This document shows positions 1 through 64,000 of a DNA stretch of 64,000 nucleotides, one piece after another (position 1 is the stretch's first letter; each line of letters opens with the position of its first letter). The notes under the pieces were generated by a model. That model was given only the letters and a program-made list of their open reading frames with translations. It did no database searches and was not told the origin of the DNA. The stretch covers positions 140,073-204,072 of the forward strand of contig CAWBPO010000001.1 of the NCBI GenBank assembly GCA_963790795.1. The letters run 5' to 3'. The DNA comes from an uncultured bacterium (lineage in GTDB: Bacteria; Patescibacteriota; Minisyncoccia; Minisyncoccales; RBG-13-42-11). The translations under genes were made by a program, and so were the position numbers.

Positions 1-1017
1 TGGCTGGCTGGCCGGAGGAAGAATATTGACCCAGGAGTTGCCTATTTTTACCGCGGCTTTAAGCTGTGAAGAAAGAAAATCAGGCAAACCTTTGAGTTTT
101 GCTCCGCCTCCGCAAATCAAAATAACTTCTTCTTTTGTGCCGTTTGGCGGCAAATGTTCGTACTGGGGACGAGTCCTGTAATAATCAAGGTATTTTTTAA
201 TTTGTTCGGTTAAATCGGTCAAAGGCGGAATTAAAGAATTAAAAACATTTTCTCCTGTTTTTCTCGACTTGCCTTCCAAGCCGTATTTTTTTTTCAAATT
301 TTCAGCCTTAATTAAATCTATTTTCATTGCTCGGGCTATAGCTTCTGTAAATTCCTGCGAAGAAACTGGCAAAGAAAAGGTAAACTTCACAGAATGCCCG
401 GAAAAAATGATAAGAGTGGTTTTGTTTGAACTAAAATCAATTAAAAAAACAGGATAGGGAGAAGTTTCTTTTTCTATTAGAGCGCGGGCAATAGCTAAAG
501 ATTCAATCTCCAAAACAACTGGCCTGATATTGGCTTTTTTAAGACAACTGATATAGGAATCAATTATTTTCTTGGGGAAAGCGACAATTAAAACATCAAG
601 ATGGTCCAAGTGATTATATAAAGGACTGATAACCTGATAGTCAAAATAAACTTCTTCCATGGGCAAAGGTATGTAATTCTCAGCTTCAAAAATTACAGCC
701 GACCTCAAATCCTCTCCTGAAAGATGAGGCATTTGAATTATCCGCAAAAAAGATTTCTCTTCCGGCAAGGAAACCACAGCGTCTTTTGTCTGCAGTTTTT
801 CGCCTTGAACTTTTTTAACTGCTCTCTTGATGATTTCTGCCAGTTTTTCCTGGTCTCTGATTTCTCCTTTTCTGACTATGCCTGTTTCCAAAGGCACTTC
901 TTTAAAGGAAGCAACGCTAAAAAATTGGCCTTGTTTTTTTAGCTTGGCAATTTTCAGGGAAAAATCAGAGATATCAAGACCAAAAGCTTTTTGTTTTAAA
1001 TTAAGAAAATTAAGCAT
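1..1017 (-). CDS. pilM: Type IV pilus assembly protein PilM (actin-like fold); C-terminal end runs off the window start
   Basis: Not in the ORF track because it has no in-window stop. My minus-strand translation from the ATG (complement of 1015-1017) gives MLNFLNLKQKAFGLDISDFSLKIAKLKKQGQFF...VVLEIESLAIARAL...ICGGGAKLKGL, a PilM/FtsA-like pattern. It lies downstream of pilB-pilC. Confidence 0.8.
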   Translation of the reverse strand, partial: MLNFLNLKQKAFGLDISDFSLKIAKLKKQGQFFSVASFKEVPLETGIVRKGEIRDQEKLAEIIKRAVKKVQGEKLQTKDAVVSLPEEKSFLRIIQMPHLSGEDLRSAVIFEAENYIPLPMEEVYFDYQVISPLYNHLDHLDVLIVAFPKKIIDSYISCLKKANIRPVVLEIESLAIARALIEKETSPYPVFLIDFSSNKTTLIIFSGHSVKFTFSLPVSSQEFTEAIARAMKIDLIKAENLKKKYGLEGKSRKTGENVFNSLIPPLTDLTEQIKKYLDYYRTRPQYEHLPPNGTKEEVILICGGGAKLKGLPDFLSSQLKAAVKIGNSWVNILPPASQP

Positions 1018-1032
1018 TATATAATAATTTTA

Positions 1033-1266
1033 TTATATTTCCACGCGCTTGTAATCTAAATCGCAATCGTCTTCTCCAATTCCATCAGCTTCATCTGAAA
1101 CGTAATTATTTTTCTTTCAACGAAATAATCCACGCTGTTCATATTAACGGCGCTGGTTGGCGATAGAAGTAGCGGTGATTTTGTTTTTTGAGATGCTAAT
1201 CAAAACGTCAACGAATGTAAAAGCTTTTGAGTTTTTTATTTCTTGCTTTAAACTTTGATCTTTCAT
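1033..1266 (-). pseudogene. Decayed prepilin-like gene (class III signal-peptide remnant) with in-frame stops
   Basis: The ATG overlaps the pilC stop (TAATG). Translation is MKDQSLKQEIKNSKAFTFVDVLISISKNKITATSIANQRR*YEQRGLFR*KKNNYVSDEADGIGEDDCDLDYKRVEI*. KAFTFVD resembles the G/A-FTLxE prepilin cleavage motif. The hydrophobic helix is eroded and there are two internal stops in a single frame. Confidence 0.3.
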
Positions 1267-2501
1267 TAAATTGCCCCCAACATTGAGTACATTGGTTGAA
1301 TCATTGAAATGGCGAAAAAGCCGATCGCTCCTCCAATAATAATCATCAAGACCGGCTCAATGACGGAAACTAAACCTTTCGTGGCATAATCTATTTCTTC
1401 TTCAAAAAAATCAGCCAATTTGGTAAGAATGGACGCTGTTTTACCGGTCTCTTCCCCAACTTTTATCATCTGAATAACAACCAAAGAGAATATGTCTTCG
1501 TGAACTTTTAAAGCGTCTGACAGCTTTTCTCCTTTTTTCACTTTTTCCAATGATTCCAAAAGCGCATTTTTGTAATAAACATTTCCAAGCACTCCCGAAG
1601 TAACTTTCAAAGACCTGATAATCGGAACGCCAGCAGCAATCAAAGAACTTAAAGTTCTTATGGCTTGGGCAGAATTTGTCTTTTTCACCAAAGAAGAAAG
1701 AATGGGTATCTTTAAAACCAAAGCGTCCATCATTTTTTTGCCTTTTTTTGTTTTCGAGGAAAGAACAAGGAGCAAAAAAAGAACGGCAATAATTAAAAGC
1801 GCGAAAAACCATTTTTCAGAAAGAAAAGTTCCCAAACCTATGACAACTTTAGTAGTAAGGGGCAGTTCAATGTTCAGTTCTACAAAGGTTTTGGCCAAGC
1901 TTGGCACAACCATAACCAACATTAAAATACCTATGCCGACCATTGCCGAAATTATTACTGAAGGATATATCAAAGCGCTCTTGATTTTTGATTTAAGCTC
2001 GTTTTCTTTTTCCAATTGCTGGGCTAAAATCTTCAGAACTTCGTCAAGATTACCTGCCTCTTCCCCGACTTTCACCATATTCTGAAAAAGATCTGAGAAA
2101 ATCTGGGGATATTTAGCTAAAGAATCGGAAAAATTATTTCCTTTGATGATTTCCTCGCTTATACCTAAAATGGCTTTTTTGAATTTTTTGTTTTTAGTTT
2201 GAGAAGATAAGGTTTGAAGGGCTTTCGGCAAAGCAAGGTCAGAGTCTACCATCACTTGAAGATTTCTGGTAAAAATTAATTTTTCAGATAAAGGAACTCT
2301 CTGACCAAAAGAAAATAAATCCTTGGATTCTCTTTTTTTTACTACTTCTTCTTTTTCTCCGGCCCTGACTAAAATAAAGCCCTGGTCTCTTAAAATCTTA
2401 GACAACTCTTTTTTATCTTTAGCTTGGGCAACTCCTGATTTTTCTTCTCCTTTTAAGGATTTGGCGAAATAATGAAAAATTGGCATATATTTATTATTCA
2501 A
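1266..2501 (-). CDS. pilC: Type IV pilus platform protein PilC (GspF family)
   Basis: 411-aa ORF with a duplicated T2SSF-type repeat (KVGEEAGNLDEVL / KVGEETGKTASIL) and three hydrophobic segments. It overlaps pilB by 8 nt. Confidence 0.9.
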   Translation of the reverse strand: MNNKYMPIFHYFAKSLKGEEKSGVAQAKDKKELSKILRDQGFILVRAGEKEEVVKKRESKDLFSFGQRVPLSEKLIFTRNLQVMVDSDLALPKALQTLSSQTKNKKFKKAILGISEEIIKGNNFSDSLAKYPQIFSDLFQNMVKVGEEAGNLDEVLKILAQQLEKENELKSKIKSALIYPSVIISAMVGIGILMLVMVVPSLAKTFVELNIELPLTTKVVIGLGTFLSEKWFFALLIIAVLFLLLVLSSKTKKGKKMMDALVLKIPILSSLVKKTNSAQAIRTLSSLIAAGVPIIRSLKVTSGVLGNVYYKNALLESLEKVKKGEKLSDALKVHEDIFSLVVIQMIKVGEETGKTASILTKLADFFEEEIDYATKGLVSVIEPVLMIIIGGAIGFFAISMIQPMYSMLGAI

Positions 2502-4248
2502 CTGCCACTCTTAAAACTTCTTCAATTGAAGTAATACCTTGGGCCGCTTTGATAAAACCGTCTTCAACCATTGTTCTCATTCCTTCCAATAAAGCTTGTT
2601 TTTGGACTTGGTCGGCGTCAGCTTCTTTTACTATCAATTCTTTTATAGTTTCAGTAACGGGCAATACTTCGTAAATGCCCAACCTTCCCTGATACCCTTC
2701 AGGGCAATCTTTACTGGCTTTGGGCCGGTAGAAAACAACGTCTTTTAATCTTTGCTTTGCCTTAATTATTTTTTCCTTTTTAAACGCTTTTTCAATTCTG
2801 TCCAAATCGCAATATTTTTTAATATTTTCTATTTCTGAATCTTTTAAATTGTATTTTTCTTTCTCGTCGCAAAGCCGCCTAACCAATCTTTGACCCAAAA
2901 TGACATTCAAAGTCGAAGAGATTAAAAACGGTTCAACTTTCATATCAATAAGACGGGGGAGAGCGCCAGCAGCTGAAGAAGTATGCAAAGTGGATAAAAC
3001 CAAGTGTCCGGTTAAAGCAGCATTGATGGCTAAACTGGAGGTTTCATTGTCTCTGATTTCTCCAACCATGATTATGTCCGGATCCTGTCTAACCAAAGAG
3101 CGAAGCCCGGAAGCAAAGGTTAAGCCGATTTTTGAATTTACCTGAGTTTGGTTGATTCTCGGCATTCTGTATTCAATCGGGTCTTCAACAGTTGAGATGT
3201 TTATGCCAGGGTTGTTCAAAATTTCCATCATTGAATACAAGCTTGTGGTTTTACCGCAACCCGTAGGCCCGGTGACCAAAATCATGCCAATCGGCTTCCT
3301 TAAATTATCCTGAAGCAATTCCAATGCTTCTCCTCTAAGGCCCAACTGCTCCAGCGTGAAAGCTTTGGCTGTTTCCGACAAAAGCCTCATCACTACTTTT
3401 TCTCCGTCAAAAACTGGCAGAACCGAAACACGAATTGAAAATTTATAATTTTCAGCTTCAACCCGGAAACGGCCGTCTTGAGGCAGTCTATGTTCATCAA
3501 GCTTTAAATTGGATAAAACTTTTATTCTGGCGACAATTCCCGAGCTGACTTGCTTAGGCAAAACCATGGCATCGCGCAAAATGCCGTCAATCCTGTATCT
3601 GACTATTACTTCCTTTCTTGTCGGTTCAATATGGATATCAGAAGCCCTTCCCAAAATAGCATGCTTTAAAAGCGTATCAATAATCTTGATTACCGGCAGA
3701 TCTTCAGCTGCTTTTTTTAAATCTTCAGCTTCCACTTTTCCTGTCAAAGTGCTTTCTTTTATTACCTTAATGCCATTGGCTTCTTTTTTTATTATTTCCC
3801 CGAATTCAGCTTCTAATGTTTTTTGGTATTGTAAAAGAACGTTTTTAATGCTTTCCGGAGTAGTCAATCTCGGCAAAATTCTAAAGTCAGATGTTTTTTT
3901 GATAAAATCAATTGTTCCCAAATCTTCCGGGTCAAGCATGGCCACTTCCAAGTCTTTTTCTTTTTTTCTGAAGGCAACGATATTGTTGGAACGGGCAATC
4001 GGCTCGGGAATAATTTTCAAGATTTCATCGTCAATCTTTTCTTTTTCCAAATCAACAAAAGGAATACCCAAGATGTAAGCTTCCATTTTAATCAGCTCTT
4101 CTTGGGAAATAATTCCTTTGGAAACCAGTATGTCTTGCACTTTCTGCCCTGTTTTTTCAGCTTCTTTCCGGGCATCGCCAAACTGCTTTTCATTAGTTAA
4201 TTTAGCGTCCAAAAGAAAAGCTTTTAATTGTTGCTGTTCTACTCTCAT
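2494..4248 (-). CDS. pilB: Type IV pilus assembly ATPase PilB (GspE family)
   Basis: 584 aa. It has an N-terminal T2SSE_N-like domain, Walker A GPTGCGKTT, and the GspE-typical DPDIIMVGEIRD and LTGHLVLSTLHT boxes. Confidence 0.9.
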   Translation of the reverse strand: MRVEQQQLKAFLLDAKLTNEKQFGDARKEAEKTGQKVQDILVSKGIISQEELIKMEAYILGIPFVDLEKEKIDDEILKIIPEPIARSNNIVAFRKKEKDLEVAMLDPEDLGTIDFIKKTSDFRILPRLTTPESIKNVLLQYQKTLEAEFGEIIKKEANGIKVIKESTLTGKVEAEDLKKAAEDLPVIKIIDTLLKHAILGRASDIHIEPTRKEVIVRYRIDGILRDAMVLPKQVSSGIVARIKVLSNLKLDEHRLPQDGRFRVEAENYKFSIRVSVLPVFDGEKVVMRLLSETAKAFTLEQLGLRGEALELLQDNLRKPIGMILVTGPTGCGKTTSLYSMMEILNNPGINISTVEDPIEYRMPRINQTQVNSKIGLTFASGLRSLVRQDPDIIMVGEIRDNETSSLAINAALTGHLVLSTLHTSSAAGALPRLIDMKVEPFLISSTLNVILGQRLVRRLCDEKEKYNLKDSEIENIKKYCDLDRIEKAFKKEKIIKAKQRLKDVVFYRPKASKDCPEGYQGRLGIYEVLPVTETIKELIVKEADADQVQKQALLEGMRTMVEDGFIKAAQGITSIEEVLRVAVE

Positions 4249-4264
4249 AAATATATTATTTGCG

Positions 4265-4636
4265 CTATTTTCCGTTTATGGCTTTTTTTATTTTCTCCAA
4301 TACCTCTTCCAAGCTGTAATTTGCTTTTACTAGATAAGTGGCTGCTCCCAGTTCCAAGGCTTTTTCTATATCCTCCAAGCTCTCAAGATTAGTTAAAACA
4401 ATTATTGGTATGGCTTTGATTTCTTCATCTTCTTTTATTTTCTTTAAAACATCGAATCCGTTCATTTTCGGCAGGATTAAATCAAGCAGAACCAAGTCAG
4501 GTTTTTTCTCCTTCGCCATTCTTAATCCTATTTCACCGTCTAAGGCAGAAATCACTTGGTATCCTTCCTGTGTTAAAACCTCTCCAAGGGTCTTTTGAAG
4601 AGTGAATTCATCTTCAATAAAAAGAATTGTTTTCAT
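4265..4636 (-). CDS. Stand-alone response-regulator receiver (REC only, CheY-like)
   Basis: 123 aa with the DLVLLDLILPKMNGFDVL phospho-acceptor region and a conserved Lys near the C-terminus. There is no output domain. Confidence 0.85.
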   Translation of the reverse strand: MKTILFIEDEFTLQKTLGEVLTQEGYQVISALDGEIGLRMAKEKKPDLVLLDLILPKMNGFDVLKKIKEDEEIKAIPIIVLTNLESLEDIEKALELGAATYLVKANYSLEEVLEKIKKAINGK

Positions 4637-4681
4637 ATTTTGAGCGTAAGCGAGAAATATATCCGCAGATATATTTTCTTA

Positions 4682-5629
4682 CTATTTTGTTGGTAAAGTG
4701 AACCAAAATGTCGACCCCCTGTTTTCTTTTGAAGTAAATCCTATTTTTCCTCCTGATTTTTCAATGATTGATTTGGCGATGTACAAGCCGAGTCCCGACC
4801 CTTCAGTTTGGTACCTCTTTATATTTTCTGAGCGAAAAAACTTCTGAAAAATGTATTTTTGGTCTTTTTTAGGGATACCGACTCCGTTGTCTTCGACTTC
4901 AAAATAAAGATTGTAATTTTTTTTCTTTAAATTTATTTTCACTTTTCCTTTTTCTTTTGTGTAACGGATGGCATTGTCCAAAAGATTGCCGATTGCTAAT
5001 TTAACTTGCGACGGGTCAAAAACAATCTGCGGCAAATTGTTTTCTGAATTGAACTCTATTTCAACATTAGAGGCCTGGGCTAAAATTTCGCTTTCTTTGA
5101 TTATTTTTTCAACTAAATCTTTTAAAGAGGCTTTTTCTCTTTGCAAAGGCAACCTCCCTTGTTCTATTCTTGAAACAATCAGCAAATCAGAAACCAGTTC
5201 ATCCATTTTTTTGCTGTTTTCTCTCAAAATTTTGAAGTATTCTGTTTGTCTTTCGGCAACAGGACAGATTTTCCCCGACATTAAAAGCTCAGTAACCCAT
5301 TTCAGGTTGGAAAGAGGGGAACGGAGCTGATGGGAAACAATGCTGACAAATTCTGATCTCATTCTGTTAACTTCTGCCAATCTTTCAAAACTGTGAGTAA
5401 TTGTTACAGCAATGATAAACAGGATAATGCTAGTGACAATAACTATTAAAGCGACCAAAAGCGGGTCGTCAATGTAACGGCTGCCAATAGCGTAGGCAAC
5501 CAAAGAAGAACAAATAATAATCATCCCCATTACCAAGAAAAGAAATTGAGGACATTGCCAAACAGACAAGCTGTATTTCCGGCATTGCTTGATAATATTA
5601 AGTTGGTCAATAATTTTTTTAAAAATCAT
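4682..5629 (-). CDS. Membrane sensor histidine kinase (HisKA + HATPase_c)
   Basis: H-box SHQLRSPLSNL, N box LLDNAIRYT, G boxes DNGVGIP and GSGLGLYI, and two N-terminal TM segments. I moved the start to MIFKK (5629) because the longer ORF-track start reads through tRNA-Pro on the opposite strand. Confidence 0.85.
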   Translation of the reverse strand: MIFKKIIDQLNIIKQCRKYSLSVWQCPQFLFLVMGMIIICSSLVAYAIGSRYIDDPLLVALIVIVTSIILFIIAVTITHSFERLAEVNRMRSEFVSIVSHQLRSPLSNLKWVTELLMSGKICPVAERQTEYFKILRENSKKMDELVSDLLIVSRIEQGRLPLQREKASLKDLVEKIIKESEILAQASNVEIEFNSENNLPQIVFDPSQVKLAIGNLLDNAIRYTKEKGKVKINLKKKNYNLYFEVEDNGVGIPKKDQKYIFQKFFRSENIKRYQTEGSGLGLYIAKSIIEKSGGKIGFTSKENRGSTFWFTLPTK

Positions 5630-5695
5630 TATTATCTTAGTATACCATACAAGAAAATTGACCAAAAGAGTAAGTTTTATTAGAATGGGATTGAA

Positions 5696-5769
5696 CGGGG
5701 CATAGTGTAACGGTAGCACGAGTCCTTTGGGAGGATTTAGTTCCAGTTCAAATCTGGATGCCCCGACCA
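5696..5769 (+). tRNA. tRNA-Pro (anticodon UGG), CCA encoded
   Basis: Hand-folded cloverleaf: acceptor CGGGGCA/TGCCCCG, anticodon arm AGTCC-TTTGGGA-GGATT, T arm TCCAG-TTCAAAT-CTGGA, discriminator A followed by genomic CCA. Confidence 0.9.
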
Positions 5770-5811
5770 AAAAGAGAAAAATAATCATATTAATTTGTTG
5801 CTCATTAAAAT

Positions 5812-5840
5812 TTGAACATTTGATTATATTCTGATATAAT
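5812..5840 (+). promoter_or_regulatory. Sigma70-type promoter with extended -10 (TTGAAC-17-TATAAT, TGaTATAAT)
   Basis: TTGAAC at 5812-5817, a 17-nt spacer, and TGATATAAT at 5832-5840. It sits 27 nt upstream of the 5868 ATG. Confidence 0.45.
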
Positions 5841-5867
5841 ATAATAAATGGGTTCGGAATATATTTT

Positions 5868-6539
5868 ATGAAGCCTTTAAGTTTAAAAGAAAAGGTTGTA
5901 GGTTATCGAAAACGAGGTTATTCTTACAGAATGATTTCGGAAAAGTTAGGGTTGGCAAAAAGCACCCTTAGTAATTGGCTAAAAGAAGTACCATATCATC
6001 CCAACAGACAGGTATTAAAAAGAATAAAGTTAGCACCTTTAAGGGCGGCTGAGCAAAAATCTAGGATAAAAATTGCGGAAATAAAAAGAATTAAAGGCGG
6101 GGCCAAAGAAGAAATGGGATTGTTAACAAAAAGAGATTTATGGTTATTAGGAATAGGTCTTTATCTCGGCGAAGGTTCAAAACTATACGAAAGCATTAGA
6201 ATAATAAACTCCGACCCTGAAATAATTAAAATATCTTTAAAGTGGTTTAAAGAAGTTTGTAAATTGAAAAATAAAAACTTTAACCCTTCTGTTCATTTAT
6301 ATCCAGACAATAACATAAAAGAAAGTATAAATTATTGGTCAAAAATAATGGGTGTTCCTAAAAATCAATTTGGCAAAACTCAAATTGATAGAAGAATTAA
6401 TAAGTCCGGAAAAAAGAAAAGAAAACTACCTTATGGAACTATTCATTTACAAATAAAAAGCTGGCGTGAAAAAGAATTTGGGAGGAACCTTCATAGAAGA
6501 ATTATGGGATGGATTGAAGCGATCATAAATCAAATTTAA
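5868..6539 (+). CDS. HTH + LAGLIDADG-like protein (possible free-standing homing endonuclease or degenerate derivative)
   Basis: 223 aa. The N-terminus has an HTH-like YSYRMISEKLGLAKSTLSNWLK. The central DLWLLGIGLYLGEGSK resembles a single LAGLIDADG motif with Glu as the acidic residue. The C-terminal tail is basic. The assignment is by motif only. Confidence 0.4.
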   Translation: MKPLSLKEKVVGYRKRGYSYRMISEKLGLAKSTLSNWLKEVPYHPNRQVLKRIKLAPLRAAEQKSRIKIAEIKRIKGGAKEEMGLLTKRDLWLLGIGLYLGEGSKLYESIRIINSDPEIIKISLKWFKEVCKLKNKNFNPSVHLYPDNNIKESINYWSKIMGVPKNQFGKTQIDRRINKSGKKKRKLPYGTIHLQIKSWREKEFGRNLHRRIMGWIEAIINQI

Positions 6540-6540
6540 T

Positions 6541-6615
6541 GCGGGTGTCGTATAGCGGTTATTATGCAACTCTTCCAAAGTTGAGATGGCGGTTCAACTC
6601 CGCTCACCCGCTCCA
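6541..6615 (+). tRNA. tRNA-Gly (anticodon UCC), CCA encoded
   Basis: Acceptor GCGGGTG/CACCCGC, anticodon arm CAACT-CTTCCAA-AGTTG, T arm GGCGG-TTCAACT-CCGCT, discriminator T then genomic CCA. It starts 1 nt after the upstream stop codon. Confidence 0.9.
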
Positions 6616-6622
6616 CAATCAA

Positions 6623-6647
6623 AAAACGGCCCTTAAAAGCCGTTTTT
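6623..6647. terminator. Bidirectional intrinsic terminator hairpin between tRNA-Gly and rny
   Basis: AAAACGGC-ccttaaaa-GCCGTTTT is an 8-bp stem flanked by A-run and T-run. It lies between convergent transcription units. Confidence 0.65.
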
Positions 6648-6658
6648 GCAATCATTCA

Positions 6659-8188
6659 TTATTTTGCGTGTTCAACCACTCTCATTTCCCTGATTACTGT
6701 CACTTTAATTTCGCCAGGATATCTCAATTCTTCCTGTATCTGCTTAGCAATGTCTTTAGCTAAAGTTTTTGCTTGTAAATCATCTACTTCTTCCGGCTTG
6801 ACAAAAACTCTAATTTCCCGGCCTGCTTGCAGGGCCCAAGCTTTTTCCACTCCTTGGAAGTTCAAAGCTATTTTTTCCAATTCTCCCAGTCTTTTCAAAT
6901 AGTTTTCCAAAGTATCTTTTCTCGCTCCTGGTCTGGCGCCTGATATCTGATCAGCTGTCTGCACTATTATCGCTTCAAGCATCTCATAAGGATATTCTTC
7001 GTGATGTGATTTCATAGCTGAAACCACTTCCTTTTCAACTCCGAATTTCTCCAAAATCTTGATTCCAATATCAACGTGAGAACCTTCAATTTGATGGTCA
7101 ACTGCTTTACCAATATCGTGCAAAAGACCTGCTTTCTTGCAAACCAAATGGTCTGCTCCAATTTCAGAAGCCAAGGCTCCTGCCAAATGGCTTACTTCAA
7201 TTGAATGAAGCAGAGTGTTCTGTCCGAAACTTGTCCTGAATTTCAGTCTCCCCAGCAATTGAACTATTTTAGGATCAAGACCAACCACGCCTGTGTCGTA
7301 AATCGCTGTTTCTCCTGCTTCTTTTATCTGTTTTCCAATGTCTGCTTCAGCGAACTGCACCTGCTCTTCAATCTTGGCAGGCTGTATTCTACCGTCTTTG
7401 ATTAATCTTTCCAAGGCGATTTTAGCGATTTGCCTACGAACAGGGTCAAATCCTGAAATAACCACTGATTCTGGCGCTTCATCAATAATAACTTCAACTC
7501 CTGTCAATCTTTCCAAAGTTCTGATGTTCCTGCCTTCTTTGCCGATTATTCTTCCTTTTATCTCTTCTGAAGGAAGATTCAAAGAAGTTGTTGTAATTTC
7601 TTGAGCTTGATTCAAAGCGCACTTTTGGATGGCAATAGTCAAAAACTCTTTTGCTTTTTCCTCGTACTTTTCCCAACCTTCTTTTTCCAGCTTTCTTATC
7701 TTTTCCAAAGCTTCCTGCTGGTATTCTTTTTCCAGATTCTGAAGCAGTTCTTTTTTCGCTTCTTCCTTGGAAATCTTGGCAATTCTTTCCAAATTGTCTG
7801 TCGCTTCCTGCTTTAATTTTTCCAAACTCTCCTTAATAGCTCTCAACTTTTCCACCTTTTCCTGAAATTCTTTTTGGTCATTCTCAAGAGTAGAAATTTT
7901 CTGGTCTAAAAAAGTTTCTCTTTTCAATAAAAGACGCTCGGTTTTTAAAACCTCATAGCGCCGACTATCTATTTCTTTTTTGGCGTTTTCCAAAAACTGC
8001 CTGGTTTTTTGTTCGGCTTCAGAAAGAATTGTTTCGCTCTCTTGTTTGGCTTTGAGAACTTTTTTTTGAAGTTTCGCTTCTAGAGTTCCCGCTTGTTTTT
8101 TGGCAATTGATTGACGGGCATAATAACCCAAAACAGAACCCAGGGCTAAAACAAATATGCCCACCAAAAGTAGGATAAATTGATTCAT
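6659..8188 (-). CDS. rny: Ribonuclease Y
   Basis: 509 aa with an N-terminal TM helix, a long coiled coil, a KH domain (IIGKEGRNIRTLE) and an HD domain (HSIEVSHLAG...LLHDIGKA). Confidence 0.9.
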   Translation of the reverse strand: MNQFILLLVGIFVLALGSVLGYYARQSIAKKQAGTLEAKLQKKVLKAKQESETILSEAEQKTRQFLENAKKEIDSRRYEVLKTERLLLKRETFLDQKISTLENDQKEFQEKVEKLRAIKESLEKLKQEATDNLERIAKISKEEAKKELLQNLEKEYQQEALEKIRKLEKEGWEKYEEKAKEFLTIAIQKCALNQAQEITTTSLNLPSEEIKGRIIGKEGRNIRTLERLTGVEVIIDEAPESVVISGFDPVRRQIAKIALERLIKDGRIQPAKIEEQVQFAEADIGKQIKEAGETAIYDTGVVGLDPKIVQLLGRLKFRTSFGQNTLLHSIEVSHLAGALASEIGADHLVCKKAGLLHDIGKAVDHQIEGSHVDIGIKILEKFGVEKEVVSAMKSHHEEYPYEMLEAIIVQTADQISGARPGARKDTLENYLKRLGELEKIALNFQGVEKAWALQAGREIRVFVKPEEVDDLQAKTLAKDIAKQIQEELRYPGEIKVTVIREMRVVEHAK

Positions 8189-8238
8189 AATTCAAGTTGA
8201 AAAATTGGTAATACACCAAAGTTCAAAGTTAAGCTAAT

Positions 8239-8281
8239 AATAGCAAACCGTAGTTTGATATATCGGACAAAGTCCGCTATA
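8239..8281. repeat. Structured 42-nt repeat, copy 1 (variable hairpin CGGAC-aaa-GTCCG)
   Basis: aatagcaaaccgtagtttgatatatcggacaaagtccgctata. It shares the core TAGCAAACCG(Y)AGTTTGATATATCG with copies at 8371, 43230 and 43269. Confidence 0.8.
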
Positions 8282-8315
8282 CGAATTAATGTTAGCAATT
8301 TTCTTCTGTTTTGTC

Positions 8316-8345
8316 AAAATAAAAAGCCGGGCTTTAAACCAGGCT
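8316..8345 (-). terminator. Probable intrinsic terminator after the clpP / pilin-like unit
   Basis: The minus strand reads AGCCTGG-tttaaag-CCCGGCT (6 of 7 bp) followed by TTTTTATTTT. Confidence 0.5.
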
Positions 8346-8370
8346 AAAAACGTTAAAAGAGAATAATTGC

Positions 8371-8414
8371 TATAGCAAACCGCAGTTTGATATATCGAAT
8401 CTTCGATTCGCTAT
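8371..8414. repeat. Structured 42-nt repeat, copy 2 (variable hairpin CGAATC-ttc-GATTCG)
   Basis: tatagcaaaccgcagtttgatatatcgaatcttcgattcgctat. It overlaps the TAG stop (8411-8413) of the pilin-like gene. Confidence 0.8.
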
Positions 8415-8827
8415 TGGCAAGGATAAGTAAACCATCCTTCGCCCAAGCCCGTCCATTCGTTAACGCCGATTGTCAAAAAGAAAGTGTTGATTATCAGCCA
8501 AGCGCCGTAAACTATTATTAAGCCGAAAACCACAGAAGTTAAAAGGCTTTTCGCTCTGCTTAATCCGCCAGGATCTCCGGCAGAAGAAAAAAACATCACT
8601 CCTCCGATAACCAGCATTAAAGCGGCAATCGGCGGCACAATATCTATCAAAACAAAGTCAATAATTCTATCAAACATCACAAAAAAATGACAAAGCTTGC
8701 AAGGATTACCGGGTTCTCCGCAAGGGACAAGCCCTTCAGATTGAGCCAGAACCTGTCCGACAACAAAACAAAGAAATAATCCGGAAAAAACCAATAATAT
8801 GGCTAATCTTTTTTTCATGATTTTCAT
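8411..8827 (-). CDS. Small secreted two-TM pilin-like protein (TrbC/VirB2-like, the CPR T4SS-pilin type)
   Basis: 138 aa with a signal peptide (...VVGQVLAQS), a GLVPCG..C..C motif, then two hydrophobic helices separated by SSAGDPGGLSRAKS. The same module opens the proteins at 22919 and 23975. Confidence 0.6.
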   Translation of the reverse strand: MKIMKKRLAILLVFSGLFLCFVVGQVLAQSEGLVPCGEPGNPCKLCHFFVMFDRIIDFVLIDIVPPIAALMLVIGGVMFFSSAGDPGGLSRAKSLLTSVVFGLIIVYGAWLIINTFFLTIGVNEWTGLGEGWFTYPCQ

Positions 8828-8836
8828 TTTAAATAA

Positions 8837-9421
8837 TTAATCTTTTGGTTTTATAACTTGGTCAATTAAGCCGTATTCTTTAGCTTCTTCGGCTGATAAA
8901 TAAAAGTCCCTGTCAGTGTCTTTTTCAATCTTTGTCAGGGGTTGACCCGTATGTTTGGCCAAGATATTGTTCAACTTTTCTTTGATCTTAATGATTTGCT
9001 TGGCAGTAATTTCAATTTCCACTGCTTGGCCAGTAACGCCGCCTGCCACTTGATGCAGTAAAACTTGTGAATTGGGGAGAGCGAAACGCTTTCCTTTAGC
9101 TCCGGCTGCCAATAAGGTCGCTCCCATTGAAGCGGCTAATCCTGTACAAACCGTGGAAATATCAGGCTTTACATACTGCATGGTATCGTAAACAGCCATG
9201 CCAGCGGTTACAGAACCGCCTGGCGTGTTTATATAAAGCTGAATATCCTTTCCAGGGTCTTTTGAAGCCAAAAACAACATCTGGGCAATGATTGAATTCG
9301 CAGTTTGGTCGGTAATCGGCCCTGCCAAAAATATGATTCTGTCTTTTAAAAGGCGAGAATAAATATCGTACGCCCTTTCCCCATATTGTGATTTTTCAAT
9401 AACCGTAGGAATCAAATTCAT
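8837..9421 (-). CDS. clpP: ATP-dependent Clp protease proteolytic subunit
   Basis: 194 aa with a ClpP-typical sequence throughout ([33 protein letters not shown]). Confidence 0.95.
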
Positions 9422-9536
9422 ACAAGTTTAATATATTATTTTAACATTTTTTAGTCAAACTTCAAAATAGCTTGCTTTTTGTTTTTGGTCGTGTAAGATT
9501 AAAAACTAGCGTTTCCCGAAAAGGAGGTGATAATAT

Positions 9537-10178
9537 TTGGGAAATTTTAAAAAGTTCACGGTTCTCTCTGTCGAAAAGAAGCTTCTGATTGTTTTTATTA
9601 TCGTTTGTCTGGCTTTGCCTTTCAGCTTTTCCCGCTCTCCCATGGAAATACTTTCTCATTCGTTCCCTCTCTTTGTTTATTTGCACGGAGCAGTAGGCTA
9701 CTGGCTTATCAGCGGCAAGCCTCTTTGGCAGACCAGCCTTGCCTGTTACGGTATAAGCACACTTGGAATCTTGTGCGTTTATTTCGGAACTTTCGGCATC
9801 AGCATCGTTTTTAAAAAAGCAGTAAACTGGCTGAAAAAACGGCTGGAAAAAGGAATGAAAGTTCCTTTTTCAAAAGACCAAATACTGATCTTGAAAAAAA
9901 TAACCGGATATCAAGCTCTAAATTCATTTGCCGAAAACAGAAAAAGAAGGATTACTGCCTGGTTGGATAAACAAAGCACCTGGATCATATTATTGTTTTT
10001 CTTTATCCCTGCGCTTGACTTTATCCCTGCGCTTGACGTTATCGCTGTTGCGGTTTTGGGAACAAAAAGGTTAAAATACGGCCACTGGTATTTGGCGATA
10101 GTAAACCTGCCCCGCATATTCCTCATTGTTTATCTGCTGAGCTTGGGAATAAACTTTGGGATACACTTATTTTCTTAA
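9537..10178 (+). CDS. Polytopic membrane protein, function unknown (TTG start)
   Basis: 213 aa with about 5 hydrophobic segments. AAGGAGGTGA lies 9 nt upstream of the TTG. It contains an in-frame 6-aa tandem duplication (IPALDF/IPALDV). Confidence 0.5.
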   Translation: MGNFKKFTVLSVEKKLLIVFIIVCLALPFSFSRSPMEILSHSFPLFVYLHGAVGYWLISGKPLWQTSLACYGISTLGILCVYFGTFGISIVFKKAVNWLKKRLEKGMKVPFSKDQILILKKITGYQALNSFAENRKRRITAWLDKQSTWIILLFFFIPALDFIPALDVIAVAVLGTKRLKYGHWYLAIVNLPRIFLIVYLLSLGINFGIHLFS

Positions 10179-10207
10179 AGCGCCTCTTTCTCTGATTGGG
10201 GCGCTTT
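10177..10207. terminator. Bidirectional terminator hairpin between the 9537 gene and hppA
   Basis: AAAGCGCC...GGCGCTTT is an 8-bp stem with a 15-nt loop. It sits exactly between the convergent stop codons at 10176-10178 and 10206-10208. Confidence 0.5.
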
Positions 10208-12188
10208 ATACTAGAAAAACAACAATCAATAAAGCAACGATATTGAGAACTTTTATCATCGGGTTTATGGCAGGACCTGCTGTATCTTTGTAAGGATCGC
10301 CGACCATGTCTCCGGTTACAGCTGATTGATGGGCAAAGCTTCCTTTTCCGCCGAAATTTCCTTCTTCAATGTATTTTTTGGCATTGTCCCAGGCAGCTCC
10401 GCCTGAAGTCATTGAAATTGCCAAAAAGATTCCGACAATAATTGAACCAATCAACAATCCGCCCAAAGCTTCCGGTCCCAGAACAAAACCAACCAAAATC
10501 GGGAAAATAACAGGCAAAAGAGCAGGCAATATCATTTCTTTTAAAGCAGCTTTGGTTACAATATCAACGCATTTTGAATAGTCGGGTCTTGCTTTTTCTT
10601 CCATCAATCCTTTTATTTCCTTAAACTGCCTTCTTACTTCATCAACCACCTTGCCTGCTGCCCTGCCCACTGCTGTCATTGATAAAGAAACAAAATAATA
10701 GGCGATAACCCCGCCGATAAAAAGACCGGCTAAAACCTTGGGATCTTCCAATGAAAACTGCACCTTTCTTCCCATATTCAGCAATTCCTGAGTGTAAGCT
10801 GAAAATAAAACCAGAGCAGCCAGACCAGCAGAAGCAATGGCATAAGCTTTGGTTACAGCTTTTGTGGTATTGCCGACAGAATCCAAAACGTCTGTTATCT
10901 TTCTGTTTTCTTCCGAGAGGCCGGCCATTTCTGAAATGCCTGCTGCATTGTCAGTTATCGGGCCGTAAGCGTCCAAAGCAATAATCAGTCCTGTCAGAGA
11001 AAGCATTGCTACAGCAGCAATAGCCAAGCCGTATGTTCCACCAAAAGCAAAGCTGATAAGAATGCCTGCAGAAATAATAAGAACAGGTAAAACCGTTGAT
11101 TTCATTCCTACTGCCAGACCGACAATGATATTGGGGCCGTGGCCTGACTGGGAAGCTGAAGCTATTGATTTGACAGGAGAATATTTTTTTGAGGTGAAAA
11201 ATTCAGTGATTATGAACATAAAAGCAGCAATTAAAAGACCGATTAAAGCTGGCAAATAAAGATTGACTGCTGGCATTTTCAAACTTTTGCTGAACTGTAA
11301 AATAGTTGGCAGGAAACCAATGGCTGATAATAAGCCGGCAGCAATTAATCCTTTGTAAAGAGCCGGCATAATGCTTTGGTTTTTGCCCAGCCTGACAAAA
11401 AAAGTTGAAATAATTGAAGCTAAAATTGCAATTGAGCCTAAAATTAAAGGAAGGAATATCGCTTCCGGCAAACTCGGAAAAAACAATCCTCCCAAAACCA
11501 TTGCAGCCACGACCGTCACCACATACGTTTCAAAAAGGTCAGCTGCCATTCCTGCGCAGTCACCAACATTGTCGCCGACCTGGTCAGCAATTACTGCCGG
11601 ATTTCTCGGATCGTCTTCTGGAATACCTTTTTCCACTTTGCCCACTAAATCAGCGCCTACATCAGCTGCTTTTGTGTAAATTCCGCCGCCCAACCTGGCA
11701 AAAACAGAAATCAAGCTTCCTCCGAATCCCAAAGCGATTAATGATTTCAAGTCCTGGGTTAAAAGATAAAAACCTGAAACAGAAAGCAATCCTAAGCCAA
11801 CAACCAAAAATCCTGTTATTGAACCGCCTTTAAAAGCCAAACTTAAAGCGGATTTTAAACCAGATTTAGCTGCTTCAGCCACTTTAACATTGGCTTTGGT
11901 TGAAACAATCATGCCAAGATAACCAGCCAGACCTGAAGCAAAAGCACCAATCAAAAAACCGATTGCTATTTTTATGCCCAAAGCTATCAAAAGAATGAAA
12001 AATATGACAATAGCCACTATTCCGCAAGTTTTGTACTGTCTTTTCAAAAAAGCCATAGCCCCCTCTTTTATAGCCTGGGAAATTTCAATCATTTTTCCCG
12101 AACCGGAAGGAGCCTTGTTTACTTCCTTGATTAGAAAGTAAGCGAAAATTAAAGAAAAAATGGAAATAATTATTGGGATAAATAACAT
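10206..12188 (-). CDS. hppA: Membrane-bound H+-translocating pyrophosphatase, K+-independent type
   Basis: 660 aa and highly hydrophobic. Motifs are [31 protein letters not shown] and [31 protein letters not shown] carries the Lys/Thr pair associated with K+ independence. Confidence 0.9.
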
Positions 12189-12272
12189 ATTATTAAAATT
12201 TCTAATTAACCTAATTTCTAATCAATGTCTAATTCTCAAATATCCAATGCCTAATTTTTAGTCATTTAGAAA

Positions 12273-13502
12273 TTAGTCATTAGGCATTTTTTTCGACTTT
12301 TTCTTTTTCGTTTCTTTTTTCTCTTTCGGTTTTTCTTCTTTTTCTTCCGTTGCTTCTTCAATATATCCTTCTGCCTTTACATCTATTTTCCAGCCGGTCA
12401 GTTTGGCTGCCAGCCTTACGTTTTGGCCGTCTTTGCCAATAGCTAAGGACAACTGTTCTTCAGGGACAAAAACCTGGGCTTTGCTTTTTGGCATTATCTT
12501 TACTTCCAGAACTTTGGCTGGAGACAGAGAATTGGCAATGTATTTTTCAGGGTCTGAGGAATACTCAATAATATCAATCTTTTCTCCTCCCAATTCATTG
12601 ATTACAGCCATAACCCTTGTTCCTTTTTGCCCGACCATTGAGCCTATCGGATCTATTCCTTCAATTTCAGCGCTGACAGCGATTTTTGAACGAAAACCCG
12701 CTTCTCTGGCAATTGATTTTATCTGAACCTGGCCTGAAGAAACTTCCGGCACTTCCAACTCAAAAAGCTTTGAAATCAGTTTTGGATAAGCCCTTGATAA
12801 AAGTATGACAGGGCCTCTTGGCATTTCTTCAACTTTTAAAAGATAAACTTTAAGGCGCTGGCCTGGTCTGTAAAATTCTCCGGGCACCTGCTCTTCTCTT
12901 GGCAAAATTCCCAAGGTTTTGCCAATGTCCATGAAAACGTTCCTTCCCTCAACTCTCTGAACGATTCCAGAAACTATTTCTCCTTCTTTGGATTTGTATT
13001 CCGTGAAAACGCTTTCCTTTTCCGCTTCCCTTATTTTTTGAAGAATAACCTGCTTTGCGGTTTGGGCGGCGATGCGGCCGTAATCCTTTTTTGTCTCCAA
13101 AGCAGTTTCCAATTCTTCACCAGCTTTGATTTTCGGATTTATTTTCTTGGCATCTTCAATCATAATATGCTTTTCAGGATTAAAATGGATTTTCCTGTTT
13201 TCTGGAGAAAGAGATTTTTCAGAATCTTTTGCCAAAGTTTCAGGCGATAAAACTTTCATTTTTTCCAGCTCTTCTTCCGAATAAATCATTTTTTTGTCTA
13301 GAACTATTTTCACTTGCCGAAACTGAACATCGCCTGATTCCGGCTCAAGCTTAGCTTTGATTATTTGTCCTCTCTTTCCGTAGTCCTTTTTATATGCTGC
13401 GGCAATCGCCACTTCAATGGTTTCCAAAACCTTTTCAGGGGAGATGCCTTTTTCTTCGGCAATCTGAGCGATTGCCGACATGAAAGATTTGATGTCAAAC
13501 AT
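12273..13502 (-). CDS. nusA: Transcription termination/antitermination factor NusA
   Basis: S1 domain (IVSGIVQRVEGRNVFMDIG), two KH domains (IGSMVGQKGTRV; AIGKDGQNVRLAAKLTGWKIDV) and a K/E-rich tail. I set the start at MFDIKSF (13502); the longer track start would cover an upstream hairpin. Confidence 0.9.
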   Translation of the reverse strand: MFDIKSFMSAIAQIAEEKGISPEKVLETIEVAIAAAYKKDYGKRGQIIKAKLEPESGDVQFRQVKIVLDKKMIYSEEELEKMKVLSPETLAKDSEKSLSPENRKIHFNPEKHIMIEDAKKINPKIKAGEELETALETKKDYGRIAAQTAKQVILQKIREAEKESVFTEYKSKEGEIVSGIVQRVEGRNVFMDIGKTLGILPREEQVPGEFYRPGQRLKVYLLKVEEMPRGPVILLSRAYPKLISKLFELEVPEVSSGQVQIKSIAREAGFRSKIAVSAEIEGIDPIGSMVGQKGTRVMAVINELGGEKIDIIEYSSDPEKYIANSLSPAKVLEVKIMPKSKAQVFVPEEQLSLAIGKDGQNVRLAAKLTGWKIDVKAEGYIEEATEEKEEKPKEKKETKKKKSKKMPND

Positions 13503-13515
13503 ATTTTTTAAAAAT

Positions 13516-13534
13516 GTCCGCAACTTTTGCGGAC
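13516..13534 (-). promoter_or_regulatory. Hairpin plus short U-run immediately upstream of nusA (terminator/attenuator candidate)
   Basis: GTCCGCAA-ctt-TTGCGGAC is a perfect 8-bp stem. On the minus strand it is followed by ATTTTTAAAAAAT and then the nusA ATG. Confidence 0.4.
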
Positions 13535-13599
13535 TAATTAAATAATAACAAATCAAAACAAACCGTCAATAGGGGAAAATATTTTTCTACTACTTAATA

Positions 13600-13671
13600 T
13601 GGACCCGGGCGGATTTGAACCGCCGACTTCCGCGATGCGAACGCGGCGTTCTACCACTGAACTACAGGCCC
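13600..13671 (-). tRNA. tRNA-Ala (anticodon CGC), no encoded CCA
   Basis: The reverse complement reads GGGCCTGTAGTTCAGTGGTAGAACGCCGCGTTCGCATCGCGGAAGTCGGCGGTTCAAATCCGCCCGGGTCCA. It has the G3:U70 Ala identity pair and anticodon loop TTCGCAT. Confidence 0.9.
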
Positions 13672-13676
13672 GACTT

Positions 13677-13747
13677 TCGGGGTGCTGGGAATTGAACCCA
13701 GGCCGCAGAGTCCCGAACCCTGTATACTGCCGTTATACTACACCCCG
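13677..13747 (-). tRNA. tRNA-Pro (anticodon CGG), no encoded CCA
   Basis: The reverse complement reads CGGGGTGTAGTATAACGGCAGTATACAGGGTTCGGGACTCTGCGGCCTGGGTTCAATTCCCAGCACCCCGA. The anticodon arm is CAGGG-TTCGGGA-CTCTG. Confidence 0.85.
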
Positions 13748-13753
13748 TCTAAT

Positions 13754-15223
13754 TTACGTTACCCAGTATTTTTTCTTTGTCATTTCATCTCTCTTTGTTT
13801 CTATTTTTTCCCTTTCTGCTTTTGCTTTTTTGGAAAAAGAAATTAGTTCTTTTTCTGACGATTTGCCTAATTTTTTGATTTCTCCTTCTAAAAATTCTTT
13901 TTTGTTCTTTTCCGGATCAGCTAAAACAGAACTAAGCAAAATATCTAATATTTGGCCCACCTTCGGCCCTGATTTGATATTTAGAATATCCATTACGTCC
14001 TTGCCGTTGGCTTTCAGCATTTTAGCTGAAATGGGGTCTTGGGAAACCTTCTCAATAATATACTTTAAATGCCTTAATTTGTATGGTTCAGCTTTGGGAA
14101 CTCCAGAACCGATCCTGTCTGCCATTCTCACCTGCAAAAGCTCTTCCATGTTTTCCGGGCCAGCTTCCCTGACTAATCTCCTGACTGAACTTTCACCAAC
14201 CTCTTCAGGATTATAGTAGAAAAGATGATATCTGACCAGCTTGACTATTTTTTCAATGTCTTTTTTGGGGAATTTCAACCTATTTAATATTTGGCTGGTC
14301 ATTTTCGCTCCGATTATTTCATGATTGTAAAAAGTGGAATCCTGGCCTTTTCCTCTTTTTGCTCTTGGCTTGCCTATATCATGAAATAAAGCAGCCATTC
14401 TTACATATTTGTTAAAATTCTTTTTAGCGGCATATTCCAAAGATTTTAAAGAATGGTCATAGCATTCATATATATGATGCTTGTTCTGGGAAACTTTATA
14501 GCCTTCTTCCAGCTCCGGAATAATATACTTTAACAAGCCTAACTCCCTTAAAAGTTCTATGCCTTCAGCTGCTCTTTCTGACATAATAATTTTCATTAAT
14601 TCATCCCTGATTCTTTCTTTGGAAATTTCCTGAAACAAAGAAGCATTCTTTTTTATGGCTTGGGCTGTCTTATTTTCAATCTGCCAGATACCAGAACCGT
14701 TTAAAGTCGTACTAAACCTGACTCCTCTCATCATGCGCAAAGCATCTTCTGAAAAGCGCTTCTGGGAGTCTCCAACAGCCCTAATTAATCTTGCTTTTAA
14801 ATCCTTTTGCCCGCTAAAAATGTCTTGGATTTGGTGTCTTGCCCCTTGTATATCCAAAGCAATGGCATTAACGGTAAAATCTCTTCTTGATAAGTCTTCT
14901 TTTATGGTTTTGGCGAATTTAACTTCGTCAGGGTGCCTTTTGTCGCTGTATTTCGCTTCAGAGCGATAAGTTGTTATCTCCACTTCTTTTAATGCTTGCT
15001 CTTTACTTTTAGTTTGGACAGTAACTGTCAGAAACTTATTCTCATAAAAACTGTTGGAGAATATCTTTTGTATTTCTTTGGGCTTGGCATTAGTGGCAAT
15101 ATCCCAATCTTCTGGCTTGGCTTTTCTTAAAATATCCCTAACGCAACCACCAACAATATAGGCTTCAAAGCCAGCTTTTTTCAGTTTTTCAATAATGGTT
15201 TTTATTTCCTTTGGAATCAGCAT
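13754..15223 (-). CDS. cca: CCA-adding enzyme / tRNA nucleotidyltransferase with HD domain
   Basis: 489 aa. The N-terminus has GFEAYIVGGCVRD...DWDIAT (pol-beta nucleotidyltransferase) and there is a central HD motif LFHDIGKP. Confidence 0.85.
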   Translation of the reverse strand: MLIPKEIKTIIEKLKKAGFEAYIVGGCVRDILRKAKPEDWDIATNAKPKEIQKIFSNSFYENKFLTVTVQTKSKEQALKEVEITTYRSEAKYSDKRHPDEVKFAKTIKEDLSRRDFTVNAIALDIQGARHQIQDIFSGQKDLKARLIRAVGDSQKRFSEDALRMMRGVRFSTTLNGSGIWQIENKTAQAIKKNASLFQEISKERIRDELMKIIMSERAAEGIELLRELGLLKYIIPELEEGYKVSQNKHHIYECYDHSLKSLEYAAKKNFNKYVRMAALFHDIGKPRAKRGKGQDSTFYNHEIIGAKMTSQILNRLKFPKKDIEKIVKLVRYHLFYYNPEEVGESSVRRLVREAGPENMEELLQVRMADRIGSGVPKAEPYKLRHLKYIIEKVSQDPISAKMLKANGKDVMDILNIKSGPKVGQILDILLSSVLADPEKNKKEFLEGEIKKLGKSSEKELISFSKKAKAEREKIETKRDEMTKKKYWVT

Positions 15224-15288
15224 ATTATTATCTTATCTCAAAAACTTGTTTTTTTCAATTAATCTGCTAGAATTAGAAAATGATGCGC

Positions 15289-15360
15289 GCCCCCGTGGCG
15301 TAATGGATAGCGTGTAAGTCTTCGGAACTTAAGGTGAGGGTTCGAATCCTTCCGGGGGCA
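15289..15360 (+). tRNA. tRNA-Arg (anticodon UCG), no encoded CCA
   Basis: Acceptor GCCCCCG/CGGGGGC, anticodon arm TAAGT-CTTCGGA-ACTTA, T arm GAGGG-TTCGAAT-CCTTC. Confidence 0.9.
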
Positions 15361-15367
15361 CAGACAG

Positions 15368-15440
15368 GCCCCCGTAGCTCAATTGGTAGAGCAGAGGACT
15401 CTTAATCCTTTGGTTCCGCGTTCAAGTCGCGGCGGGGGCA
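15368..15440 (+). tRNA. tRNA-Lys (anticodon CUU), no encoded CCA
   Basis: Acceptor GCCCCCG/CGGGGGC, D arm GCTC-AATTGGTA-GAGC, anticodon arm GAGGA-CTCTTAA-TCCTT, T arm CCGCG-TTCAAGT-CGCGG. Confidence 0.9.
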
Positions 15441-15467
15441 CAATAATAATTTTAAAATAAAAAACAT

Positions 15468-15734
15468 ATGCTTTCTCAACAGGAAAAAGAAAAAATAATC
15501 AAAAATTACAAACTGCATGATGTTGATACCGGTTCTCCGGAAGTACAGGTCGCTTTGCTGACAGAAGAAATCAAGCAGCTGCTTTTGCACTTGAAAAAGC
15601 ATGCCAAAGACGTTCACTCGAAAAGAGGATTGTTAAAAATGGTTTCAAAAAGGAGAAGCCTTTTAGGATACTTAAAGCAGGAAAGCGCAAAAAGATACAA
15701 CAGCATCATCAAAAAAATAGGATTAAAAAAGTAA
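15468..15734 (+). CDS. rpsO: 30S ribosomal protein S15
   Basis: 88 aa: ...[53 protein letters not shown]. Confidence 0.95.
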
Positions 15735-15736
15735 AC

Positions 15737-16243
15737 ATGGTAATAAAACATTCAGGTCAAAGAGTAGCGGTGTTGATTGACGTTCAAAATCTTTATCACT
15801 CTGCCAAAAATCTGCATGGTGCCCGGGTTAATTTCGGAGCCATTTTAAAAGTGGCTGTTTCCAATAGAAACTTAATCAGGGCTTTTGCCTATGTTGTTAA
15901 AACAAAAACTGGAGAAGAAAAGCCTTTTTTCGAAGCATTGATAAAGCTGGGCATTGAAACCAGGGTCAGGGATTTGCAGGAATTTTTCGGTGGGTTGAAA
16001 AAAGCTGACTGGGATGTCGGCATTACGGTTGACGCAATAAGAATCGCCCAGAGCTGTGATTCTGTTGTTTTGTGTTCGGGAGACGGCGATTTCTTTCAAT
16101 TGGTGGAATATTTAAAAAACCAGGGGAAAAGAGTGGAGGTTGTTGCTTTTGGCAGGTCCTCTTCTGCTAAATTAAAAGAATCTGCTGATGAATTCATTGA
16201 TTTGGAAAAAAACCTGGAAAAATATTTATTAAAAACAAGATAA
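15737..16243 (+). CDS. NYN-domain (LabA-like) predicted ribonuclease
   Basis: 168 aa. RVAVLIDVQNLYHSAK, a Flavodoxin-like core and CSGDGDF match the NYN/LabA pattern as I know it. It is wedged 2 nt after rpsO and 6 nt before pnp. Confidence 0.6.
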   Translation: MVIKHSGQRVAVLIDVQNLYHSAKNLHGARVNFGAILKVAVSNRNLIRAFAYVVKTKTGEEKPFFEALIKLGIETRVRDLQEFFGGLKKADWDVGITVDAIRIAQSCDSVVLCSGDGDFFQLVEYLKNQGKRVEVVAFGRSSSAKLKESADEFIDLEKNLEKYLLKTR

Positions 16244-16249
16244 ATTTAA

Positions 16250-18385
16250 ATGAAAAAAGAAACTTTTAAATTAGAAATTGGCGGAAAGGAATTAAAGGTT
16301 GAAGTCAGCAATTTGGCTGAACAGGCCTCGGGCAGCGTTTTGGTCCAATACGGAGAAACTACGGTTTTAGCAACAGCTGTCATGTCAAATTACGAACGGG
16401 AAGGAATTGATTTTTTCCCTTTAACAGTTGATTACGAAGAAAGATATTATGCTGCCGGTAAAATTCTTGGCTCAAGATATCTTCGCAGAGAGAGCCGACC
16501 ATCAGACGAAGCTATTCTAACTTCAAGATTCATCGACAGAGCAATAAGACCTCGTTTTCCAAAAAATCTGAAAAGAGAAGTCCAGGTAGTAGTTACTTGT
16601 CTTTCTTGGGACGGAGAAAACGATCCTGATATTATCGGATTAATTGCTGCTTCCATGGCTCTTTCCATTTCTGATATACCATGGTCAGGACCAATATCAA
16701 TTCTCAGGGTGGGCAAAAATGAAAAAGATTTCATTATCAATCCGATTTACCAAGAAAGGGAAAAGGCTGACCTGGATTTGGCTATTGCCGGCTTATCTTC
16801 TTCTTTGTCCAAAGATTTGGGAAACGACAAAGACGATGAAGTCCTGATTAATATGATGGAGATGGAAGGCAATGAAATAGAAGAAGATACTGTTTTGAAA
16901 GCAGTTGATTTTGCCAAGCCCTTTTTGAAAAAGCTGATTGATTTCCAAAAAGAAATTACTGAAAAAACCGGTAAGGAAAAAGTGAAAATCGAAGAAACTC
17001 CAAAGGATGAAAATTTGGAAAGAGATATTAAGGATTTTCTTGGAAATAAATTAGAAGCAGCCTTTTTCCAAAAAGACAAGAAAAACCAGATGAACGAGGT
17101 CAATCTTTTAAAAGAAGAATTGGTCTATTACATCCAAGGCAAATATCCTGATATGGGAAAGGAAGGCTATACAAAGACATTTTTTGAAGAAGAAATTGAA
17201 AGAATGGTTCACGAAAACGTCATTAAATCGGGCAAAAGGCCTGATTCCAGAAAAATTGATGAGATAAGGAACATACAATGCGAAATAGGATTATTGCCCA
17301 GAACCCACGGCTCAGGGCTTTTTATCAGGGGACAAACCAAAGCTCTTTCCATACTGACTTTGGGAGCTCCAGGCGATGTGCGGCTTCTTGAAGGAATGGA
17401 AACTACCGGCAAAAAAAGATTCATGCACCATTACAACTTCCCTCCTTATTCTTCGGGTGAAGTAAAACCGATGAGGGGGCCTGGCAGAAGAGAAATAGGA
17501 CACGGCATGCTGGCAGAAAAAGCTTTAATGCCTCTGGTCCCTGGCTTTGATAAATTCCCGTATACTATCCGTATAGTTACTGAAATTCTTTCCTCTAACG
17601 GCTCAACTTCCATGGCTTCTGTTTCAAGCTCTTCTCTGGCTTTAATGGATGCTGGTGTACCTATAATAAGACCTGCAGCTGGCATTGCCATAGGACTAAT
17701 GGCTGACCTAAAAGGAAACTATAAAATATTAACTGATATTCAAGGACCGGAAGACCATCATGGAGACATGGATTTTAAAGTCGCTGGAACGGAAAAAGGA
17801 ATTACTGCTATTCAAATGGATGTTAAAATTCAAGGAATCGGCAAGGAAATTATATCAAACGCCTTGTCTCAAGGTAAAAAAGCAAGACTGCAGATTTTAA
17901 GCGAAATGGCAAAAGTAATTTCCAAACCGAAAGAAAGTCTTTCTATATATGCTCCCAGGATATTAATTTTACAAATTAATCCTGTTAAAATAAGGGAGGT
18001 GATAGGCCCTGGCGGCAAAGTAATCAATGAGATTATCGGAGAATGCGGCGTATCAATTGACATTGAGGATTCAGGCAGGATTTTCATTACCGCTGACAAA
18101 GAAGAAGCGGCAGAAAAAGCTGCTTCCTGGATAAAGAATATTACCCATGAAGTCAAAGTCGGTGAGATTTTCCAGGGAAAAGTCAAAAGAATTTTGGATT
18201 TTGGCGCTTTTGTTGAAATCTTGCCAGGGCAAGAAGGATTGGTACATATTTCTCAATTGGCCAATTATCGGGTAAACAAAGTGGAAGACATCGTAAAAGT
18301 AGGGGATGTCATTCCGGTCAAAGTAATTTTAATTGACGAACAAGGCAGAATCAATCTTTCTTTAAAGGAAGCGAAAAATAACTAG
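16250..18385 (+). CDS. pnp: Polyribonucleotide nucleotidyltransferase (PNPase)
   Basis: 711 aa with two RNase PH domains, a KH domain (IREVIGPGGKVINEI) and an S1 domain (GKVKRILDFGAFVEI). Confidence 0.95.
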   Translation: MKKETFKLEIGGKELKVEVSNLAEQASGSVLVQYGETTVLATAVMSNYEREGIDFFPLTVDYEERYYAAGKILGSRYLRRESRPSDEAILTSRFIDRAIRPRFPKNLKREVQVVVTCLSWDGENDPDIIGLIAASMALSISDIPWSGPISILRVGKNEKDFIINPIYQEREKADLDLAIAGLSSSLSKDLGNDKDDEVLINMMEMEGNEIEEDTVLKAVDFAKPFLKKLIDFQKEITEKTGKEKVKIEETPKDENLERDIKDFLGNKLEAAFFQKDKKNQMNEVNLLKEELVYYIQGKYPDMGKEGYTKTFFEEEIERMVHENVIKSGKRPDSRKIDEIRNIQCEIGLLPRTHGSGLFIRGQTKALSILTLGAPGDVRLLEGMETTGKKRFMHHYNFPPYSSGEVKPMRGPGRREIGHGMLAEKALMPLVPGFDKFPYTIRIVTEILSSNGSTSMASVSSSSLALMDAGVPIIRPAAGIAIGLMADLKGNYKILTDIQGPEDHHGDMDFKVAGTEKGITAIQMDVKIQGIGKEIISNALSQGKKARLQILSEMAKVISKPKESLSIYAPRILILQINPVKIREVIGPGGKVINEIIGECGVSIDIEDSGRIFITADKEEAAEKAASWIKNITHEVKVGEIFQGKVKRILDFGAFVEILPGQEGLVHISQLANYRVNKVEDIVKVGDVIPVKVILIDEQGRINLSLKEAKNN

Positions 18386-18398
18386 TAAACAAACTTTA

Positions 18399-20354
18399 AT
18401 GGAAAACAATTCATCGTCAGAAGAAAAAAAGGAAGAAATGCTGGAGTTTTTGGAAAGAGGAGAAGTGAAAACAATGCAAAGAGACCTTGCCAAATTAAGA
18501 GAAACCGAAGCTGAAAAAGAAAAAGAAAGAGTTGCTGCTTTGGGGACAAAAGAAAAACCAAAAGCAGAAACGCCGACAGAAAAAACAGGGGTTCTTCTGC
18601 CAGAAGAAAGAACTCTTTTACCGAAAGAAACTCCTCAAACTTTAATACCGAAAATACAAAAAAAAGCTTCTTCTTTTCAAAAAATCCTAATCAGGATAAC
18701 AGCTATTGTCATTATCTTGCTTTTTGCCGGATTTTTTTATTGGCTGTTTGTTGTAAGCAAAGTGCCAAAAGGAGAAATAACCTTACCAAAGCAGGAAATT
18801 GAAACGGAAATTCCTTCGGCTGAAGAAATAACTGAAGAGCCGGAAATTATCATTCCCGCTGCCTTGATTTCAGCTGGCGCTACTGAAACCATGGAGATTA
18901 CGAATATTGCGGCCATTCCCCAGCTGCTTTCTCAAATCATGCAGAAAAGCTATGAAACTGAAGGATACACCAGGATTCTGTTCCAAAACACAGCAGAAAA
19001 CAAAATTGTCGGACTAAAAGGATTCCTTGAATCTTTCTCGGTAACAATTCCAGAAGAAGTTTCAGCCGGCTTAAATGATGACTTCACTCTGTTTGTCTAT
19101 TCAAGTAAAGGAGCTAACCGCTTGGGTTTTGTAACGAAAACAAACGCAGACATTTCCTCTCCGATACTTTCTTGGGAAAAAACAATGGAAGCAGACACGA
19201 AAACCCTCTTTACCGTCTTGGGAAAAGAGGGCAAGGCTTTGGCTTCTTCTTTTAAAAACAGCACTTATCAGGAAACAACCTTCAGATTCCTTACCATTTC
19301 CAAAGAAGATTTCGGGATCTGCTATGCTTTGCCTGATGATTACTTTGTTTTTGCCACTTCTTTTGAAAGCATGAAAAAAACAATTGATTCGGTAAAAGAA
19401 ACGGAATTGGAAAGCCAAATCGGCCAATTGTTCATTATCGGTTTTGACGGGACAACCTTAACCCCAAAATTGGCAGAATTTTTCCGCAAATACAAGCCAG
19501 GCGGCGTGCTTTTGTTGGTAAAAAATATTGAAAATAAAGAGCAGCTCACAAAACTGATTGGCGACCTGCAAATTCTTTCTTTGGCAGAAACTGGCTTGCC
19601 TCTTTTTGTCGCTACTGACCAAGAAGGAGGCGTTATTTCAAAAATAGATTTTCTCCAGGAAAAAACTTCTCAGCCAGAAATTGAAACCACTAATGAGGCT
19701 TATCAGGTTGGTTTAGCAAGGGGCCAAGAATTAAAAGAACTGGGCGTAAATCTTAATCTGGCTCCGCTTTTGGATAAAACAGAAGAAGGGGATTTTCTAT
19801 TTGACCGCTCTTTCCAAAAAGACGCAGCGACAACCGGCAATCTGGCAAAGTTTTTGATTGACGGTCAGAAAAAAGCAGGAATTTTGACTGCTATTAAGCA
19901 TTTTCCGGGATATGGTGGGATTTCTTTCAACCCCGAAGAATCTTTGGCTGAGACAGATACATTGCCTGAAATATCTCAATTCAAAAAAGCAATGCAGGCT
20001 AATCCGGAATTTGTAATGACTGGCAATGTAGTTTATAAAAATCTCAATACTGATTTGCCTTTTGTTTTTTCTCCAGCAGCCATCCAATATTTGAAAAACA
20101 ACTTAGGGTCCAAGATAACAATCATGACAGATGACTTGGCGCAAACATATCTTTCAGATAAATTTTCCTTAAAAGACATTGTGACAAAACCGATTGAGGC
20201 TGGCGCTGACATTATGGTTTTCTCCGGACGGGAGATAGGTGTTTCCGAAGGTTTGGACGCTTTTATTGACGCTTTCAGAAAAGGAGAAGTTTCTCAAGAT
20301 AAAATAGAAGCAGCCATATTAAAGATTATTAAAATAAAGGAGAGTTTAATTTAA
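18399..20354 (+). CDS. Membrane-anchored glycoside hydrolase family 3 (NagZ-like beta-N-acetylhexosaminidase) domain protein
   Basis: 651 aa with a charged N-terminus, one TM helix (ITAIVIILLFAGFFYWLFVV) and a roughly 200-aa linker domain. The GH3 core follows (QLFIIGFDG, TDQEGG, KHFPGYG). Confidence 0.7.
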   Translation: MENNSSSEEKKEEMLEFLERGEVKTMQRDLAKLRETEAEKEKERVAALGTKEKPKAETPTEKTGVLLPEERTLLPKETPQTLIPKIQKKASSFQKILIRITAIVIILLFAGFFYWLFVVSKVPKGEITLPKQEIETEIPSAEEITEEPEIIIPAALISAGATETMEITNIAAIPQLLSQIMQKSYETEGYTRILFQNTAENKIVGLKGFLESFSVTIPEEVSAGLNDDFTLFVYSSKGANRLGFVTKTNADISSPILSWEKTMEADTKTLFTVLGKEGKALASSFKNSTYQETTFRFLTISKEDFGICYALPDDYFVFATSFESMKKTIDSVKETELESQIGQLFIIGFDGTTLTPKLAEFFRKYKPGGVLLLVKNIENKEQLTKLIGDLQILSLAETGLPLFVATDQEGGVISKIDFLQEKTSQPEIETTNEAYQVGLARGQELKELGVNLNLAPLLDKTEEGDFLFDRSFQKDAATTGNLAKFLIDGQKKAGILTAIKHFPGYGGISFNPEESLAETDTLPEISQFKKAMQANPEFVMTGNVVYKNLNTDLPFVFSPAAIQYLKNNLGSKITIMTDDLAQTYLSDKFSLKDIVTKPIEAGADIMVFSGREIGVSEGLDAFIDAFRKGEVSQDKIEAAILKIIKIKESLI

Positions 20355-20359
20355 AAACA

Positions 20360-20734
20360 ATGGATAAGAAACTATTAACTCAATTAAAAAAGAAACTGGA
20401 ACAGGAAAAAAATAATATTGAAAAACAATTGGAAAAAATTGCCAAAAAAGACGACAAAGTTAAAGACGATTGGGACACTCGTTTCCCCCGTTTTGACGGC
20501 GGAGAATCAGGCTCAGCCGCCTTAGAAAAAGCAGCTGATGAAGTGGAAGAGTACAGCACTCTTTTACCTTTGGAACACAATTTGGAAATTCAACTGAAGG
20601 ATATAAACTTTGCCTTGGGGAAAATATTAAAAAGAACATTCGGAAAATGCGAGAAATGCAAAGAAGAAATAGACCTTGAAAGATTAAAATTTTACCCTGC
20701 TGCCAGATTTTGTATGAAGTGCGAAGGCAAATAA
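20360..20734 (+). CDS. DksA/TraR-family C4 zinc-finger protein
   Basis: 124 aa with a coiled-coil N-terminus and C-terminal CEKCKEEI...FCMKC. Confidence 0.7.
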   Translation: MDKKLLTQLKKKLEQEKNNIEKQLEKIAKKDDKVKDDWDTRFPRFDGGESGSAALEKAADEVEEYSTLLPLEHNLEIQLKDINFALGKILKRTFGKCEKCKEEIDLERLKFYPAARFCMKCEGK

Positions 20735-20754
20735 TACTCATAACAACAAAAATC

Positions 20755-20777
20755 GCCTCAATTAAGAGGTTTTTTTG
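20755..20777 (+). terminator. Weak intrinsic terminator after the DksA-like gene
   Basis: GCCTC-aattaa-GAGGT (5 bp including one G-U) followed by TTTTTTGTTT. Confidence 0.35.
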
Positions 20778-20898
20778 TTTGAACGGTGAAACCGGTCAAA
20801 ACCAACTAGAATAATTGCTGATTTAAATAATTCAGAATGTATTTTATATGACCATCTGCGAAAAGAGTTAGTATGTAGGTTAAAAGAGGCATGGGATT

Positions 20899-22008
20899 TT
20901 ATCTGACAAAAGGATTTCTGGCTCCTGTTACTCCAAAATGCACATGGCAGCCGGTTGAAAGTCCTGCTCCTGGAGTTCCTGGCTGTCCACCCATTAAAGC
21001 GATGACTTGGCCTTGCGAAACAACATCTCCCGGCTTTACCAAGCTGGCGGAAAGATGACCGTACATTGTTACAACTCCATTGGGATGCAATATTGTTAAG
21101 TGGTTGCCAGCTCCTCCAAAAACCCAGCGGGAAGTGGAGCTTGTCAGCTGTACTTTCAAGACTGTGCCAGCTGCTGCAGCTATAATCGGATCTCCGCATT
21201 TGCCTCCAAAATCAATTGCATTATACCAGTGAAGGCCCTGCGTGATGTGGCAAGCTGAATGGGGACAGATGAAATAGCTGCTAGCTAAAGGAACACTGCT
21301 GGGAGCCTGCTGTTTTTGAACGGCGACAGAAGGTATCTTTCCGTTTGGAACAATAATAATATCTCCGATGTAAACAGCATTTTCATTAGCAAGGTCGTTA
21401 AAAGCAATTATTTCTTCTGTTTTGCCTTTGTAAGTTTGGGCTATGCTGGAAATAGTGTCTCCTGACTTTACGTGATGAACCACACCGGAAACAGGCAGAA
21501 TAACCAATTTTTGGCCTGGCTTTACCACTGAGCTTTTGCTTAAATCATTGGCCCAAAGAACGGTATCTAAAGAAATATTGAATTTTTCAGCTAAAGACCA
21601 GAAAGTGTCGCCCTCTTCAACGATATATTCAGTAATTGTCTTTTTAACGTCTTCTGACTCATAGCCTGTGACTAAAGCTCCTAAGACCTGGGAGGAGAAA
21701 GTGTTTGGAGGCGAGGAAGCTATCATGCTGATATTACCCATCAAAACAAATTCCGGAGATTCTGGAGAAAAGCTTTTTATCGGAGCGCAAAACAAGTTGC
21801 TTTCCTGGTCATTAGGACTATCATCCAGGCAAAGCTCATTCTTTTCTGTAAAAGAATTCAGAGTCAAAGCAGGGCTCAAAGAAACAAAAACAAACAAAAA
21901 AAGAGCAATTATGCCCACACAAAGACAAGGGGTCTTTAGAGAACCCTTGGTTTTTTTACAAAGATTATTAAATAATTGTTTACTACGCAGATAGTCAATC
22001 ATTGGCAA
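20899..22008 (-). CDS. LysM-domain M23 family peptidoglycan endopeptidase
   Basis: 369 aa with an N-terminal anchor, two LysM repeats (YIVEEGDTFWSLAEKF; HHVKSGDTISSIAQTY) and an M23 core (TILHPNGVVTMYGHL...GCHVHFGV). Confidence 0.85.
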   Translation of the reverse strand: MPMIDYLRSKQLFNNLCKKTKGSLKTPCLCVGIIALFLFVFVSLSPALTLNSFTEKNELCLDDSPNDQESNLFCAPIKSFSPESPEFVLMGNISMIASSPPNTFSSQVLGALVTGYESEDVKKTITEYIVEEGDTFWSLAEKFNISLDTVLWANDLSKSSVVKPGQKLVILPVSGVVHHVKSGDTISSIAQTYKGKTEEIIAFNDLANENAVYIGDIIIVPNGKIPSVAVQKQQAPSSVPLASSYFICPHSACHITQGLHWYNAIDFGGKCGDPIIAAAAGTVLKVQLTSSTSRWVFGGAGNHLTILHPNGVVTMYGHLSASLVKPGDVVSQGQVIALMGGQPGTPGAGLSTGCHVHFGVTGARNPFVR

Positions 22009-22088
22009 ACTTCTTTTAACTTACCCTTTCCAGGAAAAAAGTCAAGGGTCAAAAAGGCAGTTTTTCCACACCGTAAATTGGTGCTAGA

Positions 22089-22958
22089 ATGCCTTTAATG
22101 GACTTATCTTACAAAAAAAACATTAAAAATTTCCTCAAAAACAAGCAAATTCAGCCCGCAAAGAGATTAGGGCAGAATTTTCTAGTTGATAAAAAAGCAG
22201 TAAAAAAAGTTATTGAAGCTGCTGAGTTGAATCAAAAAGACTTGGTTTTGGAGATTGGGCCTGGTCTTGGCGTTCTAACTAAAGAGTTAGCCAAAGGAGC
22301 AAAAAAAGTAATTGCCGTGGAAAAAGACCAAAATATGATTAAATTTTTGGAAGAACTGCTGAAAGCTGAAAACGTAGAACTTGTTAATAAAGATATTTTG
22401 AAGTTTACTCCTAGTTTTAAAACGAAAAACTATAAAATAGTGGCTAATCTGCCTTTTTATTTAACTGCTCCGGTTATTCGCCGCTTCCTTGAAACTGTTG
22501 AAGTCAGACTTCAACAAATGGTATTGGTGGTTCAAAAAGAAGTAGGCCAAAGAATTTGCGCCGACCCGCCAAAAATGAGCATCTTGGCTGTTTCTGTCCA
22601 AGCATTTGCCGAAGCAAAAATTATGGGCTATCTTTCTAAAAAATCATTTTGGCCCCAGCCAAAAGTTGATTCTGCTATTATTAAAATCTCTCCTTGCTTC
22701 TCAAATTATCCATATCTTTTTCCTGAAAAAAGAGAATTATTCTTTAAAATCGTCAAAGCCGGATTTAGCCAGCCGAGAAAGCAATTGATAAACAATCTTT
22801 CTAAAAAATTAAAGCTTAATAAAGAAAAAACGGGAAAATGGCTCTTAAAAAACAAAATCCAACCTTCTCAAAGGGCTGAAACCCTTGCTTTAAAAGATTG
22901 GATAAATCTGACTGAAACTTATCTCATGGGTATGACTTTTAAAGACTTTATTACTTGA
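22089..22958 (+). CDS. rsmA: 16S rRNA (adenine1518/1519-N6)-dimethyltransferase
   Basis: 289 aa with RLGQNFLVD, the SAM-binding EIGPGLGVLT and ANLPFYLT. Its last 40 nt overlap the convergent gene at 22919. Confidence 0.85.
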   Translation: MPLMDLSYKKNIKNFLKNKQIQPAKRLGQNFLVDKKAVKKVIEAAELNQKDLVLEIGPGLGVLTKELAKGAKKVIAVEKDQNMIKFLEELLKAENVELVNKDILKFTPSFKTKNYKIVANLPFYLTAPVIRRFLETVEVRLQQMVLVVQKEVGQRICADPPKMSILAVSVQAFAEAKIMGYLSKKSFWPQPKVDSAIIKISPCFSNYPYLFPEKRELFFKIVKAGFSQPRKQLINNLSKKLKLNKEKTGKWLLKNKIQPSQRAETLALKDWINLTETYLMGMTFKDFIT

Positions 22959-23950
22959 GCTCCGATGTTCATGGAGCTGTAACGGTGAACTTCGCAATTG
23001 CCGTTGAAACCCGTTTGGTCAAAACGCGCCACCAAATATCTGCCGTTTATGTAAAGCGACCTGACATTGTCGCTTATATTAGTACTGGAATAAGAACCAG
23101 CAGCAAATGGCCAGCACTGACCTCCTCTCATAAAATCAAATTTCCACCACTGCCATCCCACACAATCATCTCCACATATGGCGCCGAAACCCGAACAAAC
23201 GTTTTTACATTCTGTTCCGCACAATTCGTTATAGCTGTCCACCTCGTAAAGGGTGACAGCGTTTCCTCCTCCGCCAGCACCTTGGACAAAGACAGTAATT
23301 GAATAACCGCCATTAGCTTTTGAAATATCGCAACCGCTCTCAAGACAAACAACACAACTGCCTTGCCAGTTTGGCTTACTGTGAAGAACTGCTCCGTATT
23401 TAATATCCTCGGTATTATTGAATCTGACATAAGCAACCTGGCCATTCATATCTCCCAGACTGGAGCTTGACTGCTGAAAAAGCTGGCAGTTTTCCTCCCC
23501 AGAATCTTTGCATAATAAAACTTGAGCCACTCCTTCAGCTACCAGCTCTGGCTTTTGATATTCAACACTAATAACCTTTAGTTGAGGGTTAATGGTGGTC
23601 AGAATCAAATAAGAACCCAAGATAATAACCAAACCCATTACAGCAGAAAGCATTTGGCTGTTTGCGTCTGACATGGACGAAGGATTGCCAGCAGAAGTCA
23701 AATAACGCACTCCTCCCAAAACCAAAACGCCAAAAGCGACAAAACCGCAAATAACTACGGCAAAATTAAATATGTATTTCACGTAATCCGGCAAAAGAGG
23801 AGTAGTGGTAATGGCAGATTCTGAACCAATTTCCGGTAAAGGAACTTCCAAAGGCCGGCCTTCCGTTTCTTGAGCCAGACAAAAGCCAGCTAAAAACAAA
23901 ATCAACAGAGAAAAAAAGACGATTATTGAAAGTTTTTTCTTTTGAAACAT
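22919..23950 (-). CDS. Pilin-like two-TM module fused to a Cys-rich extracellular domain (343 aa)
   Basis: Signal peptide (...GFCLAQE), then the module YVKYIFNFAVVICGFVAFGVLVLGGVRYLTSAGNP...GLVIILGSYLILTTINP shared with 23975 and 8411. A roughly 200-aa C-terminal domain with 14 Cys follows, with beta-gamma-crystallin-like strand patterns (my impression only). Confidence 0.55.
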   Translation of the reverse strand: MFQKKKLSIIVFFSLLILFLAGFCLAQETEGRPLEVPLPEIGSESAITTTPLLPDYVKYIFNFAVVICGFVAFGVLVLGGVRYLTSAGNPSSMSDANSQMLSAVMGLVIILGSYLILTTINPQLKVISVEYQKPELVAEGVAQVLLCKDSGEENCQLFQQSSSSLGDMNGQVAYVRFNNTEDIKYGAVLHSKPNWQGSCVVCLESGCDISKANGGYSITVFVQGAGGGGNAVTLYEVDSYNELCGTECKNVCSGFGAICGDDCVGWQWWKFDFMRGGQCWPFAAGSYSSTNISDNVRSLYINGRYLVARFDQTGFNGNCEVHRYSSMNIGAQVIKSLKVIPMR

Positions 23951-23974
23951 AAGTTATTTAATTATATCACAAAT

Positions 23975-25831
23975 TTATTGCGGAGAGTATTCGCTCTTGC
24001 AGCAGAACATATTATCCATAAAATCTAAATGTTCCGAAGTCTGGCCGTAGCACTTAGATATGGCTTCCCCTTCTTCGTTATAGAAAGGAGTTTCCCTAAG
24101 AGCAAACTCTCTAATGCTTGAACAAGTGAAAAACTCACGCCAAATAACGCCCTCTTTTCCTTCTTCAAGCTTTGTGTAAGATTCTTGGGGATTATGGCAA
24201 GCTGTTATTTGATTTTGGACAACTCCCAAAATTTGGAAGATTTTTGATAATTTCAGGTATTCATCGTCAATATTACCCTGGATAAGATTTACTAATTCTA
24301 TATAAGAAGAGGATATTTGCGAATCGCTTTCTTTAATTTTATTGTATAGGGAATTAATCTGTGATTTCTTTGGCTGGTCTCCGGGACAAACGTCCCCTGT
24401 ACAAGGCCGGGTCTGACAATAACTACAATCTACCCATCTTTCGCACCAGCCGTCACAATTTCCTTCTTCATCCCAGCTACAACAATAATATTCCGGACAC
24501 TGTCTTTCTATCCAGTCACACTGGGGAGAACAGGCAGAAAGAACGCAATCAGTTGGATCGGCCAAAGAAATCATATCATTGCCAAAGGTTATTTCTTTTT
24601 TGGCGTTGTCGTTAATATTATCAAGCTCAACCAGCATTCTTCTGGCTAATTCTTCGGAACTGTCAATATCTTTGCCAATGAATATCTCACCACTGCACAG
24701 CGTTGCTTCTTCAAAAGACTCCATCTCTTTTCCAAGTTCGGCAAACAAATCTTCATCAACTTCCACAGTCGCAACAGAATAAAGCAATTCAGCGCAGTAA
24801 AAAGTTGTCAGGTAATAAGGATGATCCGTTAAATGAATATATTCAAAAGGCCTTTCTCTGTTGAATTCTTCTATCCTGTGCTTCTCTGCCATATATTGCT
24901 GGTAAACCCAAAAGTCTTTGTAAGCTATTAGAAACTGCGATTTGCCGTTTTCACTCGTAGTAAGCGAGCACTTCTTCATCATTTCTTCTGCTGAAAGTAA
25001 ATCTTTATATACTTTTCTAAAACCAATATATTCATCTCCTTCTTTAGTAGAGCCGTTGATTTCCCTGTCCAGTTTTTTCTGCCAAAATATAAGCCCGTCT
25101 TCTTCATTATTAATAAGCTTTTCAATCTCTTTTCTTTTTGTCTCAATTGCATTCTTGTTCGGACAAGGATTACCCGTACAGCTTCCTGCCAGGCAGCTTG
25201 CCGCATTATTTCCCGAACAGTGCGGCTGCACCTGGTTACAGGAACATTGGGCAATAAGAGAATTTAAATCCGCTGTTTTTTGTCCAATCTTGTTTAAAAT
25301 ATCTCTAACTTTTTTTGAAAAATCTTTTAGATTGGTTAATCTAACTTCTAAAAAAAGCTCTTGAATTAATGCGCCTATCGGAATTTCAGTGTAAGCCAAG
25401 GTTTCTTTTTCTAGGGTAGGCGTTTCTACGAATTCAGGAGTAGATTTTGTTATTTCCGGCGCTGCCAATAAAGTCAACCCGGGATTAATGGTTGTCAGAA
25501 TCATGTAAGAACAAAGCAAAACCAATAGCCCGATAAAAGCAGCAAACATTTGTTCTTTGGCGTCTTTTTGAAAGGCCGGAATGCCGGTTGAAGTCATATA
25601 TCGTATGCCGCCAGCCACAAAAACACCGAAAGCTACCAATCCTGAAATAATTATTGAAAAATTAAAAATATACTTTACGTATTCTGACAAACCGAAAAAA
25701 GTTGTTTCAGGCATTAACCCGCCAGCTTCCGGATAATCAACTTCCAACTGCCTTTGGGCAAAAACAAAACCAGCAACAACTAAAGAAAAAATAAGAACAA
25801 AAAGAAAAGAAAATGTTTTCAGCTTCTTCAT
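23975..25831 (-). CDS. Pilin-like two-TM module fused to a large Cys-rich extracellular domain (618 aa)
   Basis: I set the start at MKKLKTFSF (25831); the track's longer start would overlap the divergent 25929 gene. The N-terminal module is the same as in 22919. Cys clusters include CSCNQVQPHCSGNNAASCLAGSCTGNPCP and CSPQCDWIERQCPEYYCCSWDEEGNCDGWCERWVDCSYCQTRPCTGDVCPG. Confidence 0.55.
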   Translation of the reverse strand: MKKLKTFSFLFVLIFSLVVAGFVFAQRQLEVDYPEAGGLMPETTFFGLSEYVKYIFNFSIIISGLVAFGVFVAGGIRYMTSTGIPAFQKDAKEQMFAAFIGLLVLLCSYMILTTINPGLTLLAAPEITKSTPEFVETPTLEKETLAYTEIPIGALIQELFLEVRLTNLKDFSKKVRDILNKIGQKTADLNSLIAQCSCNQVQPHCSGNNAASCLAGSCTGNPCPNKNAIETKRKEIEKLINNEEDGLIFWQKKLDREINGSTKEGDEYIGFRKVYKDLLSAEEMMKKCSLTTSENGKSQFLIAYKDFWVYQQYMAEKHRIEEFNRERPFEYIHLTDHPYYLTTFYCAELLYSVATVEVDEDLFAELGKEMESFEEATLCSGEIFIGKDIDSSEELARRMLVELDNINDNAKKEITFGNDMISLADPTDCVLSACSPQCDWIERQCPEYYCCSWDEEGNCDGWCERWVDCSYCQTRPCTGDVCPGDQPKKSQINSLYNKIKESDSQISSSYIELVNLIQGNIDDEYLKLSKIFQILGVVQNQITACHNPQESYTKLEEGKEGVIWREFFTCSSIREFALRETPFYNEEGEAISKCYGQTSEHLDFMDNMFCCKSEYSPQ

Positions 25832-25904
25832 TGCTTTATAATAACAGTTTTTCCAGCCTTGACCAATAATTGTTTTACTTCCTTTTCTCTTTTTCTTTGT
25901 GGTA

Positions 25905-25913
25905 TGATATAAT
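25905..25913 (+). promoter_or_regulatory. Extended -10 element TGATATAAT upstream of the VirB6-like gene
   Basis: The same 9-mer recurs at 5832 and 34338. It ends 15 nt before the 25929 ATG, which implies a very short leader with no SD. Confidence 0.4.
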
Positions 25914-25928
25914 AAAACAATTAATTTT

Positions 25929-28121
25929 ATGGGTCCAATAGTAAGCGCAGTTGCCACTGCTTTATCAGGCGTTTTCGCCACTCTATTAGGGTTAGTTTTC
26001 AATATCTTGGGGATAATCAGCGGAGCTTTTCTATGGGTCTCTGTTAATGTTTTCAATTGGGTTCTTTCGCCTGATTTTATTTCTCTGTCTTATACCGATC
26101 CATCCAAAAATCCTTTTCTTGAAATCGGCTGGGGATTAACCAGGGATTTTGCCAATATTATCATTGTTTTGGCATTAGTAGTAATAGGATTGGGAACAGC
26201 TCTTCGTCTTGCCGGCTATCAAGCTCAGAAAGCTTTGCCAAGCTTGATTCTAATTGCTCTTTTAATTAATTTCACTCCTGTTATATGCGGCTTGATTGTT
26301 GATGCGTCAAACATCTTAATGAGTTTTTTTGTCGGAGAAGGTTTTGCCGGAGGAAACTCTTTTGTAAATCTGGCTCTTAACCAATGGTCAAATATCAGTT
26401 CTCTGGCAGGTGGACTAAAATTCTGGGATCCTGTTGCCAGCCAAGAAGCAATAGCTGCGTCTATTGGCAGTTTTGTTTTGATAATGTTTAATTTTTTTGC
26501 CGCTTTGATTTACCTTGTTTTTGCTCTTTTGTTTGCCCTCCGTTATGTTGCTATTTGGGTCTTGGTTATCCTTTCGCCACTTGCTTTTGCCTGTTATATT
26601 CTGCCCGACACCAGAAATGTCTGGTCACAATGGTGGAAACAATTCATCCAGTGGTCGTTTATTGGAGTGATTGCTGCTTTCTTTTTATATCTGGCAGACC
26701 ACTTCTTAATGGCGACAAAAAGTACTGATTTTCTGGGTTCGGCCATGCAGGAAGTGGGCAATGCTCCTGGCTTATCGTCGATTCTTAATAGTATTATGCC
26801 TTACGGTATTGCTCTTGTTTTTCTTTTTATAGGATTGATGCTGTCTTTGTCTTCTAGTGCTGCGGGAGCTGACCAGATTCTTAATTTTACTAAAAAAGGA
26901 GGAATGAAAGCTGGAAAATGGATGGGCACTCGAGGGAAAGCTTTTGCCAGAGCCAGGGTTCCTGAAGCTGTAAGGAGATGGGGCGAAAGACAATCTACTG
27001 CTAAAAGATGGGGAGAAGGAGAAAAAGGAGCTAAGGGCGCTTTAAAAAGAATGGTCGGCGCTCCGGCAGCTGGAATTCAGCGCGGTATGGGCGGGCTGAT
27101 AACCAAAGGTATGAACGAAAGACTGGATACTGAAAAAAGCCACGAAAAAGCAAAAAAACAAGATGTGGCCAGTAATCTTAGAGATTATCGCGGAGCAGGC
27201 AGTGAGGCTGAAAAAGCAGGAATAATGGGGGCGATGGTTGAGAAAAACCAATTAAAAGATGCTCTTGATGTTGATAAGTTTGGCAAAAATGCTTTAACAG
27301 AAGGAGAACTATTAAAAACTTATGAAAAAGCAGTAAAATTAGGAGATTCAGATACAGCTGAAGGCATAGAAAGAGGGTTGGTTGGTAAACCAACAGTTAA
27401 CAGTTTTGCAGGGATTCTAAATAAAATGGACAATACTAAATTTGATGCGCAAGGGCTTAAGAAAGAAGATAGAAACAAAGGGTATACTTCCTATGCCCAA
27501 AAAATAATTGGCGAAGCTAAAACAGCTGATGCGATAAAACAACTTCAAAAAGGATGGGAAGATGATGACAAATTAATGGAATATGCCCATTTGTCCTGGG
27601 GGGGAAGCCAAATTAGTCAGGCTACTACAACCCACGGCAAAAACTTTAGTGATAAGTTTTCAAAATTCGCTCAAAGACGTGGAACTGACTGGTATTTTGA
27701 AATTGATCCCAATACAAACAAGATGAGAAATCCTGATGTGCCTCGTTATCTTAGTAGTAGTGGCGCTATGTCTTTGGGTATAGGATTGGCTGGTGTAAAC
27801 CAAAAAGAAATTGGCAAGAAAGCTTTTGCCGGAAGAGTAATTGAACAAAACCCTAGTTTGTCAGCACCTTACCAGCAATACTCCGCAATAAGAGAAACGA
27901 GAAAACATATTGCTAGGGAAACAAAAAAAGGAGCGGACCAAGAAGCAATTAGCAAAGCACAACAAAAATTAATAAACGCAGAATCCTCTTTAAACAACAA
28001 TTTGAATATTCTTTATGGCACAAATCCGAACTTGGAAAAAGAATGGGATAATCTTATGGAACAACTAGAGCCAAAAAAGCAAGGGCAAAAAAGAACCCCT
28101 TATCAAAGAAGAACCCCTTAA
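25929..28121 (+). CDS. Polytopic VirB6/TrbL-like membrane protein with a long hydrophilic C-terminal extension
   Basis: 730 aa. The first roughly 330 aa hold 8-9 hydrophobic helices, a pattern like T4SS VirB6/TrbL. The remaining roughly 400 aa are charged and soluble. The call rests on topology and context, not on a search. Confidence 0.5.
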   Translation: MGPIVSAVATALSGVFATLLGLVFNILGIISGAFLWVSVNVFNWVLSPDFISLSYTDPSKNPFLEIGWGLTRDFANIIIVLALVVIGLGTALRLAGYQAQKALPSLILIALLINFTPVICGLIVDASNILMSFFVGEGFAGGNSFVNLALNQWSNISSLAGGLKFWDPVASQEAIAASIGSFVLIMFNFFAALIYLVFALLFALRYVAIWVLVILSPLAFACYILPDTRNVWSQWWKQFIQWSFIGVIAAFFLYLADHFLMATKSTDFLGSAMQEVGNAPGLSSILNSIMPYGIALVFLFIGLMLSLSSSAAGADQILNFTKKGGMKAGKWMGTRGKAFARARVPEAVRRWGERQSTAKRWGEGEKGAKGALKRMVGAPAAGIQRGMGGLITKGMNERLDTEKSHEKAKKQDVASNLRDYRGAGSEAEKAGIMGAMVEKNQLKDALDVDKFGKNALTEGELLKTYEKAVKLGDSDTAEGIERGLVGKPTVNSFAGILNKMDNTKFDAQGLKKEDRNKGYTSYAQKIIGEAKTADAIKQLQKGWEDDDKLMEYAHLSWGGSQISQATTTHGKNFSDKFSKFAQRRGTDWYFEIDPNTNKMRNPDVPRYLSSSGAMSLGIGLAGVNQKEIGKKAFAGRVIEQNPSLSAPYQQYSAIRETRKHIARETKKGADQEAISKAQQKLINAESSLNNNLNILYGTNPNLEKEWDNLMEQLEPKKQGQKRTPYQRRTP

Positions 28122-28134
28122 AAAATAAAAACGA

Positions 28135-28178
28135 GCAGGAAAACTTACATTGCTTAAAAACATTGCAAATTTTCCTGC
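28135..28178 (-). terminator. Hairpin terminator for the 28190 gene (minus strand)
   Basis: GCAGGAAAA...TTTTCCTGC is a 9-bp stem with a 26-nt loop that contains a CATTGC direct repeat. On the minus strand it is followed by TCGTTTTTATTTTTT. Confidence 0.5.
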
Positions 28179-28189
28179 CCCCATAACCG

Positions 28190-28504
28190 CTATCCACTCT
28201 CAATCTCTTTGTGTAGTTTCGCAGCTTCCTGCCTTTTTTTAAAGGATTGGTGGTTGCGGCGAGCATTGGAAAGCTCGATGGAAGCTTCAGCTAAATCTTG
28301 TATAGAAAGTTTTGTCTCTGCTTCCAGTCCCGCCATGACCTGTTTGTTTAACATCTCTATGGGCGAAGCTATCTCTGTCGATGACGGTGTCGGCGTTGAA
28401 GCTGTAGGTTGCGTCTGCTGCGGCTGTCGTTTTAAACGACTCACCAACAACGCTATGGCAATCGCAGCAAGAAGAATAACTATTATAATAAACACTATTT
28501 GCAT
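28190..28504 (-). CDS. Small single-pass membrane protein, unknown function
   Basis: 104 aa with an N-terminal TM helix (IVFIIIVILLAAIAIALLV), a Q/P/T-rich linker and a helical tail. Confidence 0.5.
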   Translation of the reverse strand: MQIVFIIIVILLAAIAIALLVSRLKRQPQQTQPTASTPTPSSTEIASPIEMLNKQVMAGLEAETKLSIQDLAEASIELSNARRNHQSFKKRQEAAKLHKEIESG

Positions 28505-28564
28505 TATTCCCTCCTATTTTTCGTTAATTATATTATATACCATATTATAAATTTGTCAAGACAT

Positions 28565-29035
28565 ATGGCCAAACAATATACACAAGAAGAATTATGGAAG
28601 TTGTATGAAAAACTTCCGGAAGAATTAAAAAGAGCAATGGTCGGAGCGGACACCTCTGACCATGTTTGGAATATCTGTGAGCGATACGAGTTTGACGAAG
28701 TTTCAAAAGTGGCAAAACTGGTCGGAGACGTTCTGCTCGGCATTCTGGCGCCGGAAGACTTCCAGGAAGAGCTGGAAAAAGAGTTGAAAGTGGAAAAAGA
28801 AACAGCTAAAAAAGCAACTCAAGAGATAAACAGATTTATTTTTTATCCCGTAAGACCTCTTTTAGAACAACTGCATGAAATTAAAGTGTCGCCAGAAAGA
28901 AAACCAACCGCAGAACAACCAATAGTCACAACAGAACCGGGGGTAGAAACAGAAATTAAAACAGAAAAAGCAGTTGGAGAGGAAAAACCATCAGCTCCAT
29001 CTTCACAAGATACTTACCGAGAATCTATTGAATAA
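28565..29035 (+). CDS. Hypothetical protein (first gene of the PrgI-VirB4 string)
   Basis: I set the start at MAKQYTQEELWKLYEKLPEEL (ATG at 28565, in frame with the track ORF). It is 156 aa and acidic, and ends 2 nt before the PrgI-like gene. Confidence 0.5.
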   Translation: MAKQYTQEELWKLYEKLPEELKRAMVGADTSDHVWNICERYEFDEVSKVAKLVGDVLLGILAPEDFQEELEKELKVEKETAKKATQEINRFIFYPVRPLLEQLHEIKVSPERKPTAEQPIVTTEPGVETEIKTEKAVGEEKPSAPSSQDTYRESIE

Positions 29036-29037
29036 AT

Positions 29038-29454
29038 ATGCGTTTTACAGTGCCGCAATTCATTGAACATGAAGCAAAAATTGTCGGACCTTTAACTTTC
29101 AGACAGTTTGTTTTTGTCGGGGTAGCCGTAGCCATTTGCTTTGTTTTCTATTTTTCTTTTCCTTTCACTACTTTTTTAATGGTTTCCATGGTTTTAATAG
29201 GAGCGGCACTAGGCCTGGCTTTTTTGAAAGTGAACGGAAAACCTTTGCCTTCTCTTTTATTTGATTTTTTGAAGTTTACGATAGCGCCGAAAATGTATGT
29301 CTGGAAAAAGAAAGAACGCCAGGTAGTGGTTTACAGAAAGAGCGAGATTTCTCCTGAAAAACCCGAAGAGGAAGAAAAAGAAGCTCCGACAAGAATAGTG
29401 ACAAAAAGCAGGTTGAAAAAAATGCAAACCGAAATTGAAACTCACACAAAATAA
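29038..29454 (+). CDS. PrgI-family (VirB3-like) T4SS membrane protein
   Basis: 138 aa. MRFTVPQFIEHEAKIVGPLTFRQFVFVG followed by two TM helices is the signature opening of PrgI-family proteins from Gram-positive conjugation systems. Confidence 0.7.
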   Translation: MRFTVPQFIEHEAKIVGPLTFRQFVFVGVAVAICFVFYFSFPFTTFLMVSMVLIGAALGLAFLKVNGKPLPSLLFDFLKFTIAPKMYVWKKKERQVVVYRKSEISPEKPEEEEKEAPTRIVTKSRLKKMQTEIETHTK

Positions 29455-30075
29455 ATGGAAAACTCAAGCAGCCAACAATTTTTGGAAATAGACCAGATAA
29501 AAGAAGGTTTTTTGCTTTTGAAAAACAAGTCTTTAAGAGGAGTTTTAATGGTTTCTTCTTTGAATTTCGCTTTAAAATCAGACGACGAGCAAAAAGCGAT
29601 TATTTATCAGTTCCAGAATTTTTTAAACTCTCTGGATTTTTCAATTGAAATTGTCTTGCAATCCAGAATTTTAAACATCACAGGCTACATCGACAAACTG
29701 AAAGAAATGGAAAGGATTCAGGATAACGAGCTGATGAAAATACAAACTGCAGAATACAGGAAGTTCATTACCGAACTGATCGGCGGCAGGCAGATTCTTT
29801 CCAAAATCTTTTTCCTGACAGTCCCTTTCACTTTGGTTGAGATTCCGAAATTAGGCGGAAAAAGAAAAGTTAATTTCAGCGAAGAACAATTTCAAAGAGC
29901 AAAATCCCAGATCTGGCAAAGAATGGAATTTGTGGCAGTGGGATTGAGAAGATGCGGTTTGCAGTGTTCGCCTTTGAACACTCTTGAACTAATAGAGCTT
30001 TTTTGGAGCTTGTATCATCCTGAAGAATCAGAGGTCGGCTATTATCCTGAAATCCCACCGGAAATAATCAGATAA
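29455..30075 (+). CDS. T4SS-associated protein resembling the N-terminal domain of VirB4-type ATPases
   Basis: 206 aa. FLEIDQIKEGFLLLKNKSLRGVLMVSSLNFALKSDDEQKAIIYQFQNFLNSLDFSIEIVLQSR parallels the opening of the next ORF (IIAPASIIVKPDHLMMGKRIAKSFFIFSYPRYL...). There is no gap after the PrgI-like gene and a 2-nt gap before the VirB4-like gene. Confidence 0.35.
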   Translation: MENSSSQQFLEIDQIKEGFLLLKNKSLRGVLMVSSLNFALKSDDEQKAIIYQFQNFLNSLDFSIEIVLQSRILNITGYIDKLKEMERIQDNELMKIQTAEYRKFITELIGGRQILSKIFFLTVPFTLVEIPKLGGKRKVNFSEEQFQRAKSQIWQRMEFVAVGLRRCGLQCSPLNTLELIELFWSLYHPEESEVGYYPEIPPEIIR

Positions 30076-30077
30076 TT

Positions 30078-31919
30078 ATGGATTTATCTTTTTTAAAAAA
30101 CATATCATTGCCAAAAGGAGAGAAAAAGCCCGATGATTCGGAAAAGATTTTTGAAACCCCGATGATAGAAGCAAAAGACATCATTGCCCCAGCTTCAATT
30201 ATAGTGAAACCTGACCATTTAATGATGGGCAAAAGAATTGCCAAATCTTTTTTCATTTTCTCCTATCCGAGATATTTAAGCACTGCCTGGCTGTCACCAG
30301 TAATCAATCTTGACCAGCCAATGGATGTCAGTTTTCACATCCATCCGATTGAAACAGGCTTTGTTTTAAAACAATTAAGAAGAAAAGTGACCGAGGTCCA
30401 GGCTGAAATCATGGAAAGGGAAGAAAAGGGCTTGATAAGAGACCCTGCTCTGGAAACAGCTTACAGGGATTTGGAAGATTTGAGAGACAGACTGCAAACA
30501 GCCCAGGAAAAAATGTTTAAATTCGGATTATATCTTACTGTTTACGGCAAAACTTTAGAAGAAATAAAAAGCGTGGAAACAACTTTGCGCTCAATTCTGG
30601 AATCAAAGTTAATATATATCAAACCTTCCCTTTACCAGCAAAAAGAAGGGTTTAATTCAACCTGTCCTTATGGTTTGGACCAAATACAAGCTCACAGCCC
30701 GATGAACACAGGACCGCTTTCTTCCACTTTTCCTTTTGTCTCTTTTGATTTGAGCTCCAACGAGGGTGTCTTATTCGGGGTAAACATGCACAACAATTCC
30801 TTAATTCTTTTTGACCGCTTCAGTTTGGAAAATGCCAACAGCGTCATTTTTGCCAAGTCAGGGTCCGGAAAATCTTACGCAGTAAAACTGGAAATTATAA
30901 GGTCTTTGATGTTCGGCATAGAATGCATTATTCTTGACCCTGAAAATGAATACCGATTTCTAGCCGACGCAGTGGGCGGCTCTTTCTTTAACATGTCTTT
31001 GTCCTCGCCGAACCACGTTAATCCTTTTGATTTACCGACCCCCAGAGAAGATGAAAAGCCAGAAGACGTTCTCCGCTCAAACATTGTTAATCTGGTCGGA
31101 CTTTTAAGAATCATGCTGGGAGGATTGACCGCAGAAGAGGACGCTATTATTGACAGGGCTCTGTCTGAAACTTACGCGGCAAAAGACATTACTCCAGCCA
31201 CCGATCCAACCCTTTGGAGGGAAAAAATTCCTTTGATGTCTGATTTTGAGCAAGTTCTTGAAGAAATGGAAGGAGCTGAATCTTTAGTAAGGAGAGTGAG
31301 AAAGTTTTCCAAAGGCACTTTTTCCAAATTTTTCAACCAGCCCACCAATATTTCAATGGACAAGCCTTTTGTTGTCTTCGGCATAAGAGACATGGAAGAC
31401 GAGTTAAGACCCATGGCCATGTTCATAATCATGAGGTATATCTGGAACAAGGTGCGTTCTGAAATGAAAAAAAGAATTCTGGTGGTTGATGAAGCCTGGT
31501 GGATAATGAAATCAGAAGACGGAGCTTCATTCCTGTTCGGCATGTGCAAAAGAGCCAGAAAATACTGGCTGGGAGTGACAACTATTACTCAAGACATCAA
31601 TGACTTTATGAAGTCAGAATACGGCAAAGCGATTATTACCAACTCATCCTTGCAGTTTTTAATGAAACAATCTTCAGCCACGGCTGATGTCGTTCAAAAA
31701 ACTTTCAACCTGACAGACGAAGAAAGAATTTTATTGCTGGAATCTGCGGTCGGCGAAGGAATCTTTTTCGCCGGGCAAAAGCACGTCTCAATGAAAGTAA
31801 TCGCCTCTTATACTGAAGACCAATTTATAACCACCTCTCCGGAAGAGGTTTTAAAGATAAAAGAAGCTAAAAAGAAAATAGCTGAGCAGCAATCTTATGG
31901 AACAAGCTCAAGAATTTGA
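30078..31919 (+). CDS. virB4: VirB4/TraC-like T4SS ATPase
   Basis: 613 aa with Walker A AKSGSGKSYAV, Walker B ILVVDEAWW (the DEAW typical of VirB4) and TTITQDINDF near the C-terminus. Confidence 0.8.
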   Translation: MDLSFLKNISLPKGEKKPDDSEKIFETPMIEAKDIIAPASIIVKPDHLMMGKRIAKSFFIFSYPRYLSTAWLSPVINLDQPMDVSFHIHPIETGFVLKQLRRKVTEVQAEIMEREEKGLIRDPALETAYRDLEDLRDRLQTAQEKMFKFGLYLTVYGKTLEEIKSVETTLRSILESKLIYIKPSLYQQKEGFNSTCPYGLDQIQAHSPMNTGPLSSTFPFVSFDLSSNEGVLFGVNMHNNSLILFDRFSLENANSVIFAKSGSGKSYAVKLEIIRSLMFGIECIILDPENEYRFLADAVGGSFFNMSLSSPNHVNPFDLPTPREDEKPEDVLRSNIVNLVGLLRIMLGGLTAEEDAIIDRALSETYAAKDITPATDPTLWREKIPLMSDFEQVLEEMEGAESLVRRVRKFSKGTFSKFFNQPTNISMDKPFVVFGIRDMEDELRPMAMFIIMRYIWNKVRSEMKKRILVVDEAWWIMKSEDGASFLFGMCKRARKYWLGVTTITQDINDFMKSEYGKAIITNSSLQFLMKQSSATADVVQKTFNLTDEERILLLESAVGEGIFFAGQKHVSMKVIASYTEDQFITTSPEEVLKIKEAKKKIAEQQSYGTSSRI

Positions 31920-32310
31920 AAAAGACTCATTCGGAGCTGAACAACTTAAGGAAGTGGCGATTTTTTTAGGACCAGAAGCGATTGTCATGCTTCTTACAGC
32001 AATTGTCTTTGATGTGGGAGAGGTTTTGGTCGAGCTCATTCCTTATGCCGGACAGATTCTTTCAATTATTATGGACATTATTGCTGTTATCTTTTTTGGC
32101 GCTTGGATGTGGTTTCGTTCAGGACAAATGGCGGTACCCCAGAAAACAGGAGAAAGAATAGCTAAAGCAAAAACTCAAGTGACAAAATGGTCAAAAAGAT
32201 TAAAATGGCTGAGGCCTTTGGCTTTTGTTCTTGAAATGATTCCGGTAGTTGGTGCTCTGCCCCTTTGGACTTTGGTCGTTTATTTTGAGTTAAAATATAA
32301 TACAAAATAA
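31897..32310 (+). CDS. Small three-TM membrane protein, unknown function (overlaps the virB4 end by 23 nt)
   Basis: 137 aa with three hydrophobic segments. It is the last gene of the string. Confidence 0.45.
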   Translation: MEQAQEFEKDSFGAEQLKEVAIFLGPEAIVMLLTAIVFDVGEVLVELIPYAGQILSIIMDIIAVIFFGAWMWFRSGQMAVPQKTGERIAKAKTQVTKWSKRLKWLRPLAFVLEMIPVVGALPLWTLVVYFELKYNTK

Positions 32311-32315
32311 AAACA

Positions 32316-32331
32316 CCCCGTTTCAACGGGG
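32316..32331. terminator. Short GC hairpin between the 31897 gene and jag
   Basis: CCCCG-tttcaa-CGGGG. The right arm lies in the last codons and TGA stop of jag. Confidence 0.4.
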
Positions 32332-32781
32332 CGTAATAATCACTTTCCTTTCCGGCTCCTGGCCAATGCTTTCTGTAGTAATATCTGAACGTTCGGCCAG
32401 TTCCATATGGATGATTCTTCTTTCGTAAGCTGACATTGAGGGCAGTTCTTTTTGTTTCTTACTAAGAGCCACTTCATCGGCGACAGAACGCGCCAGCTCT
32501 TTTAAATAATCTTTCTTTTTCTTTTTATAGTCGTTAATATCCAAATCAATATAAAACATCTCTGTAATTTTTCTTCTCAGAATCGCTTTCAAGAGATGCT
32601 GGATTTCAGTTAAGGTTTGGCCTCCTTCTCCTATTAGGATTTGCGGGTCTTCGGTTTTAATGTTGATGGAAATTGTTCCTTCTCTTTCTGGCAAAACTTC
32701 CACTTCCACGTTAAAAGTGGTTTTCTGGAAAAATTCTCTTGTGGTTTTTTTAATTGTTTCTGTATCTTTAGTATTAAGCAT
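32323..32781 (-). CDS. jag: Jag/SpoIIIJ-associated RNA-binding protein (KH + R3H)
   Basis: 152 aa with an R3H-type C-terminus (ERRIIHMELAERSDITTESIGQEPERKVII). It is downstream of yidC and ends in TGA. Confidence 0.8.
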   Translation of the reverse strand: MLNTKDTETIKKTTREFFQKTTFNVEVEVLPEREGTISINIKTEDPQILIGEGGQTLTEIQHLLKAILRRKITEMFYIDLDINDYKKKKKDYLKELARSVADEVALSKKQKELPSMSAYERRIIHMELAERSDITTESIGQEPERKVIITPR

Positions 32782-33502
32782 TTTGTTTCTGCGGCTTAAT
32801 AATTAAATACTGCTGGAAAATTGAAAAAAGGGCGGTAATTATCCAATAAAGCCCGATGGCTGCAGGCAGTTTCCAAAGGATGAAGACCGTGAAAAGAGGA
32901 AAAAAGTAAAGCATCTGCTTTTGCATTATGTTTGAGAATTGAGCCATCTGATCTCCTTTAACAGCTGATTTTTTGGTTTTTGGCATTAACATTTTTGTCT
33001 GGAAGAACTGAAATATTCCGGCCAAAACAGCCAATATTAAGCTTGGCTCGGCAAGATTCATCAGTCCCAAAAATGTCGGATTAATTTCTCCTGGAGAGGG
33101 GACAAAACTGTAAAGAGAATTCATTGCTTTTGGGGCTAATCCATTCCAAAAAACCCTATAAAGGGCGAACAGAATCGGCAGCTGGATTAAAAGAGGAAGG
33201 CATCCTCCCAAAGGATTGATTTTTTCTTTTTGGTAAAGAGCCATCATTTCTTTGGCTTGTTTTTCCTTGTCATTCTTGTATTTTTGCTGGATTTCTTGGA
33301 TCTGCGGCTGTAGTTCAGCGAGCACCTTCTGAGATTTGATTGATTTCAGCATTAAAGGATAAAGAATGACCCTGATTATAATCGTTAAAACAATCACTGC
33401 AACCCCAAAATCCTTTCCCGGCAAAAACTGGTAAAGGAAAATTAAGGCGTTGAATAACGGCTGATATAATAATGTGTTAAAAGCGTTGATAAAAATTTCC
33501 AT
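32774..33502 (-). CDS. yidC: Membrane protein insertase YidC (short Gram-positive type)
   Basis: 242 aa with KSQKVLAELQPQIQEIQQKYKND and NPLGGCLPLLIQLPILFALY. Confidence 0.9.
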   Translation of the reverse strand: MEIFINAFNTLLYQPLFNALIFLYQFLPGKDFGVAVIVLTIIIRVILYPLMLKSIKSQKVLAELQPQIQEIQQKYKNDKEKQAKEMMALYQKEKINPLGGCLPLLIQLPILFALYRVFWNGLAPKAMNSLYSFVPSPGEINPTFLGLMNLAEPSLILAVLAGIFQFFQTKMLMPKTKKSAVKGDQMAQFSNIMQKQMLYFFPLFTVFILWKLPAAIGLYWIITALFSIFQQYLIIKPQKQNA

Positions 33503-33505
33503 GGA

Positions 33506-33727
33506 TTACGGCAAATCTATTCCTCCCTTGTTAAAAGGATTACATTTTAAAATTCTCCAAAAAACTTTTTGCAATCCTTTAAGCGTTCCATATTTTTCTA
33601 CTGCTTGGCAAGCATAATTGGAACAGCTGGGGTAAAAACGGCAATTATTTCCCAATGCTGTGGAAATAAAATTCCTGTAAAAATTTATTACTCTAAGAAC
33701 TGTTGACTTTACAAACTTTGTCTTCAT
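33506..33727 (-). CDS. yidD: Membrane protein insertion efficiency factor YidD
   Basis: 73 aa with CRFYPSCSNYACQAVEKYG. Confidence 0.9.
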   Translation of the reverse strand: MKTKFVKSTVLRVINFYRNFISTALGNNCRFYPSCSNYACQAVEKYGTLKGLQKVFWRILKCNPFNKGGIDLP

Positions 33728-34062
33728 TTTATTTTTGACTTGGCGAGTAATTTCTCTGTTATTTTTTTAATTTCTGGGAAATCTTTTTTTTCTATGCCGG
33801 GAAGGGTGATAAATAAATTATCGCTGCCAGCTTTAAAAGAGTTTAACTCTAATCTAATTATTTCTCTAAGTCTCCTCTTGACTTTGTTTCGAACATTTGC
33901 TTTTTTGGAAACTTTTTGTGAAACGACAAAGCCGAAACGGCTTGTCCCTAAGTTGTTTTTAATCGTTTTTAAGACTAAAGGAGCTTCTTTAAAAGCTCTG
34001 CCTTTTTTGAAAATCTTTTCAATATCTTTCTTCTTTTGGATTCTATTCTTTTGGGGGAGCAT
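33724..34062 (-). CDS. rnpA: Ribonuclease P protein component
   Basis: RFGFVVSQKVSKKANVRNKVKRRLREI. I set the start at MLPQKNR (34062) so that it does not overlap rpmH. Confidence 0.85.
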   Translation of the reverse strand: MLPQKNRIQKKKDIEKIFKKGRAFKEAPLVLKTIKNNLGTSRFGFVVSQKVSKKANVRNKVKRRLREIIRLELNSFKAGSDNLFITLPGIEKKDFPEIKKITEKLLAKSKIK

Positions 34063-34069
34063 AACCGTT

Positions 34070-34210
34070 TTAATCGCTGACAACGATTTTTTTTCTGCCT
34101 TTTTTTCTTCTCCTGCTTAAAACCCGCCTGCCGTCCTTTGTTTGCATCCTTTTTTTGAAACCGTGCTTCCTTCTTCTCGTTTTTGTTTTTTTATGATAAG
34201 TAATAGACAT
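34070..34210 (-). CDS. rpmH: 50S ribosomal protein L34
   Basis: Below the ORF-track size cut-off. My translation is [46 protein letters not shown] (46 aa). Confidence 0.9.
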
Positions 34211-34385
34211 AATATTATCCGCAGTTAAACACTAATTATCTTAACAAAAAAAACATTTACCGTCAATTTCACAGCTTTTCCTCAATTTTTCAACAGTTTT
34301 ACGCTTTTCCCTTTTATTTCCGCTGTATTTGACATTGTGATATAATACAGCCGTGAAATTATATGCTCGTATTAACTTATAAAGT
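34211..34385. promoter_or_regulatory. rpmH-dnaA intergenic region: dnaA promoter (TGATATAAT at 34338-34346) and a DnaA-box-like TTATCCGCA (34215-34223)
   Basis: The extended -10 lies 40 nt upstream of the dnaA ATG. The box has 1 mismatch to TTATCCACA. Confidence 0.5.
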
Positions 34386-35735
34386 ATGACTAAAGACGAA
34401 CTCTGGCAAGCGGTTCTTGCTCAAATCCAACTGAATATTTCCCAGGCCAATTTCGCCACTTGGTTTAAAGACACCAATATAACTACCTGCAAAGAAGGGC
34501 AGGCAGTTATTTCTACCCCAAACTCTTTTGCCAAGGAATGGTTGGAGAATAAATACGGAAAAACTATTTTTAAGATTCTATACAACCTAGACAAAGAAAT
34601 TAAGGAAATAAAATACGTTGTCGGCAAAACCGAATTAAAAGTTATTAAAAAACCCTCCTTCTCGCTTCCTTCTGCCGGACAGCTGGAATTTGAAGAGTTT
34701 GAAATTAACAAAGAAACAAATCTCAATCCTCGCTACACTTTTGAAAATTTTATCGTTGGACCGTTTAATGAACTTGCTCACGCTGCCTCCTGGGCAGTTT
34801 CAAAAAAACCAGGACAAGTTTACAATCCTCTTTTTGTTTACGGAGGAGTGGGTTTGGGAAAAACGCATCTTTTACAGTCTATTGGCAATGCAATTATCAA
34901 AAATTTTTCTCAAAAAAAAGTAAAATACATTCCTGCTGAGAGATTCATCACAGGCGTTGTCTCTTCGATTAGAAACCATGACGTTGAAGGGTTCAAAAAT
35001 AAATACCGGGCCACAGACGTTTTGATTCTGGATGATGTTCAGTTTTTGGCAGGAAAAGAAAAAACTCAAGAAGAGTTTTTCCACATTTTCAACGCTTTAT
35101 ATGAAGCGAATAAGCAAATAATTCTTTCTTCTGACCGCCCGCCAAAAGCCATTCCTGCTTTAGCTGAAAGGCTAAGGTCCCGTTTTGAAGGAGGGATGAT
35201 TGGAGATATAAGTTATCCTGATTATGAAACCAGAGTTGCTATTTTAAAAAGCAAGAGTCAGGAAAGGGGAATAAATTTTTCCGATGATATTTTGGATTAT
35301 GTCGCTACAAACATCCAAAGAAATATAAGGGAGCTTGAGGGCGCTTTAAACAGGTTGATGGCTTACCAAAAAATAAATAACCAGTCCCCTGATTTGGAAA
35401 TAGCCAAGTCGTTGCTAAAAAGCTTGTTTTTGTCTCCTAATAAAGTAGCTAACCATAAAAAAATAATCCAGGCAGTGGCTGAATTTTATGACCTAAAAGA
35501 GAAAGATTTATCTTCTCCCTCAAGAAAAAAAGAGATTGTTAAACCACGCCAAGTAGCCATGTTTTTATTAAGGGAATTATTAAAAAGCTCTTATCCGTTT
35601 ATAGGGAGAAAATTCGGCGGCAAAGACCACACCACAGCCATTCATTCCTGTGAAAAGATTGTCAGAGAACTAAAAGACGACGATAATCTTAACAACGAGG
35701 TTGATTTAATCAAACAACGTATTTTCAGTGCATAA
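34386..35735 (+). CDS. dnaA: Chromosomal replication initiator DnaA
   Basis: 449 aa with Walker A GGVGLGKTHLL, the sensor/box VII region and a C-terminal DNA-binding domain (GGKDHTTAIHSCEKI). Confidence 0.95.
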   Translation: MTKDELWQAVLAQIQLNISQANFATWFKDTNITTCKEGQAVISTPNSFAKEWLENKYGKTIFKILYNLDKEIKEIKYVVGKTELKVIKKPSFSLPSAGQLEFEEFEINKETNLNPRYTFENFIVGPFNELAHAASWAVSKKPGQVYNPLFVYGGVGLGKTHLLQSIGNAIIKNFSQKKVKYIPAERFITGVVSSIRNHDVEGFKNKYRATDVLILDDVQFLAGKEKTQEEFFHIFNALYEANKQIILSSDRPPKAIPALAERLRSRFEGGMIGDISYPDYETRVAILKSKSQERGINFSDDILDYVATNIQRNIRELEGALNRLMAYQKINNQSPDLEIAKSLLKSLFLSPNKVANHKKIIQAVAEFYDLKEKDLSSPSRKKEIVKPRQVAMFLLRELLKSSYPFIGRKFGGKDHTTAIHSCEKIVRELKDDDNLNNEVDLIKQRIFSA

Positions 35736-35920
35736 CTTGGGCAGAAAAACAACAAAGGTTGAAATCCACAAAAAATCAAACAACAGTCCATATCCTTTTT
35801 AAAAGTGGGAATAGGATAAAATAAAAATTAATCCACAGCACCAATAACTATTAATTAATTTTAATAAAATAATTATATTATTGTATCTCCGAAAATAATT
35901 TTTCACTAACGTTCAAAATT
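35736..35920. other. AT-rich dnaA-dnaN intergenic region, candidate oriC / DNA-unwinding element
   Basis: It holds DnaA-box-like TAATCCACA (35829-35837, 1 mismatch) and AAATCCACA (35762-35770, 2 mismatches), followed by a nearly pure A/T tract at 35840-35900. Confidence 0.45.
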
Positions 35921-37069
35921 ATGAAAATTACAATTTTAAAAGATAAATTAAAAGAAGGGGTTAATATTGTCGAAAAAATTGCAACAAAATCTACAAGTTT
36001 ACCCGTTTTAAATAATATTTTAATATCTGCAGAGAAAAATTTTTTAAATCTGTCTGCTACCGACTTGGAAGTGGGGGTAAGATGGTGGGCGCTTGTTAAA
36101 ACGGAAAAGGAGGGAATTATTGCTATTCCATCTAAAATTTTATCAAGTTTTATTAATTTTCTGCCGAATAAATCAGTTAGTTTAGAGTTGAAAAATCTCG
36201 ACTTAAAAATTAGCTGTGAAAATCACCAGACCGTATTAAAAGGGGTGGACCCCGAAGAGTTCCCGATTATCCCCAAAGTTACCAGTGAAGAAAAAATCGA
36301 AATACCAATTAAAAACTTCTGTCAGGGGTTGGGGAGTATTGTGGATATTGCCAGTCTTTCTTCAACAAAGCCGGAAATATCAGGAATTTATTTTTTATTC
36401 CAGAATAACTCAATTACCATGGCAGCCACAGACAGTTTTCGTTTGGGAGAAAAGAAAATTCAATTGGATTCTTCCGCAAATAAAATATCCAAAGATTATT
36501 CTTTGATTTTGCCCCAAAAAGCAGCGAAAGAGATTATGAACATATTTAACGAAAGAGAAGGGATATTAACAATATATTTTTCTCCAAATCAAATTCTGTT
36601 TGAAACGCGCCTTTCGGAAGTCTCTCATCCGCAAATCCAACTTACCTCCAGACTGGTTGAGGGAGATTATCCGAATTATCAGGAGATTATTCCCAAAAAG
36701 CACGAAACCAGAGTTTCTTTTATCCTCGAAGAGTTTATCAACCAAATCAAACTGGCGTCTCTTTTTAGTGGGAAGATTAACGAAATCAAACTAAATATTG
36801 ATGCTCCAAAAAATAGAATTAATTTTTTCAGCCAGAACCCCGAAGTCGGAGAATACAATAGTTTTTTACCAGGGAAAGTTGATGGAAAATCTTGCGAAAT
36901 ATCTTTCAACTACAGATTTTTGCTGGACGGCCTTTTGAACATTAGTATTAACCAGCAAAAAAAATCAGAAGCTGTTTTGGAATTGACAGGGTCTGAAAAG
37001 CCAGGAGTTTTAAGATTAAAAGGGGATGACAATTATCTTTATTTGGTAATGCCCATTAAAAGCAGTTAA
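35921..37069 (+). CDS. dnaN: DNA polymerase III beta sliding clamp
   Basis: 382 aa, directly downstream of dnaA, with the typical opening MKITILKDKLKEGVNIVEKIATKSTSLPVLNNILI. Confidence 0.9.
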   Translation: MKITILKDKLKEGVNIVEKIATKSTSLPVLNNILISAEKNFLNLSATDLEVGVRWWALVKTEKEGIIAIPSKILSSFINFLPNKSVSLELKNLDLKISCENHQTVLKGVDPEEFPIIPKVTSEEKIEIPIKNFCQGLGSIVDIASLSSTKPEISGIYFLFQNNSITMAATDSFRLGEKKIQLDSSANKISKDYSLILPQKAAKEIMNIFNEREGILTIYFSPNQILFETRLSEVSHPQIQLTSRLVEGDYPNYQEIIPKKHETRVSFILEEFINQIKLASLFSGKINEIKLNIDAPKNRINFFSQNPEVGEYNSFLPGKVDGKSCEISFNYRFLLDGLLNISINQQKKSEAVLELTGSEKPGVLRLKGDDNYLYLVMPIKSS

Positions 37070-37070
37070 G

Positions 37071-39011
37071 TTAAAATGTGGGCAATGCGCTTTTGAGAAA
37101 ACTGTTGAAAATCGGCCCCGCCACTGTTGCAGCTGGCTGATTTTTTATCATTGAAACATTGTTATTGTTGCCGGCCCAAACGCCAACAGCGATTGAACTG
37201 GTATATCCTATCGTCCAAGCGTCCCTAAAATCGTCAGTTGTCCCTGTTTTGGCAGAAACCTTGTAATTCTCAAAATACAGATGTGACCTTGGTCCGAACA
37301 TTGGTGTTCTGGCCTCATTATCAGACAAAATGTCAGTTATGAGTTGCGATACTTCTTTTGATAAAACTCTTTTTGGGTTTTTTTTGTTTTCTTGGATAAT
37401 GTTCCCGCTATAGTCCTCTATTCTTAAAATCGGGACAGGCGGCACTTTTAAACCTTCTGTGGCAAAAACGCCGTAAGCCGAAACCATATCTAATAATTTT
37501 ACCTCCCAGCCACCAAGAACTATTGACGGGCCAAAAGGAGGGTTTAGAGTAGTAATTCCTAGGTTTTCAGCAGTTTTAACAGCGTTGTTTATACTGTCTG
37601 TCGGCGTTGAACCGCAAAGTCCGACTAAGACCTTAACAGAAGGGACATTTAAAGATTGTGCTAGTGCCTGTCTTAAAGTAACTGGTCCCCGGAATAAGCC
37701 GTCATAGTTCTGGGGAATATATTCTTTGTCTCCCCAAACGCCAAAATTAGTTTCTTGGTCAACTACCACTGTTTTATCATTGTAGCCGTTCTGAAAAGCA
37801 GTAGCGTAAACAAACGGTTTAAAAGACGATCCTGGCTGTCTGCCAACGCTTTTTGTGGTGCCAATCGCTATATTAAACTTTGGGTCAAACAAGCAGTCTT
37901 TGCCAGGAGCGCATCCTTCAGGATAAGGATCAGCGAACCAGTCAGCGGAGCCGACCATTGCTAAAATTTCACCGTTACCAGGATTTAGAGCTACCAGGGC
38001 GGCATTGTGAGCATTGTATGTTTTGTTTTTTAAAACTCCTTCTTTAACTGATTTTTCAGCTAATTCCTGCAGCTCCCAGTCCAAAGAAGTAATAACCCTT
38101 ACTCCGTTCTCTTTTAAATATTCAAGGTCCTGGCCGTATTTTGGCTTGAGATAGTTTTCAATTACATACAGTACAAAGTGTGGTGCTTTAATTGTCGTTG
38201 GGGTGGAAAACTTAATTGTTTCTCCTTTCGCTTTTTCCATTTCCTCTTTATTTATATATCCTTCCTGCAACATTCTTTCCAAAACATAGTCTTTTCTTAT
38301 AAGAAGGTCATCTTTATGTTCGCCGTACGGAGAAAGAGAATAAGGAGATTTGATTAAGGCAGCTAAAGCTGCTGCTTCGCTTAAGCTAACATCAGAAACA
38401 GACTTGCTGAAATATATCTGGCTGGCAGTTTCCATGCCGTAAGCGTTTTGTCCGAGAGGTATTTGATTTAAATACCATCCCAGAATCTGGTCTTTAGAAT
38501 AGCGTCTGTCTAATTCTAGCGCTAGAATAATTTCCCTTATCTTTCTGGTAATGGTTTTTTCTGTTGAGAAAAACGTTGAGCGAATTAATTGCTGGTCTAG
38601 GGTTGATCCTCCGTAAATCGGTTCTTTAATTCTTAAATTAATAAGAAGAGACCTGAATATTCCTTCGGGGTCAACTCCGAAATGATTGTAAAAGTTAGCG
38701 TCTTCGGTAGAAATTACAGCCCACTTCAAATAATCTGGAATATCTTCCAAAGGAACCGTTGTTCTTTTTTCCTCGCCGTAGATTTCATACAATAAAACCT
38801 TTCCTGTCCGGTCGTAAATTTTGGTTGATTGGAAAATCTGGTGCTCGGTGAATTTTTCCGGCCTAGGAAGATCTTTGGCTACCAAAACAAAAACAAAACT
38901 GCAAATCAAAATGAAGATTGCAAACAATAAAAAAGCGATTCCTAGAAACGGTTCGGCTTTAGAGTGTGTTTTTACTCCGAAAATCTTTCGGAAATATTTT
39001 CGGATAGGCAT
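37071..39011 (-). CDS. Bifunctional class A penicillin-binding protein (GT51 transglycosylase + transpeptidase)
   Basis: 646 aa with an N-terminal TM helix. GT51 motifs are EDANFYNHFGVD, GGSTLDQQL and RKIREIILALELD. Transpeptidase motifs are SSFKPF (SxxK) and KTGTT. Confidence 0.9.
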   Translation of the reverse strand: MPIRKYFRKIFGVKTHSKAEPFLGIAFLLFAIFILICSFVFVLVAKDLPRPEKFTEHQIFQSTKIYDRTGKVLLYEIYGEEKRTTVPLEDIPDYLKWAVISTEDANFYNHFGVDPEGIFRSLLINLRIKEPIYGGSTLDQQLIRSTFFSTEKTITRKIREIILALELDRRYSKDQILGWYLNQIPLGQNAYGMETASQIYFSKSVSDVSLSEAAALAALIKSPYSLSPYGEHKDDLLIRKDYVLERMLQEGYINKEEMEKAKGETIKFSTPTTIKAPHFVLYVIENYLKPKYGQDLEYLKENGVRVITSLDWELQELAEKSVKEGVLKNKTYNAHNAALVALNPGNGEILAMVGSADWFADPYPEGCAPGKDCLFDPKFNIAIGTTKSVGRQPGSSFKPFVYATAFQNGYNDKTVVVDQETNFGVWGDKEYIPQNYDGLFRGPVTLRQALAQSLNVPSVKVLVGLCGSTPTDSINNAVKTAENLGITTLNPPFGPSIVLGGWEVKLLDMVSAYGVFATEGLKVPPVPILRIEDYSGNIIQENKKNPKRVLSKEVSQLITDILSDNEARTPMFGPRSHLYFENYKVSAKTGTTDDFRDAWTIGYTSSIAVGVWAGNNNNVSMIKNQPAATVAGPIFNSFLKSALPTF

Positions 39012-39039
39012 AGAATTATTTTAACAACCTTAGTCCTTA

Positions 39040-39069
39040 TTGACAAGAGATTGTGGGAGGAGGGATAAT
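39040..39069 (+). promoter_or_regulatory. Candidate promoter TTGACA-18-GATAAT for the surface-protein gene
   Basis: TTGACA at 39040-39045 and GATAAT at 39064-39069, 25 nt upstream of the 39095 ATG. Confidence 0.35.
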
Positions 39070-40318
39070 ATAAAAATAATAGTGATTAATTTTTATGCCC
39101 AAAATAAACAAAACAATCTCAATTAATGTTTTAATTTTGTCTTTAATTTTAGGGATAGGATTTGTTGTCCAGGCCAGAGCCCAAACAACAGCAATTCTGT
39201 CAGAAAATTTTGACGATGGTCAGTATTGTTTTCAGGGATATACCCAAAAACAAGAATGTCTTATTCCTTCTCCTGCTGGTCCTGCGGGGTGGTATTCCCA
39301 AGATTATTGGTGGAAACTTGGGAGGGTTTGCGACAATATCTATCGAGGAACTGGAAATTGGGCAAATTCAGCTTTTCAGGGGGATCCTTGGAGCGCCCCT
39401 TCTATTCTGGCTACTAAAGCTTTAAATTTGGAAGCCGGGACAAATTATACTTTGAAATTTTATGCGAGAGTTGCTGGTAGCTGCATATATGGCAACGGCC
39501 GTATGTATTTAAGTGTTTTTACAAGCGCTTCTCAATTTTCAACTGGAACTCAAATTGGCAGTATTTTTTCTCTTAATACAAGTTGGTCTCAAAAAATAAT
39601 AAATTTTACAGTGCCGTCTAGCGGAACTTATTATATCCAATTTCAAGCATCTCGAGGAGGAGACGGCGTAGATTACACTATTATTGATGATATACTTATT
39701 ACAGGCACTGCCGCTCCTCTTGACTTTTCTCTTTCCCGCACCCCTTCTTCAGGGGCCGTTATCCAGGGAGCATCAATTCAAACAGCTATTACTGCTTCTT
39801 TGACTTCCGGCTCAAGCCAGTCCGTTTCTTTTTCAGCCTCCAACCTTCCTACGGGAGCAACTGCTGTTTTTTCTCCAACTTCATGCAGCCCTACTTGCAG
39901 TTCAGTTCTGACAATTAACACTTTAGCCACTACTCCGGCAGGCACTAAAACAATTACTATTACTGCTGTAGGAGGGGCATTAACCAAAACAACTAGCTAT
40001 TCTTTAACGGTTAGCGCAGCTGCCAGTATTTTTACTCCCACTGTCAGTACTAACTCAGTTTCATCAATTACTGCGAGTAGCGCTACCTTGGACGGCAACA
40101 TCACAAATATAGGAGGAGCGACCGTTACCGCTAAGGGCTTTCAATACGGCTTATCCCAAACTCCTACATGGACCGTTAATCAATCGGGTAGTTTCAGTAC
40201 TGGCGCTTATATGTTGTCCGTTACATCTCTTAGCCAAAACACCAAATATTATTTTAGGGCCTATGCTACAAACAGCGTTGGCACCAACTACGGTTCTTGG
40301 TTGAGCTTTACCACTACT

Positions 40319-40623
40319 GGAGAAGAAGAAACAATTACCGTTCCCACTGTCACCACCAACTCAGCCACTTCAATCACCACTACATCAGCCACTCTTAATG
40401 GCAATGTTAGTTCTACCGGAGGAGCAAGCGTGTTGGAAAGAGGATTTGACTGGGGTACAATTTCTGGATCTCTTGCCAATGATTTGACTCAGACAGGTAC
40501 ATATGGCACAGGCAGCTTTACCAGGAGTCTTACCGGCCTGACTCCAGGCACTGAATACTATTACAGAGCCAAAGCAAGAAATTCAGCTGGCTGGGACTAT
40601 GGCAGCCAAATGAGTTTTACTGC
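40319..40623 (+). repeat. 305-bp direct repeat, copy 1 (FN3-like module)
   Basis: By eye it is identical to 40940-41243 except for one extra C at 40338-40339. Confidence 0.9.
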
Positions 40624-40939
40624 AAGTGTTTCTCCTTTATCATTTTCTCTTTCGTGCAGTTCTTCTTCAGGAACTGTAAATCAAGGGCAGTCGGTCCAAA
40701 TCACTGTTAATACTTCTTTAACTTCAGGGATAAGCCAATCTGTTTCTTTTTCAGTCACGAACCTGCCTATAGGAGCAACCGCTGTTTTTTCTCCAACTTC
40801 ATGCAGCCCTACTTGCAGTTCAATATTAACTATTAACACTTCCAATAGTACGCCTATTAGCAGCAAAACTATTACTATTTCCGCTGATGGAGGGACATTA
40901 ACTAAAACAACCAGTTATTATTTAAAGGTTGCTGCTGCT

Positions 40940-41243
40940 GGAGAAGAAGAAACAATTACGTTCCCACTGTCACCACCAACTCAGCCACTTCAATCACCAC
41001 TACATCAGCCACTCTTAATGGCAATGTTAGTTCTACCGGAGGAGCAAGCGTGTTGGAAAGAGGATTTGACTGGGGTACAATTTCTGGATCTCTTGCCAAT
41101 GATTTGACTCAGACAGGTACATATGGCACAGGCAGCTTTACCAGGAGTCTTACCGGCCTGACTCCAGGCACTGAATACTATTACAGAGCCAAAGCAAGAA
41201 ATTCAGCTGGCTGGGACTATGGCAGCCAAATGAGTTTTACTGC
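40940..41243 (+). repeat. 304-bp direct repeat, copy 2 (carries the 1-nt deletion)
   Basis: The sequence is the same as 40319-40623 with a single C at 40959, which shifts the reading frame. Confidence 0.9.
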
Positions 41244-41658
41244 TGGCACTACTGTCATTGATGATCAAGATGAGCTTATTGCGCAACTTCTAGAACAGAT
41301 TAATCAAATTTCAGCATTAATTGCCCAATTGCAAGAGCAGATTGCAGAAATCAAAGGAACTTCAACTTCCTGGTGCCATGCTTTTAATGTGAACCTCAGA
41401 ATTGGAGATTCTGGCGCAGAAGTTTCGGCGTTAAAAACTGCTTTGATAAAAAACGGCGTTTGGCCGAATGAGGTTGTTAATGATAAATTTGACGAAGAAA
41501 CTGCTTCCTATATTGTTGCTTTTCAGCAAAAATACAAAGCTGAAATTTTAACGCCCTGGAGATTAAACTATGGAACTGGTTTTGTCGGAGATACCACTAG
41601 AGCTAAATTGAATGCTTTGTATGGATGCAAATAAAGAAGAATAACAGTGTTTTTAAAA

Positions 41659-41682
41659 GCGCGCCTTATCGGGCGCGTTTTT
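41659..41682 (+). terminator. Intrinsic terminator after the surface-protein gene
   Basis: CGCGCC-ttatcg-GGCGCG (6-bp GC stem) followed by TTTTT. Confidence 0.75.
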
Positions 41683-41726
41683 AGTTGTCTTTCTATTTTT
41701 TTTGTAGTAAATTAGAAGTATATAAT

Positions 41727-42923
41727 ATGAAAACTGCTGTTAACTCACAAAAAATCAAAGACATTCTGGAAAGAGGAGTGGAGCAGATTATCGATAAAAA
41801 AAATCTGCTTAAAAAACTGAAATCAGGCAGGAAACTTCGCATTAAACACGGTATCGACCCAACCGGGCCTAAAATTCATATTGGCCGGGCAATCCAATTC
41901 AGAAAACTGAAAAGTTTTCAGGATTTGGGGCACCAGATTGTTTTGATTATTGGCGATTTTACGGCCCAAATTGGCGATGCCTCTGATAAACAAGCCATGA
42001 GAAAGCCGTTGTCCGAAAAAGAAATTAAAAAAAACATGAAAGACTATGAGAGGCAAATTGGCAAGATTCTCGACATGAAAAAAACTGAAGTTCGCTACAA
42101 TAGAGAATGGCTTAATAGATTAACTGTAAAAGAATTGCTTTCTTTAGCAATGAATTTTTCCGCTCAGCAAATGATACAAAGAAGGAACTTTAAGGAAAGG
42201 TGGGAAGGAGGAAGGCCGATCGGCCTCCACGAGCTGACTTACCCGTTATTCCAAGGATACGATTCATTTGCCATAAAAGCAGACGTTGAAATCGGAGGAG
42301 CTGACCAGTTGTTTAATTTAAAAGTTGGCAGGGAAATACAAAAGATGTTCGGTCAGCCGGTGCAAGACATAATGACATTAAAAATGCTTTCAGGCCTGGA
42401 CGGGAGAAAAATGTCAACCAGCTGGGGGAATATGGTGACAATCGTTGATAAGCCAAATGAAATGTACGGGAAAATTATGTCAATGAGAGATGAATTTATT
42501 CCTAAATACTTTGAACTTTGCACAGACATATCGTTATTAGAGGTAAAAAAAATCAAAAAAGATCTGCTTTTTAAAAAAGTGAATCCCCGCGATATAAAGG
42601 TGAAATTAGCCAGAGAAATCGTTACTATTTATCACGGCAATAAATTGGCTTTGGATGCTGAGAAAGAATTCAATAAAGTTTTTAAAGAAAAGAAGCTGCC
42701 AATATCAATGCCTGCAATCCCAATTTCTCAAAAATCTCTGAATATTTTAAACCTGTTATTCAAGACAAAATTAGTTTCATCAAAGGCTGAAGCCAAAAGG
42801 CTAATTGTCCAAAAAGGGGTTAGAATTAATAACGAAGTTCAAACGGATTGGCAAAAGAAAATTAAAATAAAAAAGGGCCTGGTAATCCAGGTCGGCAAAA
42901 GGAAATTTATAAAGATAGCTTAA
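41727..42923 (+). CDS. tyrS: Tyrosyl-tRNA synthetase
   Basis: HIGRA (HIGH), KMSTSWG (KMSKS) and a C-terminal S4-like domain (KAEAKRLIVQKGVRINNEV). I set the start at the ATG at 41727; the track start is a TTG extension. Confidence 0.85.
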   Translation: MKTAVNSQKIKDILERGVEQIIDKKNLLKKLKSGRKLRIKHGIDPTGPKIHIGRAIQFRKLKSFQDLGHQIVLIIGDFTAQIGDASDKQAMRKPLSEKEIKKNMKDYERQIGKILDMKKTEVRYNREWLNRLTVKELLSLAMNFSAQQMIQRRNFKERWEGGRPIGLHELTYPLFQGYDSFAIKADVEIGGADQLFNLKVGREIQKMFGQPVQDIMTLKMLSGLDGRKMSTSWGNMVTIVDKPNEMYGKIMSMRDEFIPKYFELCTDISLLEVKKIKKDLLFKKVNPRDIKVKLAREIVTIYHGNKLALDAEKEFNKVFKEKKLPISMPAIPISQKSLNILNLLFKTKLVSSKAEAKRLIVQKGVRINNEVQTDWQKKIKIKKGLVIQVGKRKFIKIA

Positions 42924-42930
42924 AAGAAAA

Positions 42931-42956
42931 TCCCGCACAAAGCGGGACTTTCTTTT
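42931..42956. terminator. Intrinsic terminator after tyrS
   Basis: TCCCGC-acaaa-GCGGGA followed by CTTTCTTTT. Confidence 0.7.
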
Positions 42957-43097
42957 ACTCTTCAGAGGATGTTTCTTCTTCTGTTTTTTCTTCCGGAGTT
43001 TCCTCTTCGGGAGTTTCTGTTGCTTCTTTATCTTGGCTGACCAAAGGATTTAAAATTTCATTTTCCATAATATTTTGGCCTTGTTATATTAATTGCT

Positions 43098-43129
43098 TTA
43101 CTCCGCTTTTGGCGGAGTAATTTGTTTTT
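43098..43129 (+). terminator. Second plus-strand intrinsic terminator in the tyrS-ruvC spacer
   Basis: TTACTCCGC-ttttg-GCGGAGTAA (9-bp stem) followed by TTTGTTTTT. Confidence 0.6.
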
Positions 43130-43229
43130 ACGTTAAAGAATTCGACCTTTTCCAAGCATAAATGCTAATTATATGCTTAGTTGGTTCTATCCAGTATTAT
43201 ATTTGTCTTTAAAAAGTTGTCAAGGCCTT

Positions 43230-43271
43230 TATAGCAAACCGCAGTTTGATATATCGAACAAATTTCGCTAT
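43230..43271. repeat. Structured 42-nt repeat, copy 3 (variable hairpin CGAA-caaat-TTCG)
   Basis: tatagcaaaccgcagtttgatatatcgaacaaatttcgctat, head-to-tail with copy 4. Confidence 0.8.
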
Positions 43272-43310
43272 AGCAAACCGCAGTTTGATATATCGAACAA
43301 AGTTCGTTAT
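43269..43310. repeat. Structured 42-nt repeat, copy 4 (variable hairpin CGAAC-aaa-GTTCG)
   Basis: tatagcaaaccgcagtttgatatatcgaacaaagttcgttat. It shares its first TAT with the end of copy 3 and ends 15 nt before the ruvC stop. Confidence 0.8.
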
Positions 43311-43324
43311 TAACAATACAGGGG

Positions 43325-43828
43325 TTAGCTTTCTTTTATTGGTTTCTTTTTTTGCAGGCAAAAAGTCAGGGCAATCGCCAAAGCGTCAGCTGCATCGTCA
43401 GATTTTGGAATCTCTTTCAATTTTAATATTGTTTTTATCTTTTTATGAACAACCTTTTTTTCAGACCAGCCGAAGTTAGATATAACTAATTTAACCTGGA
43501 GAGGGGTAAATTGGTGTACCGGAATGTTTTTTTTAGCTGCTGTGAGCAAAATTACTCCTCCTGCTTGGCTTACTGGAATGGCTGTTTTTAAGTTCCTAAA
43601 GAAAAAAAGGCTTTCCATGACCAAAACTTCCGGTCGGTATTTTTTAATTAATTTATTCAATTCGTTGTTTAATGTTCTGAGCCGTTCAGGAGCAGTAAAA
43701 GAAGGAAAGGTTTTGATGACTCCGTAATCCAAACATTCAAACACTTGTTTTTTTGTTTTAAGTTTTCGGCTTTTTATAACTCCAAAACCGGTGCTAGCGG
43801 TTCCTGGATCAATGCCTAAAATTATCAT
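43325..43828 (-). CDS. ruvC: Holliday junction resolvase RuvC
   Basis: 167 aa with MIILGIDPGTASTGFGVI and a C-terminal DAADALAIAL. Confidence 0.9.
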   Translation of the reverse strand: MIILGIDPGTASTGFGVIKSRKLKTKKQVFECLDYGVIKTFPSFTAPERLRTLNNELNKLIKKYRPEVLVMESLFFFRNLKTAIPVSQAGGVILLTAAKKNIPVHQFTPLQVKLVISNFGWSEKKVVHKKIKTILKLKEIPKSDDAADALAIALTFCLQKKKPIKES

Positions 43829-43833
43829 AGTCG

Positions 43834-52334: not shown

Positions 52335-52703
52335 ATGGCAAAGAAAATTCTCATAATTGAAGACGATAAATTCCTAAGGGATTTAATTACCCAAAAATTG
52401 CTCAAAGAAGATTTTGACATATCCCAAGCTGTGGACGGAGAGGAGGGAATCAAAAAAATCAAAGAAGAAAAACCAGATTTAGTTTTGCTGGACCTTATTT
52501 TGCCTGGTATTGATGGTTTTGAAGTTTTGACTCGGATGAAAAGCGATCAAAATTTGCCTTTGATCCCCGTAATCATCCTTTCCAATCTCGGTCAGAAAGA
52601 GGATATTGAAAAGGGGATGAAATTGGGAGCGACCGATTATTTGATTAAAGCCCATTTTACTCCAGGTGAGATTATTGATAAGATTAAGAACATTTTAAAA
52701 TAG
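52335..52703 (+). CDS. Stand-alone response-regulator receiver (REC only)
   Basis: 122 aa with DLVLLDLILPGIDGFEVL and no output domain. It starts 3 nt after the previous receiver. Confidence 0.85.
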   Translation: MAKKILIIEDDKFLRDLITQKLLKEDFDISQAVDGEEGIKKIKEEKPDLVLLDLILPGIDGFEVLTRMKSDQNLPLIPVIILSNLGQKEDIEKGMKLGATDYLIKAHFTPGEIIDKIKNILK

Positions 52704-52709
52704 AATGTT

Positions 52710-53435
52710 ATGCCCGAGCTCCCCGAAGTAGAAACGATTCGGCGGCAGTTGTCTCAAAAGATTGTCGGCAAGAGTTTGAACAGAAAGAAGATCGCTGGAG
52801 TGCGAAGAAGGGCTAAAATATTAATAATTGACTTTGAAGACGGCAGCAGTTTGCTTTTTCACTTGAAGCTAACCGGTCAGTTGATTTTTAACGGAGAACC
52901 TTCGCGTTACACTCGCAAGGTTTTTAAATTTACGGATGGTTCACGGTTGATTTTCAACGACCTGCGAAAATTTGGCTGGTATAGGATGGTCAAAAAAAGC
53001 GAACCAATAGAAAAGAAATTCGGACCAGAGCCGTTAAAAATGGATTTAAAAACATTTAAATCACTTTTAAATAAAAGGCCGAGGTCAAAAATAAAACCCT
53101 TGTTAATGGACCAGAAGTTTATTGCCGGAATTGGCAATATTTATTCTGATGAAATTCTGTTTGTTTCCAAAGTAAGGCCGACGCGCTTGGTAAAAAGCTT
53201 GAGAAACGCAGAAATCAATAAGATTTTCCAAAATATCAAGAAAATTCTAAAAGCAGCCATCAAAGCTAAAGGGTCGTCAGTTGAACACTACCTTGACGCT
53301 TGTGGGCAAAAGGGAAATTATGTTAAATACCACAAAGTTTATCATCGAAAAAAGTGTTCTTCCTGCGGCGGGCAGATTAAAAAGATTAAAATCAGCGGCA
53401 GGAGCGCTCATTTCTGCCCCAAATGCCAGAAATAA
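52710..53435 (+). CDS. mutM: Formamidopyrimidine-DNA glycosylase (Fpg/Nei family)
   Basis: N-terminal MPELPEVETIRRQL and a C-terminal zinc finger CSSCGGQI...FCPKCQ. Confidence 0.85.
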   Translation: MPELPEVETIRRQLSQKIVGKSLNRKKIAGVRRRAKILIIDFEDGSSLLFHLKLTGQLIFNGEPSRYTRKVFKFTDGSRLIFNDLRKFGWYRMVKKSEPIEKKFGPEPLKMDLKTFKSLLNKRPRSKIKPLLMDQKFIAGIGNIYSDEILFVSKVRPTRLVKSLRNAEINKIFQNIKKILKAAIKAKGSSVEHYLDACGQKGNYVKYHKVYHRKKCSSCGGQIKKIKISGRSAHFCPKCQK

Positions 53436-53441
53436 TAAGAG

Positions 53442-54377
53442 ATGATTATTTTGCTTTACGGACAAGATACATACAGAAGCCGGCAGAAGTTAAATGAAAT
53501 AATTGAACATTACGAAAAAATCCACAAAAGCGGATTAAATTTGATATATTTTGATGTTGAAAGCCTGAAGTTTGAGAATTTTAAAGACATATTTCAGCAA
53601 ACTTCAATGTTTGACGAGAAAAGAATGACAGTCTTATTAAATTGCTTTTCCAATAAAGATTTTAAAGAGAAAGTTTTGGAAAACTGTAAATTATTCCTTG
53701 ATTCCAAAGACATCATTTTGCTTTATGAAGAGGGAAAGATTTTAGAAAGAGACAGATTGTTAAAACTTTTGCAAAAACAAGCAAAGATGCAAGAGTTCCA
53801 GCTTTTGGAAGGAGTAAAATTAAGAAGCTGGATAAAGCAGGAGTTTTTAAAATTCAAAACGGAAATTAGTCCTGAAGCCATAGAAAAACTTATTGATTTT
53901 GCTGGGAATGACCTTTGGCAGATAGCTAACGAAGTGAAAAAGCTGGCTTCTTTTAAAAAAGGCAAAAGAATTGATGCCGAAGATATAGAATTATTGGTAA
54001 AACCGAAAATTGAAAATGATATTTTTAAAACCATTGATGCCATTGCTTCCAAGAATAAAAAAGAGGCACTGCTTCTGATCCACAAACATTTGGAAAAAGG
54101 AGACAATCCCGTTTATTTGCTTTCAATGATTAATTTCCAGTTTAGAAACCTTTTGATGGTAAAAGAGCTTATTGAAGAGCAGAAACCGTATTATGCTATT
54201 TCTAAAATGACCAAATTGCACCCTTTTGTAGTCAAGAAAAGCTATCAGCAGGCAGCCAGATTTTCTTTTGCTGAATTAAAAAAAATCTACCAGAAATTAT
54301 TTGAGGCAGATTTGGCGATAAAAACAGGAAAGATTGGTTCGGAAACAGCCCTTGATTTGTTTCTCAGCGGGATTTGA
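53442..54377 (+). CDS. holA: DNA polymerase III delta subunit
   Basis: 311 aa. The opening MIILLYGQDTYRSRQKLNEII and the overall helical C-terminal half fit HolA. This is a weaker, pattern-level call. Confidence 0.6.
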   Translation: MIILLYGQDTYRSRQKLNEIIEHYEKIHKSGLNLIYFDVESLKFENFKDIFQQTSMFDEKRMTVLLNCFSNKDFKEKVLENCKLFLDSKDIILLYEEGKILERDRLLKLLQKQAKMQEFQLLEGVKLRSWIKQEFLKFKTEISPEAIEKLIDFAGNDLWQIANEVKKLASFKKGKRIDAEDIELLVKPKIENDIFKTIDAIASKNKKEALLLIHKHLEKGDNPVYLLSMINFQFRNLLMVKELIEEQKPYYAISKMTKLHPFVVKKSYQQAARFSFAELKKIYQKLFEADLAIKTGKIGSETALDLFLSGI

Positions 54378-54627
54378 GGATTGATTTTGAGATTCTTGAT
54401 TTTTTCCGGGAAGCGGTATTTTTTTTGATTAATTTGGTTTTGGCTGCTTTGTCTAAAACTTTGTAGACTTGAGGCAGAAGCTTTTTTGCTTCTTCAATTT
54501 TCTTTTCCGCCACCAAAACTCTCACCTCTTTTAAGAGGTTTTTTAATCTTCTTGTTTTCGCAATATTTCGGGTCCTTCTTTTTTCGCTTTTGCGAAGGGC
54601 CTTTTTGGCCGATTGGATGATAGGCAT
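54364..54627 (-). CDS. rpsT: 30S ribosomal protein S20
   Basis: 87 aa with MPIIQSAKKALRKSEKRRTRNIAKTRRLKN... Confidence 0.9.
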   Translation of the reverse strand: MPIIQSAKKALRKSEKRRTRNIAKTRRLKNLLKEVRVLVAEKKIEEAKKLLPQVYKVLDKAAKTKLIKKNTASRKKSRISKSILKSR

Positions 54628-54730
54628 ATATGGTTTAATATAATATAAAAACGTGGAAAAGGCAAGTTATGGCCGTAAATAATTTTGTTTTGTTCTAAAT
54701 ACGTGATAAAATGAAAAAACTTATATTACA

Positions 54731-55138
54731 ATGCCGGAAGAACAATCCAATTTAAACAAGGAGAGCTTTGAAAGAAAACTCCCCGAATTTCAAGGGCTTA
54801 AAGAAAAAGTACTGGAAAAAGAAGTTGAGCTTAAAAATGAGGCGCCGGAAACAAAAGAAAAGATTATAAGAAAAGAGATTCGGGAAAAACTGCAAGAATT
54901 GCAGTCGATAGCTCCGCCTGATATTCCTTTGGCTGCGAGAGACGAGGCAAAAGAAATATCTAAATTTTCTCCTGAAAGGCAAGTAGAAGCCTTGGTTTCT
55001 TTGGTTTTTGAAAAAGGGTTGGAAGAAGCTGTTTCAGTGGCCAAAAGAACTAACCCCGCTATTTTGGATAAATTTCACGACAAGCTGGCAGATGAATATT
55101 ATGAGATGCTTGTCAGTCAAGGCGTGATAAAAATTTAA
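54731..55138 (+). CDS. Hypothetical acidic/helical protein, translationally coupled to the VirD4-like gene
   Basis: 135 aa. Its TAA stop overlaps the next ATG (TAATG at 55136-55140). Confidence 0.45.
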   Translation: MPEEQSNLNKESFERKLPEFQGLKEKVLEKEVELKNEAPETKEKIIRKEIREKLQELQSIAPPDIPLAARDEAKEISKFSPERQVEALVSLVFEKGLEEAVSVAKRTNPAILDKFHDKLADEYYEMLVSQGVIKI

Positions 55139-57603
55139 TGAGCATGTTTTCTGACAGACAATTATTATTTGCTTTTTTGGCAGTTTTTTCTTTTTTGTTG
55201 TTCTTTTTGATTTTCAATTTTTTGCTTAATAAAAAAAGAGAAAGATTTTCCCTTGCTCGGGGCATGAATCTTTCCTTGTTTTTGGTCACCCTGCCATATG
55301 AGACAAAAACGGATAAGGAAAAGGATGTTTCTTTGCAGGACTATTTAAAGCTTGGAGAACAGTTTTTTTCATCTTTCGCCGGAATACGGGAGGAAAACAT
55401 GTTCTCCCGTTTTTTGTCCGGCAACCCATATTTTGTTTTTGAGATTGCAGTTCATCATGCGCAGGAAGAGATATTTTTTTATGTCGCTTGTCCGCGCAAA
55501 TTTTCCCAGACGATGGAAAAGCAGATTCTCGGTTTTTGGCCGAAAGCCCAAATCCAGCCGGTTGATGATTACAATATTTTCAATGTTGAAGGGGTTTCGT
55601 TCGGCAGCAAAGCTTCCTTGAAAAATTTAGCTATTCTGCCCATTAAAAATTACAAAGATTTTCAAGTTGACCCTTTGTCTTCAATAACCAGTACGCTAAC
55701 CAAACTGAAAAAAGAAGGGGAAGGGGCGGCAATTCAGATTTTATTCAGGCCGAGCAGGAAATCAATCAAAAAAATGGCTTTTGAGGCAATTGAATCTTTG
55801 CAAACAGGCAAAGATTTTGATACGGCCATGTCTGAGGCGAGAAAATCTGGCTTTTTTGCTGATATGGGCAAAGTTCTTAGCCCCAAAAGCGGCAAAAAAC
55901 CAGAAGACGCTTTTAAAAAAACAGAAATAAGCCCGGCGCAGCAAGAAGCTATTTCTTCAATTTCAGCAAAGGCTTCTCAGCCGTTATTTGATGTAAACTT
56001 AAGAATATTAGTTTCAGCGGAAAATGAGATAAAAGCAAAAACCATTCTGGGAGAAATAGAAAGCTCATTTGAACAATTCAACGCCCCTCTTTTGAATCAG
56101 ATTAGATTCAAGCGTCCGGTTAAAAAAGAATTGAAAAAGCTTTTTTATAGATTTTCTTTCAGGCTTTTTAACTATTCTGAAACAATGATGTTTTCTTCCG
56201 GGGAACTCGCCACGCTTTTTCATTTGCCTGCTTCCGATCTCTATACTCCTCACATTAAATGGATTAAAACAAAACAGGCTGTTCCTCCGGTTAATTTGCC
56301 GGAGCAGGGCATAATCATCGGCAAAAACGTTTTCCGCGGCGAAGAAAGAACAGTCAGAATCATGAACGAAGACCGGCAAAGGCATTTCTACATTATCGGT
56401 CAGACCGGAACAGGAAAATCCGTGCTGATCCAGGAAATGCTAAAACAAGATATTGAAAACGGCCAAGGTCTGGCTTTAATCGATCCTCATGGAGATTTGG
56501 CTGAACGTGTCTTAGGGCTTATCCCTGCCTCCAGAGCAGAGGACGTGATTTACTTTAATCCGGGAGACGTTTCAAAACCGCTCGGTCTCAATATGCTTGA
56601 ATACGACCAAAATTATCCCGAATCAAAAACATTTGTCGTCAATGAAATTCTGGAAATTTTTGAAAAATTATATAATCTGAAAGCTCAAGGGTTTGGCGGT
56701 CCTGTTTTTGAACAATATATGAGAAATGCGCTTTTGCTGGTTATGGAAGACCCGGATTCCGGCACCACTTTGATTGAAGTGCCAAGGGTTTTGTCCGATG
56801 CAGATTTCAGGAAATACAAGCTGTCCCGTTGCAAGAATATAGTGGTTAAGAATTTCTGGGAGCAGGAGGCGGAAAAAGCAGGAGGGGAAGCAGCTTTGGC
56901 AAATATGGTGCCTTATATCACCAGCAAAATGAACGTTTTTACTGCCAATGACCTTGTCCGTCCGATTATTTCCCAGCAAAAATCATCCATAAATTTCAGG
57001 GAAGTTATGGATCAGGGGAAAATATTAATTATCAATCTTGCCAAAGGAAAGTTGGGAGATGTCAATTCATATCTCTTGGGGATGATTATCGTCGGAAAAA
57101 TACTCATTGCGGCAATGTCCAGGGTTGATCTTAAAGAAGAAAAGCGCAAGCCGTTTTATCTGTATATAGACGAATTTCACAACGTTACGACAAATACTAT
57201 TTCATCCACTTTAGCGGAGGCGAGAAAATATAAATTGGCCATGACTTTGGCTCACCAGTTTATCGGCCAAATTGACGAAGACACCAGAAAAGCGATTTTT
57301 GGCAATGTTGGTTCTATTGCCTGTTTTAGGGTGGGGCCGGAAGACGCCAAATATCTAATAACTCAATTTGAGCCGATTTTTAATGAGAATGATTTGGTTA
57401 ATATAGACAACTGCAATGCAGCTATAAGATTGTTGATTAATGGAGAGACGTCAAATCCTTTCAATATCATTACTTTTCCTCCGAGCGAATCGAATGAAAA
57501 GATTGCAGAATTAATTAAGGAACTATCAAGAGTAAAATACGGGCGCGATTTGGCTGTCGTGGAAAAAGAGCTTTTAAAGAGAATGCAAAAAGGATATTTT
57601 TAG
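55138..57603 (+). CDS. VirD4/TraD-like type IV coupling-protein ATPase with N-terminal TM anchor and an unknown 370-aa domain
   Basis: 821 aa with TM LLFAFLAVFSFLLFFLIFNFLL, Walker A IIGQTGTGKSV, IDPHGD, Walker B FYLYIDEFHN and TLAHQFIGQI. Confidence 0.7.
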   Translation: MSMFSDRQLLFAFLAVFSFLLFFLIFNFLLNKKRERFSLARGMNLSLFLVTLPYETKTDKEKDVSLQDYLKLGEQFFSSFAGIREENMFSRFLSGNPYFVFEIAVHHAQEEIFFYVACPRKFSQTMEKQILGFWPKAQIQPVDDYNIFNVEGVSFGSKASLKNLAILPIKNYKDFQVDPLSSITSTLTKLKKEGEGAAIQILFRPSRKSIKKMAFEAIESLQTGKDFDTAMSEARKSGFFADMGKVLSPKSGKKPEDAFKKTEISPAQQEAISSISAKASQPLFDVNLRILVSAENEIKAKTILGEIESSFEQFNAPLLNQIRFKRPVKKELKKLFYRFSFRLFNYSETMMFSSGELATLFHLPASDLYTPHIKWIKTKQAVPPVNLPEQGIIIGKNVFRGEERTVRIMNEDRQRHFYIIGQTGTGKSVLIQEMLKQDIENGQGLALIDPHGDLAERVLGLIPASRAEDVIYFNPGDVSKPLGLNMLEYDQNYPESKTFVVNEILEIFEKLYNLKAQGFGGPVFEQYMRNALLLVMEDPDSGTTLIEVPRVLSDADFRKYKLSRCKNIVVKNFWEQEAEKAGGEAALANMVPYITSKMNVFTANDLVRPIISQQKSSINFREVMDQGKILIINLAKGKLGDVNSYLLGMIIVGKILIAAMSRVDLKEEKRKPFYLYIDEFHNVTTNTISSTLAEARKYKLAMTLAHQFIGQIDEDTRKAIFGNVGSIACFRVGPEDAKYLITQFEPIFNENDLVNIDNCNAAIRLLINGETSNPFNIITFPPSESNEKIAELIKELSRVKYGRDLAVVEKELLKRMQKGYF

Positions 57604-57616
57604 CGAAGATTATATA

Positions 57617-57645
57617 TTGACAAAATCAATTAATTTTGGTATAAA
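57617..57645 (+). promoter_or_regulatory. Promoter TTGACA-17-TATAAA upstream of the K/E-rich protein gene
   Basis: TTGACA at 57617-57622, a 17-nt spacer, and TATAAA at 57640-57645. Confidence 0.5.
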
Positions 57646-57688
57646 ATAAAAGAGGAATTATATTAATAATCATTAAATTTTTTAAAAT

Positions 57689-59248
57689 ATGTCCGAAACA
57701 ATAAAAGACGGACCAGGCCTAAGAGAGGGAGAGCCGACCGGAAAAAGGAAAAGAGTAGAGGAAGGAAAAAGAAAGAAAAAAACAATTGAAGAAGAGGAAA
57801 TTACTGGCGATATTCCTAAAAGGGGGAAGGAGACATTGAAACAGCCAGGGAATAAAAGAATATTTAGAAAAGAAGGGGTAGAAGTAGACGCCTCTAGTTT
57901 AGGTTTAAAAGAAATAGCGGAACTCAAAAAGAATGGCTATGTGGAAGAAGGCCCTGTTGTAAAACCTAAACCTGGCGGAAAACCTGAAAAAGGTACTGGT
58001 ACAAAAAAAGAAAAAAAAGAACCAGGGGGCGTAAGTGAAAAAAAGAAAGAAAGGAAGACACTAGAAAGGTCTAGTAAAGCAGTTGAATCCCAGGAGGCGG
58101 AGACAATCGCCAAGGCTAGTCCAGCCGAAGAAAAAAAAGAACAGAAGATTGAAACCAAAGAAAAAATTGAATTACGTGGCCCGAGAAAGGAAGATATCCC
58201 ATTTTATAAAGAAAGAATAAAGACAGGTAAAGAGAAAATTAAATATCTCAAAGAAAGACTGACTGCAGCAAAAAAACCAGATGCAGGTATTGAGAAAAAA
58301 CTTCACATGGAAGAAGCTGCAGTTAAAACAATTGAAGCAAAATTGAAAATAGCTGAAGCTGAAGAAAAGATAGGTGACAAAAAAATAGAAAAAGAGCCTT
58401 CTTCTCAAGAAGGGGAAAAGAAGCGTCCAAAAAACGAAGAGTTCAAAAAAGCTGAGTCAATGTTGGCTAGACGCTATTTAGAAAAAGGATTGACGGAAGA
58501 TGAGATTAATGAAATGCGCAGATCAATGGGCTGGAGAAAGGAAGTGAATGCTTTTTTGGCGGCCGAAAAAAGAACCCAAGAACCAACTCTTGCTGAACAG
58601 AAAACAGAGAAAACCAATAAACTAAAGGAAATCAAAGAACAGCTTATGGCAATGTATGAAGAGGCCCTGAAAGGAAAGCAAAGAAATCAGTTTGAAGAAT
58701 TTAAAGAAAATATTAATGAGGTTACCGGCGGTAAATTCGTATACGAAACAATCAGAGATGCTTGTCTAAAAAAGCTCGGCTGGGGCGTAAAATATGATTT
58801 TTGGAACAGCAGGGCCTGGCTTATAGACAGCGCAGGGAATTTTATTGATAAAAACGGAGGAGTGGCCAAAAATAAAAAAGACAGAACGGAATTTAAAACA
58901 CAGTGGAGATTTCCGACCGAAACTCCGTTTATCAAGTTTTTAATGGCGCAGGTTGAAAAGAAGCTAGGCGGAACGCAGAGTCCAGCTGAATCAAAAGTGT
59001 CGCCCGAAGAAAATATAAAACAATGGAAAGAGCATTTTGGACCTCTTGCAGAAATGCAAGAAGAAATAGAAAAATCTCAAACCCCGGTTGAATCAAAGCC
59101 ATCATCTAAAGAAGACAGAGAAAAGTGGAGAGAACAATTCGGCATTCTTGCAGAAGTGCAGGAAGAAATAGAAAGACCTCAAACGAAGAAGCCGAAATCG
59201 TTTTGGCAGAGATTGAAATCGTTTTTTAGCAGGGAAAAGAAATTTTAA
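57689..59248 (+). CDS. Highly charged K/E-rich protein of unknown function with a C-terminal internal repeat
   Basis: 519 aa, mostly K/E/G low complexity. It has one conserved-looking core (GWGVKYDFWNSRAWLIDSAGNFIDKNGG) and a tandem roughly 30-aa repeat (KQWKEHFGPLAEMQEEIEKSQT / EKWREQFGILAEVQEEIERPQT). Confidence 0.5.
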   Translation: MSETIKDGPGLREGEPTGKRKRVEEGKRKKKTIEEEEITGDIPKRGKETLKQPGNKRIFRKEGVEVDASSLGLKEIAELKKNGYVEEGPVVKPKPGGKPEKGTGTKKEKKEPGGVSEKKKERKTLERSSKAVESQEAETIAKASPAEEKKEQKIETKEKIELRGPRKEDIPFYKERIKTGKEKIKYLKERLTAAKKPDAGIEKKLHMEEAAVKTIEAKLKIAEAEEKIGDKKIEKEPSSQEGEKKRPKNEEFKKAESMLARRYLEKGLTEDEINEMRRSMGWRKEVNAFLAAEKRTQEPTLAEQKTEKTNKLKEIKEQLMAMYEEALKGKQRNQFEEFKENINEVTGGKFVYETIRDACLKKLGWGVKYDFWNSRAWLIDSAGNFIDKNGGVAKNKKDRTEFKTQWRFPTETPFIKFLMAQVEKKLGGTQSPAESKVSPEENIKQWKEHFGPLAEMQEEIEKSQTPVESKPSSKEDREKWREQFGILAEVQEEIERPQTKKPKSFWQRLKSFFSREKKF

Positions 59249-59257
59249 TTGATTAAG

Positions 59258-59283
59258 AAATCCCCCGAAAAGGGGGATTTTTC
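59258..59283. terminator. Strong bidirectional terminator between the 57689 gene and uvrB
   Basis: AAATCCCCC-gaaaa-GGGGGATTT is a 9-bp stem with A and T runs on both sides. Confidence 0.75.
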
Positions 59284-61237
59284 ATTTCCGAAGCTTTTTA
59301 ATCAGGTCGCGAATTTTAGATGCTTTTTCAAAATCCAAGTTATTGGCAGCTATTTTCATTTCTTTTTCCAACAGTTTAATGTCTTGGATCGGGCCGAACT
59401 CCATAATTGTTTCCTCTTTTTTGTTAAATGGCCAATCCCTGATTTCTTTGACAATCGCCTTGGGAATTATTTTATATTTTCTATTATAGTTTTCCTGTAT
59501 TTTCCTTCTTCTTTCGATTTCTTTAATAGCGCTTGCCATAGATTTGGTAATCTTGTCAGCGTAAAGAACAACATGGCCTTCAGAATGGCGGGCAGCTCTT
59601 CCCATGGTTTGAATTAATGTTGTTTCTGACCTTAAAAATCCTTCTTTGTCAGCGTCTAAGATTGCAATCAAAGCTACTTCGGGCAAGTCTAATCCTTCTC
59701 TTAAAAGATTAATGCCCACCAGAACGTCATATTTCCCCTCTCTTAGGTTTTTTAAAATCTGCGGCCTTTCCAAAGTTTTTATTTCCGAATGGAGCCATTG
59801 GGCTTTTATACCCTCTTCAGTCAAATAATCAGAAACAGCTTCGGCTAATCTTTTGGTCAGAGTTAAAACCAAAATTCTTTGCTGTGTGTAAACAGTGGGA
59901 TTTTTTGTGATTCTTTTTTTAATTTCTTCAATTAAATCTTTTATCTGGTTTTTTGTCGGTCTTATTTCAATTGACGGCTCCAATAATCCTGTTGGTCTGA
60001 CTAGTTGTTCAATCAGCAATTTTGATTTATTGTTCTTTATTTTTAAATCCTCGTATTCTCCTGGCGTGGCTGAAACATAAATTGTCTGATTCGTGCTTTT
60101 TTCAAACTCTTCAAATTTTAAAGGCCTATTGTCAATGGCTGAGGGAAGCCTGAAGCCGTATTCAATTAAAGTTTTTTTCCTTATCTTGTCTTGGACAGCC
60201 ATTGCCCGAAGCTGCGAGATGGTTATATGGGATTCATCAATAAAAACTAAAAAATCATTGGCATAGTAGTTAATCAAAGCATAAGGAGGGTCTCCTGGCT
60301 TTCTGAATTCCAGATGCCTTGAATAGTTTTCAATGCCGTGGCAAAAGCCGGTTTCTTTCATCATTTCCAAATCATAATTCGTCCTTTGGCTTAATCTTTG
60401 CCATTCAACTAATTTTTTCTGCTTTTTAAGATTTTTTAAATGTTCCTGCAGCTCTAATCTAATATTCTCAATGGCGATATTCAACTTTTCCTGGGGAGTG
60501 ACCCAAAAATGCGCAGGGAACAGTTTAAAAGAGTTAATAATTTTATATTCAGAACCAAGAATATCTTTTTTGCTTTTTACGCTTTCTATTTTATCTCCAG
60601 AAAATTCAATTTGCAGAATCTCTTTTCCGGTTACCGAATAAATCTCAATTATGTCGCCTCTGATTCTGAAAGTGCCCGGTTTAAAATCAATATCATTTCT
60701 TTGATATTGGAGTGAAGTTAAGTGAGCGATAAAATCTTTTCTTTTAATTTTTTTCCCTGATTTAATTTCAAGAGAAACCTGCTGGTAGTCTTCGGGCGAG
60801 CCGATATTGTAAATGCAGGAAACCGAAGCAATAATGATAACGTCTTTTCTCAATAATAAATCTTGGACTGCCGCATGCCTCAATCTGTCTATTTCTTCGT
60901 TTATTTTGGCGTCTTTTTCAATGTAGGTGTCTGTTTGAGGGATATATGCTTCTGGCTGGTAATAGTCGTAATATGAAACAAAATAATGGACAGCGTTTTC
61001 CGGGAAGAATTCTTTGAATTCCTGATACAATTGGGCAGCTAAGGTTTTATTGTGGGAAATGATTAGAGTTGGCTTTTGCATTTTTTCAATTGCTTTGGCC
61101 ATAGTAAAAGTTTTGCCAGAGCCGGTTACTCCCAAAAGCACCTGATGCTTTTCACCAGCTTTTAAGTTTCCCACCAGTTTCTTAATTGCTTGTGGCTGAT
61201 CGCCGGTCGGTTTGAATTTTGAGACAATTTTAAACAT
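59282..61237 (-). CDS. uvrB: Excinuclease ABC subunit B
   Basis: 651 aa with Walker A GVTGSGKTFT, helicase motifs and a C-terminal UVR domain (NLDFEKASKIRDLIKKL). Confidence 0.95.
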   Translation of the reverse strand: MFKIVSKFKPTGDQPQAIKKLVGNLKAGEKHQVLLGVTGSGKTFTMAKAIEKMQKPTLIISHNKTLAAQLYQEFKEFFPENAVHYFVSYYDYYQPEAYIPQTDTYIEKDAKINEEIDRLRHAAVQDLLLRKDVIIIASVSCIYNIGSPEDYQQVSLEIKSGKKIKRKDFIAHLTSLQYQRNDIDFKPGTFRIRGDIIEIYSVTGKEILQIEFSGDKIESVKSKKDILGSEYKIINSFKLFPAHFWVTPQEKLNIAIENIRLELQEHLKNLKKQKKLVEWQRLSQRTNYDLEMMKETGFCHGIENYSRHLEFRKPGDPPYALINYYANDFLVFIDESHITISQLRAMAVQDKIRKKTLIEYGFRLPSAIDNRPLKFEEFEKSTNQTIYVSATPGEYEDLKIKNNKSKLLIEQLVRPTGLLEPSIEIRPTKNQIKDLIEEIKKRITKNPTVYTQQRILVLTLTKRLAEAVSDYLTEEGIKAQWLHSEIKTLERPQILKNLREGKYDVLVGINLLREGLDLPEVALIAILDADKEGFLRSETTLIQTMGRAARHSEGHVVLYADKITKSMASAIKEIERRRKIQENYNRKYKIIPKAIVKEIRDWPFNKKEETIMEFGPIQDIKLLEKEMKIAANNLDFEKASKIRDLIKKLRK

Positions 61238-61284
61238 TCTTTTTCTTTTTATCTCAAATTCTCTTTGTTTTCAAGCCATTCGCA

Positions 61285-61313
61285 TTGACAGGCATTTTTA
61301 CCAAAGATACAAT
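61285..61313 (+). promoter_or_regulatory. Consensus sigma70 promoter TTGACA-17-TACAAT
   Basis: TTGACA at 61285-61290, exactly 17 nt of spacer, and TACAAT at 61308-61313. The hexamers are the same as in the 45760 promoter. Confidence 0.65.
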
Positions 61314-61319
61314 AAAAAT

Positions 61320-61587
61320 AGCTTTGAAGGAAACGTCTGACTACCGAAGGGGAGTTATCAAGCTAAGGAGGTCCAATGAAAACTAAATATCCGAGTATGT
61401 TCAGGGTTCTGGCCTAACGGCGAGACGTGGAATCAGCCGCTTTTAACGATGCTTAGACACTGCACCTGGCATCACGATTTATTAGAACAAGATCAAAGTC
61501 ACTGATTAAGTGGGTTTTCTCCCTTCGGAAGTTAGGCTTTCCATAAGAGGGTGGACCGATATCCATGACGTCCCCCTCTTTTATTTT
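61320..61587 (+). promoter_or_regulatory. About 270-nt structured leader or sRNA with a 13-codon ORF and a strong terminator, upstream of the Mur ligase gene
   Basis: AAGGAGG (61365-61371) is followed 4 nt later by ATG; the ORF MKTKYPSMFRVLA spans 61376-61417. Candidate helices pair 61344-61354 with 61519-61528 and 61448-61452 with 61469-61473. The terminator AAGAGGG(T)GGAC...GTCCCCCTCTT plus TTTTATTTT spans 61545-61587. Confidence 0.5.
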
Positions 61588-61627
61588 GAAGATAATTTAT
61601 CTAGAATATGAAAAGAAGAAGAAAAGC

Positions 61628-62887
61628 ATGAAAGAATTAATCAAAAAAATCACGCCTTCTTTTTTAATTAATTGGTATCATTTTTTGCTCGCTTTTCTGG
61701 GCGCTCTTTTATATCGTTTTCCCGGTAAGAAAATGATAATTATCGCTATAACCGGCACTAAAGGGAAATCAACGGTCGTAGATTTTTGCCATCGCATTTT
61801 TCATGAAGCAGGCTTTAAAACCGCTTCTCTTTCTTCAATAAGGTTTAAGATAAACAACAAGGAAAGACCGAACCTTTTGAAAATGACAATGCCGGGTCGC
61901 TTCCAAATCCAGAGATTTTTAAGGGAGGCATTGAACTGCGGCTGCAAATATGCAATTTTAGAAGTGACTTCAGAAGGAATTTTGCAGTACCGCCACAGAT
62001 TTATTGATTTTAAAACAGCGGTTTTTACCAATTTAGCGCCAGAACACATTGAAAGACACGGCAGCTTTGAAAATTACAGAAAAGCCAAGGGACAGCTTTT
62101 TAAAAACGTCAAAAAAATACATATTGTCAATTTAGACGATGAAAATGCAGAATATTTTTTAAAATTCCCTGCTGAACAGAAATATCTTTATTATATTAAA
62201 AACAAAAAGCAGGAAATCAAGCTTATTGATAAAAACTCAAAAACTTTAAAAGAAATTAAGGATATCGGGATTGATTTGAAATTATTGGGGCAATTTAATC
62301 TTTATAATTCTTTGGCGGCAATCTGTACAGGGCTTTCAGAAGGGATTAATCTGCAAAGCTGCAAGGCGGTTTTGGAAAAGATTGAAAAGATGCCAGGTAG
62401 AATGGAAATTGTTATTAAAGAGCCGTTTAAAGTGATTGTTGATTATGCTCATACTCCTGATGCTCTTGAAAAAGTTTATCTGTCTTTAAAAGAAAAAAGA
62501 TTAATCTGTCTTCTTGGTTCAGCTGGCGGCGGGAGAGACAAATGGAAGAGGCCAAAAATGGGAGAAATTGCCGCCAGTCACTGCGACCAGATTATTCTGA
62601 CTGACGAAGATCCGTATGACGAAGATCCGAAGAAAATTTTAGAGGAAGTTTTTTCCGGGATTGCAAGTTCAAAACTGAAAAAGCAAGATTCAAAAGTTTT
62701 CAAGATTTTGGATCGCCGTGAAGCGATTAAAAAATCATTAAAATTAGCGGAAAGAGGCGACACAGTAATAATCACTGGCAAGGGCTGCGAACCCTGGATG
62801 TGCGTGACAAAAGGAGAGAAAATAGCCTGGGATGATAGGCAAATAGTCAGGGAAGAATTTGAACGATTAAAGAAAAAGGAAAAATAA
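61628..62887 (+). CDS. murE: Mur ligase family protein (MurE-like UDP-N-acetylmuramoyl-tripeptide synthetase)
   Basis: ITGTKGKST P-loop, a Mur ligase middle domain (EVTSEG, NLAPEHIERHG) and C-terminal DYAHTPDAL. I set the start at MKELIKK (61628) because the track ATG at 61565 lies in the loop of the upstream terminator. Substrate specificity has not been established. Confidence 0.75.
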   Translation: MKELIKKITPSFLINWYHFLLAFLGALLYRFPGKKMIIIAITGTKGKSTVVDFCHRIFHEAGFKTASLSSIRFKINNKERPNLLKMTMPGRFQIQRFLREALNCGCKYAILEVTSEGILQYRHRFIDFKTAVFTNLAPEHIERHGSFENYRKAKGQLFKNVKKIHIVNLDDENAEYFLKFPAEQKYLYYIKNKKQEIKLIDKNSKTLKEIKDIGIDLKLLGQFNLYNSLAAICTGLSEGINLQSCKAVLEKIEKMPGRMEIVIKEPFKVIVDYAHTPDALEKVYLSLKEKRLICLLGSAGGGRDKWKRPKMGEIAASHCDQIILTDEDPYDEDPKKILEEVFSGIASSKLKKQDSKVFKILDRREAIKKSLKLAERGDTVIITGKGCEPWMCVTKGEKIAWDDRQIVREEFERLKKKEK

Positions 62888-62892
62888 TATAT

Positions 62893-64000
62893 ATGGTCGG
62901 GAAAAAGGATTTTATAGTGAACAAAATGCTCAATATATCGGGCGTACCCGCTATAAAAATAAACGACTATTTATGGGAGATACCGAAAACTTTCCGGTCG
63001 GATATGAAAGTAGCGGCAAGAGTTTATGCTTCTGAGAAGATGCTGGAAGAACTATCCAAAGATGCCTCAATCAGTCAGCTGATTAATGGCGCTTCTTTGC
63101 CCGGTATAGTCAGATACAGTATAGCCATGCCTGATTGTCACGAAGGATACAGCGTGCCCATTGGCTTTGTCGGAGCAATCAAAGCTTCAGACGGCATTAT
63201 TTCGCCTAGTGCTTGCGGATTTGACATAAACTGCGGCATGAGGCTGCTGAAATCAGAATGCGAAGAAAAGGAAGTAAGACCTTATTTGGAAAAATTAGCC
63301 AGCGGTATTCAGGCACAAATTCCTTCTGGCTTAGGTCAAGGAAGGAAGATAAAACTTTCAATCAAGCAGATAGATGAAATCTTGGAGCAGGGAGTTGATA
63401 GTTTGTTGAAACAGGGCTTTGCCGAAAAAGAAGATATTGAAAATTGCGAAGCTTCAGGAAGATTAGCTTTTGCAGATAGTAAAGCAGTTTCAGACCGCGC
63501 TAAAGAACGGGGGAGAGATCAGGTCGGCACTCTCGGCTCTGGCAATCATTTTTTGGAAGTGCAAAAAGTGGAAGAAGTTTTTGACGAAAAAGCAGCTAAA
63601 GCTTTTGGCTTGTTCAAGAATCAAGTTGTCATAATGATTCATACTGGGTCAAGGGCGTTTGGCCATCAAGTTTGTACGGATTACTTAAGAACTATGCTTT
63701 CTGCTATGGAAAAATACAAGATAAAAGTTCCTGAAAAAGAATTTGCCTGCGTTCCTTTTGTTTCTCCTGAAGGCCAGAGATATTTTTCTGCCATGGCTTC
63801 TGCTGCTAATTACGCCTGGGCTAACCGGCAGATGATTTCCCATTTTATCAGGCAGGTTTGGCAAAGTGTTTTAGGGACGAAAGCTTCACCCCTGAATATG
63901 TTGTATGATGTTGCCCATAATATTATTAAGAAGGAAAAGTACGTAATTGAAGGCAAAGAAATTGAAGTTATCGTGCATCGGAAAGGTGCGACAAGAGCTT
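62893..64000 (+). CDS. rtcB: RNA 3'-phosphate ligase RtcB (continues past the window end)
   Basis: Not in the ORF track because it has no stop in the window. My translation is MVGKKDFIVNKMLNISGVPAIKINDYLWEIP...MPDCHEGYSVPIGFVGA...GFDINCGMRLL...GSGNHFLEVQ. Confidence 0.85.
   Translation, partial: MVGKKDFIVNKMLNISGVPAIKINDYLWEIPKTFRSDMKVAARVYASEKMLEELSKDASISQLINGASLPGIVRYSIAMPDCHEGYSVPIGFVGAIKASDGIISPSACGFDINCGMRLLKSECEEKEVRPYLEKLASGIQAQIPSGLGQGRKIKLSIKQIDEILEQGVDSLLKQGFAEKEDIENCEASGRLAFADSKAVSDRAKERGRDQVGTLGSGNHFLEVQKVEEVFDEKAAKAFGLFKNQVVIMIHTGSRAFGHQVCTDYLRTMLSAMEKYKIKVPEKEFACVPFVSPEGQRYFSAMASAANYAWANRQMISHFIRQVWQSVLGTKASPLNMLYDVAHNIIKKEKYVIEGKEIEVIVHRKGATRA

Follow-up and report, generated by a model that had tools for sequence, protein, structure and literature searches.

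Beside the genes for RNase Y (rny) and a pilin in the genome of an uncultured member of the Patescibacteria lie short repeated sequences which can fold into hairpins, and they raise the question of whether they represent an RNA motif, a DNA site recognised as a hairpin or the product of simple duplication. A preliminary description of this DNA, the whole stretch of which (64,000 nucleotides) is referred to below as the window, had reported four copies with second hairpins reading CGGAC/GTCCG, CGAATC/GATTCG, CGAA/TTCG and CGAAC/GTTCG. The hairpins are present as quoted and so are the copies: a scan of the window with the 27-nt core (at most 3 mismatches allowed) gave matches at 8239, 8371, 43230 and 43269, all on the + strand, with a chance expectation of 0 and no match in any of 100 dinucleotide-preserving shuffles used as control, and an independent repeat finder recovered copies 1-4 as one four-member family (D5). 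A fifth, divergent copy was detected by a covariance model of this element. The copies in the window are the following:

8239..8281, + strand: copy 1, AATAG-CAAACcgtaGTTTG-ATATAT-CGGACaaaGTCCG-CTATA; covariance model 60.5 bits
8371..8415, + strand: copy 2, TATAG-CAAACcgcaGTTTG-ATATAT-CGAATCttcGATTCG-CTATT; covariance model 65.4 bits
43230..43272, + strand: copy 3, tandem unit 1, second hairpin CGAAcaaatTTCG with one pair broken; 62.1 bits
43269..43311, + strand: copy 4, tandem unit 2, second hairpin CGAACaaaGTTCG; 40.8 bits (non-overlapping part)
62913..62955, - strand: copy 5, divergent subfamily, TATAG-CGGGtacgCCCG-ATATAT-TGAGCAtttTGTTCA-CTATA; 32.9 bits, E=3e-5

All five copies in the 64 kb are intergenic or touch only a start or stop codon, and 5/5 have the same orientation relative to the flanking genes and their transcription. 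Copy 1 ends 50 nt from the start codon of rny (6659-8188, - strand) and copy 2 includes the stop codon (TAG, 8411-8413) of the pilin gene (8411-8827, - strand; T4SS/TrbC type according to a Pfam scan), lying upstream of the terminator of that gene. Both placements agree with the earlier account, and the terminator which it had placed between the two copies was recovered by folding as a hairpin with a U-run, at which a simple terminator scan made no call; the hairpin is conserved in the related locus L057, where its stem is stronger. Read in the sense of rny, copy 1 begins 7 nt past the -10 box of the rny promoter and is probably the 5' end of the rny 5' untranslated region. Copies 3 and 4 form a head-to-tail tandem with a period of 39 nt and a common GCTATAGC junction; copy 4 ends 14 nt from the stop codon of ruvC and contains a G-T pair in its closing stem (…GTTATT). 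Copy 5 is located between murE (61565-62887, + strand) and an RtcB-like gene (start ~63003, + strand) and has a sister at 1003-1048 of the collected locus L031. Judged by homologues of its RNase Y, the window belongs in or near Candidatus Nealsonbacteria. The signals adjoining the copies are:

8289..8317, - strand: rny promoter TTGACA-N17-TAACAT, outside the element and directly upstream of copy 1; conserved in L057
8315..8345, - strand: intrinsic-terminator-like hairpin and U-run of the pilin gene, identified by folding, between copy 2 and the rny promoter
43196..43223, - strand: consensus promoter TTGACA-N16-TATAAT, 6 nt downstream (in the minus sense) of copy 3

The unit has the layout TATAG-[hairpin]-ATATAT-[hairpin]-CTATA and is 39-45 nt long. 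As a single strand it folds into a three-way junction composed of a 5-bp closing stem, two hairpins of 4-7 bp and a 6-nt AT linker, with each hairpin 5 nt from an end of the element. The conserved bases all fall at the junction (TATAG...ATATAT...CTATA is itself palindromic), and the hairpins range from 11 to 17 nt in length and vary in their stems by compensatory change. The minimum-free-energy fold of copy 5 is the proposed three-way junction; being close to palindromic, single copies often pair differently when folded in this way.

Selection acts on this structure, as had been proposed. In an alignment of 32 distinct copies (A1), 96.3% of the cells are paired, as against 31-37% when the partners are slid, both sides change in 6/6 pairs of the second hairpin, the pairing of which is kept through many double changes, and the observed covariation score was reached by 0/500 shuffles. 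The strong covariation comes from the wider family only, and within the window it is modest: copies 3 and 4 differ in their second hairpin by a single pair-breaking G-to-T change, copies 1 and 4 by one true compensatory change (A-T to G-C), and copy 2 has a different 6-bp stem. The pairing-preserving variation originally read from the four copies therefore holds for the family of 32 and is thinner in the window itself. The first hairpin and the 5' closing strand are invariant in A1 because the search pattern fixed them. Outside the pattern the first hairpin reads CGGGCG/CGCCCG in L031, CGGG/CCCG in copy 5 of the window and CGAAC/GTTCA in L045, and is reduced to C-taag-G in L047 and L013. This hairpin (CAAAC-cgca-GTTTG), which had been called fixed, also covaries, in rarer members, and the near-invariant 5' half holds for the four window copies first reported but not for 62913-62955, L031 (1003-1048) or L045. 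The hairpins are moreover modular, the TGAGCG type being combined with CAAAC in L055 and with CGGGCG in L031 and window copy 5. A fixed junction with hairpins of free length suggests that a folded single strand, rather than B-form DNA, is what is recognised.

The extent of the family was examined by scanning public collections with the pattern ATAGCAAACNNNNGTTTGATATAT, which matched 12 loci in species-representative genomes, 43 in metagenomes and 1 in a viral collection. Further copies do exist elsewhere, the core being found in ~45 public genome and metagenome contigs of Patescibacteria (Nealsonbacteria, Paceibacteria, Parcubacteria). Among the genome matches, 8/12 belong to Nealsonbacteria, Paceibacteria, Parcubacteria, Saccharibacteria and an unclassified Patescibacteria group bacterium and a ninth (L007) bears no label beyond "bacterium"; of the nine, seven have the full architecture, the Saccharibacteria locus L006 and its metagenome twin L028 have the first half only, and L008 repeats the copy of L003. 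Counted by genome, the core is present in 7 species representatives named as Patescibacteria-group taxa, and the full architecture also occurs in ~36 metagenome loci. In ~36 loci the pattern is followed immediately by a hairpin of 4-7 bp and widely differing sequence (for instance CGCtgaaaGCG, CGTCCtcgGGACG, CGAGCggaGCTCG, GGAACtataGTTCC, TGAGTAtccTACTCA, CGGAGCcactGCTCCG and CAAATCtttGATTTG) and then by (C/T)TATA. The matches L004, L010-L012, L014, L023 and L033, which are not from Patescibacteria, have neither the second hairpin nor the closing stem and look like chance; the sole match on a viral contig is without the second hairpin and probably also due to chance, so a phage link was set aside. 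A possible insertion into a tRNA in L024 was likewise discarded, since ARAGORN restores no tRNA when the unit is deleted in many registers.

Exact matches to the pattern number 1-2 per species-representative genome, which is a lower bound. In the metagenome Ga0315296 an identical version of the second hairpin (CGAACtaaaGTTCG) is present at no fewer than four (>=4) unrelated loci, as expected of copies of a master element. Tandems with the GCTATAGC junction and a period of 39-41 nt are found in the window, L016, L019, L043/L044, L045 and L049, and at one orthologous site there is one unit in L030 and two in L043. Among the orthologues L003, L008, L030 and L043 the element is ~93% conserved and the adjacent 56-nt untranslated region is scrambled, which suggests host-level constraint or concerted evolution and speaks against a mobile repeat. 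Two subfamilies can be distinguished: the TTTA/CAAA subfamily is an almost perfect 45-bp palindrome, whereas in the CG subfamily the two arms differ and each is self-complementary. In L039 and L055 a start codon overlaps the terminal CTAT(G). Neither the window nor 8 loci gave an Rfam match at the gathering score, and 6 loci with >=8 copies gave none at E<=0.01, in agreement with the earlier remark that the motif was not recognised as a known family; literature searches turned up nothing relevant on the sequence or on REP or MITE elements in Patescibacteria. The family appears to be undescribed and to be a mobile repeat of the REP/MITE kind rather than a known RNA gene.

Comparison with close relatives, which do not have the elements, shows them to be insertions into the intergenic DNA of this genome. 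Loci L057 and L058, which represent the same or a near-identical genome (GCA_964481125.1), encode an RNase Y 91% identical to that of the window in the same ClpP-pilin-rny order, and have the same rny promoter and 5' untranslated region without copy 1. In an alignment with the window (A2), L057 has a clean 39-column gap at copy 1 bounded by TAT, the empty site reading cgTAT^tattagc (L057) and the filled one cgTAT[AGCGG...GTTTGCTAT]tattagc (window), and from the gap to the ATG of rny 52/54 bases are identical; the length of the gap, 39 nt, is also the period of the tandem formed by copies 3 and 4. L057/L058 lack copy 2 as well, and there the pilin gene ends in ...tgtcacTAA, the stop codon of the window being a TAG at the edge of the element. 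Two other relatives, L062 and L063, have neither copy 3 nor copy 4; between the ruvC stop codon and the shared promoter the window carries ~90 extra bases, which include both copies. A filter-free search with the covariance model found zero copies in ~145 kb from seven related genomes, including 43 kb of GCA_964481125.1 syntenic with the window segments that hold copies 1, 2 and 5. At the site of copy 5, the gene order downstream of murE differs in relatives. These absences, together with the 39-nt tandem duplication, indicate that the elements spread as DNA. The preliminary contention that structure had been selected "rather than" copied by simple duplication has to be given up in this respect: copies 3 and 4 arose by plain tandem duplication of 39 nt, and copies 1-4 are absent from relatives.

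Copy 1 is the one insertion with exact bounds, and its filled/empty pair fits both an insertion after (T)AT without duplication and a duplication of TAT. Taken with an empty site at copy 2 that keeps a stop codon, this pair would place the beginning of the unit at A2, T3 or A4 of TATAGC.

The reading held here with moderate confidence is that the element is a short non-autonomous mobile palindromic repeat of Patescibacteria, similar to REP/REPIN sequences or to derivatives of IS200/IS605 and recognised as folded single-stranded DNA; of the possibilities considered, the REP-like one raised in the preliminary description fits best. Recognition of the folded, single-stranded junction would fall to an enzyme acting in trans, for which REP-RAYT and IS200/IS605 elements suggest by analogy an HUH/Y1-type transposase as the best precedent, and this enzyme would paste the unit beside a (T)AT site. 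The CTAT end of the unit would recreate its own target, which would explain the head-to-tail tandems. Once inserted, the element would be transcribed with its neighbours or sit next to promoters: the rny mRNA would have copy 1 as a structure at its 5' end, the pilin and ruvC mRNAs would have copies 2 and 4, respectively, near their 3' ends, and copy 3 would abut the -35 box of the next promoter. To judge from these positions, the element may secondarily stabilise, process or insulate host transcripts.

The resemblance to REP and REPIN sequences is extensive. Both are short extragenic imperfect palindromes in several copies, with each hairpin preceded on its 5' side by a conserved tetranucleotide-like motif (ATAG here), stems kept by compensatory changes and locations within operons, after stop codons and in clusters, and REPINs share the inverted arrangement of two hairpin modules. 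The differences are also considerable: the motif is (T)ATAG rather than GT[AG]G, which speaks against a REP proper; the whole doublet, built round a shared ATATAT centre, takes up only 39-45 nt; clusters consist of direct head-to-tail tandems instead of inverted ones; hairpin sequences vary between copies of one genome; and the host belongs to the Patescibacteria, not the Proteobacteria. The apparent copy number is low, the exact-pattern load of 1-2 per genome being far below the tens to hundreds typical of REPs, which counts against a mobile repeat. With IS200/IS605 elements and PATEs the units share a hairpin near each end, selection on structure over sequence, data compatible with insertion beside a short fixed sequence without duplication, and a 3' end resembling the target (…CTAT versus …TAT), but they are shorter by an order of magnitude.

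Candidates for the mobilising enzyme were sought in the same DNA. No RAYT gene and no tnpA/tnpB partner was seen in the window or the collected loci, as REP/REPIN and IS200/IS605 systems, respectively, would have; tblastn with approximate IS200 TnpA and RAYT queries found nothing in 452 kb of collected loci, and a Pfam scan of 20 less obvious ORFs of the window gave no transposase. The ORF at 5868-6539 has a sub-threshold match to the HTH domain of the Sleeping Beauty transposase. The window spans the replication origin, as indicated by dnaA, dnaN and the switch in GC skew, and copies 1-2 and copies 3-4 lie on opposite replichores, both on the + strand. Because the strand is the same on either side of the origin, the lagging-strand bias of IS200/IS605-type elements is not seen at these two loci.

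A more specific proposal, which can be put forward only tentatively and with a low probability, is that the three-way junction TATAG/ATATAT/CTATA, and not a hairpin of specific sequence, is read by a novel enzyme that is no relative of RAYT or IS200, and that the element is a new type of hairpin-junction mobile DNA specific to Patescibacteria and has been co-opted by its host as a module at transcript ends or next to promoters, for example at the 5' end of the RNase Y mRNA.

It is unlikely that the repeat is instead a functional three-way-junction RNA of untranslated regions, multiplied by duplication and favoured in the host through a role in stabilising mRNA, in RNase processing or in termination/insulation. 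The strong covariation and the uniform orientation of the window copies fit such an RNA, as do the positions of copy 1 at the predicted rny transcription start and of copies 2 and 4 after stop codons, and in the L003/L008/L030/L043 orthologues the element is better conserved than the untranslated DNA around it. Across genomes, however, even the asymmetric subfamily has ~9 loci sense and ~9 antisense to the flanking genes, several close relatives are entirely without copies, there are zero Rfam matches, and the hairpins have no trailing U-tract; in a test for intrinsic terminators no T-run was found past either end of the elements, and the scan called none at them. Mismatches proved uninformative as to the strand that folds: the second hairpin has 3 G-T against 1 A-C, copies with G-T pairs are sense to genes in 5 cases and antisense in 3, and the 12 G-T closing pairs reflect a bias of the search pattern, in which the 5' G was fixed; once this bias is considered, the counts of G-U versus A-C carry no strand signal. 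With an orientation of ~50:50 across genomes, nothing here makes an RNA motif more likely than a hairpin site in DNA.

Rather improbable is a portable, roughly symmetric promoter/operator cassette. Its -35 boxes would be overlapping TTGATA hexamers in the central GTTTGATATATCAAAC, and its -10 boxes, facing outward, would come from the TATA ends (TGCTATAAT to the left, TATAAT to the right), with the hairpins serving as spacers. Immediately left of ATAGC the sequence is mostly att or ttt, which gives TGCTATAAT or TGCTATAAA on the other strand, and right ends are mostly (C/T)TATAA(A/T). Elsewhere, copies have the form TTGATA-N17-21-TATAAT and lie against the beginnings of genes: in L001, L009 and L026 the start codon is found 10-13 nt past the end of the element, in L007 a tRNA of weak score (32.1 bits) begins 3-5 nt past it, and in the L003 group the element with ~10 nt is the only conserved non-coding block from recO to the next gene. 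Within the window the cassette fares poorly. That the element is the rny promoter was rejected, as TTGACA-N17-TAACAT is conserved in a relative without the element. The post-ruvC promoter at 43196..43223, which drives a conserved leader and a small acidic ORF, is likewise conserved in L062 and L063, where TAA-accc-TTGACA-N17-TATAAT stands right after ruvC. Since both canonical promoters are complete without the element and conserved in element-free relatives, the element is not the promoter of rny or of the post-ruvC gene. A sigma-70 consensus scan found no promoter inside the four window copies it covered and called only the adjoining canonical ones; the spacers would be 17-21 nt long and have no need of conserved self-complementarity, and copy 2 would fire directly into a terminator. 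In other genomes a promoter role is a minority rival or a possible side effect of the element.

Very unlikely, finally, is a minimal MITE moved as double-stranded DNA by a DDE transposase (IS630/Tc1-like or other), with TATAG.../...CTATA and the arms as terminal inverted repeats and a target-site duplication of TA or TAT. The direct repeat TAT does bound the one exactly defined insertion, the TTTA/CAAA subfamily is close to a perfect palindrome over 45 bp, and the flanks are AT-rich and TATA-like. There are also parallels with Correia elements, the ends of which begin TATAG, and with bacterial MITEs in general: AT-rich, TA-type sites, hairpins in transcripts (predicted here), ends from which -10-like boxes or start or stop codons can arise, and locations beside promoters and at gene ends. 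Correia elements differ, however, in being 100-155 bp long, with 26-bp inverted repeats, and recognised as duplex DNA, and 36-39 nt is far below known MITE sizes. The arms vary freely here while each stays a hairpin; those of the CG subfamily differ from one another and are nevertheless self-complementary, which a transposase binding double strands would not select. By reasoning, a TA duplication at copy 2 would delete the pilin stop codon from the reconstructed empty site, and no DDE transposase was present among the 20 window ORFs scanned with Pfam, the sub-threshold match at 5868-6539 being the sole hint of one.

A LexA (Cheo-box) operator, suggested by second hairpins that are often CGAAC-N4-GTTCG, was dismissed because the window copies have N3 and many stems are unrelated. 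TIGR-Tas stem-loop arrays, known in Patescibacteria, adjoin a tas (Nop-domain) gene and carry variable 9-nt spacer pairs flanked by box C/D (PMC12045711; bioRxiv 10.64898/2026.09.09.750476); like the present elements they are tandem units with variable yet consistently palindromic stems from the same candidate phyla radiation group, but this identity was rejected as well, the elements being dispersed singles and doublets with constant inter-stem segments and no tas gene seen (no Nop-domain protein among the ORFs scanned or in syntenic annotations).

The mobile palindromic repeat favoured here fails the defining features of each class with which it was compared, having no GT[AG]G and no RAYT found as a REP would, and being far too short for a MITE or PATE. 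For those who annotate genomes of Patescibacteria, covarying hairpins are not necessarily RNA genes. In these organisms, whose genomes are very small and streamlined, repeats and mobile elements are considered to be few. If an active element of 39 nt is indeed spreading in one Nealsonbacteria lineage and shared by several classes of the group, it could serve to trace recent genome dynamics and gene flow between uncultured episymbionts and would offer a handle for finding the enzyme that mobilises it. Its insertions would also perturb promoters, untranslated regions and stop codons naturally, those of RNase Y among them.

The most frequent version of the second, variable hairpin of the element, CGAACtaaaGTTCG, occurs in many copies (e.g., at L015, L019, L024, L026, L049, and L051 among the genome and metagenome loci compared with the window) and has exactly the form of the LexA (Cheo) box of Gram-positive bacteria, CGAAC-N4-GTTCG. 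This likeness is probably a coincidence, because in other copies the stem is unrelated or the spacing is N3. A different repeat, made of the tandem palindromes GCTATATAGC and GTTTGATATATATCAAAC, occurs at L004 (1380-1480, Thermoflexales) and L042 (100-260); it has words in common with the element but lacks the two-hairpin architecture, and may represent a distant relative in another phylum.

At L024 (250-420) one copy of the element lies directly after a tRNA-Ser, amid segments with long-range complementarity to one another (ctgcggaa…ttccgcag; gtgag…ctcac; gccccgt…acggggt) that are accompanied by a T-loop-like GGTTCGAATC; removal of the element unit from this locus restored no tRNA detectable by ARAGORN. 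At L002 (691-1062, minus strand) a copy is located about 330 nt upstream of a 23S rRNA gene, and a promoter, TTGACA-N16-TAAGAT, is found 24 nt past its end.

The window itself contains a number of further features, some of which are listed here.

Additional features of the window
5868-6539 (+), 223-aa ORF flanked by tRNA-Pro (5696-5769) and tRNA-Gly (6541-6615)
32774-33502 (-), yidC-like gene
34386-35735 (+), dnaA
35921-37069 (+), dnaN
39699-39998 and 40617-40916, direct repeat of 300 nt, 74% identity
40339-40623 and 40959-41243, direct repeat of 285 nt, 100% identity
42960-43195 (-), promoter-driven leader and acidic ORF (counterparts at L062 880-1160 and L063 10495-10780)
55138-57603, second DUF87/TraG-like ATPase

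The chromosomal replication origin lies in the region 32774-37069; GC skew is negative over 1-16 kb of the window and positive over 48-64 kb, and the dnaA and dnaN genes fall in the interval separating these two stretches. A type-IV-secretion-like gene cluster (22919-32310), distinct from the pilin gene adjoining rny (RNase Y), encodes a TrbL-like protein, a TraG/VirB4-type P-loop ATPase and two large T4SS-pilin-domain proteins. The long direct repeats (39699-41243) fall inside two large ORFs for secreted proteins, which have fibronectin-type-III-like matches, and in the stretch that separates these ORFs.

The ORF between the tRNA genes, which resembles ORFs adjoining rny in L059 and L061, may be a selfish gene of the homing-endonuclease type. 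Its N-terminus carries a helix-turn-helix (matching HTH_3 weakly and, below threshold, the HTH domain of the Sleeping Beauty transposase) and its C-terminal part appears LAGLIDADG-like by eye.

After ruvC, a consensus promoter (TTGACA-N16-TATAAT) precedes a leader of about 125 nt, with the conserved hairpins …gcatataa..tatgc… and ctccgcNaaaagcggag, and a highly acidic ORF of 37-43 codons. The sequence of this region is kept in two relatives (L062 and L063) and had no match in Rfam; it is possibly an unannotated small RNA or leader.

Follow-up and report, generated by a model that had tools for sequence, protein, structure and literature searches.

A probable remnant of a small membrane-protein gene cassette with a conserved 5'UTR–3'UTR helix ahead of a Mur ligase gene in a Parcubacteria-type bacterium

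Results

The window analysed here is a 64,000-nt stretch of DNA from an uncultured bacterium. Near its end, a 390-nt spacer separates the divergent upstream neighbour uvrB (59282..61237, minus strand; a 651-aa ORF, with UvrB Pfam domains recorded for the syntenic genes of relatives) from a gene for a 419-aa MurE-like Mur ligase (61628..62887, plus strand; Pfam Mur_ligase_M and Mur_ligase_C) that starts with ATG at 61628. An RtcB gene comes after the Mur ligase gene. An exact look-up of the Mur ligase protein returned no record; its best homologues are 87% identical, of the Paceibacteria type, and named UDP-MurNAc-tripeptide synthetases in their sources. At the level of protein similarity, the Mur ligase places the window among the Parcubacteria/Paceibacteria-type CPR bacteria.

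The spacer holds a compact unit on the plus strand (61285-61588), composed of a promoter, a 5'UTR of ~55 nt, a Shine-Dalgarno (SD) sequence, an ORF, a 3'UTR and an intrinsic terminator; the predicted remnant transcript is 269 nt long. The sigma-70-type promoter, TTGACA-17-TACAAT (61285..61313), was found by a consensus scan, which ranks it first in the 58-64 kb covered, with 11 of 12 consensus positions matched. A homologous site is present in the related loci L001, L011, L017, L018 and L019. Four sequences of the form TTGACA-N16-18-TANAAT are present in the window, where 0.2 would be expected, and near-consensus promoters of this kind are thus evidently in use in the organism. We infer that transcription of the cassette starts near 61320. 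The SD, AAGGAGG (61365..61371), lies 4 nt ahead of the ATG at 61376, and homologous SDs precede the full-length ORFs of relatives. The terminator (61545..61588) has an 11-bp stem with one bulge and a 13-nt loop; the hairpin occupies 61545-61580 and is followed by the T-tract, TCTTTTATTTTG, to 61588, 39-40 nt short of the Mur ligase ATG. L001, L011 and L019 carry a terminator at the same position. A simple terminator scan passed over this hairpin solely because its loop exceeds 8 nt.

Much of this layout had been laid out in an original prediction made from the letters of the window. Direct reading of the sequence bears out its promoter at 61285-61313 and its 13-codon ORF (MKTKYPSMFRVLA-stop, 61376-61417), and the 11-bp terminator with a U-tract that it placed before the Mur ligase ATG is present at 61545-61588. 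The SD is also where it was said to be, 4 nt before the ATG, but its description as the best in the window was overstated: AAGGAGG occurs 14 times there, against 11.4 expected.

We fetched DNA around the closest Mur ligase homologues and then around the sole homologues of the small protein that related cassettes encode. The spacer between uvrB and the Mur ligase gene occurs in three states: with an intact cassette, with the cassette deleted, and in the form seen in the window. Intact cassettes lie between uvrB (minus strand) and the Mur ligase gene (plus strand) in L001 (the same as L002 and L003), L011, L017, L018 and L019. These five Parcubacteria/Paceibacteria contigs share a homologous promoter, 5'UTR, SD and start codon, an ORF of 141-147 aa, a 3'UTR and a terminator, and their promoters have the same TTGACAGG -35 element together with a TAAAAT -10 element. 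The cassette is absent from L004 (the same as L005 and L006), L007, L010 and L014, all four of which have an intact Mur ligase gene and a spacer of only ~100-160 nt. L010 keeps the cassette -35 element and the 3' half of the terminator, and the other three retain the C-rich 3' arm of the terminator with its T-tract. These leftover promoter and terminator pieces indicate deletions rather than ancestral empty sites, and the loss in L010, at least, is by this comparison an independent event. Because some relatives are intact and others deleted down to the terminator 3' arm, the gene appears to be dispensable and to have been lost repeatedly. The window represents a state with both cassette ends intact and the interior gutted, in which the 5' and 3' flanks of the remnant are collinear with full cassettes. 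Pattern scans of metagenomes and genomes with the terminator/promoter block as query returned four metagenome loci and one genome locus; L014 was the single new one, and a second instance of the truncated form was not among them.

The full-length proteins start with MKTKYPNLFGILA, MKTKYSSIFGLLA or MRERFPTIFGVLA, and MKTKYPSMFRVLA of the window aligns with these N-termini. A database of 5.8 billion clusters contains only five members of this protein family, each of them at this locus, and no Pfam or NCBIfam family matches it. A PAMLSSPS motif is conserved among the 141-147 aa proteins. Their sequences suggest a Sec-type signal peptide at the N-terminus and, at the C-terminal end, a single membrane helix and a basic tail in the cytoplasm. 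As far as these features tell, the cassette originally coded for a lineage-specific ORFan small membrane protein.

In the window, alignment to the full-length N-termini identifies the short ORF (61376..61417) as the first 13 codons of the ancestral gene followed by a TAA at a deletion junction. This first deletion, of ~150 nt, is out of frame and falls after codon 13: CTGGC(C) of codon 13 is joined to (T)AACGGCGAG one base out of frame, and the frameshift at the junction creates the TAA stop. The next segment (61418..61462) is an out-of-frame remnant of the middle of the ORF (codons ~64-78, NGE-I/T-V/L-E-S/P-A...) that carries a 1-nt deletion; its local alignment to the corresponding region of L017, L018 and L019 scores 30, which 0 of 500 shuffles reach, and it had also aligned to the L001 ORF in an earlier comparison. 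Probable remnants of the C-terminal coding region follow at 61466..61510 (the FFRHxxxKF region, GTCAnnnATTAAG), as short collinear blocks that are individually not significant. The membrane-helix segment and the region of the original stop codon are gone. Since global alignment with cheap gaps over-fragments the interior, our claims are limited to blocks backed by local alignment and shuffles. Evidently, a frameshift and three to four or more internal deletions have destroyed the gene.

The two ends of the transcript are complementary. A 5' arm in the 5'UTR (61329..61354), GGAAA-C-GTCTGACT-A-CCGAAGGGGAG, pairs with a 3' arm (61519..61542), CTCCCTTCGG-A-AGTTAGGC-TTTCC, which stops 3 nt short of the terminator hairpin. 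Both arms are recovered by minimum free energy (MFE) and centroid folds, by covariation and by RNAalifold. The original prediction had seen the inner part of this helix, CCGAAGGGGAG (61344-61354) against CTCCCTTCGG (61519-61528), as a possible long-range pairing; the helix is real and extends outward to ~23 bp, with one bulged C and one A-A mismatch. The remnant RNA folds with a z-score of -3.1 to -3.3 relative to dinucleotide shuffles, and the sequence of the 5' arm occurs once in the window. In the intact mRNAs of L001 and L019 (575 nt and 583 nt), the same helix closes both the MFE and the centroid fold, spanning more than 500 nt. It leaves ~9 nt at the 5' end unpaired, and the SD lies outside it, ~10 nt 3' of the 5' arm.

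Aligned 5'UTRs and 3'UTRs of six versions of the cassette provide a comparative test of the helix. Across its 23 pairs, 92.9% of the cells form standard pairs, and six pairs are altered on both sides, as in alignment columns 36-110 (A-U/G-C/G-U), 25-119 (C-G/U-A/U-G), 30-116 (U-A/C-G/U-G) and 32-114 (A-U/G-C). Neither the observed paired fraction nor the covariation score is reached in any of 500 column shuffles; because the six sequences come from one narrow clade, shared ancestry inflates these shuffle statistics, and the double-sided changes and a slid control are the stronger evidence. In that control, sliding the 3' arm by 1-3 columns lowers pairing to 34-58%. RNAalifold, run on the same alignment, independently predicts 18 of the helix pairs. 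The G-U pairs exist on the plus strand only, which argues for pairing at the level of RNA rather than DNA. At the more distant locus L008, where the same site holds two different small-protein mRNAs, end-pairing is unconvincing: the larger mRNA has a z-score of -1.0, and the fold of the smaller contains only short AU-rich end pairs.

A second conserved element occupies the remainder of the spacer (61589..61627). It contains two -10-like hexamers, GATAAT (61591-61596) and TAGAAT (61601-61606), and its core, the 25-nt block GATAATTT(G/A)TCTAG(A/G)AT, stands just upstream of the ATG in 8 of 8 close loci, whatever the state of the cassette. It is better conserved than any other non-coding stretch at these loci, and the promoter scan picks GATAAT as the -10 element in L001. 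As the block is kept with or without the cassette, the Mur ligase gene very probably has its own promoter, with 61589-61627 presumed to supply it together with a short leader, and in genomes that lack the cassette and have an intact Mur ligase gene this block must suffice. A separate murE promoter downstream of 61587 was what the original prediction had expected to count against it; the conserved -10-like block speaks for such a promoter, on grounds of conservation rather than of mapped transcripts.

That the original prediction could not assign the RNA to a known riboswitch class agrees with our Rfam searches, in which no family reached its gathering score in the window or gave a meaningful match to 61200-61660 at E≤10. 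Rfam matches at E≤10 were noise (CRISPR repeat, snoRNA and plastid UTR families, with E-values of 0.6-5), and ARAGORN found no tmRNA. Three further identities were considered and rejected. GGGTGGAC resembles the T-box core, but it sits in the 5' arm of the terminator and not in an antiterminator, a core base is missing and Rfam gives no T-box match. A reduced RNase P RNA was suggested by a P4-like AGGTCCA/TGGCC pair, the strands of which are only ~30 nt apart in an ORF-derived region that has no Rfam match. A Y-RNA-like RNA came to mind on account of the RtcB gene, which is not called there in cassette-bearing relatives.

Discussion

We consider it likely that 61285-61588 is not a leader of the Mur ligase gene and is instead the eroded remains of a self-contained small membrane-protein gene cassette, with its own promoter and terminator and an mRNA that carries a conserved clamp of its two ends, similar to that of the Bacillus subtilis hbs mRNA. 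Full-length syntenic homologues exist in the form of five ORFs, and relative to them the frame is disrupted, as is expected of a pseudogene. The out-of-frame deletions, the premature stop and the total loss of the gene elsewhere are likewise those of an ordinary pseudogene undergoing deletional decay; what sets the window apart is a shell (promoter, SD, UTR helix and terminator) that is unusually well preserved compared with the interior. What looks like a tidy succession of promoter, mini-ORF, hairpins and terminator can thus be simply what a deleted gene has left behind. Close genomes that hold the gene whole, eroded or deleted form a natural series on the decay of accessory genes in reduced genomes.

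The well-preserved shell raises the question of whether the remnant RNA has acquired a role. With promoter, SD and terminator intact, it may well still be made. Selection could have kept the shell since the 269-nt structured RNA, or the 13-aa peptide, gained a function. All expression signals are indeed intact, 22 of 23 helix pairs are kept in the window, and three of four window-specific substitutions in the helix preserve pairing (U-G to C-G, G-U to G-C and A-U to G-U); every deletion is interior, and the fold z-score is -3.1. The intact shell and the pairing-preserving changes are compatible with ongoing selection, acting either on a functional sRNA or on a promoter that feeds the Mur ligase gene by read-through. 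On the other hand, the metagenome and genome pattern scans hold no second truncated copy, the interior can still be recognised as frameshifted ORF debris rather than a new conserved structure, and relatives tolerate complete loss. The confinement of the deletions to the interior also carries limited weight: the interior makes up ~70% of the cassette, and by our own estimate from the coordinates all three to four deletions would fall there by chance with a probability of ~0.2-0.3. Gain of function by the remnant is therefore unlikely in our judgement, and in the window the clamp is most probably no more than a survival from a gene that was inactivated recently.

That the original prediction saw here, as one of two options, an independent dual-function sRNA was half right. 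The unit is probably independent, having its own promoter and terminator and counterparts in relatives, but the dual-function ORF is a stump made by deletion. A mini-ORF that is the N-terminal end of a longer gene and owes its stop to an out-of-frame deletion is neither a designed leader peptide nor a dual-function ORF.

The other option, a conditional attenuator of cell-wall precursor synthesis, we regard as very improbable. On this view the Mur ligase mRNA would begin with the ~270-nt RNA as its leader, and a ribosome on the 13-codon ORF would govern formation of the terminator. The layout invites this reading: on one strand, a strong promoter is followed by a mini-ORF that has a consensus SD and by a terminator 40 nt short of the Mur ligase start, and GGTCCA in the SD/ATG region complements TGGACC in the terminator 5' arm. 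The strong promoter of the cassette may also feed some read-through into the Mur ligase gene. The complementarity itself is correct (GGTCCA lies at 61370-61375, one base from where it had been placed), but the 6-nt match is not conserved: the SD/ATG and terminator stem sequences differ in L001, L011 and L019, so that the proposed occupancy switch has no counterpart there, and no alternative partner for the terminator 5' arm is conserved. The unit is missing from four distinct close relatives with an intact Mur ligase gene, the supposed leader peptide is a protein of 141-147 aa in five others, and its stop codon is a deletion artefact. A conserved promoter-like block intervenes between terminator and ATG, and no leader or riboswitch of Rfam matches. 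The likeness to attenuators of the trp, pyrBI and erm types is superficial, consisting of a promoter, a short ORF, hairpins and a terminator before a biosynthetic gene; unlike those systems, the locus has no conserved alternative pairings or leader peptide, its short ORF is a truncation product, and the unit is absent from close relatives. Comparison with related genomes, which had been proposed as a check, finds the helix conserved but not the mini-ORF as a short ORF, since relatives have the full gene or none. A false lead is thereby removed: the data give no evidence of a novel riboswitch or attenuator acting on peptidoglycan precursor synthesis in this CPR bacterium.

Pairing between the ends of a membrane-protein mRNA also brings to mind type I toxin-antitoxin systems, in which long-distance 5'-3' interactions are typical of the hok and aapA mRNAs (PMC6733600). 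In that case the mRNA would be kept translationally inert by its 5'-3' interaction, and the window would hold an inactivated toxin. The small membrane-directed protein behind a strong promoter and SD, the conserved interaction of the ends and the repeated loss or inactivation of the cassette fit such an origin. The cassette shares with hok/Sok and aapA/IsoA (PMC6733600) a conserved pairing between the ends of an mRNA for a small membrane protein. Those systems, however, use the interaction to occlude the SD or to lock the 5' end; their translation is switched on by 3' trimming, and they include an antisense RNA. In the cassette, both the SD and the extreme 5' end lie outside the helix, and an antisense gene is not evident: by consensus scan there is no conserved antisense promoter and none on the minus strand within the window cassette, while candidates in L001 and L019 are at non-homologous positions with 9 of 12 matches. 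The protein, at 141-147 aa and with an apparently cleavable signal peptide, is not a hydrophobic peptide of <60 aa but about three times larger than those toxins, and the module is single-copy and found at one locus only. We give this origin slightly less credence even than the attenuator. Least credible of all is the idea that a mobile element, such as a MITE or an IS remnant, entered the spacer and that the two arms are its inverted repeats at the level of DNA: imperfect inverted repeats of 20-25 nt do surround a variable insert that is present in some relatives and absent from others, but the G-U pairs of the arms are A-C mismatches on the other strand, the arms evolve by compensatory change, their sequence has no second copy in the window, the deletions in cassette-less relatives have boundaries off the arms and leave promoter or terminator pieces behind, and the cassette is always at this single locus.

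By analogy with the hbs mRNA, we propose a role of the helix in the stability or processing of the small-protein mRNA. By pairing nt ~10-35 of the 5'UTR with the 3'UTR just before the terminator, the helix would close the whole mRNA as a panhandle. Such a clamp would shield the UTRs from the entry of an endonuclease or 5'-exonuclease and thereby set the stability of the mRNA; alternatively, a helix of ~23 bp could equally be an RNase III processing stalk. There is a small chance that the clamp is a functional RNA module which in the window has outlived its ORF as a selected mRNA-derived sRNA of ~270 nt, with panhandle clamps perhaps a common means by which CPR bacteria control the stability of accessory mRNAs. 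The helix is a comparatively supported case of 5'UTR/3'UTR end-pairing in a bacterial mRNA, from a lineage without experimental RNA biology. To our knowledge, end-pairing of mRNAs has rarely been documented beyond hbs, icaR and the type I toxins.

The closest parallel is the hbs mRNA of B. subtilis, in which 14 nt of the 5'UTR pair with a segment immediately before the terminator; compensatory mutants demonstrated this in vivo (Braun, Durand & Condon 2017, PMC5737220). Pairing of the two hbs UTRs limits cutting of the leader by RNase Y and acts on both the 5' and the 3' decay pathway (PMC5737220). The cassette resembles hbs in pairing its 5'UTR with the pre-terminator 3'UTR of a short monocistronic mRNA with a strong SD. 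It differs in the length of the helix (~23 bp interrupted by a bulge and a mismatch; 14 bp in hbs), in its source, an uncultured Parcubacteria-type bacterium, and in its product, an ORFan membrane protein whose ORF is destroyed in the window. As in hbs, complementarity of the ends immediately before the terminator is present in the window, L001 and L019, and the pairing is kept by compensatory change across the six sequences.

Small genes at the uvrB–Mur ligase spacer

The spacer between uvrB and the MurE-like Mur ligase gene, which harbors the eroded membrane-protein cassette, appears to be a hotspot of small accessory genes. In two homologous loci from more distant relatives, L008 (68% Mur ligase identity) and L020 (83%), the same site is occupied by different small ORFs, located at 2750-3990 and 1-470, respectively. 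Each of the L008 ORFs is accompanied by a promoter-like site and a terminator hairpin, and a terminator hairpin is also present in L020. The L008 ORFs resemble signal-peptide or membrane proteins.

At the uvrB border of the spacer, a TTGAAA-17-TAAAAA element can be read on the minus strand (61246-61274) directly upstream of the uvrB ATG. The block containing this element, TTTTTATCTCAAAT...TTTCAAG, is for the most part conserved among the aligned close relatives, and we therefore regard the element as probably the uvrB promoter, which would give a very short leader. At the 5' end of uvrB, L004, a related locus in which the cassette is deleted, carries a ~75-nt segment (3820-3895) with a 17-18-nt inverted repeat, AAACCCCGTTAGAAATTTT...AAAATTTCTAAACGGGGT. 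The segment is limited to L004 among the relatives compared and may be a small insertion or a MITE-like element.

Genes flanking uvrB and the Mur ligase gene

The next plus-strand ORF after the Mur ligase gene (62894-64000) was assigned, by reading its sequence, as a putative RtcB-like RNA ligase. At its position, L001, L004, L007, and L019 have an ORF of 54-64 aa followed by a radical SAM gene. On the other side, a 519-aa, extremely Lys/Glu-rich ORF (57689-59248, plus strand) is convergent with uvrB. Its syntenic counterpart in L004 is a 502 aa ORF with no match in Pfam; in L001, the ORF at this place is interrupted by the end of the locus.

Near-consensus promoters and a candidate small RNA

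Four near-consensus promoters (TTGACA-N16-18-TANAAT) were observed in the whole window, versus 0.2 expected by chance. Pattern matches include two minus-strand TTGACA-N16-TATAAT sites, at 28532-28559 and 43196-43223. Besides the cassette promoter, another TTGACA-17-TACAAT promoter is found on the plus strand at 45760-45788, 5' of a GC-rich RNA of ~140 nt with a long closing helix, GGGCUGGGGGAC...GUCCCCCCAGCCC, and a T-tract (45760-45936 including the promoter). The best Rfam match to this RNA was no better than E = 0.3; its predicted fold has an MFE of -61.7 kcal/mol (z = -5.2). The unit, flanked on both sides by minus-strand genes, is a candidate independent small RNA.
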